Positions 1-60,000 of a stretch of 60,000 bases of DNA are shown in pieces. Location: positions 18,912,001 to 18,972,000 of the forward strand of contig NC_087251.1 in NCBI RefSeq assembly GCF_037042905.1. Reading direction: 5' to 3'. The position numbers and the translations under genes are program-made. This DNA is from Lytechinus pictus (Eukaryota). Each line of letters starts with the position of its first letter. Positions within the stretch are counted from its first letter, which is position 1. The notes beneath the pieces are model-generated. The model worked only from the letters and a program-made list of their open reading frames with translations, was not told the DNA's origin and searched no databases.

Positions 1-169
1 TGTCAACTGGGCTGAAATTAAAATTTTTTAAATTTTTGTTGCAAGATGCCGGATGAGCTCCACATCATTAATGTGCTAGTTTTATTTGTTATTCTTACAA
101 GGATATAAATTACAATCCTAGTACAATTTTTAATCTTTATTTTGTATTATATTCCTTTACATCTTGCAG

Positions 170-3100
170 TATGAAAATGAGAAACCTGCCATAACAGCCT
201 TGTCCACTAACCCAGATGCTAAAGTGGAAGTGAAGAGACAGACTACAGGTTAGTGTCAAAATGATATCAGTCTTGATGTGATTCAAAATTAGAATCACTA
301 AGGCCTTGTTCATACATAGCAACAGCAGCATTTTTTCGAGAGCATTCAGACTTGGCAATGCTTGTGCCCTAAATCTCTATGTAGACGGGTACTTATTGAT
401 TTTTTTAATTTGATTGGTCCACTGATTTTTTGTTGCTAGTTGAACAAATCATAATTGTGATATATATTTCACTATTTTTAGTGGATCATTCATATGTGCA
501 AAATAGTACAGATTTCCCATATTTTTGTACGTAAATCAAATTTAAAGTATGCTTTTACACGGTAAAGTACGGATACAGGTATATAAAAATTCAATTTTGT
601 GACTTGTGTTGCGTCCGTGTTAGTCATTTATATTGTGATTGTTTTGTGTTACCTTCTGTATTAGCATGGAAATGTGCGTCCTAGTTATAATCCTTGATCG
701 TTTTTCGTAATCCACATTAATTTTATATCTTTAGGAAGTAATTTATTTTTCCAATGACCGTTTTATTTCTTGCCTCCGTCTCTGTTGAAGACAAGACAGG
801 AATGTGGCCTTGCTGCCACCGCAATCGCCGCCACAGCTTAGCCGCAAAGTGCTTATGAAATGGGACTTTTTGGCCATGTGGAAAAACACAGATTTTTTAA
901 ACCATAATACTGATTTTTAGGTGGAAGAATACTGAAATTTAAAATACGACTTGGCAGCTCTGCATCATATCCCATTGACAGCCGTAAAGAAAATATTCCT
1001 AAGCTATGTTGGTGAAACTTTGTGATTCCATATGTCTGAAAAATCTTACTCATTGATGATGCTAATACACTCATCTACATACCTGGATATCAATATATTA
1101 GATAATAATACATTAAATGTATGAATTTATGAAGCTAATTCATATATCTTAATATGGTTATATGTACATCCCTCTTCATCTCTTTTTAGCTGGAAACAGA
1201 ATGCTTGAGCACTACATGAGAAAGGAAGGCATCATGGAGGGAGGCAGTTCAAAGGTCACAGTATCACCTTCCATGGCAGTCAGACTTGGAGCTGTACCAG
1301 TTGGAGGTATGCAGGACATTTTGATAAATATTTGTTTTGATATGATATGTGATTCTTAGAAGTGATTTGAGATAACTTGTAACCCTGATTTAAGTCTTGT
1401 TAAACATGGTGCAACAGTCTGCCACAATTTAATGTTTATAGTGTTCAGACACCATTTAGCATAGATTAATGAACATGCACTTCATTTTGTCTAAGGTTGC
1501 ATGGACTAACTCATGGTATTATATTTTGCACTTACATGTAGATTATAAGAATTGTTCGGTCAACATTATTTTGTACTCAGGCAGCCTCCACAACACTTTT
1601 GGTTGCCTCATATCTTATTGATTTCGTACCAAAAAAAGTTATTGAGCTTTGTTGGTGGGCCATGTGTTTTCAAAGCTTTAGATTACTGTGCAAATTCTGA
1701 CTTTTTTAGGACAAAAATTTGGCATGTATTGTCTCCAGTATTTGCTTCAATGTATGCGATCAAGAACCTAATGGAATAGGGACCTGTATCATAAAAGATG
1801 CAATCAGTTGTACAATAAAGCGTAAGTGTGAGTCTCTGATAAACCATACAAACAGTTACAATCAATTCAGTTGTAAATATTAAGCATAAAGTCAGCCCCC
1901 ATGTATGACAAGTAGGACCGACTGAATAATATGATCTTGTCCTTATCAATGATGGATGTTCTTTGAATCATTTGGCACTAAGGACCATATTTTCATTGTA
2001 TGTGTGTAGTGTCTCGTTAACTGGTAGTTAAAATTATGACTTGTGTTCGTTTCGAAATGTAATGAACTACTAAATCATCAATCTGTGTCTATATCACATT
2101 ATTTTGTTAAAGATTTCTGTTGTATTGTAATGACACTCTTTACTATGTCCATATGCTGATACCAGTACATTCAAATGTTTATAGTAGGGAGAAATGTCAG
2201 AGCTGCAATCTACTTCAATGGTTTATCCCATCAGAATACATTCTACCATGTGTTGTAGATAGTACCTTTTTGTGATGTGATGTGTGAATAGCAACTCTAA
2301 TTTCATTAACACTTTGGCTGTGTGTGTTGTGATGACCTTTATTAAGAGGGAAGACTTAACAGTTAGTTGCTGTGTATTGATTTGGTTCTTTTATTAATGA
2401 TAAAGGTGTGAAGAAGTTGTTCTTTGTATCCTAAAACACATATCCTGTTTGTTATTGTCTTGTGCAGTGGACAAGTCTGAGGAGACATTGAGCAGTGAGT
2501 TCACTCTAATGCTCTATTTGTTATAGTATTTAATATGTTTAAGAAGAATGAAACCATCGGGGTCTCTTTTATTATAAATATCAACAAAAATAAGCTATGG
2601 AAATTCGAAATACTTTAAGGCAATCCTCAAATTGACAAGTGGCTTTGAATTTTGAATGGCAGTTTCTTCTGGAGAACTTCATACATATATATGATTTGGA
2701 CATAAATTTTGTATTTAAAGTTATTTCTAAAAGATGCTGCAAGCTTGAACTCAACGTGTTTTGTTAAAAAAACTCTCCCATGAAGAAAGATACAAGTTTC
2801 TAAATTCTATTCTATATGCAATTGAATGAAAACAAAGTTTGCTTAAAAAAGTAAAAAAGGTTTTGTCATTCTTATCATATCTGTTGTCATGGTATTATGT
2901 GAATGCTGTGTTTTAGCATGGTGAATGCTAGCATTTGCAGGTAGATTTTGTCATAAAAATATCATTAATTATTACTGTTAATTGTTTATTCTAACTTTGA
3001 TGACATTGATTTAGCAGGTTCTTTATATTCTGGCTGGTAAATTTCATGTAGATGTGTCTGTGCAAGTTGATCTCTCATAAGTTCACTAATTGACCAAGTA

Positions 3101-5551
3101 AAAGTAAGTTTTCAGACTAGATTATGCAAAGTTTATTTGCCTCTTGTAGGTTAAATTATTCCATTAAAAGCGTTGATGAGATTTCTATGGTTGCAAGAGA
3201 TTGGCATGTCTCTCTTTTTTCAATTGATAGTTCTGCTTGTCTGAATCAATCATCTTGCCGATTATTGCAGGTACAAAGAAGGCATCCTCAGGGATTTTAG
3301 CAGACACTGCAGAGGTGATTCCAGTGAAAAGACCACGTATGGTGAAGCCGGAGGAGGAAGGGAAGTATTTGATCAGCTTACCTAAAGGAACCACACCCAA
3401 AACCATGAAGATCATGGAGCAGAAGCAACAGAAAAGTTAGTTCACTCAAAAGGGTTTTATTCGCTATGATTTTATTTTTATGGAGAAAGCATTCTAGTAG
3501 TCTAATAGATAGGCCAGAGGACTTGGTACAGTATAGAGTGATGCTTGTAGCCTAAATCTTTCAAGGGGCGCTATCTCTATGAAATGCATTTATACTTATA
3601 TGAAAATCATCTGTTTGCCCAAAAGGAAGTTGTCTAGAATGGAGAAAGAGTCAGTATTCTATTATTATAGCTAATATATTGTCAGAAAGACTAAGAGTAA
3701 AGTCTTTTTTTTTTCAAGTTGCACTATAAAGTGCATATCATCATTGTTTAGTATTCAGAGTATCTTCTTTTTATTGTTTATCCTTGATATTTCTTTTGAT
3801 AAATCTTTTGTATAATTCTTGGTCGGATTTGTATGGTTTCAGTAAAACATTTTCCCATTTGTAACACCACAAGTTTGAAATCATAGAAGTACACAAATTG
3901 TAACGTTTTATTATTTTTTATATTTCAGCATCTGAAGAAGACCAGAAATCATCAGTTTTCGCTCGTCTAGGATCAGGATCTAGCCCAGCTCCTCAGCCGA
4001 AGAATGTAGAAACATCACCAGCAAAGGTATATGACTATGTAGATCTACTCCAGATGATTACAAGTCATGTAACCTTGTGCACTAAATGTCAGATTTATTA
4101 TTGTGGAAGGATTTCCACACAGCTGTATTTATATCAGCATAGCCTATTACATAGTACTACTATTATGACTATAGTGCTTTTCATGCCACCCATGAAACTG
4201 ACATGTAAAACGTAGTATATCTTATTTCAATCATTAGGGACCATAAAAATTTGTTCAACTTAGGCAAAATTCAAGTTTAGAAGTGAAAGTAACACATGCT
4301 TTGCTCAATCTGGTTTGAAAATTTCTTCAACTTGGGTGAAATTTTAGACTTGGGGAAGGTCAACTTATGCAGAATTAACTGTTTGTTTGCCATTTTCTTT
4401 TTGTTTAACTGATTGTTACTTGGCAAAAGGGTATAGGTTTTTATGAAGTCTTATTTGGTTTCATATTACAAAAATACCATGGGATTTTCAGTTGTGAATT
4501 TTAGTAAATTTTATTTTATATCATATAACTGAACATTTTGTCATTTTCTTGTTCTCTGTTTCTGTAGACTCCTGGAGGATCATCTGTGTTTAATCGTTTA
4601 GGTGGCCAGCGTAAAAGGGTCATCTCAGATTCAGAACCAGTTGAATATCAAGGTGTGCTGAAATCACTTTCCTCTTCATCCCTTTCGACAACCCCTAGTA
4701 CTACCACCATCAAAATAACAAAACCTTCACCAGTGGCAAAACCAGCATCAGTGAAAGTTACCTTGGGTGCTTCTAAGTTGGTTTCTGCAATGCCAGAAGC
4801 AAGTCTCCAGACGAGGTTAGGGAAAAAGTCTGTGGTGGCAACGCACGTGACCACTACTTCTGCTGGTGCAAAGAATGTCATGGCAAGACTCGGTGCACCA
4901 ACCGGAAAACTTAAAGTAGTGGAGACCCCTACTCCCAGTACTAAACCAAAGGTGACTGTGACTCTTGGAGGAAAGAAGGTGGCAACCAAAAGGTCAGCTA
5001 TGGATCGCCTTGGTGTACAGAAACCAGAGATATCTACAACCACTCACATGGATTCGTTTGGGGTGAAATCAAAGGTACAGGATCGCCTAGGAGAAGCAGA
5101 CACAGTGACAAGGACAATGGCAAAAGGGACTGTCAAATTGGCTTCAGCAAAACCTGTAGTGAAGAAATCAATGCAGGCCAGACTTGGTGCACCGACCGAT
5201 GCTTCAAAGGTCAGCACCGTTAAGAGAGAACCTGTTGTGAAACAAAGTGTGACAGTAACCTTGGGCGGGAAGCCAACTGCCATGCAGAAACGGCTTGGTA
5301 AGACAGTACTTGGAGCATCCAAGGGTGTAGCTTCCCCTGTCTCATCCAGCTCAAAAGTAATGAAGAGACTTGGTGCTCCTGTAGGGTCACAGAAGAAATC
5401 AGCCATGAAGGATAGGTTAGGTCTGATGAGAGCAGAGGCTTCATCCACTACACCAACCATCACTGTTACAATGGGTGGGCCAGGATCTATGAAGAATAAG
5501 ACTGCTAGTGCTATGTCAACAAACGTATTCAGTCGATTGGGAAAATCATGA
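170..5551 (+). CDS. C19orf47: C19orf47-like protein, 3' exons (gene starts upstream of window)
   Basis: GT-AG exons in continuous frame: 170-248, 1190-1306, 2468-2494 (27-nt mini-exon, less certain), 3271-3435, 3929-4026, 4568-5551(TGA). Peptide KRPRMVKPEEEGKYLISLPKGTTPKTMKIMEQ and repeated SVFxRLG motifs ending in VFSRLGKS match my recollection of C19orf47-family proteins. Confidence 0.8.
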
Positions 5552-6604
5552 GCTCTTTCAACCATTTTGTTTAATTTTTATAGAGGAGTCTATCTAATTA
5601 CAAAAACAGAAACTTTATCATATATGTCTGACTTGATGTTGAATAGCTTAGTTTTGGGTAGAAAAAAGTCGCTGAAATAAAAGATTGCTGTGAATAACCA
5701 TTTATGAAAATCTTATATTTCTCAACCTTCCCTATCATACACAATACAACTGTTGTCTTTGGCTGTGTACCATAGAACTTGTGGCTGTATTTATGTACAG
5801 TTGTGATATATCTTTTCTGTATTTTATTTCCAAGTACTAGTAATATGCATGTATCTTGCTAATACTTCTATTTTATAGCTTTATGAAAATAATGAAATAA
5901 TAGGATATAGACTGTAAAATTTGAAGTTGAAATTGTTACCCAGCTTTACAGTAATTGGATATTGCAAAACTCAAAGAGAGCTAAGAAGTGTATTCTTAAT
6001 GTAAATTGTTCAAGCTCTCCTGTGATATATGACACCAGAGACTGCAAGGCTTTGTGAAAAGTTTTTATAACTTTGAATTTTACAGTCTAAAACCTAGATA
6101 TTTCATAGGTCTAGCAAACAGATTAACAGAGGTATTTTGGAAGAGAAGTGCAGATGAAAGATGTAACTGAAACAAAAATAGTAAAAACATGTGAATATCT
6201 GGGATTCTGGTCAGAAAATCATACCTACAGTCACACTTTTTATGGGGAAGACAGAGAAATACATTTTTTCTACTTAATTCTTCAGAATAGACAGTTATTT
6301 CTGTCTAATATTTGAGAGCCTTTGTTGATATGGATGTATCTGGAGAATGACTTCAGACATTTATTATGGCTACCTGTTTTATAAAAAATATTTTGAAAAT
6401 CTGGAAATCAAGAAAGCTTTGTACAGCTCATGTGAAATGTCAGAAACTTCTTTGAAATATGACATGAAATTCTCCATGCATCATTGTGAAGATCAAATAT
6501 TTTAGAAAAGATAACTCAATATTGTATAGTTTTGTGGGATGTTTTTGTTTAAAAAAAATCAAAATATTTCTTTGATTTGATTTTTTGAATATTTTTCTGA
6601 CCTG

Positions 6605-6638
<34 letters not shown>

Positions 6639-7627
6639 GGGGGGGGGGTCATATTTCAAAGAATGATTTACCTACAACATACAAGATTATTCAATAGAAA
6701 ATTGCACTTAACATTTATAATGAACTGATGCTTTGAAGGGCTAAAGTTGATTCCAATCCAAGTTGATAAAATATGTGATTCTGAGCATTTAACAGTTAGT
6801 GCTTTTATTTTTACTTTGACTTTATCTAGTACAAGATATGGATAATTATACATACTGTTAATGTGTCAATATAATTTTGTACATTCTTGAATCTTGCATC
6901 TTAAATTTGAATATTGGAATTGTTTGCATCAATTAGACTTATTAAAGTATGGTTAGGAGACTTATCAAAGTTGTAAGTTGATCATGAACTGTAACTAGGC
7001 ATCCTTTGATGATCTGGGTTTCCTGGGATTTCTCAAACTAGTAAGACTTAATTTGTATTTGATGGTGTTTGCCTTTTATTTTTTCTTATTCTTTTAAAAT
7101 TAGTTTGCTTTTATTTTGTAATTCATTATTTTTATTGACTTTGTGTTTTTGTAGACAATTTGATGCATACTCTTCATGCAACTTTTATCATGTTTTATGA
7201 TTTGAACCGAAAATTGGTTTGAAGCCTATACTATCTGCTTTTTAAAGTATTAGATGGACAAACAAAATGATTAAGATTAACATCATGAATACTTGAAGAT
7301 GCAAAGACCAAGCTATGAAAGAAGAAGAAAAAAGACTGGAGTTAAGAGTTTTTAAAATAATTAAGAAAAAAAAATGTTTTCATACAACTTTTTTTGTTTT
7401 CTGATGATACAATTTCTATCTACTTGATCTGTCAATGTACTTTCTGTCCTTATTTTCCTTTTAAATAAATGGAATACAACTAAGTAGTTTTATATTTTTA
7501 AGATAGAGTAAGATACAAAAAAGCACTTTTTCAGACTTGCCCTGTAAAAATCACATTTCTGGAACTATCTTTCTTGTACATTGTAAAAGTAATTTTATGT
7601 AAGCATTCTAAACTTGCAATACATATA

Positions 7628-7856
7628 CAGTTGTGCTCAAAAGTTAGTGAACCCTACCACAAAATGAACTCCTTCATGCAGAGTGTTGAATGTAGACAAC
7701 ACTACAATGTTCGGTGAGCCTGGAGACGCAAAACTTTATTGAATGTAATTATTTTATCACCGGACTTCACAATCAAATATTTAAAATATGGCAGAACTTG
7801 AACACTTTAAATATGTTAATTTTTTGGTGGGGTTCACTAACTTTTGAGCACCACTG
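7628..7856. mobile_element. Tc1/mariner-type MITE (229 bp)
   Basis: TA|CAGTTGTGCTCAAAAGTTAGTGAACCC ... GGGTTCACTAACTTTTGAGCACCACTG|TA: 27-bp TIR with one mismatch, TA target duplication. Confidence 0.9.
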
Positions 7857-9273
7857 TATGTGCATTTTGCATATGTAAGTTTGATTTGATTTCATCAATT
7901 TTTATGACCAATTTGATTGCTGAACAACATGTTGACCTGCATTCATATAAGAGGTTGAAATTATCGATAAGTGATCGACTGTTAGTGTTGACACCCTCTT
8001 TTGTTCTTGAAGTGCACCAAGATATGCATAAACAAGCAGACATTGCCCACACATACTTTAATAGATATTAAATGAAAATAACTAAATTGGATTGAGTGTG
8101 TGTACAGGCATAAAAGCTTTTAAAAGGAGATGGTTTAACTTCTTTTGTGAAGATAGATCAATGTTTAAGGTCATTTGCTATGAATTTTGCCTCTTAGAAA
8201 TTCAGTAACATTTTATCTATTCTTGAGAGAAATATTCCCTGATGAACTAGGTTTCTTAATTCATGTCATACATGTAATTGGCAAGCAATTCCTTAGTATT
8301 TTAAGTTACATTAAAATACATGAGAAAAAAGGAACAAAATTGCAGTTTTATATTGCTTTTATCTTTTGACCATACTGGACTGGAATATCAGAATTTTTAT
8401 TAACTCCCCAAATGGTGACTTTGAATAATGAAAATATATTATGGCATAGTTGACTAATTTTTGTTAGATGACTTATGTCTTTTTCTACTCATGAAAACAG
8501 TTTCATAATTCACCAATTTCATCAAGCATATACATCTGACCCCCTTGTTTATGGGATTTTTCTACTGAAATGTTTTGTCTCAGTTTACTAATTTACATGA
8601 AAATTGTAAAGCGATCAAATTATCACGGCTTAAGCAGTTCATGAAGATAAATGAAATTTGGGGTTGGACTTACAAAATTTTTATTTTTATGAAGAGTTGC
8701 CCAATTCCAGTGTTATTGACTGATGTTGGTAAACGATCAATTCGTGTTCATATTTATTTGAAAGTAGAAAATAGAAATCGCGCATTCAGTGAAGCAAAGA
8801 GAGAAAAAATAAAGAACCACTTTGTCTATGAAAGAAGTATCTGATTTATTTTTTTTTCTTCAAGTGTCTGAGTAAACTGAATATTCAATCAAATACATGT
8901 ATGTTAAGGTTGAATGTCAAGTAACACAATTCATATAACTGCCAAACCAATAGTGTGATTCAAAAATATGTTTTTTTTATTGGTTTATACCTTGTACAAT
9001 AAAATTGAAGGACACATAAATCTTGAAAACAGAAGATTTCACTTTTTAACTGTATCTTTAACCCTCCAGCATAAACTGATAGTGAGTCACAACTCTCACT
9101 TATATAATTTGTTGAATTGTGTTGGAAAGAGAAGATCAATATCCTTAAAGATGATGTAGCTACCTGTCATTGTGAAGAAAAGTGTTTTCCAAAGTTTCAA
9201 TATTGAATGTGAGAGTCAAACATACATGTATAGGGAGAGAAAATGGAGGATGTTTCACTTCCAATCATGCTTA

Positions 9274-9826
9274 AGGGGGGGGGGGGTGTTCACTCATAAG
9301 TTGGTTTTTAATAAAGGCATGGAAAATAAAGAAAAATATCAGTGAAATATTCGATAAAAATAAATCAAAGAATAAGAGTTATTGATTTTTAAAGATATAA
9401 TTAGTGACATCATATGTGAGTAGCTTCCCCATATACAATGTAATATATAATCTATGAATTCCCAATTTTCAATAGAGCAATGATCTATGAATAAAAATAC
9501 TTTTCTAGAAGGGGTATGAAATGATTGTCTGATATATCCACCTCCCAAATAAAATCACATTCAATTATTTTAGAAAATGGCATTTAAACAAATTTATATT
9601 TCACGACATATGGAGGAGCTGCTCGTCTGTGACATAAACTCTTAAACTAAAAAAAAAAATCACAACGCTGTTATTTTTGATGGATTTTCATCAAACGATC
9701 ACCAATTACACATTTTTTGGCGTTTTTATTGAAAAACTTAATGATAGAAGGTATTTATTAAGCGCATAGTAACTAGTATAGTTCTTTAAGTGCTAAAAAC
9801 AAACTTAGTGCAGGGTGAACCTCCCT
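9274..9826. mobile_element. Degenerate copy of the TTAA-flanked MITE family seen at 11734
   Basis: Left TTAA-GGGG..GTGTTCAC, right CAGGGTGAACCTCCCT-TTAA; internal similarity to 11734-12154 in opposite orientation. Confidence 0.55.
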
Positions 9827-11733
9827 TTAAAAGTCGCATGCAGTATCTTACAGGGAACCTCATTGATGACTACATTGATGTCCTTTGAGCATGGTCTCAC
9901 CAATGCCGTTATATAACGCACAAACTGAGTATTTTAGTGTAATTTTTTTAAACAATTCTCTGTGAAACACTGGGATCTTTCAAGCAGGCACACCGGCATC
10001 AACGTCCACAGAAAACTTAAGATGAAAAATTGTCGAGCTGAAACTTGGTGCGACCTCATATTTTTAAGTTTAACATTGTATATTCAATGAGATATTGCTT
10101 TTCCTCAAAGATATCTTGCGGGATAGGGTCAATTTCTAAAAAAAATTATGTGCTATAATGGGAACAGGTTGATCAAACTGCAAAATGCAATTTGAAAATC
10201 CTATCTGACCCTAAAATTATATATAAAAAGTGATTGAAGATCTTTAAGAAAAATTTTTTCAGTCAATACAGCTAAACTCTCACTGCAACTTGCACATCCA
10301 ATAAAAAAAACACAAGAACAGAATCATTTGATACTTTTTGTTTATTGGTCTGATTTTGTTTGATCTACTTGCACAAGGTAGCTCAAATATGAAATGCACA
10401 TAAACATTCAAAATCTATAATATTGATGACGAATCAAAAGTCCTGAATTAAAAACAAAATGAAATTGTTTCCCTGTAAAACTACATCTACAGTTCTTAAC
10501 ACGTATCCTGTCATACTAGCCTTCTAGTAAAAATTTGTTGACCTGCATAAGTATAATTAGCTTGAATAACACTTTACTTTTTACCACAGAAATTGTATTG
10601 AACCCTGAATTGAATCAATATTACTGAAATATACATATAATCAATCAATAATTTAGAATATAATTGAAAGCAAACAAATCATGTATGTTGAATGTACGTA
10701 CAAGTCAAGTGTAATTGCAACATGCAAAAATTGAATATTTGATTCATTTGGATAATTCATTTAAGATACTTTAATACATTGACAATCAATATACATTTCT
10801 CCATGCTTCAAAAGCTAGTATGTTTTCTTGGCTCTTTATTGAATAAACTTGTGTACTGAGTAAATGTTCTTTTTGGACAACTTGAAATTTTGCCAGGATA
10901 ACTTGACATAGCAAGTAATGTATACGAGTTGAATTCTACACGGTAATACATTGCCCAATGGAAACCATCATATTTGACTAAGGATTCCAATTTGTGTTAT
11001 ACAATTATTGAAAAACAGGTTTTTAAAATCATTTTTTTATTCCAAAATTCTGAGTAAAAATGAGTTAATGCGAGGAATGTATAGAAGTCTCGAGAGAATA
11101 ATTAGATTATAAACTTTATCATACTGTTGGTGAAAATTGATTTAATAATCTGAATTGAAACTATTACCAGATTTTACCCAGTATACTTTGATTTTACTAC
11201 ATACATGAGAAATTTCAATCTCATTCCTTTACTTCAAATTAAAGTTCATCTATTACAGCCAGTAAATATTCATGCAGTTCATTTCATGCTGATGCTGCAG
11301 TTCAGTAAAGAAAAAGAAAAAAAAAATCAAATATACACAATGGATTGTATAATACATTAACAACACTGGTTTAAGAACATCAATATTAAAAAAGTAATCG
11401 AGCATATATAGAAAATAGAGCTAGGGAAAATATAAATATTACATTATCAAATACAGTAATCTTGCTATAAACACTGGAATAATGAGCTGGCAATTCTTTG
11501 AAAATACCTGTCATTTTGAAATACAGTATCAAAAAGAAATTGATACTAAAAAGAACATATCTTGTATATTATTGATACTAAAAAGAAATATTAATATTCG
11601 TATCTCATAGACTATAAGTTGGAAAATACTTGGTGCTGAATAATACAGGTAAAATTTTATGAATTAAAAAAGACTTATAATGAAGAGTGGATTCTATCTA
11701 CACAATCAATCTTAAATTGCTAGCTGGCCTTAA

Positions 11734-12154
11734 AGGGGAAGTTCACCCTGACGAAAACTTTGTAGTAAAAACAGCAGAAAAAATAATGAAAAACACTTGA
11801 TAAAGAAAGTTATTAGAATTTCAATTTTTTGATTTGTGACGTCATAAACGAGCAGCTAACCCATATGTTATGTAATATAAAATGCATAAATTAAATTTTT
11901 TTTAGGCCCATGATGACTTATAGGAGCTGGTGTGAAATCATTGATGTATTAGTATATGGAAGGTACAATAAAAAACATCACTTTTCTGAGAAAATGACAT
12001 TTCATTGATTTTTTTACCATATATGTAGGAAAGCTGCTGGCACATGACATCACAAATGTTATTCTTTGATGGATTTTCCTCCAACCTTCAACAATATTTT
12101 GAATGATTTTCTTGTTGCTATTTTTGCAATAAACTTTCAGGGTGAACTTCCCCT
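11734..12154. mobile_element. Kolobok-like MITE with TTAA target duplication
   Basis: TTAA|AGGGGAAGTTCACCCTGA ... TCAGGGTGAACTTCCCCT|TTAA, perfect 18-bp TIR; RR termini plus TTAA TSD fit Kolobok. Confidence 0.85.
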
Positions 12155-13254
12155 TTAATAAAACAGAAATGTATATAATTTGAATTAATAAGATAATATG
12201 GTCTAACTGGTGTGTGTTTTGATCCTCGGCATAGGAAGATACCAATTTTCATGAAACACAAAATTTGCATACGAAATGTAATCCTGTTACTTACAAAGTT
12301 AGATTTCATGTAAAATGTTTGTATCTTGCCTAGCCTTTATGTGAGGAAACTATTATAAGCTGAACCCTTTCTTTCCATCAGTTATCTACTTACAATTGTG
12401 AGATTGTAGTTTATCTCTATGGTAACAGAAAATACATAAAATGTAACCATTTTCACAGAACGAAAAAAAAATCCTGCATTATTAAAATTCTCATTAACAT
12501 GTTGCAATTCCCGATTGTACAAGTTTCAATTATTCCAAGGTTTTGGGTATTAAAATGTCAAATTTGTTTGTTTCTACTACAAATATGACCTGAAGTGATT
12601 ATTTTTCCAAAGTGAAACTGCCACATTACTAGCAAATTGTAGAAGGAATTAAAACTTAACTGCTAAAGATATGTTGTCCTAAAAGCCAAGGTGAAAAGAA
12701 CAAATACCATAAAAGAACATACATCAATATCACAGCAACTCGTGCACACAGAACTGTTCTGTTCCATTTCAAATGAAAATACAATTACAGACTGATGAAT
12801 TAAAAATACACTTCTAAATTCTAATAACTATGATCTTAAGATGGATTGCGCTTATGCAAGTAAAAATATAATCTGAAAAAATAAAGTCATCGTTGTGTAT
12901 ATGTTTGCATAAATGAATATCAATATGTATTGGAATCTTTAGAAAGCTAACAATGAGAAAACCATCAACTGACCTCATTTGAATAAGATTCATTTTAATA
13001 TCTGCATATAACCACACCTTTAATTACAATAAAAAAAATGTCAATTGAGAAAAATACTCCTGAAAAAAGCCTAATAAAATCTTCAGTATTATCAATATAT
13101 CATTCCCCAAAAAAAGTTCCTACCCACCAAATTGAGCTGCAAACATGGTTGTGTCTTAGGTCTTCAAACTTGCACCAAATTTAACAGAAGTTTAAGTGTT
13201 TTGCGATCTAAATACAGTGTCTCAGCAGGCCTTCAAGATAATTTTGGAGTAAAA

Positions 13255-13985
13255 ATGAGTTCCAACAAACATCAGTTACCGGTACATTCACCAGAGAAGT
13301 CAAGGCCGGCCACGCCGAATAAGGCGAGTGTGAAAGAGACTCAGTTCCAGGGCAGTTTGTCAAGCGAACTGCTCAGCCAGCAATCCGCTCAACCATCGGA
13401 CAACCCACCAATGTGGTTTGCCCTATTTCTCAAAAAACTAGAGTCCCGTTTTTTTTTCATCTCAAAGGTCAGATCGAGTCACGCATTGTGAAGAAGCTGA
13501 AGATGAAACAAGCCTAAAGACAGCTGAGAATGACAACAGAATCACGGACTGTACCATACAGCTGAATGATTTAGTGTCTGAGGTGAAGAAATTAAAACAG
13601 GAAAAGTTGGATATGACTTGGAAAATAGATCAAGAAGTAATAACCTGGTCTTGCATGGAATTCAAGAGGAGAATTGTGAGGTGGTGCAGGAGTTTATCCG
13701 GGATTTTGTTGGCCTTTCTCCTAGCCAATATTCAATCAAGCATTGTCATCGTACTCCCACTAGGTCTACCAAACCAACAAGCGATCAGCAGAAGCCAAGA
13801 TTCATAAACGTCGCATTATCCAACTTTGCTGGCAAGGAGAGAGTTTGCAAAGCATCCATTTCAAAGCTGAAACAGAGCATGTTCAAAGGTAAGAAAATCT
13901 TTGTCTCTGAAGATTTTTCCATGCATATTAATTAGCACAGAAGAGAAAATCTACATAAGTTGAAAAATCTCAGAGAAGTCAAAAA
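13255..13985 (+). pseudogene. Frameshifted LINE ORF1 (L1-type coiled coil + RRM + CTD)
   Basis: ATG 13255, coiled-coil-like stretch, then ENRSRSNNLVLHGIQEE...HCHR...KPRFINVALSNFAGKERV...KKIFVSEDFS, typical L1-type ORF1 motifs; several frameshifts/stops; no ORF2 follows. Confidence 0.85.
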
Positions 13986-15122
13986 GCCTACGCTAGGAGT
14001 CCACTGGGATGACGCCAGCTGGTGCCAATTCGCGCCAATGCAATTTGCTGTGGCGCCTAGTGTCGCCAATAAGGTGCCTCGTGGCATGCCGTGGCTCAAA
14101 CTGCCTCCCGACTGGCTCACGGCGGCCCGTAACGGCGCAAAAAATTGAATTTGGCACTAAGAATGTTGAAATGTTTGAAATTTTTGTCGCTTTCATCAAG
14201 AAATCATCGCGAAGTGTCCACCAAGTGGCACCAAATGGCCCAAACAATCCACCTTTTAGAATCAACTGGAATGTAATCGCGTGCCAATGAGATTTTGCAC
14301 CACCTGGCGCCACTTAGCGTCAAATAATTCCAACAAAGGTGGACACTCCGCGCAAAAGCGCTCCAAATGTAGTGGCGCGAGCCAAACAGCACCTGATTGG
14401 TGATTACTTCATGCCAAATACCACTTGGTTACCGCCATTCGGTGCCACTTGCTGCCTGCAAATGCAGGACTGCATCACAGGACTTTCTCATACAACTTTC
14501 AATATTTGACTCGATAGCACCTCCATGCAGTTTTTTCTTCACAATTTTACAAGATTTTACATAATTTTAAAAGAAGATGCCCCCCAATGGCAACAAAGAC
14601 AGTAGCAAGGGGAAGAAGGATAAACTTGAGAAGTCCAGGATGTTGCTCCAGACCTTTCATCCCAAGCCTAAGAGTAAGACCAGCCCTACCAGTCATCATG
14701 CAAGTGAGGCTGAAGAGGAGGTTGCACAAGCAAGCCTTGGTAAGTAATCATGAAGGTCTAGATTATCCACTGCTTACTGGTCTAGTGGGTTGGAAAAGTG
14801 CTCCTAGGATACTCTAAAAAGTGTTTCTAGGGTGATACAAATAATATAAAGGAATAAGAGAGAAAGTGTATGGCAAGGTGAACTAGGCTCTGTCACCTGA
14901 CAAAAGAAGGCAGAAAGGAAAGAACAAGAATTGAATTAGTATAAAGAAATTAATAACTGGTTGAATGTACTCCATCTTTAGACACCTGATGTTCTGTTTA
15001 CCAAAACAAACTCCATCCCAATCAAGAATACATAAAATAAGTTAAGCTGGCAGACCATATCTGAAAGGAGAACCCCACCTCAGCGGTGAGACCGTCAACA
15101 GGAAGAAGGGTCTGGTTAGACG

Positions 15123-15158
15123 GAACTCATGACCCTTGCGTTATCAGCACGATGCTCT
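15123..15158 (-). pseudogene. tRNA-Ile-like fragment (D-arm end to T-arm start)
   Basis: Reverse complement AGAGCATCGTGCTGATAACGCAAGGGTCATGAGTTC resembles the tRNA-Ile core AGAGCGTGGTGCTAATAACGCCAAGGTCGCGGGTTC; no acceptor stem. Confidence 0.55.
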
Positions 15159-15378
15159 CAGATTATTGTTAATATACATGCATATTATGTTGATTTGTCT
15201 TTCTCCATTTTTTCCCCTTTTATTTTCTCTTTTCTCTCTCTCTCTTTAAACAATACGAATTAGAACAGTCTGAGAATTTGTAATTGTGTAACTAATATTT
15301 ATGGCTAATATTTCCATATTGGTTTTCTGGTTAGTTATTTCCCATTACTTTTTAAGATCGTTTTATATCGCTTTCACC

Positions 15379-16418
15379 ATGACTTCAACTGCAGGCGATT
15401 ACATACTACTAGTCAAGCGATTAAACCCCAAACTACAGAGGCTAGTTTGAGACACTTCCTGGAAACTGTGGGTGAGATAACCCACATTAAATTTGGTAAA
15501 GATTCAATAACTGGTGAGAGCACTGGCAATGCCCACTGCATCTTTGTGAATAGCCACGTAGCGTCCGAAGCCATTTTACAGGTTTTGGATGGGGAAGCTA
15601 TTAAAATAACGGAAGCCTCTAAGTCAAACCTCGTACTAGATGTAAAGTCAAGAGTCGAGTAATGTAGCAACACCCAAGGTTAAATCACAAACTATTATTC
15701 AAAATTCCCTTAAATTATCAATTTTTTTGGGTGTGCCACAACACAAAAGGGGTAAGGTCCCTTTGAGGTGTGGATATACGAAATAAAATGTCTTCAAATA
15801 GACAATGATTGCAGCCCGGGTGAGCTGGCTAGGCTTGCGAGACGTTCGTTACGGGGAGAGGCAGGTCAGCTTGTTTTAAACATGAATGTAGAGGCAACGG
15901 TTGAGGAGATTGTTGAAAAGCTAGGCGGCTTCTATGGCACAGTAGAATTGGGGGCCGCACTTCTACAACAATTATACTCAACCAAACAGGGACCAGAAGA
16001 ATCGGTGACCGCCTACAGCACTCACTTAAAATCGGCAATCGATAAGGCAGAGCAAAGGAAGGGTATCTCATCCTCCGCAAAGGCCAAGACCCTTCGCGTT
16101 GTTTTCTGGAAGGGGTTAACAGATGCTTCCCTTAAGCAAGGCATTCTGCACCGGTACGAAGCTATTGACAATTTTTTACAGTTTAGACTACTGCATACAG
16201 TTTAGACTACTGCATACAGTCACATATATTTTATTGCATCATATAGTACCCTGTTAGGACTTCCTGTCTGCATATTGTTGCTCACATCCCACTCAACAAA
16301 GGAGTACCATCGGTGCGTCCTAAAATGCATATTTGCTGAGTTTCAGGAAAATTATCCCATCCATCCTATCTCACACGTTTCCTCCGATCACATGCCCGAA
16401 TAGTCTATTTTGTTTAAG
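15379..16418 (+). pseudogene. PNMA-like Ty3/Gypsy gag relic, copy 1 (RRM-like N-terminus + capsid)
   Basis: ATG 15379, RRM-like LRHFLETVGEITHIKFGKDSITGESTGNAHCIF; capsid FEVWIYEIKCL...RRSLRGEAGQLV...LYSTKQGPEESVTAY...LRVVFWKGL; frameshifts; no pol. Confidence 0.85.
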
Positions 16419-16428
16419 CTTAACAAAA

Positions 16429-17251
16429 AGGTTTTGGATGGGGAAGCCATTGAAATAGCGGAAGCCTCCTAGTCAAACCTCGTACTTGATGTAAAGTCAG
16501 AGTCGAGTAATGAAGCACAACCTGTGGTTAAATCACAAACTATTATTCAAAATTCCCTTAAATTATTAATTTTTTTGAGTGTGCCACAACACAAAAGGGG
16601 TAAGGTCCCCTGTGAGGTGTGGAAATACAAAATAAAATGTCTTCAAATAGACAATGATTGCAGCCCGGGTGAGCTGGCTAGGCTTGCGAGACCTTCGTTA
16701 CGGGGAGAGGCAGGTCAGCTTGTTTTAAACATGAATGTAGAGGCAACGGTTGAGGAGATTGTTGAAAAGCTAGAAGGCTCCTATGGCACAGTAGAATCAA
16801 AAGTCGTACTTCTACAACAATTTTACTCACCCAAGCAGGGACCAGATGAATCGGTGACCGCCTACAGCGCTTGCTTACAATTAGCAACCGATAAGGCAGA
16901 GCAAAGGAAGGGTATCTCATCCTTCGCAAAGGATGAGACCCTTCGCGTTGTTTTCTGGAAAGGATTAACAAATGCTTCCCTTAAGCAAGCCATTCGGCAC
17001 CGGTACGAAGATAATTTTGTTGACACTTAGACTACTGCGTACAGTCACATATTTTGATTTTATTGCATCATATAGTATAGTACCCTGTTAGGACTTCCCG
17101 TCTGCATGTTGTTGCTCACATCCCACTCAACAAAGGAGTACCATCGGTGAGTCCTAAAATGCATATTTGCTGCGTTTCAGGAAAATTATCCCACCCATTC
17201 TACCTCACACGTTTCCTCTGATCACGTGTCTGAATAGTCTATTTTGTTTAA
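16429..17251 (+). pseudogene. PNMA-like gag relic, copy 2 (tandem duplicate of 15580-16418)
   Basis: Co-linear, highly similar copy from AGGTTTTGGATGGGGAAGC to TAGTCTATTTTGTTTAAG; ORF 16524-17030. Confidence 0.85.
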
Positions 17252-17679
17252 GGATAAAATTATTTTGCTGCAGGCCATATCTGAAAAGAGAACCCCACCT
17301 CAGCGCTGAGACCGTCGGCGGGAAGAGGAGCCTGGTTAGACTATTATGGACTTTCATGGGCTGTAGACTAATTGTATTGTATTAGCACTATACTCTGTTG
17401 GCATTTGTTACATGTATGTCAAAGAACTTAGTGGGAGCATAAATGGTCTCTTTTTGATAAGTGCACCTTGGTTGAGGGGTTTATTGATAAAAAGTACCAT
17501 TTAGAGTGGAATTGGTAATATTTTATTACTTATTTCGTACCATAAGATGTATATTTATTTAAAATATGGGTGTTTGTTGTCAATGAATAGCAGGACCTTT
17601 CTCTCATGAGGAAAATGAAGAAGAACCCACAAACAGGAAAAAGAGGAACAGGGGCGGTTCTGGAGCGAGGCAGAGGACC

Positions 17680-17880
17680 GTGAACTCAATGACACTCAGG
17701 AAGATGAGGCTAAAGAGTACTTGCTGGGGTGCCCGGGCCTCCACAACAAGCGGATGCCATGTGGGCCGAACTTGACAAGAAAGACGAGGCCTGGAGAAGG
17801 CTGTAAGACCAGCTGGGGGTTGACGTCAAAGACATCCACACTTGGTACAAAATGCTGTGCAAACACTATTCACAAGGATA
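17680..17880 (+). pseudogene. MADF/Myb-SANT-like domain relic (possibly Harbinger accessory protein)
   Basis: Manual translation with one frameshift and one stop: ELNDTQEDEAKEYLLGCPGLHNKRMP/WAELDKKDEAWRRL*DQLGVDVKDIHTWYKMLCKHYS, matching the MADF pattern P.LW...KK..AW..I...LG.......W..LR..Y. Confidence 0.6.
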
Positions 17881-18027
17881 TACCTTCACTTCATTAACAG
17901 CTTTTCAAAAGATTAGCTGTATCTCAAACGTTCATACATCTGTAATCTGTTGTCAATTCGTTTTGATAGTTGTGCAGAGATTGGGAAGTACTTAATTTAT
18001 TGGTGTATTGATTGGGGAATCTCCAGA

Positions 18028-19050
18028 ATGGGGAAAGCGAGTAAGGTGTGGGAATATTTCACCAAGACTTCAGTCAAGTGTGAAATGTAAACTCTGCAAT
18101 GTTGTTTACAAGTACAACGGAGGATCTACAACTACAATGAATGGTCATCTTCTGAAGAAGCATCCAAACATTGTAAACGCCCCTGACCAACGCCATGGGC
18201 CAATAACCTTCTTTAGGAAAATGCCCACACTGAGGAGGAAATTATGAAAGGTATCGTCTCGTTGGTTGCCAAAGACTATAAGTTGTGTCGAGGGAGAGGG
18301 CTCATTCAAATCCTAGAACCGGGCTATACCATGCCAACCAGGTGTACAATCACAAACAGACTATAAAAAGCGCTGTATGACATGAAAAGGAGGAGTGTCT
18401 GCGATTTCCTGGGAGAGGTTACCTCGGTCGCATTAACTACAGAATGTTGGATAAGTGTTGGGACAAACGATTACATGACAGTAACGTCGCACAAAATTGG
18501 CGACAGGTGGGAGAGACAAAACTTCATCCTTGAGACGGGACCTGTGAGGAGCATTGAAGATGATGATGAGCCCCATCGCCACACAACTGAGGCCCTGCAA
18601 AACCAACTGAGGAATGTGACTGAAGAGTGGGGCTTAATGGAAAAAAACTGCTGGCACTGTCCACGACAACGCAGCTAATGTGCGACGAGTTGGCGAAGGG
18701 ATTAATGCTGATGACCTAGGCTGAGCAACCTATAAGCTACGAATATGTGTGAACTTGGTCATGTACTCTGTTCCTAGCATTAGGAACATCTGTGCTACAG
18801 CAACTAGGCTTGTTGGGCATTTCAAGCATTCTGTGGTAGCGATCAATGCCTTTGCAACTGAACAGAAACAGCTTGGAATCGCAGAGCACAAGCTGATACA
18901 AGCAATCAAAACATGTTGGAATTCAACAAACGACATGTTGATTCAGCTAGAATAGCAGAGGTGGGCCGTTTGCCGAGTTTGAAATAACAGACGTTACACA
19001 AGCCAGACAGATGCACGGACACTAGAACTCACAGACCAACAATGGCGATT
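18028..19050 (+). pseudogene. hAT (ZBED1-like) transposase relic with BED zinc finger
   Basis: MGKASKVWEYF../VKCKLC..KYNGGSTTTMNGHLLKKH (BED); SVALTTECWIS..DYMTVTSH, HRHT, VHDNAAN, LVGHFKHS, KLIQAIKTCWNSTNDML motifs; many frameshifts; C-terminal part missing. Confidence 0.9.
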
Positions 19051-19550
19051 GGTAGGTCTTCTTGACAGCCTATAAGCGTTTAATGTGAATAAACATATTT
19101 AATATGTAACTGTATTCAGATATTAGGAGCCTAGATATTATGGATGAAATTTCACAAAATGCTTTGGCTACTATTACTATTATTATAAATACTTAAAAAT
19201 TTATCCAATGTATATTTAGAGTTATGTCAATATAAGGAACATACATGTACATCTAATGATAAAGACACACATTTTTAATGTCATTCTTCTTATTAATTTT
19301 GTCGTCCTACGGTTTATCATGATTGTATTATTTATGATTATTTGTTATATTTTATTTCTTTGTGTGAGATTCTTTGCCAAATTAAATAATAACTAGTAAA
19401 AAAAAGTTCCTACCATTAGAAATATTATTCTTCACATTAACAAAACAAGATAAAAGTTTTGTTAAGCAGGGCAAATATATATATATAAAAAAACAATACA
19501 ACGATCATATGGTACTATAATTCTGACCGATTGGGCATAAATATGAACAT

Positions 19551-19710
19551 CGGAGCATTTCATGAAAGGACTTGTCGGACGTTTTATCTGACAAGTCCCA
19601 TTTTATCCGACAGTTACCATAGTAACAGTACCTCTCAGCCAATCAACATAAGAGAAAGATGTCAGATCTGACAACTTGTCGGATGAAAATCTTGATGAAA
19701 CACTCCCCTG
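19551..19710. mobile_element. Short MITE; truncated inverted relative at ~32534-32624
   Basis: Imperfect TIR GGAGCATTTCAT / ATGAAACACTCC, internal TTGTCGGA/TCCGACA repeats and GTTACCATAGTAAC hairpin shared with 32600-32614. Confidence 0.55.
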
Positions 19711-20151
19711 TTGTCACATAATACTTTTTTATTTCTCAGAGCAAGAAAGTATAACATCATTTGTTCAATACTAGCTGCACATATACTTAACAGCAGCTTT
19801 AATAAATAGTGTCATTCAATATAAACAAGCTTGATACAAAAGGACCATTTGAATGCTTCCAAGTACACAACTTCCACATTTAATGAATGTTTTACCCCAA
19901 TAGAGGTACCTGATCATTTTTTTCAATTCACTTTTCATTTTTATTGATAGGTGAAGATTTGAAATGGCATGTGGACCTTCATTGCACTTTTTAAATTGCG
20001 CAGGAAAGGCACAATTTATTTCACATTTTGAAAATTCATCTTTCTGGTCTTTCCAAACAATGCAGATAATCTTGGGACCGCAAGATGCAAGAAAAATAAG
20101 TGTCTTGGCAAATAGAATAATATACATCACATAAAATTAGTTATGTAGATG

Positions 20152-23100
20152 TCATAAAAAGCCAGGTTTCCTGTTTGGTGAATCGGCTTTGTCTTGCGAG
20201 AGGAGCTTCTGAAATTCTTCAACTTCTATTATACTGCCAGATAACCTGTAGAATAAATTTAGTACAAAAAAGAGCAAATACACACTTCAGTTGAAGTATA
20301 CCAGAACACAGCCACCTCATCCCCTGCTCAACAAAATAGAGGAATGCCTGTGAAATTCTACATGAAAATATAAATCAGTGTAATCTTACAAAAATTAATT
20401 AGCTATTAGGGAAGTCAACCCTGACATCAAATTGGTTAAAAATTAAAGAAAAAATATAAACATGAAGGATTGGTGAAAATCTATCAACTTAAATTGAATA
20501 TGAAATGTTAAATGTATAAAACTCGTAGTGTACTACCCCCTTGTATGCCGTTTTATATCATTTCCATATATTGCCATGGAATTTATAGTACATGACGTAT
20601 TGGGATAGCAGCTCACAGTGCATAACACTTTAAAAATATGTGAATATGCAGTTTTCAAAATGGAATTTAATTGATGTTTATAGATTTTTTTTTTGGATAA
20701 CACTAACTTGATGCCAGGGCAATTTTCCCCTTTAAAATCAAATATTGTTGTCTTTTCTATGCACATGATACAAACTTATCAAAATGCAAGCAATAGAACA
20801 GTTTTAACTTTTCAACTTTAGAAAAACTAAAATACTACTTACTTTCCAAATCCATTGAATAAAGCGACAATTTCTTCTCTGTCGAGTGTGAGCTTCGATT
20901 TTCCAGTAGCACCCTGCTCTGTGAATAGAATCTTTAATGCTGTACCTAAACCTTTAATCTGAATACAAGCAATAAGAAAAGTGGTAATGTAGAATGTAGA
21001 ACTGGGATGCACTGCAATGCTAAAATAATTATTTGAATCATTGAGACAGAAAGATTGATACTGAGAACAGGAGAAAAAAGAACAGGTAAAAAGTACTGAA
21101 AAGAGACAGAGAAGAAAATAAATACAGCATGAGAATGTAAGAGAAATAAAACATTCCTGAAAATATATAGCATAAAGGAAAGACATAATTGAGATAAAAA
21201 CAAGTGTTTCAAAAAAACATGAGCTGGAGGCTTTTTAACAAAGATTAAAATGTTTAAAAAAATTTACATATAAGTCCAGGGGGGGGGGGTGGCTACTCAC
21301 TCACTTATTAGGTACCCATGTGAGTCCAAGAAAATGTCAATTTCTGACCTAAGGTATTGACATTTTTTGGAAAAGGGTATTTTCAGTCTTGCATTCAACG
21401 TTTTTAGGAAAAAGAAATACCTTTTAGCTGGTCCTTCAAAGTCTACAATATATAGTGGTATATTTTACAAATTTTTACTTCATTTACAATATTTAAGTGT
21501 ACATTTGGCACCTTGTTAACGCCATTTATGACATTTAGGGGGGAATTCGAACCAAGGATTATGCATGGGTTACAACATTTAGGGTCCAAGTTTGAGGTGC
21601 CTGGACGAGCAAGGTTACCACTTCAATTCTTGAAATTCTTGAAAATGACCCAAAATGTTTCTGAGTATTCAAGCACCTTGTCTGAACTAGTCTTTACTGA
21701 CAAAATAAAAGTTCTCCAGAATTCATCATTATATTAACATCTGGTAGACATACTGACCTGTAGTTTACCCCATAGTTTACACTTGTCACATCCAACACAG
21801 TCCATGATCCTTGAGATGTTTCTGAAATGGGTGCGGAATTCTTCCTGTAGCATGAAGGGGGGGGGGGGAACAGATTCAGTAGGGGGCCAAGGAACAATTA
21901 CTCCTCAGTCTTTCAAATGATAGCATAGGACCTACAATTACTATCCGACCTAGCTTTAGATAAATCCAGATGTGTTGAGACCAGAACTTATCCATATTTC
22001 AGTGACATGACTGGATATACCAGCACAAGATTTTTACGAGGATTTATAGGGTAGTTTAATGGAATGTAATACACCTATTTCTTTGGCATTATGGAAGATG
22101 TAATATAGATTATTAATCATACCTTTGTGTTTGCACAAGATGAAAATGAAATTAAACAGATATTTCATGTTTTTTTGTGAATTGAATGAAGAATGAAAGA
22201 GGGATTGCTCTCTCAGAAACTGGGATAAATGATGGCATGAATAAGCAAGGTTGGCTTGTACTTTGAAGGTCAAGTGTCCTCTTTTCTTAGATATACATCC
22301 TTTTATAGCTGGGTGACAAAACACAGAGAAAGCGGGAACCAATTAGAATCTCCTTGCCAATACACTGAAGACATTTAACACTGCATACCTAGCAGCATTA
22401 AATACAACATGGTTTTCAATTTCATGTTCACATTTTATTTCTTTGTTCGAGTCCATATATTTGGAAGGTATAGACAAAGGCACCTGCCAGTCTAAAGCAC
22501 TGATGCATTAGACAACATTCTTACGTTTCATTGAATATGTATTTTACTCCGTTTGATTCTAATTTGAATTAAATACATTAGAATTGATCATTTGCATAGA
22601 ATTGTTGATTTATTGCACCTTGAGTTGTAGAGCTTGTTGGTGGTCTCCCTGAAACATTGCACTCTCATTAAAATGTTCAGGAAATGATTTGGCTATTTTA
22701 AGAATCTCTTTCACGACTCTCTGCACCTCCTGATCTTCGACTGGTTCTCCTGAAAATTAACAGGATGAAATGGGTAGATGGTGTAAGATAGGACTGAGGT
22801 TATATTGAATAAGTGAAATCTACTTGGACTTATCGAATATATAGGTTTGGGCTCAGTAACACAAGGATTTGGAATCAATCTCTAAATAACAACTGTAATT
22901 GCAGTCAAGACCATTATTGAACAGGCTTGTAAGTCATGATAACTACTATAAATCAATTAGCATAGTTGTTTTCAATTTACAATCAAAATTTGGTATTACA
23001 AGGCAAGTGGTATTGCCTGAAATAAAAAATAATGACTTGGATTGGTGATAAATCACAAGATATCCAATATTCTAATCTAAAATTCACATTCAAGCAATGA

Positions 23101-26100
23101 ATAAAAAATGAACAAAAATATACAAGAATATAAAAAGGTAATTAGAATATATGTTTACCTGTATAAAACAGTTCTTTTTCTAAAACTGGAGCAGCTTTTG
23201 CAATGGCTCCAAGCACTACCAGATAGGTAAAATAAAGATTTTTAAGTCTGATCGGGCCTTCTCCTTCTGTTGTTTCTGGATCAAATCGAAGCTGGAATTC
23301 CTCAACGTTTCGCCCCCACTGTTCCTTTTCAAAAAGGCCCTCTGCAAATCAAATACAGATTGTTGAGATGGAGAAAATTAGAAAAGTTACAGAAAGGAGC
23401 TTCATTCAATTTCAAGAATAGCAGAATATATGGATAAAAATTTACCTCATAAAGGGTAAGAATAGTATTATATGCCAGAATTTCAAATATAACAATTAAC
23501 AGGCACCTTTCATTCATGATGCAATATCCAATTAACAAAATCATGATTGAAGCACTAAAAATTTATGATGATAATTGCAAATCTCTGCAGGTGATCTCTT
23601 AATTACGAGTAATGGTAGCATGCTATACACAAACAAGTCTTGAAACAGAACAGCGTGACATCTTACTATGACTGTTAGAGCTCCAATAATTGACAGAGCC
23701 CTAAGGGTATGGCAGCATGCACACTCTATTACGAGGCAACTAATTATGAGAACAGTCTAGTTTATAATGAACCATGTGCGTAGAACATGGTTTAACATTG
23801 TGAGCTCTGTCTGGTCTACATATACATAAGTGGATGTCTTCATATTTTTTCCATCGGGGGAGGGGGTAATTTTAATGGTTCAAATATTACTCCAATTTCT
23901 TTCATTATTCCACTTTCTCATTAATGAATCACATTAGCAATATACTTTTAAACATGATATGCTCTCTTGGATTTTTAGAAAAGCAAGAAAATACAGTGAC
24001 TTGAGGAATTACATGGTAAGTTTTAAAAAATATCCTCTAAATTAAATCTCAAATGATATTTCATTTGAATAAAGGGAAAACATGAAATAGAATCATAAAG
24101 TAGTGTGCAAACTACAAATAATGAAATAGTTCTTACCAGAAAGCAAATACTTTGCACAAAGATGAATATTGATACTGCTATGAAGTCCAGATATCAGACG
24201 ATAGAAAACTCTCTTCTCTAGGCACATATCTAATCAAAGGGGGAAATCAGATTAAAACCAGTAAATTCTCACATTCAAGATTAAATGCTTTACAAGCTGG
24301 AGAGGACTATTCCTTGTTGATTTTGGGGATTCTTTTCTTAATGGGTGCTTGTGAAGTAAAAATTCCCACCCAAATCACAGTATTTTATTAATTTAGCAAG
24401 TTTATTCATACTGATTTTAGATAAAACTGCATTCTCTCAAAACAGCTCAAAAAGTAACTACACGGTTTATTGTATTTTTCAAAATAAACTGAAATTGGAA
24501 CCATAACTTCAAATTCTTTGGAAAGTTAACTCACTGAAAACTTTGCTGTAACTAATAAAAACTTCCCATTAAATTAATTCTCTTCAAGATTGAACTATCT
24601 TGGTTCCCCCTCTCTCCTCCTCTTCTCTCCCCTGCCCCCCTGTCTCCTCCTACTGTCTCCCCCTTCTCTCCATTTCTTGCCTTTTCTCTTGTATTGGTGC
24701 ATTGGCTATCAAAGGTGTAAATGTGCTATAATTACAAGACGCAGTGACCTGATTGGCCCACCATATCTCTCCATGAAGGTCTGCAACTTCTCCATGTCGA
24801 AAATGGTTATACAATTTTCAATTTAAAAACAATTTATTTTTAAGCAAAAGTGAAATTCAAACTCAAGAAATTAACAAATAATTATGCAAAGATGAATTTG
24901 ATGAAGTAAAATAGAAATAGAAAACATAAAGAGCATCTGAGCAGTATCATTCAGCATTAACTTCCTCTTTTGATCCCCAAACACAATAGACAACCCCCCA
25001 AATATTTGTAATCAACATGGCCATCAATAGCCATATCCTTGGATGCCCTGTAGATTGGCCTCAGTGCCTTTTAACTGGTCTTAAATATTTTTGTGCCCTT
25101 TATTTCTTTTCTCCATTTGTGCTGTAATAACTAATATAAAAATGCACCCTTTTTATATTAATATGGCCTTTGATATTTTTGTGCCCCATTTGTGCAGTAA
25201 TAAAAAAATGTGCCCTTTTAAAATGTGGCTTTGCACTAAAAATATCAAAATTGAAGGCCTGAATTAATATTACCTTTTGTCTATGACTATTAATGGACAG
25301 TAAACACCAATTGATGCTAACTTCTACCTTGCCATAGAAAATTTTCATAAAATTTGATACAATTTTTTTTTAAAGTTTATACATGATATCTTCAGCAAAT
25401 AATAAAGAACTGAAAATAATTGGTGCAATTGTAAAAACATACTGCATAAATTAGCAATACACCCCATCAACCTGCACCCCACTGTCCATTTTTCTACAGC
25501 TCTACATTGTATCCAAGTTTGAAATGTGCAAATTATAAGATGTTTATAAAAAACAATAAAATACTCAACTTAATTTAAATCAATATCGATCCTGCATGTT
25601 CAAAATGATGAAATTGAATCAACTTTTTTTCCACTAGTACTTCTATATTCTATTTATTCAATGTACGATCCAAATTGTTTCTATATGCAAATTTGTATGT
25701 TATTTTCTGATTTACTTCTCTATTAATTGTAACACATAATGGATGCATACTAGTAGACATACACTCCATGTGTATACCTTATATTGTAAAAAGAATGGTT
25801 AAATTGACTATTTAAAAAAGAATTAATATACTTGTGAAAATGAAAATCCAACAATCCATGATTGGTGTCAAATGTAAACGAAATAAAATAATGCCTAATA
25901 ACATGATGCAAAAATCTAAACGGACTCATATTCAGTAAAAAAAACAAAAAACAAAGAAGAAATCTAAAAACAATAAAAACTACAATAAGAGAAAATTATT
26001 ACAAATCAAATAATATATTTAACCATAGTAGTTAATTTTAAAGGATAGGAAAACAGATAAATATATGAAATGAAGGAAAGAAAAGATAAAATAAAGAAGG

Positions 26101-29100
26101 CAAATATTTCAAAATCAAGCATGGATTGGTAATAGCTATAAATTAATCAGCTGAATTATGTGAAAATATGGACAGGCATTTAAAATGGAGTTATCTGCTC
26201 ATGAGTAAATACTGCAAATATTTTGTATGTTTACATATGTAAAGATTAATTCCACAAGAAGATCTTATTGATTCAATTTATAAAAAAATAATGAAAATAG
26301 ACAACAGAGTATTTCATCAAAGTATCTAGTGAAATTAGAAGATAATTGGATTGTCACATTTTCAATTTTTCAGCAAATATGCATGAACTGACATGCACAT
26401 ATAAATAATGATGTCATACAATCACCATTTGTGCATTTTTTAAAATATGGAATACACATATATTAAATTTAGGACACAGAAACTCTCCAATGACTTGAAC
26501 TCAGTCACCAATATCGACCACAATAGGCATAACAGTTTGCATAACAATCATGAAAAATATCACAACTTTCTTATTGCACATTGTGGTTTCATGTAACTTT
26601 CAGTTTTATAGTCAATTCAACTAATTGAAGTGGACTTGGCATTTAGGAACAAAGAACTGACAAATTCATAACGGGTACTTAAAGAATGTTGTAATTAACC
26701 ACAAAAGAACTGTGTGTTTTATTATTAAAGCTTATAAATAAAAAACCAGCTTTTGCTTCAGAATTGCTGCACTCATAATTTTGTAATTTCTCCAACATAT
26801 CTCCATTTGGATGTTGAAGAAAAACCATTTGCCACTACAAACAAAGTCCAGTTTAGAGTCTTGTGAGAGGGAAGCTACTTTCCTTAAAGCCAAATGTACA
26901 TGTACAATGTAGATGGAGACTCACAACAGTCACATTATCCCCCCAGTCCTCTTCAGGGCGATTCTATACATGTCGTACGGGACATTTTGACAACAATTTC
27001 TAGTTTCCTAGCCGAATGCTTGAGCAATAAAATAGTCTATTTTTCAATGATAAAGCTATAGTGGGTAGTCATGTGAAAAACTAATAACCAACACAAAAAA
27101 AAAATGATTATGGGTAAATTATAGGTGAAAATGTTATGTGTCGTACGGGACGCAGAAATGTCCCATACGACACGCAACATTTTAAGCTCTAATTCACCTA
27201 TGGACAACATATTTTTGTTGGTTGTCAGGTTTTGCATGTCTTCCCAGTAGTACTTTAATATTACCCCAAAGCAAATTGAAGTTCTTCGTTCGTTTGGACA
27301 GCAGGCTGGAAATGTTGTGAAAATGGCTGATTTTTCTAGCATGGAATCGCCCTTCAGGGGCAGCAAACTTAAGTGGAGATGGGGGGGGGGTGGAACTGGG
27401 ATAATTAGTCCAAACTGGACTGATATAAACACTGCATATATTGCGCAAGTTATATAACAGGCAATTTATGAAAGCTGGAAACTTTATTTTTAACACTTAA
27501 AAGTTCTGGGTGTGTTCCTGAAAACTATATGAACTGCATGACTGAACATGTGCAATTAGAACATGTTCTTCTTTGCTATGAATTTCAATGGTCCTAAAGA
27601 ATTTTGGTTCCAATTCTATTCCAGTTTAGCATAAAATAAAATAGGATCTTTGTAGATTAAAATTCAGGCCAACTTTGTACCCATTTTTGTACATAACACA
27701 TCACCAGTTACATGTATGGGATAAGAAAGAAACATGTATAAAGTTATCAAAAGCTTTCTGAAACACACCCTGACTAGTATAAACCATCTAGTTTCCATAG
27801 CTATACAATTAATTATTACACACATTCACTGAAAGGTAGTTAATTTACTGCTCTGTTTAATTTTATGGCAAAATTTTACCAAAGGAAGCTATAAATAATT
27901 TCACTCTTCTGTGCAAGAATTTTGTTGTCAAGGATTTGGCATAAACTATTCATGATTCAAACATAGAGCTTCCAGTACTGTAGAAGTTGTAGTGATAATA
28001 TGGTACATGAAAGATCAACCAACAACCAGTTTCCCCATATGAATTACCAAAATGGTCTTACATTGTGGGTCCTCTTGTACAAGTAGTGTGCAAGTTTAAG
28101 TCATTTTATAGTCAAAACTACAAGGGCTATTTCTCATCCCCCCCCCCCAAAAAAAAGACCTAATATAACAACATCAGTATGAAAATCCCAGCAAAAATAG
28201 ATTTCCAAGAAAAAGAAATCAAATTCATAAAATGTACAAAAGAACAAAACAAGCTCTGCAGCATGCATGTAGGCAGAAGACAATGCAATATAATAGCAAC
28301 AGAACAAAATAAAATGGTAGACAAAAATTGAATTTGAAAAGTGGAAAAGATGGAGTCAAGTGCGAAATAAAAAAGATGGCCCAAACTGAATTACCTTTCA
28401 GGTATTGGGAAGCTGGGGATGGATTCAAATTAATAATGATATTAAGCAAGTGTAGAAAGAGCAAACATGAAAAACGAGGAAAAAAAAAAATATTCCAACA
28501 ACTGCATGTTCATTTGATTAAATCTTTTTTTTGTCACAGCAGTGAAATAATTTTGTAGTCACATCAAAGAAACTGTCTCAAGACCGATCAAAGCTATCAT
28601 GTTATTTGAATAAGCATACATATACCATCGGTGAGTTTTGGATTGGTTTCGTTGGTGTGATTGCGAAATCACAATAAATGTCAAATCAGAAACTTGCACT
28701 CCAACAAATTATAAATGGTCACTTTCAAAACAAAAACCTCTTGATCACAATCACAATAATCACAATAAATGTCAAATCAGAAACTTGCACTCCAACAAAT
28801 GATAAATGGTCACTTTCAAAACAAAAAGCTCTTGATCATCACATTACACTTTTATGCTGTGATTAATCTATGAAAAGCATGATTCTCTGATGATTTTGAA
28901 CAAATTGCAAAATTCATGAATATTTCATGCAGTATTTTATTCTGGTTCTTCACAACTATTGTGTCATAAAAATTTACTTAGATAGCACTACATGTACATG
29001 TACAGTATAACATAAAATAGTGTATTACAATTGTGTATTAACATAGAAAAGCTTTATTTTCTTAAGAAAAAAATCAATAATAATTGATCAATAGGTAGAC

Positions 29101-32100
29101 AAGGGGGGTGTATTGGGGATGGGGAATGTATACTAGAGCAGGGATTACCTCTTCATACAGATTGAAAACAATATTCATGTATTGTCCCATGTTGAATCAT
29201 TAAGTCCTCCAATCAATTATAATCTTGTGAATTATTTGTAATTTATTGATTGTTTGCTTCTCACAAAAGCAATTCAATTTGTAATTAAGCAAAAATTGAC
29301 CATAAATTGTATGTACCAGGGTACTTTAAATTAATGTATAAATTTGATAGCAATTAATACATGTATGAACAATTGATACATAACTGAAATTTGCAATTGA
29401 TTTCAACTGACATTTTCAACTGATTGCATATATACATTTCTTACACCACCCTTTTAGAACAGGAAAGTCAACTAGTCTAATGGTGCAAAACTTATATAAA
29501 GCCCTACCCCCACCGAGTCCTTCACCCTCTTCTCAAACCCCTCCAATGTCACAACCTCCCTCACTATAATGCACTGTGCAGACAAATTCCAACAGCTGAT
29601 TTCATTGCAACTATTCCTACATTAGACGTGGATTAAAGTGTGATTACCATTAAGGCTAATTAATCAACCACAAGGTTTCATATGGCATAGATTAAAGAAA
29701 GATGGATGGTAACTTTGTTATATATTTAAAGGGAATCAAGCTCCTGTAAGGGCAAATCATTTCCAATGAATGGAGGTAATAGGAAACACCTTTTTTTAAA
29801 GTAAAATAAACTTTAGTTGAAAATTTGTCAGCATCTTCTGAGTTGTCTACAAAATCCTGTAATTTTGAGGCAAAAATCACTATTTTAGGATTATTATATC
29901 TAATGTTTTTAAACATTAACTACTTGATAATGTTTCTGAAAATTCAAAATGTACTCTGATTCCCAACCCAAATGAATATGTTGTCTCTATCCCCTATTTC
30001 CATGTGAACTGATTTGCCTTGTATACAAGATCCCTTGCACTCCTCTACGCAACACAATTTTCATGATTATATGAAGGTAAAAAAAACACATATTTTAATC
30101 TCTCAATGGAAATCTACTCCCCACAAAGAAAAGAACATTTAATGGAAGAGAAGCAGTCACAACCCAAATTTTATGAATTTAAGATCTGGAGTGAAAAAAA
30201 TTATGATTTAATCAGAGGACAGGGTTATAAGAACACATGTATACACATATCTTTAAATTATATGGATCAAAACAATTTGATCTTTATTATAGTCTTCAAG
30301 TTTCCTTTTCCTGAAAGAAAACTAACAAGACTTTTAGTGAACATTCAAATTCAAGAAAGACTCTGACTATAATTTCCTTAAAAAAAGACTTTAATTTGAA
30401 TTGCTGGAATGATTAAAATTGATTATGAGCATTCGCAAGAAGGGAAGCCTGGATTTTATAGCAAGCAAGCTTATGTATTTTGAAGCTTACAGTCTGAATT
30501 GCTACTCCAATTTTCCCATGTTAACTACATGAATATGGAAATGATGAAAATGATGTAAATATATACTTACCTTTTAATGTTTTATTATTGAGTAAACTTT
30601 CATAGGTAGTTGCAGTAGATTCAAGATTATCAGGCCTGCAAAAGAATTGTTGATAACGATTGTAACATTTCCTAATCCTGGTATTCATATGTCAACTAAT
30701 CCCTTTTCATTAAGCAAAGCAGGAAATTAACACAAATTTTCAAAAATCAAATAACCCACATTTTAATTTCATTATGTAAAACAAATGTGTTAAAATATAC
30801 ATTTGCAACGCACAGAAAATAAGGGTGAGCTGTGTTAAAACAAAGCCAAATCCAACTACAATCCATGATAGCATTTATTTTGTTAACTATAAACTTCCTT
30901 AACATTTCAATAACAATGATAAATAAGAAAATATTGAAGGACCAATACCTCTTTAAAACAACAAATATTTTTAATCTTTAACAAACATTCTCTTCCTTGA
31001 ATAAAGCAACAGGGTCCCTTAATACAATGCTTTGCAATTGGTTGTGGGGATGGTATAATGACTGATTTTACTGATCATTATATGGGATCAATTACACAAA
31101 TCATTAGCATCATCAATTGCTAATGGCCATGTTACAAGGCCCCTACTACACTTCTTTCTTTAGAAAGACCTGTCAGGTCCTGTCACGAGTATACTTTCAT
31201 AGAAAATATACTGAATGTGAAATATCTAGAAAAAAAATCAGTAGGAATAAAAAATTTCTGGGAACGGCGTGGCTGAGTTCCATCGGACTTCAAGGGCCTG
31301 AAACCTGTCATCAATCACACTGAAAGATCGGTTACTACAACTTTATCTTTTCAGGTACTTCAAGAGAAGTGAAGGTGCACTTACTTGAAGCAGTTTTCGT
31401 TGTAGATGCTACCCCATATTCTATGAGGTGAAGATCCTTTGTAACCAGTGTATCTCTCAGGGTTCCGTAATAAATCTACATATTCCATGTCACCAGAGTG
31501 TTCATCTGCGCAAAAGACGATAAAATATTGATTTTCTTGATAATTCTAATTATTTATACATCAGGTTTAAGAACGTAGCGAATCATATAACTTGGAATTT
31601 GAATACAGCCTTGAAGGATATGAATTTTCTTCAAATCATCTCTCAAAACTTACTTATTTCAGCAGATGTGTAATAATTAGCTCAATTCGATGAGCCTGCA
31701 CCTATGATTGTTTTTAACAGAAATACATGTATGGCGCAACATGAATTCTGTGGATCATCATCATCAAGTAATGCAGACCATTACATTTACACAAGTAAAC
31801 AACTCAAATACCCATATTTGATTTGATTTTTTATTTGTTCTTGTATTCCAAGTGCAATTCTATATTACAAAAAATATACATAGACTTATATGTTTAAATG
31901 AGCAATTTCAGATACAGAAGAAACTGTTTTGCATTCATAAGATCTCACTTTGCTTTGAAGTCATACAGATACAAATTGTTCTTATCACTGTGAATCCATC
32001 GAATCGCATTCATCAAATTACCCACCAGTTTTCAGTAAACATTCAAAAATTCATGTAGTTTTTGTCTCATATTTCATACTAGTCTGTCATAATAGATAAG

Positions 32101-35100
32101 TATTCTATTCTTTATTTGGGGGTGTGACCTCATGAATAAAACACAGTGAGTTGTCAAGAGATCAAACACAAATCATAATAAACAGCTAAGTGGTATTATG
32201 AATAGGCTTTCTAATGTTTCTTTTTTTAATAATTCCTAATTTTCAGTGTATAATGTAGAATTTTATATATTTTGTTCACTTTCTCTTCAAAATAAACTCT
32301 GACTCCCACCTTCTTTTTCACAGAAGTTGAGCTGAGCATCATCATGAGTTTTCCACTGCTGAAAGGCTAACAGATTCTCCTTGCTAATGGTTGTATCCAG
32401 TGCTCCTAAGGGATCCACCTCCTCCTCCTCCCTATTCTCCTCATCACATTCTTCTTCTTCCTCTTCTTCATCATTGATTTCATCTGATGGCTTGTTAGAG
32501 TCAGCAGAATACTATCAAACAAGGCAGAAAGATCAGGGGAGCATCTCATCAACATTTTTGTCTGACAATTTTCCTTGATTTTGATTGTCTGAGATGCATG
32601 GTTACTATGGTAACACTCCCCAGGTGGAAGTTTGATTATGACTCAATTTAATTTAATTCACTAAATTTAATTGATCTAATTTCATAAATTCCAATTCAAA
32701 AATATATATAAACAGGTAAAAGTAGCACATCCAGAAAACAGATCTCAATCAAGATGTCCCCAGACCAAATACAAACAAAGTACACATAATAATATACAAT
32801 ATTAAGAAGTTGGTTACATAGAACATTTATAAGACACTGATAAATGAAAATAGATTACAACATACACAGTATATCAATATAATGTAAGAGTGGTTTATGT
32901 TAATATGACTGTTACTGTTTATCCATATATTTTATGGTAAGGGTAATAAGCTGAATATCTTTAAATTGTGCAGTCTTTTTTTCAATAAGAAGTATCTTTA
33001 GTTTATTTGTTCTCTGCAAATTTGAGTAAAGTGCTCAAAACAAATGCCATGAAACTGAATTAGAAATATTTGTGTAAATGTACTTACAAATTATTTTATA
33101 ACTACAAATGAAACCTGCACCTTAAATGTACATTTCAAAGTCAATTAATACGGAGAATATTATAAGGCAATGCAAACTTTTCTTCAAAAATTAAATGCTA
33201 GATAATAAATCTACATTGATAAAAACTTGCAGTGTAACATTGAAATTGTAACACCTAAGGTTAGAATGAGTATTCTTCATTATAACTAACCTTGTTTTCA
33301 TTTGACTCTTCTTTCAATCCACAAGGTAAATCATCCTGTTTAAATGTTAAAAAAGTATCCATTTTATTCCATTATCAAGGGAAAAGAGAGGGGGGGGGGG
33401 AGAGAAAAAAAGAGCCTACATATAAATTGCCTCTGAATTCACAAATAAGCATGCACTCAACATAAATATTCACAATAAATTGTAAATTGCATGTATGATG
33501 AATGACAGGAGATCATTATAATTCTGGTATGCATTCCACTTTATGAACTCAGCATATTACAGGAATTAACAGTTGATTGGTGTACCAGCATTGATTTTAA
33601 TACTGAACAAGAATATATGCATGACTGCGGGTGAAATTAATACAAAACTCATATTCTATTCCATGTGTCATGTCCATCCTCAGAAATGTATGCATAAGGA
33701 GGCAGAATACAATGGATGTGATCAGGCACAAATGCTTTAATTCACAAAGATAGGTTTAATCACTTCTTCTGACATCAGAGGTAACTCTAGATGTTAAAAA
33801 TTGCAATTCACCAAAGTTTCTTTATTAAAGTTAACCATGGGTTAAGGCATGTCAGAGCATGTAATTTAACATGTCATTGGCACCAAATGATGCACTTCAA
33901 AGAAGAAAAACTTATCTCATTTTTGTAAAGGGCAATTAATTCATAAGTTAAAGCTAACCCACCTTTATGAATTCAGGTCAAAATATGGTCCTGGGTCTTC
34001 ATGATTTCAAATGTTACTCAAAGGGTCTCCATAGAAATAACAGATCATATCATAACACAAATACCTCAAAAAACATGGAGACAGACAAAGAGAGAAGGTG
34101 TGAAGGGGAAAGGGATGGAGAGAAAGACAGATATAGAGGAAGATTGAGAGAGAAAGAGATGAATCAGAATCATGAAAAAAGAAAAGAAAGGGAGGAAAGA
34201 AGGGGGGGAAAATAAGGAAAAATAAAAGTGAGGGGAGGAAAAGAAAATATTAAAATGACAAAGAAAAGAAGAAAGATGGACAAAAAGAATGAAAATAGCT
34301 GAAGAAAGAAAGTATAATTTCTTTTTACCGGAGAGCATGGGCAGACATGACATCCCTTCATGGCACATCGGCTATCATCAGACCAAAACGGACATGGCCG
34401 ATGAAGGTTTACCTATCATAATCGGGGAAAAAAGAGAACAGGCAATATTAACTTCCAAACTATGGTATGGAAAACTGCCATAATGTAGTTAGTTAATTTA
34501 GCATTTTACAACACTGCCATACAAAATGTAAAGTAATCTCTGTTTGATTATTTATTTGCAAAAAAAACCCCACAAACAGTTCAAGGTGGAGATCATGTAT
34601 ACATAATTTATTAAAACCATAATATATAGAGCTTTAAACCTGTCTTGTCATATTATACATGTGGCTTCTATAGGAGAATATGACACTAATTTGCCTCTAT
34701 TCTTATTTAAAATCTTGCATACTGTATATGCAGGAAGTTGAGAATGTGCACAGATAAAAATCTTTAAAAACATTATCAATATTTTAAGTTTCAATTGTTC
34801 ATCATTGTTGGTTTGAACAAAACACAAGTTACAATATTATTATTAATGTTATTAGTTCTACTGCTACATGTATTATCATCATTTAAAAAATCACCATTAT
34901 CATTATCATCATCAAGATGGTCACAATAATCACTGTAAAAAATATTATTAACATCGTTGTTATCATCATCGAACAATGTCATGAAGATGATCATGATGAT
35001 TCAATGAAAGCATACCTGTCAGTATTTCTTTTCTTTAAAAAAATGAAATGATAAAACCTTTATAGCAACAGTGGTATAGCACACACACAGATTGCATCAT

Positions 35101-38100
35101 CAAGGTTTCAAGAGGTAGACAAACAATTAGTGAATGCTTATACCTTGGTCACATTTGTTCTACGGCGGCCGTACGGCGAGTCGAAACCAGCCGTTTAAAA
35201 AAAAATTTGTACCAGCTACATATAGGTGCTTTGGATGAAAATGAATAAAACGACTGTTTTCGACTCGCCGTACGGCCGCCATAGAGCAAATGTGACCAAG
35301 GTATAAGGCTCACAGCATGACATCAAGTCACTTGACTTTTACTCTCACATAGACCTCTTCACTTTAAAGAAACATTTAACAAACTTGTCTCTTTCTGTTG
35401 ATGCCCACAATCAAAGTATCGATTATTATGGCACAGATTATGGCATACATGGCAGATTTTTAAAGAGAGATAAATGCTATTTATGCTTCTATTAGAAATT
35501 GTTGCTCTCAAAAAACAAGGCAAAAGCAATTTTGTGTCTCGCCCACTTATAACCAGAAATATCGTGATTTGCGAGGGCACGAACAGAATTGTATCGAAAC
35601 TTCATAGTGAAATGACTGGGATGGAATAACACTTGTCATAAGAGCCTTGCACGTAAACTTTAATGTTGACCTGAAAATAACATTTGTCCTTACCGTGTGA
35701 CCTCCGACTGAAGCATAACATGCAGGTCGCCTAAGTAAATCTACCAACCAAGTTTTGTTGAAAAGTGACATACGGTTGCGGAGTTAGGTGTCATAAGAGA
35801 GTCTTGCATGTAAACTTTAACGTTGACCTGAAAATGACCTTTGACCTTACCATGTGACCTCCAACTGCAACCTAACATGCAGGTCCCCCAAGTCCATCTA
35901 CCATCCAAGTTTGGTTGAAAAGTGACTTACGGTTGTGGAGTTAGGTGTCATAAGAGAGTCTTGCATGTAAACTTTAACGTTGACCTGAAAATGACCTTTG
36001 ACCTTACCATGTGACCTCCAACTGCAACCTAACATGCAGGTCCCCCAAGTCCATCTACCATCCAAGTTTGGTTGAAAAGTGACTTACGGTTGTGGAGTAA
36101 GGTGTCATAAGAGAGTCTTGCATGTAAACTTTAACGTTGACCTGAAAATGACCTTTGACCTTACCATGTGACCTCCAACTGCAGCCTAACATGCAGGTCC
36201 CCAAATCCATCTACCATACAAGTTTGGTTGAAAAGTGACTTACGGTTGCGGTGTTAGGTGTCATAAGAGCGTCTTGCATGTAAACTTTAACGTTGACCTG
36301 AAAATGACCTTTGACCTTATCATGTGACCTCTGACTGCAGCATAACATGCGCGTCCCCAAAGCCCATCTACCATCCAAGTTTGGTTGAAAAGTGACTTAC
36401 GGTTGTGGAGTTAGGTGTCATAAGAGAGTCTTGCATGTAAACTTTAACGTTGACCTGAAAATGACCTTTGACCTTACCATGTGACCTCCGACTGCAGCAT
36501 AACATGCAGGTCCCTCAAGTCCATCTACCATCCAAGTTTGGTTGAAAAGTGACTTACGGTTGCGGAGTTAGGTGTCATAAGAGAGTCTTGCATGTAAACT
36601 TTGAAATTGACCTGAAAATGACCTTTGACCTTATCATGTGACCTCTGACTGCAGCATAACATGCGCGTCCCCAAAGCCCATCTACCATCCAAGTTTGGTT
36701 GAAAAGTGACTTACGGTTGTGGAGTTAGGTGTCATAAGAGAGTCTTGCATGTAAACTTTCACGTTGACCAGAAAATGACCTTTGACCTTATCATGTGACC
36801 TCCGACTGCAGCATAACATGCAGGTCCCCCAAGTCCATCTACCATCCAAGTTTGGTTGAAAAGCGACTTACGGTTGCGGAGTTAGGTGTCATAAGAGAGT
36901 CTTTCATGTAAACTTTAACGTTGACCTGAAAATGACCTTTGACCTTACCATGTGACCTCGACTGCAGCCTAACATGCAGGTCCCCCAAGTCCATCTACCA
37001 TCCAAGTTTGGTTGAAAAGCGACTTACGGTTGTGGAGTTATGTGTCATGAGGTTTGTGACGGACGGACGGACGACATTTTGATCCCTAAGTCTCGCCTTC
37101 ACCTCTGGTGGGCGAGACAATAAGAAGCATGATATATTACCAATTTTTAAAATTGACATCTCTGGTACAGAGACTGAAACAAAGCCTTATGTTTTATGGT
37201 GAAATTGAATTCTTGCAATATCTCTTACCTTGAAAAACTTGAAGTAATTCTTGGTTAGCAGGCTATTGAGAGGTGGGAATAGGCGTATATTGTTGAACTC
37301 ACTCACAGATTCCACCTTACATGTGCAGTCATCCACAACACCATTTAACTGAAAATGAGGGCAAAATGGCAACAAAAAAACCCCATTAATTTCCTAAATT
37401 CATAGTTTCTGACTGGTTCTGCATACATGTATGTAGGTATTCTGAAAAAAAAGTATCACGATCAGTTCTAATATGGAGTTATTTAGGCATTGTGGGTACC
37501 ATACAACAAAGGTTCTCTGACTTGCCCTATGATTTGATATTGGAGCTGATAATTTTTTAAATTTTTTTGCAAGTTAAGGAAAGGAGCCCAAAAGCATGAA
37601 TAAGTTAAAAATCAATTATTTGATAACTTTTTTTATATCATGATTCCATTTACATAGACCTGTATTAAAGAATAGCATTTTTTTAGTATTTCACTATCCC
37701 AACTCCACTAGAGCTTTATTCCTGCTTAAATCCTCAAATATTATGTAAAATAATTTTCAATCCCATTTTGTTTCTCATTTTCATTTGTATCTCTAAGATT
37801 ACTGAAAGTCTACACGACATGACACCGGTGACTACATGTAAGTACAGTAGTTGTTTGTTTTCCTAAAATGGTAATTACAGGTAAAGGTAGGCCTATACTG
37901 TCACTAAAATCATTCCCTTTTTACAATTTCTTTCGGAAAATATTTACTTTGAAAATGTCTTTTACAAGGTTTAGCCCTAAATTACCTGGGCTACTTTGCG
38001 AGCCTTAAGTCAGGGGGGGGGGGGGTGGGGGCTTTTAGGCCCCCTAAAATCTTGGCTGCACATCGCACTATCGTGACAAAAATTTGCACAAAGATAGAGA

Positions 38101-41100
38101 ATTACATAATCTACGTCACTGCATATTTATAAACTGCACAAAATTCAGATATCTTTTTATATGAATTAATTAATACTTTATTTATGAAATCATACTTTTT
38201 GCTCTAATTCACTAGATAAAGCTCCTAGAAAACTAACTTCTGGTGAAAATATTCTTTATGACATTCCTCACATCTATAAATGAAGAAAAATCCAGTACCA
38301 GAATGAATTAATTTCTTATGTATTTTATTGTTTTTTTTAATTCCTTTTGTATTTTTTTTTTTTCAATTCTTTTATCTAAATTGTATTTTAGACAAAATTC
38401 ATCAGGGTCCTTGATTCAGGGCCATTATTTCAGTCATAAATAGCATCAACTCAAATGACTGTTATCAATAAAAGTGAGAATAATGACTCATTTATTGATT
38501 TTAGATGAAACAGATTTTGTATCAACTTTGTACATGATATATACATTTTTAAGCAATTTTGGTCTAACATGCACTTACATAATGTTGTGTATGAACTTTG
38601 TGACCACATGCTCGGGCATCATAAATATGGTCGCTTTGAGGGTATTCATTTGTCTCGCAATCTACTATGGTCAACAAGGAAATTCGTGATCACTCTCGCA
38701 AAAAGTGATCACTAGCTTTCTAAGAAATTCGTGATCACTCTCGCAAAAAGTGTTCACTACAAGTTCATGAGCTTTCGAGTGCCGCTCGCTGCAACTCTTT
38801 ATCAAGTGATGAAAATTATCTGATAACGTAGTCTATTTATACCAATCCCCAGGACCGTACGCACGAATGCGGGAACAATAGGTGGGCACTGATCCGTTGT
38901 GTGCCCACCTCTTGTTCCCGCGTTCGTGCGTTCAGGTCATTGAAACCAAAGAAAACTTTAGTCACAATGTATCATCTCTGCCCACTCATTCATCTCCATA
39001 GGTGATATCATACAATAAAACTTAATATTCATCAATTTACTTATTCATCTTTTCAATGTCTGTCTTGATTTATTAATTCATTATAAAAGAAAAATTGATA
39101 TATATGGAAAAATTTGCAGGATATTGATAATACAAAAATTTGAAGAGAATAAAAAAGGACAAAAACATTTAAATATTTAGGTGAATATTATACTAGTATT
39201 GAAGAGATGAATCAATTAAAAGACAAACATTAAAAAGATGAATGTAATTCAATGTAGATCTACGTGTACTCACAATTCTTTAACTCACCATTACACTATA
39301 AAGAGCAGAATACAATCTAGGTTCAGTTAACCAAATCTAATGTTCTCTGCTTTTAAAGTGTAATGGTAATTTAAAGAATTGTGAAGAGTTCTGTATAGAA
39401 AATACATGTAGATGGATATAGATTATAGACTGTACATGAGGGAATGAAGGCCTTGAAAAGATTAACAATCCATGGATGAATCATACTGAAATTAGAATGG
39501 ACCTATGAAATGATGAATCTTCAGAGATAAATTATATATTTCTGTCTCTGACATATAAATTCTCTCAGTCACAATTTCTTTTTTCATCTATTAAAAATTT
39601 TCCCCAAACATTTAGATCTAGATATAAATCTATTTCTGAAAGTAAAGACCTAGACAAGAATTTCCAATTAGGACTATTATATTGGTAGCAGAAAAGTAAA
39701 TTTGACTTCAGTAGCCATGGCATGCTCTTCACTCCACTCCAGCTCCAGGAATAGCAAATCAGTAGAGGCGCACGGCCAATATTGGAGATTGTCTCCAATG
39801 TGGGTAGACCAAAAGCTTCAGTCTCTGTATTTTGGTTGTTCCGCTGAACTACGTTGGCTCCACTCACCATACATAGACTGAAGGGGATGGGGCCCCGTAC
39901 ATACAGCCAACGTATAGTGAACTAGCGTTTTATAGATCGCGATTTAAAACTGTTTTTTAAGCAAAATTGAAAGTTTCATGGTTTCCATTATCAGGGAAAT
40001 ATATATAACTTAAGTAATTGCATACCTTGGGCCGGAGTTATTGAAAAAAATCCTCTGGATGATTGAGAAATCTGTCATCTAAGACATTTTCACCTGACCT
40101 GACGGTTTTTCTTGCAAGTTGCCATCTTGAATGACGTCATTGTCGTTATTAACTTAATGTCTCGAATCGATATATCGCGATTATAACTAGTACTCGTAGT
40201 CGTACTAGTATAACTAGTATCGTTTATCTTCGGTTTCGTTCGCATATGGAGCAGATCGTATAATATCGAAAGCAATATCGATATCACATTCGTGATTGTT
40301 GACGTTCGTTTGTAAATATTTTATAGTTTGGCTGCCATTTTGACCATTTTTATCGTGTTCAACCCAATTAAACATCAGTAAAGTATATTTTTCATGCCTT
40401 TTTCATCTATATCGTTTAAAGTATTTAAATGTTGGAATATCATCAATTAAAAGTTTGTTGTTTATACATCCTTAAATTGTAAATTCGATGTGTAAAATTA
40501 CATCAAACTTTGGACTGTGAATTGACAAAAGGGAGGGAATGAGAACACATGTATGTGAGCCCACACGTACACCCTACCGTCGGTAAATGGGGATTACAGT
40601 AAAATGTCAGAAATTGTTGAATAAATCCCCAGAAACGACGGTTATTCCTGTCTACAATGTGGGAGACTTGTGTAAAGAATTTGGGTATCCAATTTCAGAG
40701 ACAGTCTCCAGTTTTGGAGTCCAATTTCCTTTGTTTACATTTGCTGCAAAAGGATTACCTTGGCGGCAAATAAAAATGTGATAAGCAGATTCCTCATGAA
40801 AAATTACCCCTTTTCACCGTCTTCTTTAAAAATTCACCATCTACTTTTGTTTTGATAAGGATTTTTGTTGTCAATCACACACAAAACAAATGGGCTTCCG
40901 ACCTGTGAGACAAAATTTTGGGTGGAAAAAATCATGCTTTTGTTGGTGTTGTTTCTTTTGTCCTTTTGCAAAGCAAGTCTCCAATGTGGGAGATTGTCTC
41001 CCCTATTGGAGAGAGTCTCCCATATTGGCTGTGCGCCTCTACTGCAAATGATTTACACTCTCGCTCGTCTTAAAGTTGAATCAATCCATGATTTGAATTT

Positions 41101-41473
41101 GTTTAAATGCAATCCAGAATGGTCTATAAAAAATTATATGTATCACTGCTCTATGAAGAAAATATAATATAATAATTCAAAATCGTCAGAGCTCGAGCGA
41201 GCTCCAAGAGTAGAAATGCCCCACCCATATGCAAAAAATATGCGGCTGCCACTGATAAATGGGCCAGTAATCAGCGAATCGCGACGCCGAGCCCCGGCCG
41301 AGGTCCCCCTTTGCAGTTACACCAAAACAGTTTAGCTTACTACGTACCTCACAAAAACAGCGGTGGACATCATTTTTGCTTTTTGTGACACTTCCAGAAA
41401 ATGATGAACTGCATAGGCATATGAAGCAGAGGACAAGGAGGAACGAAATATACATCCTGACACGATAAGCCAT
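20152..41473 (-). CDS. ERO1: ER oxidoreductin 1 (ERO1-like), 13 coding exons, ~488 aa
   Basis: Exons 41473-41348, 37348-37229, 34412-34329, 33335-33291, 32511-32310, 31505-31385, 30635-30571, 24229-24137, 23341-23159, 22749-22619, 21844-21758, 20958-20843, 20245-20152(TGA), all GT-AG with compatible phases. Signal peptide, [47 protein letters not shown], active site [22 protein letters not shown]. Confidence 0.97.
20408..20731. mobile_element. Degenerate copy of the Kolobok-like MITE family
   Basis: AGGGAAGTCAACCCTGAC ... CCAGGGCAATTTTCCCCT-TTAA, resembling the 11734 termini. Confidence 0.5.
26956..27352. mobile_element. MITE with 4-bp TTCA flanking duplication
   Basis: TTCA|GGGCGATTC ... 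GAATCGCCC|TTCA; internal GTCGTACGGGAC twice plus an inverted GTCCCATACGAC. Confidence 0.7.
28668..28838 (+). repeat. Tandem duplication, 91-bp period
   Basis: ATCACAATAAATGTCAAATCAGAAACTTGCACTCCAACAAAT..AAATGGTCACTTTCAAAACAAAA.CTCTTGATCA occurs twice. Confidence 0.9.
35141..35303. mobile_element. Palindromic MITE, PIF/Harbinger-like
   Basis: ~55-bp TIR TACCTTGGTCACATTTGTTCTACGGCGGCCGTACGGCGAGTCGAAA.. and its inverse; TTA/TAA flanks. Confidence 0.85.
35514..37120. mobile_element. Helentron-associated (HINE/DINE-like) element with 9 x 157-bp internal satellite
   Basis: Sub-terminal IR GTCTCGCCCAC (35536) / GTGGGCGAGAC (37108), terminal stem-loop 37090-37118, (GACG)n at 37058, array 35635-37044 with TGACCTTTGACC core, A-rich flanks. 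Confidence 0.85.
37971..38640. repeat. Probable degraded non-autonomous DNA transposon
   Basis: Begins TTAGCCCTAA..GGGCTACTTTG, G-run/CCCC hairpin; second terminus not found. Confidence 0.3.
38679..38931 (-). mobile_element. Penelope-like pseudo-LTR remnant with hammerhead-like motif
   Basis: On minus strand: 31-bp hairpin, TATAAATAG, then TTGATAA-A-GAGT..ACTC-GAAA-GCTC, then a 45-bp-period duplication. Confidence 0.55.
39760..41044. mobile_element. 1285-bp non-autonomous DNA transposon with 5-bp TSD (hAT5-like)
   Basis: CAAAT|CAGTAGAGGCGCACGGCCAATAT ... ATATTGGCTGTGCGCCTCTACTG|CAAAT; subterminal GTCTCC/GGAGA repeats; no transposase. Confidence 0.85.
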
Positions 41474-43549
41474 GATAAACCAGCAAGTCATAGATGAGCA
41501 TGAAAATCGGTTTCCCTCCGTATGCTTCAAAACATGAACGTATCATGTATCAAATCGCCGACATTAATTAGTTTTTATTCAAGATAAATAAAAATAGACA
41601 ATTTTCATATAACTCTTTGTATATTTTTTTGTTAATTTACATATTCAAATTAATTTCAATTACCTCCTATTTAAAAAATAAGCTTTGAAAATAACATTAA
41701 TAAATCGATGAACGAAGTAATGGTAATGTACCATAACTGATTACACTTGTGCAAAGACTAAGGTCACTCCTCTGTTTTGGTTCAACTTTATTGCAGTGGA
41801 TTATACTTTTAGGATTACGTGGCATTATGCATGTTCGCCTGCTTAGACAGTGTGACGCATTGCCTCTTCTGAACAAGAGCTCATCTTCCTGTCAAAGCTA
41901 TAAAGGCCACAAGAAAAAGAAAATAAACATGAAATATTTTTCAAAGATAAACTGAACTATATCTTTCCCAATTAAGGATGTCTGCATTGATCACACCACC
42001 ACTTTCAAAACTTTTTCAAGCTTGGATTTGACAATTGAGTCAATTGAGTAAAATTAAACAAACATCCTGGTAAAACTTTCAATTAAGTAAAGTGAAAAAT
42101 AAGTTATGCATTAAAACAGGGATTTTAATGACATGTTTGATGGTCTGCAATTAGTGAAACAATCAATTCAGTTGAAATGTTCATATTGTATTGAATTTGA
42201 TTGCATTTGCAATCATATTTTTATGCGTATATACCAACAAAAGCTACAGTGAATAACTTTCACATTCTAATTGGATATGTAAAACCATGTTTTAATGCCC
42301 TGGAGCAGATATATTTCATACCCAAGCCTACATGAGAAAACAATCTTTTACACCACTTAAAATATATGAGGCCTTAGGCTTATAACTATTTCAAGATACA
42401 ATGCAATACTTCAAAATGTCATAACTTTAGTTCTCACTGATTATGACGATTGTTTTATTTATCTAATTCAAACTATCTGATGCCATACAGGTTGGAATCA
42501 TTATGCATAGGGCTCCATTATAAAAATGAGAAAGTGCTTTCATACATCATTTCCATATAACATTTTGAATTTCTATTTCTAAAGCTGTAATCTCCTTTGT
42601 GTGGAATGAGGTCACTTTCTACTTCACCTTTTTCTAATTCTTTTTCATTTCATTTTTGTTCTGATTTTCAATTTATTTTTTCTCATCTTCAAAAGGTTAT
42701 ATGCAGAAAGCTTTTCAAATAGGTACTGGCAGTGGTATTTGAAAATATTATGTTGTGCATTATACTCAAATTATAATCTAAATGCATATGATAATAACAA
42801 CCAACAATGGTGCACTACTACTACTTCATATACATTGTATAATAATAGTGAAGAGGAAGACGGTTATGAAGACGATAATCATATTAATGAGCCACTGCTT
42901 TTAGATCAAAATTTTGCTTGATTTTCCTCAGCCATTTCTCTTCCATGACAAGCTAATAGCTGTTATCTCATATATGTCTAACTTTCACTATCTATATATG
43001 TCACCGGACCTTCCTCCATATTAAATAAAGCTAAACTCAGTCAGGGTGGCACACATTTTTTTTCTTTGGTTTCTATGAAATCATCATTGAGCTACACAAA
43101 TAAAAATTTGTTATCATTGTTGGGGATACTTTGGGCTGTATAACTCAATGGGCCTCCATTGCCTAATTGAAATGATATATGAGTTGCTACCGTTTAGAGT
43201 TTTATCTTTACTATATTGTTATGATATACTTGTTAGTTCATTTACTTTTTTTTACTATTACTGTTTCCCATTGTCGTTTTATTTAATTTCTTGTAAATAT
43301 TGTGATTGAATTTGAATCAAATTAAGACATAAATACAAAAATCTCTTTCATGCATTTTTTCAAAAGCATAGAAATAATCTACCTCTCTCCCTTGCTCTCA
43401 TCTTTTCTCTCCCCATCCCCATGTAGCTCTTTCTTTCTTTATTTCTGTTTCTCTCTCTCTCTCTCTCTCTCCTTATCTTGTTCTTGCTCTTTCTCAATAA
43501 ATAATTCAATGTGAAGAATGAAGAGACTACAGCATAGATGAACTTAAAC

Positions 43550-43555
43550 TTTATT
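43550..43555 (-). terminator. Probable poly(A) signal of TEDC1-like gene
   Basis: AATAAA on minus strand ~415 nt after the stop codon. Confidence 0.5.
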
Positions 43556-43969
43556 TAAACTTTCGACCTTCCCAAGTTGAATTGCAATTTGTGTGCATTT
43601 AGTAAATTCAACAAACGAGTGAATATCTAAGCCTCCTGTATTCTGTGTTAACCTCTCTCATAATTCAGCTGGTTCAGAATATACATATCTATACTTCCAA
43701 TCCAGCTTTGCATAGTCTTTCACAAATTCTGGACCACTGTTGAAACCCCTCCATGGTTTTTGTGCATGCCCACTGAATATAATGGACACACATTAATCCT
43801 TTGCCTACTGGAACCTCGGTGCCTGCACATAGTCTATTGAAATTCAAGAATACAGTAGTAGTCAATGGATTAAGAGGAAGTATATTACTGAATCACATTC
43901 AGTGAGAATTTAAGTATATAAATTTCCAAGAAGGGAATTTAAATAAATTTCCTGTGCGACTATGGCCTG

Positions 43970-46900
43970 TTATGTTCCTGATGATGAATAGCTAGTCTTT
44001 TCTAACATGGGTGGGATACACACAACATTCATCAACCCTTCTGCAAAGCCATCAAATATTTGCTGCTGTTTGAGTTTAACAGTCTCCAGCTCTTCTTCCA
44101 GCCTTCTTGCAACATCAGACATTCTCTTAATCTCATCATTTATGTTGAGGGTATTTGGAGGGAGAGGTTCAGCTTTTAAGCGAGTATTCTTTGTCTGTCC
44201 AGGCTTGAAGGCAAACTGAACCGATGAAAGCGGAAAGTTCTTTGTATGCTTCTTCCGGTGTTCTTCATAGCTGTTGGTGAGCTGAGCTCTTACTGCATTG
44301 TCAATGTCTACCTTTCTCTTGTGTATGTTGGATTGATCAGATAGCTGCCAAAGAAAATTAAAGTAATATCAATAAGTTGATGCATTTAGCATAATGCTCT
44401 AGTTTAATCAATAGTGTTCTGCATTAACTATCAATCTCACTTCCTTATCAGAAATCATTGAAAGTGATGTGTCAAAAATCAGGAAATAAATGGAATGGTT
44501 GATGATAAACTTTTTTAAAGCAACAAAAGAATTATTTCCTGTACCCTGAATCTGTTGATTTCTATGAGAACTAGAACCCAAACAAACAATATAGAACTGC
44601 ACACTACATGTATATCTTGTGTAAAACCAATCACCACTCAACAGACATATCTTGTTTTTTATTTTTATGAACCATATATCAGAATTTGTCAACTTTGTTT
44701 TTTTAATACATGTTTATTCAAATTAATAGACCAAAAATTACTAAAATTACTAGTAGTCTATCAACAAATTAAACCAAAACATTAAGATCTATTTATTCAT
44801 TAATCATTCACCAATTTGAAACACATTTCTTCATGGTCACTTGACATATGATATAACTATTCAAGACCATTTGACAGAATATTTAAAGTTAATCTTTACT
44901 TATGACTGTATTTGGAGAGTTACTTAACATCCAACCATAATGAGATGTAATGAGATATCTGTTCATTTATTTAATGTCCAGCAATTATTTCATGTATTCA
45001 ATCAATCATGTTTCAGTTACTATTTACCATCTATTTCTATACTGTTTTTTTTTAAATAATTATTATTATTCTCCTTATGAAGGGGTCACTACATTGAGAT
45101 TTTCATAATGAAAATATTATATATGATTTTACCTGATTGACAAGGTCATTGGCCCCTCTTGATTCAAGTTCATCCTCTAAACTTTTGCACTCTCTGATTA
45201 GTTCATTCTCAAGACCATCAAGCTGCTGTAATCGTCTAGATAACTCTGTGGTTGCTACCAAGTGATGCACATATTGATTGTTGGATGAGGTGGGTGGAAT
45301 AGTGTTTTCTGAAGCAGACATTTTGGCTTCATGGACGCTTAACTGTGGTTGAAGAAAGCACATATAACCATAAATGTTTCAACTTAGGATCACAGCTTCA
45401 CAGTTTGAAAGAAGAAAATAGGCATAAATATAGTAAACCTGGTATAAGTTTGTGAAATATTTTTATAACGGTTGTAAGGACTCACATTATAATTAGAAAT
45501 AATGTGTCATATAAGTCAATTTTAGTGATGAAAGTGATTTTTTTTAAGTCAGTTATTTCATTATTACCAGTAGATCCTAGTCTGCAAGCACAGACTCATA
45601 TTTGACATTTAAAAAAATAACAGGTCTAGAGTGAAGACTAGCTTCCAAAGACTCTGTGCCAAATAACAGCCAGCCACAGTACATAGTGAGTCTAGTCTCA
45701 CTAATTCAGACTCTGCATTATTCACTATGTGAACTGCGAAAACCAAGGGTATGTGCCTGCAGACTAAGAAGATGCAGAGGCAAGTTTGACTTTAATTTGA
45801 AAATTTATTCTACTTATATTTTGAAATGCAATAGCATCGTAATGCATTTCCATTGTATCTTTACAGGTAATATATATTTTGGGCGATGATTTGAACTCTG
45901 AATCATCAGCCTTGGGTTGTGGGCCTTGGGTGTTTCAGTGATTTCTAAGGCAAAAAGGTCTTTTGAAAAATAGAAAAATTTGAATCCAGTGGAATGAAAT
46001 AAGATCATCTTTTGATGATGAGAGAGGAGGGGAAGAGGGCAATGAAGTCCTACTCAACAACTTTATATCCTGTAATTAAATGCCTAGTATACACAGTATG
46101 AGGAATTTCTTTTAAGCTTTGTATTGTTTCATAAAATGGTATTACTTCTGTCAATGTCATAACTTTTTTTTCTCATCCAAAATTTCTTTCTGGTTTTAAT
46201 TAATTTTCCCTATTTGTTTTCTTCTATTCAGCTTGCTTTATAATTTGAGTGAACATGATCACTGAACACAATGTCATTTCATGTATTATACACAGATTAC
46301 AGCCCTAGTTACCTAGGGCATAGAGCTTATTGGGTTAAAAGGCTTATAATTAGACAGTTTTTTTTTCAATTTGATTACAACTCTACTCACCATCCACTGC
46401 CAGAATACAGGCTCAGCTTCTTTCCAGGTTACACATGCTTGAAGAAGGGATGCTTGTTTATCAAGGTGCAAAAGGTACTAAGAAAAATACAAACAGAAAA
46501 AAATTATTTACTAATACCGTACGTGAAGTAATATCCTTAACAGGGAAAAAAATACACGGGGGGCTCAGGGCGAATTCGCCCCCGAAATGCTAAAAAGAGC
46601 CCTGGAAAATAAACAAGTGGAATGCCTCTGGCCGTCTCACCTGCATCACGCGATTCAATTTAGCAGCAGTGCTGATTTTGAAAACTACTATAACTCGCAC
46701 AAGATGTTCAGTGATACTTGGTTACTCTTATTTCCACGTTTTATGAACTAGACCAATACACTTATAGAGATATGATGGCAATTCAACAAATACCCCCAAC
46801 GTGGCCAAAGTTCTTTGACCTTACATGACCTTTGACCTTGATCATGTGACCTGAAACTCGCACAGGATGTTCAGTGATACTTGATTACTATTATGTCCAA

Positions 46901-49900
46901 GTTTTATGAACTAGACCAACACACTTTCAAATTTATGGCTGTAATTCAACAAATACCCCAATTTGGCCAAAGTTCATTGACCCTAAATGACCTTTGACCT
47001 TGATCATGTGACCTGAAACTTGCACAGGATGTTCAGTAATACTTGATTACTATTATGTCCAAGTTTCATGAATCAGATCCATAAACTTTCAAAGTTATGA
47101 TGGTAATTCAACAGATACCCCCAATTCGGCCAAAGTTCATTGACCCTAAATGACCTTTGACCTTGGTCATGTGACGTGAAACTCATGCAGGATGTTCAGT
47201 GATACTTGATTAACCTTATGTATAAGTTTCATGAACTAGGTCCATATATTTTCTAAGTTATGATGACATTTCAAAAACTTAACCTTAGGTTAAGATTTTG
47301 ATGTTGATTCCCCCAACATGGTCTAAGTTCATTGACCCTAAATGACATTTGACCTTGGTCATGTGACATGAAACTCAGGCAGGATGTTCATTAATACTTG
47401 ATTAACCTTATGGCCAAGTTTCATGAACTAGGTGCATATACTTTCTAAGTTATGCTGTCATTTCAAAAACTTAACCTCAGGTTAAGATTTGGTGTTGACG
47501 CCGCCGTCGCCGCCGCCGCCGCCGCCGCCGTCGCCGTCGGAAAAGCGGCGCCTATAGTCTCACTCTGCTATGCAGGTGAGACAAAAAGAGCCCCCGAAAA
47601 TCTACATTTGAATGTTAAAGCTTATCCAAAATTGCAGATTAAAGCAGTAGGTTGTGAAAAGTAACCCCTGAAAATAAAAAAATATTTTTTTGCCTGATCC
47701 TTAGTCACTTAAAATTGAAGAAATCATTAGAGCTGGTTGCATCACTATTACCATCATTAAATTTATATTCCACATGAAATATTGCAAAAGGAAGAATGTA
47801 AATTGTAGAAGGCAGACTGACCACCTGATTTGATTTTGCATGATTCCACTCTATGAAAGCACGGTAGAGTCTGACCTCCCAGATTTGATAGCGAGAGTTT
47901 ATCTTGAAAATTAATTTTAACTCTTTCTACAGGCGTTGTTGCAGAGAGGAGTCTTTTGAAATAATGTTATGGAGTTTTCCTTAAAAGGTTTTTCTAGTTC
48001 AATCCTCCATAACCTTGACAGTAGGGCACTAACAAGCCTGGATTGATCTTCTGAAGACTGTTATACTGTTAAATTTTTTGAGGATATTTTGTGATTTACG
48101 TCAGCAGGTTATAACACTAAAAAGGCTTACAAATCAGATTCTGAGCCACACCCAATAAAAAATAACATTTAATCAGAAATATTTTTTGGGGGCCTTAACT
48201 ATTCATAAATCAAACATAATATACATGACAGATGAGGAGTTAAAACATCATCTACTCTGTTATATCACTGGAGTAAATTTGTCACCTAAAATATTTTGGC
48301 ACCATCAAAGGTGACCTGTAGGATAAAGACATTGCAAATAATGGGTGTATTTTTAGAGCTTTTCAGAATAATGGTTCACAAAGAGCCTTAAAACGGACAT
48401 AAAAGATGCTTAGGAATTGACCCTTGATACGTATCAGTAGATGTAACATTATGAGTTTGTGTGGGAATAATAATCTTATCTTACTTGTTGTAACTGCTTT
48501 GGATGTCTGAGTATAAAGGTCTCCAATGCTGTAAGATGATTGATAGGACTAGGATGTGGCATGCCAATGCCTTGAGTAGCTTCATGTATGCGATGCATTG
48601 CTGCACATAGACCTTGTTGTTCACAGTAAAGAGCCTTCAGAGTTAACCTGAGTCGCCCCATCAGCCACACCAGGTATTTGGCCTGTCCATTGGGAGACGA
48701 TGAGACAGTCTGCTTTAGCCCCTTAAGATAAAGTTTGAAAAGAGTAAATATTTTCTGATGCAAGATTAGAGGATGGATTTAATAATGTAACATGATGAAG
48801 ATCAGAGGATGGATGAATAAAATCATTTCAATATTCCTAATTAATGTTTAGACCCATAGCTATGCCATTTGAAACAAAGGGTTGCATTGGTGAATTAATT
48901 GGGGATAACTGCTCACTTTTTCTTGTTAGATTAATGAGTTTTGATTAGGCCTATAGTTTCTTGCATCCACTGTCAACCAGTGTAGCTTAACTGTGTAATA
49001 CAGTATCTAAAGTTCCCACAAAATCATCTAATTATTTCATATGATTAGTACTATGTATATTTTGTTTTGACTTGAGCATTATGCAATTTGGCTGCAAGCT
49101 CTTTGAGCAAGATAATGTTTTAATCTTTAGTATGCTAATTTACCGTATGTATACTGAATGTCATCAATAAGTATCAACCATGTTCGTTTATTCGCATTTA
49201 TAAATCAAATGAAAGAATACAATTTCAATTTAACCATTTATTTTCAGATTATAAGAATACAACTTAGGTCCTCTTTTTTTCTTTAAAAAAAAATTAGGCT
49301 ATCTAAAGTGTTTATCCTCACCTGAGATGAAGTCTTGTCATTCCCTGAATTTAAGGCTTTCTGAGCTGCTCCGAGATGAAAGCTTGAAATTAATGGGAAC
49401 GAATCTTGTAGGTTGATTTTCACCTGTTCAGACACAAAGCTTAACTTTGCAAGGAGCCATCCTATGGCCAGGAGGATGTCTCTGCTTCCGACATCATCGC
49501 CATGGAAACCAGGGCACCTGTAACCAATCTGGTAAAGCATTGACTGAAAATCTGCCTTTTCGAAGCTAGTCTTTGTAGGTTTGTTGATAACTGATAACTT
49601 AAAGTTGAGTTGCAGTAATTCTTGGAGTAACACCCACATTGATGAAATCTGAGTGAAAGAAGAAGGTACATGTACATAAATTACAACAATAAAAAAAACA
49701 GTAGGAACAATATGGCATTTGAATTTAGCATTATTTTAATAAATGATTTCTAATTGTAATACACTGCATACTTGTAAATGAATATGAAATACAACAATAG
49801 AATTTAATATCTAATCATTCAAATTAAACATGATTACAAATTTAGTTCTAAACCACAAGTTGCAGTTGAACCTCACAAATTTGGTTTTAGTAGATCTAGA

Positions 49901-50871
49901 CCGGCCTTATCCTAAAATAAGTCACCTCTCTTCTCGTGTGTGTCAGTGTGTGTGCGCTCGTTGTGTACAAAGTCAAAGGGAGATGAGAGAAGTCACCGCC
50001 GCTGACAAAATGAACGGCAGTGAATGGAGTGGTGACTTAAACCAGGATAATGCCTGTAGACCTAATGAGGAATATTCATTTGATCCACCTAGTCCTTATT
50101 TTCATTTGCTTGCCTTTGCATTTGTCATCAAATAAAATTGGGCTGAATGGCTGAATACAAGGCCTATCACCATGTCCATGGACCATGCTAAGGGCCTTGA
50201 GGATACATACATGTATGCCTTTGTTGCAATAGTAATAATTATTATGTTCCAAAAATCTGTCTCACAATAGAGAATAATTCTTGGATGTTACCAAAATCAC
50301 TGACAAAAGGCATAAAACTTTAAAGACTTAATCTGGAGACTAAAACTTCCAAATAAATCACCCCCCATCTAACTTTAAAGATAAAAGTAATCTCTTTTTT
50401 CAAACAGCCACGCCCACAGATCGATCTACATTGTAGGCCTGTTCCTTAATTTCTTTCACCATTGCTTTTCATACACCTAATTTCTCTCCTAGGCTACGCC
50501 TACGGTATATTTTCATAAAATTTTAGCTACAAAACAAAGTACAAACTAAAAAAGTCAAAGATTTCAACAAACTTGGGTCTACTAAGAATTTCCCTCTTTG
50601 ATTTTTTATTCAAATCATTTTACTCTTTGAGTCTGAGTTTGAATTTGATTTTAATAAACCCTAATCTGCTAATCAGAGACAAGATCTAGGCTAGATCCAA
50701 GTTAGATCTAGATCTACTTACAGCTTCAGGTTGATCAAACTTTGCTTGTCTAAACTGCTCAGGGGTGATCCTGGTTATTGAAGAATGTGAATTCAGAATA
50801 TGACAAAGTGCTGCAATTACATCCTTTGCTTGATTCTTCCTCCCTTGGGCTTGTTTGGAAGATGCCATCAT
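43970..50871 (-). CDS. TEDC1: Tubulin epsilon and delta complex protein 1-like, 6 coding exons, ~461 aa
   Basis: Phase-0 exons 50871-50722, 49648-49322, 48721(or 48754)-48485, 46477-46391, 45342-45133, 44344-43970(TAA). Motifs IAALC..TPEQFRQAKFDQPEA, GSRDILLAIGWLLA, YLVWLMGRLR, VFWQWM, CIPP match my recollection of TEDC1/C14orf80. Confidence 0.88.
46612..47584 (+). mobile_element. HINE-like element family B, copy 1 (~5 units of ~163 bp, last 192 bp)
   Basis: SubTIR GTCTCACCTGCAT (46634) / ATGCAGGTGAGAC (47570), terminal stem-loop 47557-47582, (GCC)n microsatellite, TGACCTTTGACC units. Confidence 0.85.
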
Positions 50872-51436
50872 CTAATATCAGTTATTATTTATATTCAATG
50901 TACGGGATCTAGCCACACCAGGCGTTTAGACAAATCATCCAGATCCTCGGTACTGTCTTAGTGTCTCTGCAGCTGCAATCGCTATCACTCAGCGGATCAC
51001 CGCGCCGGTGGCTTGGGCGGTGAAAATATGAATGTCCCGTTGAATTGAGCTAGCTGCTTTGGACGTTAACGCGCGACCAGGGTAAAGAAATTAGTCTAGT
51101 TCAAATCTTTATGAATAAAATATAAGGGACGGTAAATAGTTCAATCGGATTCATCGAAAATTCAATCCTACATTTGCATATTTTTTTCGATCTTAAAAAA
51201 TCTAAACATGAGAATTTACCTTAAATGTTATTAAATTGGATGGCATTCTAAGAAGAGGAATAACAATTAATACATTGAGTCTAAAAAGCGGCTAAACCGC
51301 GGGAACTTGTGAAATTGAAAACCTTAATCAAACTCGAGCTCGAAAGGCTATAAGTATTAGACTTTGCTTGCGCCTTGCTGATATTGCCGTGCATGTTACG
51401 GGGTAATTTACTCTTTTGAATGTGTTTGACTTAGAT
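50872..51436. promoter_or_regulatory. Bidirectional promoter region TEDC1/POLE2 with E2F-like sites
   Basis: Start codons 565 bp apart, divergent; CpG-richer; CGCGGGAA at ~51298 and GGCGGTGAAA at ~51016. Confidence 0.6.
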
Positions 51437-54400
51437 ATGGCGGACAAAGTAAAGACGAGTATTTCTGCAGCATTCAAGATGAATGGTCTTGCACTGAGAA
51501 GGTGAGTTCAAAACTTGTTTCTGGGCCTGGGTCACTATTTTATATTTGGCAACCAAATTCAGAATCGAATCGCAACCACCAGGGGCAGCGCAGGGTCACA
51601 GGCGCAGCAGGCTGGCCAAAGAAAGACCAAGAAAGGGCAGTCTGACTCCCGCCGCACCTCGGTCTGGAACTACGCTTCGTTGCCAGCTGGCTGCTTGGGT
51701 TAGCTTTACTTTAGCAATGTTTGATGAGTGTTGAGGCTAAGCATTTTGTGTATCAACAAGACAACATGATTAAAAAGATGTGTTTTGGGGTATTATAATT
51801 ATCATTAAATGCCTGCAAGTCTGCAAGCCATTCATATCAGGCTGGTTAAAATTAAATTTGATTCACTTTGTACAAAAACTAAATACTACTGGTCCCTGTT
51901 CGGGAAAAAAGCATGAACTTCCCACTTTCCCAAATTTCCAGAATTTCAAAAAAGATATTGAAGACTTGATATCGGATAACTGGGGGAAAAGGTGTGCAAT
52001 TAACTTCAGTTAGTATACAAATAATGCATGCAGCCGAGTGCGTTAGTGGAAATGCAGAGCACGCGAGGTTTCTTTAGATAGGAGTCGCACTGTGCACGAG
52101 CTGCTTGCGGCGAGTGCCCAGTGTGCTCCATCTGAAGAAACCGAGCTTTCTCTGCATTTACTTTTACGCACGACAGAGCAAGTGCATTATTTGTTTTATA
52201 AAATAGCAACACAGAAACAATTTTTTTTAAAGTTACAGTACAGTTTTGTTGGACTTCTACCGCACTGGTTTGCTCGAGCGTGCAATGTCAATTTTCGTTG
52301 CACACCTTTTGCACTACCGTGCAGTGCACAAAAAAAGTTGGATGTCATGTGACGCGTATTGACCAATCGCGATGCTTGAAATAATACAGCTATTTTATAA
52401 TTACACTTATCTTACCACAAGACCACACAATTAATTGTGTATTTTCAAGTGATGTTTATTGACTTTTGTGTTGCAAAATTTTTGATTGACTACAGTGGTT
52501 GACTATGATTCATGTGAAAGATGAAAAAAAAATTATCATTTTGCAAATTGTTTTTCAACTCATTGTAATTACATGTATTTTTCTTCCAGCAATGCACTGA
52601 AATACCTTGTAGCAGCTCTCACACCAGTCACAGAAACAGAGAGAAATCAGTGGGTGGAGAAAATCATTGAAGCAGTACAGAAACAGCCTTGTAAGTATAC
52701 TATGAATATGTATAAGTAGTTGATCATCTTTTCCAACAATCTTTATAGGTCACTTAAATTGATAGTTCTCAGTTATTTTGCTATTTCTCTGAAATGTATT
52801 TCTCCTTTCCCATTTTCATCTCAACTGCTAATAAAAAACAAATCTCTGTAGAAATACATAAGCATCTAGAAGAAAGTAAAAAAAACAATATCAAATATTG
52901 TCAATGGTTTCTTGATTGGGAATCACAAGTTGTATTTCTTCTTATACTGAACTGATTAGAGATAGCTTTGATATGTACAATATAATATGCATGATAAAAC
53001 ATTAGAATATAAAAAAATAATAATTGAGCGTAAGATTTAAAGTGAATAGCATATGAATAAAATAGAAGATTGTAAATATTTACATAATAGAAAAAAATAA
53101 AAGCTATTAAAAACTTCATTTTGAATTGTGTATTATTTGTTTATCTAGTATCTTCTGCTTTACTGGATAAGGCTATAATAGAGGCTGCCATTGAAGAATG
53201 CAGCGATGGAGGGAAGGAAGAAAATGAGAAAATGTTTAATGTCATCGACTCTTTCACAGTACCGAGATACACTTACAATGCAGACAGAAAGAAATTCCTT
53301 GTGTGAGTATATCCTTGCCTAAAATTTCTAGTGCAGAAAATTTTATATGGACAAAATTGCAGCTGTTCACCCTTTTAAATTTGGAATGTAAAGTCCATAA
53401 AGATCACAAGGGGGGGAGGGATAAAAAGTTTCCTAAAATTAAAACATTGATTTTTGTAACAAGTTAATTTTGATGTGTAGAATGTAGTCTTCTCTCACAG
53501 GGCTATGACTTGACTGATTGGCAAATTCCATTTTACAGAGAAGTTTATGTTAAAGGACACGTGACATCTACCAAGTTATTTTGCTCAGAATGTTTTGGTT
53601 AGTTGCAGCATTTTGATTTAAACTTTTTAAAGAGAAATTACCTTTTGTGTAATATGTTTAGCATAGTTCGTCATGAGTGAGGCTTACTGTAGAAGCTGCA
53701 TCATAACTATATTAGGGAACTTAAGATTGTTCATCCATGATGCAAAATCTTCTGATTGGAGAAATAGCCTGACTGCATATGAATAAAGTGATCACAGCAT
53801 TAAAGGAGAACATTCTGTGCATTTTGGTCATGATGTGATATCTGAACATCCATAATGATTTGATAGCCCATCCTGTTCAAACAAGAATTCTTGACTTCGA
53901 TGGAAGACGCTTGCAGATCTATCAGTGACTGTGTTCATCTACATGTATGCTTATACTGTAATGTATCAATATCTCATAAAACTATCCCTTGTCATTTACC
54001 TTGATGTTTGCTTCAGGAGCAATGATGCTCCAAATCTCCATGCTTCAGCAAAGTACAAGGCAGATCTGTTCCGTGAGAGGTATAACATCTTGCTTCAGAG
54101 GACATCCAGACATAGTTTATTCTCTCCCCCTGTCCAGGGTGCTTCCAGTGAAACACAAGGAAAGAAGTTTCAGGTGAGTATCACACCCATCTTAATTTGG
54201 GCATTTCCATTAAATGAAAATCAATTTTTTTTCTACATCTGAACCAATCTTCTCCTTTTTAACTTCACTTCAAGAACTGCTCAAGTCATGATAATTTGAG
54301 AGTGTGACAATTTTCATCTGAACTGTAAATCAAGATTAATCATTTCAAGAAGAACCCATTTATACGGGATGAGCGATAATCTTATATGAAATAGCCCATT

Positions 54401-57400
54401 TTGCAAGTAATACTGTAAGGGAACTATCAAGGAAGTGAAATTAATATGAAATGCAAAAAAACAACTACTAAGGATGGTATTTGTACAGCAAGAATAAAGT
54501 TTTGGAGTTTTCTAGAGGAACACAAAGTATAGAAGGTAGATCCATGATGTGACTTTACTGAAATACATGTAGATGGTTCAACTGCATAGAGTATGGGAAA
54601 TGGATCTCAGGGGCAGGCCTTTATAATGATTAATGAATAATGAAAACAAATAATGCAAAAACTTTTAAAGCTCTCTAGATAATCTAAGTTTAGAAAGTAG
54701 ATCAGCATGCCATGAAGTGCTGAAATTAGTTACTCATGGGAAGGGTGATCACAGTGAATAATCATATTTAGTCAAATTTCACTGTACACTTCATGATCTT
54801 GATGACCAGAAATACATTCTGTAGCCATTATTGACTTTTTGCTGATCAATAAAGTGACTTTTGTCCATTATAAGCTTGTATCAGCTTGATTTTATACTGT
54901 ATATGACTTTTTTTTTTTTTTTTAATAAAGACGGAAATCATTGTATTACTCAAGGTTTTTTTAAAATCTGATTTGATTAAATTACTTTTGTTATATTCAT
55001 TCTAGTGATTCAGTTGCCAATATTGTTGGACTCTATAGGTGGTATTCTCATAGCAAAGATAAATCTACCTCTAGATTAATCAGACCATAGTTTTATGGAG
55101 CCCCAACTGCCATCGCATATACAGTGCGTCCCCCAAAAAAACTATACACTTTTGGAATGGCTGCCAAATAAAAAATATAGCATTTTGGGGGAAATAACTT
55201 ACATATATGGAAAGCCAATAAAGTCAACTTTCAAATGACACCAACAAAACTGGAAAACTGTTCATGCTTGAGCGAGCACTGCCCACTGAAACAAAGGGTA
55301 TGAAAATTAGGGTGGGCTGGAATTAGCCTTCCAATTTATGTCAGTTTTTAAGAGGCAAATCCTTTAGAACTTGCAAAGTTAAGGGCGTTGTGATAAATTA
55401 ATGATCAACCGTGACCAGTTTTGGTTGCTTATGCAAATTTTATAAATTATTAAATTGAACTTTAATGCATGAGTGAACACAAATTACACTTTTTGGGCAG
55501 CATTTCAACTTTATCATGTGGATCTCAGCAATGTGTTCATGGAAGTCGAGAGAATAGGGGGTGAGATAGGACTTAAGTGGGAGAAGTAGGTTGATGGAAT
55601 AAGGGTCAACAGAACATTCAGCCCCCGCCCCCTCCCTCTTTTCCGCCCTCTCCCTCTTTCTCGCCCTCCCCTCCTGTTGAGAGACTGATGGCTATTGTCA
55701 TGTACACGTGAAGTCCAGAGCGGAATGTTGATTTAATGATTTATTCTGAATTGGGGCATCAACTTTTTCCTATCAATCATTTCATCAACAATTTATCAGT
55801 AAATCAACTCATTCAATGTGCAATGTGATCAATCAAACATTCATTTTTTTAAATAAATTATTTAATTAATCATCATAATCATTAAATTTCTTGGTAATAA
55901 TTCAATAAAAAAGTGACCATCAGCCACCGGTCACTTGGCAGCTAAGTTTTGAATAGGCTACAATCCAGGAAGTGAGACAGAGAGGGGGGGGGGCTGGGAA
56001 ATGGGGGTGGAGAGGGGAGGGTACATATGACTTTTAATTTGTAAAAGGACAAAAAGAAGAGGAATGCCCTTTTCACCAAGTCTTAGCATATCTCGCCCTC
56101 TTGCTTGTAACAGGTACCATCACATTACTCTGACTCTCACGAACACACTTCTGAGGTTCACAAGATGATTATGCTACACTAAAATTTCAATTCCTGTTCA
56201 CTCATGCATTAAATTTCAATTTAGTAACTCATGAAATTTGCCTAAGAAACCAAAACTTATCTCACTCATTAATTTAGCTTAGCAAGTTCCAAGGGACTAA
56301 CCACACAAAAAATTTGTAAGGCTAATTCCTGCCCAGCCTAGCCGAGCTTAGTGTCTGAGGAGGAGAGAAGCAGGGGGGTTGCTAAATGTTCTGTTGACCT
56401 TTATCCCATCAACGTACTTCACCTACCTAAGTCATATTACCCCCTCTTCTCCTGACTTTCATAAACACATTGTTGAGATCCACATGATAAAGACAAAATG
56501 CTGCACTAAAAATTAGCAATTCACGATCACTCATGCATTAAATTTCAATGTAATAAAATCAATTTAATAACGCATTAAATTTTCACAAACAACAAACTGA
56601 TCATTTTGATCTTTAATTCACCACATAACCCTCAACTTTGCAAGTACCAAACAAAAAACCTGAAAGAAATTGGAAGGCTAATTCCAGCCCACCCTAATTT
56701 TCATACCCTTTGTTTCAGTGGGCAGTGCTCGCTCAAGCATGAATAGTTTTCCAACTTTTTTGTGTCACTTGGAAGTTGACTTTATTGGCTTTCCATATCT
56801 ATAAGTTATTTCCCCCAAAGTGCTTTATTTTTTATTTGGCAGCCATTTCAAAAGTGTATATTTTTTTTGGGGATGCACTGTATTTACAAAGCATAAATTT
56901 TTAATCCTGCAGAGAAAGTTGTCCAAATGACTTTTGTTACAAAATTGTAAGAAATAGATGATTGTTGGCTATATTAAATTTGAATGAATTGTTTGGGACA
57001 TATTTGTCATGGATATTGAAGAAGTAAGATTAACACTGGCATTTCATGTAAATGTGGAACAAAATTGTTATCATCTGTTTTTCTTCTTTTCTTTATCTTC
57101 AGTTAAAACCAGTTGAATTTCTCTTAGGAAGCACAGCCAAGTTAGGAGAACTGATTGTCTTGGGTATGCTAACACAGCTCAAAGAGGTAAGTGAATTTAT
57201 TAAGATATAAATTTGAGGATATCTATCACATGTCTCTCTGTGATTTATCCACATGTTGTTTTTATGTGTCATCCACAAATGCAATGTATACATTTCTTTC
57301 TCTGAATATCTCAATTTCTTTATTTATATGATTTGCAATTATTTTTCCACTCATATCATATTTTTGACATACTGTAATCAGTCATTGTTTCACCAATTAT

Positions 57401-57803
57401 CGTTCATTGAACTTTGTCATTTGGCTGGCCTTTATCATACCTGCCTACTGTTCCTATTATAGGAATCATCATAGTTTTGGGAAAGGAAAATTGTCATTTT
57501 AATACGCATATTTCTATTTTTTGTGAAAACTTTTGTGTAGTATTGAATTGGAAATTTAAGACTGTCCCTATTTCTGGAAAATTCTTAGTAATTTGTTCCC
57601 ATTTCTTGGTTCACAGGGATGGCAGGTATGCTTTCTGTATGTACCCCAATTTTATCTTTGTACAATAGCCATATAAAGTCATATTAATGTTGACATGCTG
57701 TTCATGTCACTGACATAGTGTACTTTTCTTGTATTCAATTTTGCAGGGCAAATTTTATTTAGAGGATCCTACCGGTGCTGTTAAACTCGATCTAGCCAAA
57801 GCA
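51437..57803 (+). CDS. POLE2: DNA polymerase epsilon subunit 2, first 6 exons (continues beyond window)
   Basis: Exons 51437-51501, 52590-52690, 53149-53302, 54017-54173, 57103-57186, 57747-57803 in frame: [82 protein letters not shown]. Confidence 0.96.
52010..52400 (-). mobile_element. Crypton-like non-autonomous element (long hairpin + separate short IR)
   Basis: ~175-bp imperfect palindrome 52017-52193 (ACAAATAATGCA..TGCATTATTTGT) adjoining an IR pair TTATAAAATAGC (52196) / GCTATTTTATAA (52389). Confidence 0.6.
55122..56880. mobile_element. Tc1-like non-autonomous element with very long TIRs
   Basis: TA|CAGTGCGTCCCC ... GGGGATGCACTG|TA; ~215 bp near-perfect IR, recognisable to ~500 bp; no ORF. 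Confidence 0.9.
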
Positions 57804-57832
57804 ATATCCTTTGAAAATATATGTTGATTTTT

Positions 57833-59170
57833 TGTCTCGCCTGCATAGCAGAGCGAGACTATAGGCGCCGCTTTTCCGACGGCGGCGGCGGCGTCAACAT
57901 CAAATCTTAACCTAAGGTTAAGTTTTTGAAATGACATCATAACTTAGAAAGTATATGGACCTAGTTCATGAAACTTGGACATAAGGTTAATCAAGTATTA
58001 CTGAACATCCTGCCTGACTTTCAGGTCACATGACCAAGGTCAAAGGTCATTTAGGGTCAATGAACTTAGACCATGTTGGGAAAATTATTTTCAAAATCTT
58101 ATCCGAAGGTTAAGTTTTTGAAATGACATCATAACTTAGAAAGTATATGGACCTAGTTCATGAAACATGGGCATAAGGTTAATCAAGTATTAGTGAACAT
58201 CCTGCTCGAGTTTCAGGTCACGTGACCAAGGTCAAAGGTCATTTAGGGTCAATGAACTTTGGTCAAGTTGGGGGTATTTGTTGAATTACTATCATAAGTT
58301 TGAAAATTTATGGATCTAGTCCATGAAACTTGGACATAAGGTTAATCAAGTATTAGTAAACATCCTGCCTGAGTTTCAGGTCACATGACCAAGGTCAAAG
58401 GTCATTTAGGGTCAATGAACTTTGGCCAAGTTCGGGGTATTTGTTGAATTACCATCATAACTTTGAAAATTTATGGATTTAGTTCATGAAACTTGGACAT
58501 TAGGTTAATCAAGTACCACTGAATATCCTGTGTGAGTTTCAGGTCACATGACCTTGGTCAATGGTCATTTAAGGTCAATGAACTTTGGCCGTGTTGGGCG
58601 TATATGTTAAATTACCATCCTAACTCTGAAAGTTTATGGATCTAGTTCATAAAACTTGGACATAAGAGTAATCAAGTATCACTGAACATCCTGTACGAGT
58701 TTCAGGTCACATGACCATGGTCAAAGGTCATTAAAGGTCAATGAACTTTGGCCGTGTTGGGGGTATTTGTTGAATTACCATCCTAACTCTGAAAGTTTAT
58801 GGATCTAGTTCATAAAACTTGGGATATAAGAGTAATCAAGCATCACTGAACATCCCCTGTGAGTTTCAGGTCACAAAACCAAGTCAAAGGTCAGTTAAGG
58901 TCAATAAACTTAGGCCATGTTGGGGTAATTGTTGAAGTGCCATCATAACTTTGAAAGTTTACGGATAGAGTGAATGAAATGTGGACATGGGTGTAGTTGA
59001 CAAGTCTTAAGTCACCGTTCAAATGTCATCTATGGTCAATGAACGTGGTATTATATCATTATATGAATGGTGTTTTTGTGAATGATTATTTTATAGTAGT
59101 TTTCAAAGTTAGCACTGCTGCTATGTTAAATTGCGTAATGCAGGCGAGACTGCCAGAGGCGTTCCACTTA
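57833..59170 (-). mobile_element. HINE-like element family B, copy 2 (inverted, ~6-7 units)
   Basis: Reverse-complement match to 46612-47584 at both ends; GTCTCGCCTGCAT (57834) / ATGCAGGCGAGAC (59138); (GGC)n. Confidence 0.85.
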
Positions 59171-59304
59171 TTTTTGTGTTGTCACCCACGTCCGCATATG
59201 TGGATGTCATGTGACTTATCTAGCCAATTAGAGACATGTACCCTGCAAGGTACCGTGCATACGGCACTTTGACAGATTTATAAGGCCTGCTTTTACAAAC
59301 TTTG

Positions 59305-59357
59305 CTCATCCTCCTGAAGACGACAAGAACACAATTGTCAAAACGTCGAGATTGGGT
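59305..59357 (+). ncRNA. Degenerate minimal type I hammerhead ribozyme motif (Penelope-type)
   Basis: CTC-CTGAAGA-C-GACAA-gaacacaa-TTGTC-AAAA-CGTC-GAG: core, stem II, palindromic ACGT stem III, GTC cleavage triplet; GAAA mutated to AAAA. Confidence 0.6.
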
Positions 59358-60000
59358 GGTCCTTTTCAGGACCAACACTTGCCCAAGAAAGATACATGGT
59401 GTACTGTGAAACCTACTACACTATTGATTAAAAGAATAACTGAAACTTGATTTCAATGAAATATTTTTTGTATTACTCAATGAGTAGTGTATCTGGACTG
59501 GGGTTAAGCCAAGTGATCAATATATAATCATTTTTTTTCTGCATATGAGTGCTCAGACATCACATGCATGATTAGACATGCACTTGTGTTGTATGCAAAG
59601 AATGTTTATTGTGGACAAATAGATGTATGCAATCTGATTTTATGAATCCTAGATTCATCCTTCTGTAGAATCTCAAAAGAATTATTATTTTCTTTAAGGA
59701 TATCGTTTGACATACCAACAAAACTTTATCACACCCAAACTGGTCATATTCGCTTTCTTTCCCAACTTAATTTGAAAGAAAAAAGTAGACGAAAACAAGT
59801 TCTCTCCAAATCAGTTACAATTTCTATTCAAGAGAATTTAACAACCTGTAGAACAATGGGACAAATTTTTATTTTCATTTCAGGGGGGTTGAGAATTCAG
59901 AGGAGAAATTTCTGCATCGAAGTCTGATGGTGAATTCAATTTGAAGTTTAGATATTCCTAATGTTTACTATAGGCTGTAAAATGATGTTTCCTTGACAGG

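Follow-up and report, generated by a model that had tools for sequence, protein, structure and literature searches.

The segment at positions 13109–19414 of the window analyzed here, a 60,000-nucleotide stretch of Lytechinus pictus NC_087251.1, is a 6.3-kb mosaic of dead transposon fragments with the front end of a LINE at its head. These coordinates include both copies of a flanking 16-bp repeat, and the insert between them (13125–19398) is made up of an ORF1 relic, a MITE block, an LTR with primer-binding site and gag, a second LTR-end piece, and the exon 1 and intron of a BED-hAT element, with the LINE, gag and hAT relics all on the + strand. It is possible that the whole block was copied in as one RNA, because the bracketing duplication matches the type made by LINEs resident in this genome, and a single LINE-type retroposition of a read-through RNA is the origin that we favor with somewhat less than even confidence. 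The block is a single locus without sister copies, and we reject its interpretation as a new kind of element.

The Flanking Repeat

The exact 16-bp direct repeat that the sequence-only reading had reported around 13125–19398 was recovered as a left copy at 13109–13124 and a right copy at 19399–19414 (both +), which together form a putative target-site duplication. The sequence AAAAAAAGTTCCTACC occurs exactly 2 times in the window, even with 2 mismatches allowed, and the copies are identical at 16/16 positions. The length of 16 bp lies within the range of about 7–20 bp for L1-type target-primed insertion, and the left copy does start, as had been claimed, at a junction between CCCC and an A-run, here A7, with the primed strand reading T7/G4. 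An ATTAAA, previously placed 12 nt before the right A-run, is present at 19381–19386 with a spacing of 11 nt ahead of a run of 8 A. Of this run, 7 residues are the repeat's own, and one extra A (19398) stands just before the right copy. The 27 nt ahead of the right repeat's GTTCC (19379–19405, including the repeat's A-run) are 70% A, vs. A18 in the intact LINE copy.

These hallmarks of target-primed reverse transcription hold up at both ends of the block and are strengthened by comparison with the resident LINEs, giving the claim partial support. An intact resident copy has a 13–15-bp duplication starting from an A-run, an AATAAA/ATTAAA signal, a poly(A)18 and a 146-nt 5'UTR, and its ORF2 carries the domains Exo_endo_phos, RVT_1 and zf-RVT.

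To set the repeat against chance, we counted isolated exact direct pairs of at least 16 bp, 300–10,000 bp apart, in 200 order-3 Markov windows of 60 kb. Such an unanchored pair was present in 45% of the 200 simulated windows (mean of 0.68 per window), and the 16-mer pair alone is thus unremarkable. The real window holds another isolated pair at 39400/54561, and 2 of 100 dinucleotide shuffles yield two matches of the 16-mer at 2 or fewer mismatches. The specific 16-mer has only 4 occurrences in the 811-Mb genome, with the reversed control also at 4. The informative property of the repeat is its position, the left copy adjoining a near full-length LINE 5' end. The UTRs of relatives, by their length and motif, place the LINE 5' end within about 15 nt of this copy, and a pair anchored to the 120-nt interval at this expected end was found in 0 of 200 simulations (expectation of about 1.4e-3).

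Composition of the Block

The insert opens with a LINE 5' end and ORF1, as the sequence-only reading had stated. The 5'UTR (13125–13255, +, 131 nt) carries the motif TTCAAAnTT..ACCAAAT, which two intact LINE subfamilies also have at a similar offset in their 146-nt 5'UTRs, and is followed by an L1/Tx1-like ORF1 relic (13256–13986, +) with 2 frameshifts, 1 in-frame stop and the last ~20 codons gone. The relic matches an intact LINE ORF1 of the same genome (tblastn E of 1e-34/2e-33) and has 83 genomic relatives, while its Pfam Transposase_22 match (E of 0.027) is below cut-off. The missing RT that had been pointed out was borne out as well, since tblastn at E ≤ 10 detected no relic of an ORF2, endonuclease, RT or LINE 3'UTR in 12500–20000. 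With ORF1 present and ORF2 absent, the block has the pattern of HAL1- or SVA-like non-autonomous LINE-derived families; its ORF1 is broken.

A MITE-like foldback repeat block (13987–14460, no strand assigned) comes next, with the family terminus GCTAGGAGTCCACTGG at its start, beginning exactly at the end of ORF1 homology; LINE sequence does not resume beyond it. This foldback block had been overlooked earlier. The segment at 14461–14777 (no strand assigned) is genome-unique and without homologue, and contains a 58-codon open frame (14571–14747) of no known family.

The LTR of a Ty3/Gypsy-like element follows at 14778–15120 (+), contrary to the earlier statement that the block holds no LTRs. 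Its 5' edge is intact, and over its final ~75 nt it can be aligned to relatives at their LTR 3' end; the part at 14783–15030 recurs on C5, on C17 and, within a 3,059-bp tandem array, on C12. The primer-binding-site region (15121–15158, +) lies within a 45-nt stretch (15114–15158, LTR end plus primer-binding site) with 93% identity to the sequence that spans the end of the 5' LTR in a full-length C3 relative. Two Gypsy gag copies had been proposed and both were confirmed (Pfam PNMA E of 2e-7 and 6e-6). The N-part of copy 1 (15397–16180, +) contains RRM_1 (Pfam, 15423–15578) and a PNMA-like capsid (15759–16088), corresponds to residues 25–278 of a 434-aa RRM-PNMA-CCHC Gag, and has 4 stops and one frameshift. 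The second copy (16416–17009) belongs to a tandem duplication of an 849-bp unit (15580–17257, +; units 15580–16428 and 16429–17257), whose units are identical at 740 of 828 aligned positions (89.4%, i.e., 10.6% diverged). A second LTR 3' end, 88% identical to 15050–15121, and then a degenerate primer-binding-site-like stretch occupy 17258–17400 (+). The order of LTR end, primer-binding site and gag is the Ty3/Gypsy (Metaviridae) layout; we found no pol relic (protease, RT or integrase) or full 3' LTR of such an element in the block, which lacks paired LTRs with a 4-bp duplication.

The sequence at 17401–17859 (+) is genome-unique and spans the stretch, about 17590–17870, where a MADF protein had been suggested. 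This candidate found no support, as three frames gave no Pfam match at E ≤ 10 and the genome no relative. With MADF unverified, the cargo from three other transposon classes is reduced to Ty3/Gypsy, hAT and MITE.

The hAT relic claimed earlier is a BED-hAT piece equivalent to the 5' leader and exon 1 (17860–19086, +), with a zf-BED domain at 18065–18166 (E of 6e-6) and 4 genomic relatives at 73–80%. The piece represents the BED finger and transposase core of hAT elements; set against a 397-aa relative (tblastn E of 9e-126), it is interrupted by no fewer than 9 in-frame stops and no fewer than 2 frameshifts. The piece starts at about 17860, about 150–170 nt upstream of its ATG, where it is cut, and ends in intron 1; no TIRs, 8-bp duplication or C-terminal exons of hAT were found, and Dimer_Tnp_hAT occurs only in the relative L004 and is absent from the piece. 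An intron-like AT-rich tail (19087–19398, +) resembles the relatives' intron 1 to about 19230 and is then genome-unique, measuring 312 nt after the hAT exon end vs. ~365 nt for the intron in a relative.

ORF1 breaks off precisely where a MITE terminus begins, and the LTR has kept its 5' edge intact, which means that the internal pieces were joined as DNA at some locus, rather than gathered by the element.

Copy Number and Empty Sites

The sequence-only reading had described a carrier that collected cargo, which implies a family. This did not survive a whole-genome search with the 6.3 kb: the 811-Mb assembly contains no second copy (of 64 matches, only the self-match exceeds 1.4 kb), no source locus with the block's sequence, and no multi-copy family whose members repeat the module order within duplications of their own. 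The segments 13125–13990, 14161–14782, 17347–17900 and 19180–19420 give only self-matches in the assembly. No empty allele was seen, as no joint skips 13125–19398 among 15 listed of 77, and the flanks are unique in the genome so that no paralogous empty site is available. A related taxon covers all 30 bins and also the internal junctions.

Origin of the Block

In the explanation we favor, the 16-bp repeats would have arisen as a target-site duplication when a ~6.3-kb cDNA was inserted by L1-type target-primed reverse transcription in one event. The template would have been a read-through RNA that began with the 5' end of a LINE remnant, reduced to ORF1, at a source locus. This RNA would then have crossed an adjoining graveyard that held MITEs, what was left of a Ty3/Gypsy element, and exon 1 plus intron of a hAT, and it may have been polyadenylated at the ATTAAA of this intron or close to it. 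Since such an RNA encodes no ORF2, endonuclease and reverse transcriptase would have been supplied in trans by an autonomous LINE of the kind still resident. We infer three of these elements, namely an RNA intermediate, a source locus that no longer exists in the assembly, and the supply of ORF2p in trans. In the L1 systems studied, trans-mobilization of ORF2-less RNAs is inefficient, which speaks against this explanation.

Counting for a single event are the exact 16/16 repeat, rare genome-wide as a 16-mer, with its left copy at the LINE head (chance of about 1e-3), an intact resident LINE with the same architecture, and the block's own pyrimidine/A7 target. The near-whole ORF1 without any trace of ORF2 or 3'UTR, the 3' end that continues hAT-intron-like, and the shared + orientation of the relics also count for it. 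That the duplication is still perfect agrees with a cargo that had decayed before it was integrated (tandem units 89.4% alike; at least 9 stops in hAT vs. 1 in ORF1), a comparison that is only suggestive. Counting against a single event are the lack of a second copy, source locus or family in the assembly and of an empty allele among the joints listed, the minimal poly(A) tail (at most 8 A, 7 from the repeat), and the need for a 6.3-kb transcript to pass seven other + strand AATAAA/ATTAAA hexamers besides the terminal ATTAAA (8 in the block). The broken ORF1 and the commonness of unanchored 16-mer pairs (45% of simulated windows) count against it as well.

The block may instead have been remodeled in place, which we consider unlikely but by no means negligible: a full-length LINE would have inserted with the 16-bp duplication, MITE, Ty3/Gypsy, hAT and other DNA would have entered later, and deletions would have erased ORF2 and most of the newcomers, such that only the LINE ever moved as a unit. 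Remodeling draws on the same end signature and needs no source locus or second copy, neither of which exists in the assembly. The DNA-level insertion marks inside, at the ORF1 break and the LTR 5' edge, agree with it, the unique 14461–14777 could be the subfamily's inter-ORF spacer (556 nt in a relative), and the genome-unique last 165 nt could be an unrecognizable LINE 3'UTR. However, it takes 4 or more insertions and 5 or more deletions, and the deletions must wipe out every trace of ~4.5 kb of ORF2 and 3'UTR yet spare ORF1 and the right repeat. The tail is not significantly like a LINE 3'UTR (p of about 0.05–0.07) and continues from hAT intron sequence, and the hAT relic seems, as a weak argument, more decayed than the LINE it supposedly entered. 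Because all remodeling, including the 10.6%-diverged duplication, would postdate the insertion, the untouched 32 nt of the duplication become less likely (estimate 0.07–0.2). Equally unlikely in our judgment is that the relics came and decayed independently in AT-rich intergenic DNA and that two A-rich 16-mers flank them by accident. The frequency of isolated pairs in Markov windows, the further pair in the real window and the shuffles speak for such an accident, as do the minimal A-run tail, the abundance of polyadenylation hexamers in an AT-rich block and the want of a second copy, but the left copy lies where a LINE 5' end is expected (0/200 simulations), the 16-mer is rare (4 in 811 Mb), and the repeat length, A-run start and pyrimidine/purine junction match the intact resident LINE.

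A chimera made by template jumping, in which the reverse transcriptase began on a polyadenylated hAT pre-mRNA, jumped via transposon RNAs to the LINE RNA and copied this to its 5' end, is very improbable. The sense orientation of all coding relics, the transcript-like start of the hAT piece upstream of its ATG, and the LTR end with primer-binding site at 17258–17400, which looks like the beginning of a Gypsy RNA, would suit it, and PMC2104539 and bioRxiv 10.1101/2025.02.02.635956 report bi- and tripartite chimeras made by LINEs. At least 5 jumps would be required, the ORF1 break coincides with a MITE terminus, and the Gypsy piece starts at the LTR 5' edge, with the upstream part that is absent from the 5' end of genomic RNA; both are signs of insertion as DNA rather than of jumps between RNAs.

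Comparison With Known Systems

As in L1 3' transduction, a LINE 5' end is followed by non-LINE DNA and, further downstream, by a polyadenylation signal, and a single duplication encloses all of it. In contrast to such transductions, its LINE part ends inside ORF1, without ORF2 or a LINE 3' end, so the event could not have been self-driven. The remaining 5.4 kb that it would have carried along consist of transposon relics, and no source locus was found in the assembly. SVA is a family of thousands of copies with a defined module order. The block shares with SVA-type composites a patchwork of transposon classes, a LINE-type duplication and an end at a polyadenylation signal, but a second copy is absent from the assembly.

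HAL1 ("half-L1"; PMC5753468) is an ORF1-only non-autonomous L1 derivative of mammals and a multi-copy family. Like the block, it has a LINE head with ORF1 and no ORF2, and is presumably mobilized by ORF2p in trans; unlike HAL1, the block is one locus with a broken ORF1 and mostly foreign relics. In the chimeric retrocopies made by LINEs (PMC2104539; bioRxiv 10.1101/2025.02.02.635956), LINE sequence usually forms the 3' part, and the pieces were joined at the RNA level. These retrocopies resemble the block in having one duplication around fused pieces, one of them a LINE; in the block, however, the LINE forms the 5' part, and two of the junctions coincide with the ends of transposons and are DNA-level. 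That a composite non-autonomous retrotransposon of the SVA/HAL1 kind existed outside mammals and survives only as this block, with an ORF1-only LINE head (providing a promoter and perhaps ORF1p in cis), read-through into the Gypsy/hAT mosaic and mobilization by resident-LINE ORF2p, strikes us as quite improbable.

As it stands, the locus is one old, broken, single-copy site, and its main value is that of a worked example, with the lesson that an exact flanking repeat is informative only when tied to an element end that was predicted on independent grounds. If the block did arise in a single retroposition event, this genome's LINEs are able to transport over 5 kb of unrelated DNA to another site in a single move. 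The cargo would then have been remains of a dead LTR element and a dead DNA transposon, moved by the process that shuffles exons and regulatory DNA in mammals.

Flanking repeat and LINE head

The 16-bp direct repeat AAAAAAAGTTCCTACC, which the sequence-only reading had placed around the 6.3-kb block at 13125-19398, is borne out by a search of the window, where it occurs exactly twice (13109-13124 and 19399-19414) and still only twice when up to 2 mismatches are allowed. CCCC directly precedes the left copy and one extra A precedes the right copy, while the ATTAAA reported near the right A-run lies at 19381-19386. The insert does open with a LINE 5' end and ORF1. The 5'UTR (13125-13255, plus strand) spans the 131 nt between the end of the left repeat copy and the ORF1 ATG, the corresponding length in two intact LINE subfamilies of the genome being 146 nt, and the motif TTCAAAnTT..ACCAAAT is found 40-50 nt from the 5' end in all three UTRs. 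Homology is judged here by this shared motif and its offset rather than by alignment score, on which the likeness is weak (p of 0.017 against one subfamily and 0.17 against the other).

The ORF1 relic (13256-13986, plus strand) carries two frameshifts and one stop, lacks its final ~20 codons, and has 83 protein-level relatives in the genome. These include an intact LINE (L057/L068) with an ORF1 of 278 aa and an ORF2 of 1,256 aa (Exo_endo_phos, RVT_1 and zf-RVT domains), which is flanked by AACTTTAGCATGT(AG), a 13-15 bp duplication with an A-run at its start, and ends in AATAAA...ATTAAA followed by 18 A. Since these ends match the signature claimed for the block, that signature is of a type native to this genome. 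No ORF2 relic is found anywhere in 12500-20000.

Composition of the block

A MITE-like foldback block (13987-~14460) has its terminus GCTAGGAGTCCACTGG exactly where ORF1 homology stops, and LINE sequence does not resume downstream of it. No clear duplication of its own accompanies this module, its flanks CAAAAAGCC and CAAAAGCGC matching by eye at just 6/9 positions. A spacer with a single occurrence in the genome (14461-14777) leads to the LTR of a Ty3/Gypsy relic (14778-15120, plus strand). Where the 3' end of this LTR meets the primer-binding site (15114-15158), the sequence shares 93% identity with the equivalent junction in a relative on C3 (L066+L067, G000:C3:36988000-37004000, minus strand). 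The C3 relative is a full-length Ty3/Gypsy-like element with two 1,633-bp LTRs that are 99.9% alike, a 434-aa Gag (RRM_1, PNMA-like capsid and zf-CCHC) and a 1,532-aa pol frame; its primer-binding region looks, by eye, complementary to an internal part of a tRNA. The window retains only residues 25-278 of this Gag, and the Gypsy piece is without its 3' end, which leaves nothing to compare for a duplication of its own. The RBD-CA-NC architecture described in metaviruses of vertebrates and in the PNMA family (PMC11011659) occurs in this genome too, in the C3 element, with a relic at 15397-17009 of the window.

Two gag copies are present, as had been claimed, but they represent the tandem duplication of one gag (15580-16428 and 16429-17257), an 849-bp unit holding most of the retained gag being repeated at 89.4% identity. 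A second LTR-end piece with a degenerate primer-binding site follows at 17258-17400, and together with the LTR at 14778-15120 it contradicts the earlier statement that the block has no LTRs. A host RRM-PNMA gene with exons at 14578-14747, 15053-15115 and from 15397 onward is rejected, the C3 relative being a complete LTR retrotransposon and the supposed small exon (15053-15115) an LTR end with its primer-binding site. Gag matches in the genome number 13 at E<=0.001, 3 of them inside the block and the other 10 in about five further regions (C3, C1, C2, C10, C5). Parts of the LTR are also seen on C12 (G000:C12:19096423-19127194), where a unit of 3,059 bp stands in tandem in at least 10 copies, each with the equivalents of window 14783-15030 and 15045-15121, 423 bp apart; this array may have been built from an LTR-derived unit.

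The segment at 17401-17859 occurs once in the genome and includes the MADF protein of the sequence-only reading, for which neither Pfam at E<=10 nor the genome protein search gives support. A BED-hAT relic begins at ~17860, and the genome has four BED-hAT copies that are 73-80% identical to it. A hAT relative has an open 397-aa exon 1, a ~365-nt intron and later exons with Dimer_Tnp_hAT; the relic in the window consists of the first exon only, disrupted by no fewer than 9 stops and 2 frameshifts, followed by 312 nt of intron-like sequence that reaches the A-run. Upstream of the closest hAT relative on C10, an open frame (L002 3677-4273, minus strand) contains what looks, by eye, like the GIY-YIG nuclease motif known from Penelope-like elements. 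A LINE 3'UTR origin of the block's tail is rejected, as its local alignment score of 30 against the LINE 3'UTR (shuffle mean 23.4) is equalled by 5% of shuffles and by 7% of 153 other window segments. Hand calculations of decay are only suggestive of a difference between ORF1 and hAT, with 1 vs. 9 stops (p ~0.05), or 3 vs. 11 lesions when frameshifts are included (p ~0.14).

Genomic context and occurrence in other individuals

The window corresponds to C7:18912001-18972000 of the assembly. The block is intergenic and has a GC content of 0.42, compared with 0.28-0.35 in its flanks. It is situated downstream of ERO1's final coding exon, the gene running on the minus strand (C-terminal exon at 20842-21234, Pfam 5e-9); TEDC1 exons are found at 48479-49735 (minus strand, 6e-16). 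The surroundings also hold a 429-bp MITE-like element at 11730-12158 bounded by perfect terminal inverted repeats of 22 bp, TTAAAGGGGAAGTTCACCCTGA, of which a third and diverged terminus is at 20715-20735, and satellite-like tandem arrays at 35712-37040, 46700-47480 and 57900-58960 with periods of ~157 bp, 162-163 bp and 192 bp.

Across the 811.7-Mb assembly the whole 6.3 kb matches only itself, and the remaining 63 matches are fragments from separate families. Nor do four of its segments (the LINE head, 14161-14782, 17347-17900 and 19180-19420) match anything besides themselves. The expectation of other copies with the same module order therefore fails; the block, not being multi-copy, belongs to no family, and the proposed carrier family does not exist. 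Both flanks are unique, the right one save for a ~160-bp repeat at 19552-19710, and with such flanks the assembly contains no paralogous empty site. That repeat is young and interspersed: its copies, spread over many chromosomes, are 93-98% identical to it, a first look gave 2,596 candidates, and read depth over it is enormous in all four runs consulted.

Each of these runs matches the left flank only weakly (0.06-0.22 of query words), and among the joints listed for them none skips the block. A related taxon, roughly 90-96% alike, is represented by two DNA runs that cover all 30 bins and whose contigs cross the internal junctions at 13843-14335, 16240-16532 (where the duplicated units join) and 17250-17753. 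This makes the mosaic older than the split from that taxon. The contig over 13186 in these two runs ends 59 letters away, possibly at ~13127. Two small runs under another label, whose library type is not on record, give contigs identical to 16526-19347, at a depth as low as that of the flank towards ERO1, and also contigs over 19711-20000, and 12983-13504 has no contig from either run. Should the two be RNA runs, a minus-strand ERO1 read-through or long 3'UTR may include the right half of the block.

Origin of the block

Taken alone, the 16-bp pair is no more than chance. Of the windows simulated with order-3 Markov models of the window (n = 200), 45% contain an exact, isolated direct pair that is at least 16 bp long and has its copies 300-10,000 bp apart (mean 0.68 per window), and a further isolated pair exists in the real window at 39400/54561. 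These unanchored pairs speak for coincidence. Against it, the 16-mer is rare, with 4 occurrences genome-wide (its reversed control also has 4), and a pair anchored to the 120 nt around the predicted LINE 5' end appears in 0/200 simulations, with an expectation of ~1.4e-3; we consider a chance pair around the block unlikely. As the repeat is anchored, its target is of native type and the LINE head is near full-length, a true duplication is the likeliest reading and probably the correct one. The LINE-type duplication around this transposon graveyard is taken as real and reasonably well anchored.

Two interior junctions are transposon termini, namely the 5' edge of the LTR and, where ORF1 breaks off, the end of the MITE, so the mosaic was built at the DNA level, through nested insertions and deletions rather than RNA template jumps. 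This building could have taken place after an ordinary LINE insertion at the present site, which seems doubtful to us, or at a source locus before retroposition, which we tentatively prefer. Remodelling in place would have to remove 4.5 kb of ORF2 and 3'UTR without trace while leaving ORF1 nearly whole, and to produce a 3' end that carries on from the intron of the hAT relic and is unlike the 3'UTR of a LINE. The perfect 32 nt of duplication also fits poorly with an insertion older than the 10.6%-diverged internal duplication, and well with a younger event. For these reasons assembly at a source locus is favored, even though it has against it that the assembly contains no source locus, that seven internal AATAAA/ATTAAA hexamers would require read-through, and that the poly(A) tail is minimal. 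Under assembly at a source locus, nested insertion and deletion would have created the mosaic there, transcription from the LINE head would have read through it, and the resulting RNA would have been retroposed in trans. Retroposition of the block as a single unit, the central proposal of the sequence-only reading, is plausible but unproven.

Composite retrotransposons of the SVA type are a known system, and the block is similar to them in outcome. Chimeras made by LINEs with diverse RNAs are catalogued (bioRxiv 10.1101/2025.02.02.635956; PMC2104539), and HAL1, a non-autonomous derivative of L1 with ORF1 only, is described as having arisen several times (PMC5753468). The event at this locus would work like an L1 3' transduction that set out from a HAL1-like remnant lacking ORF2.
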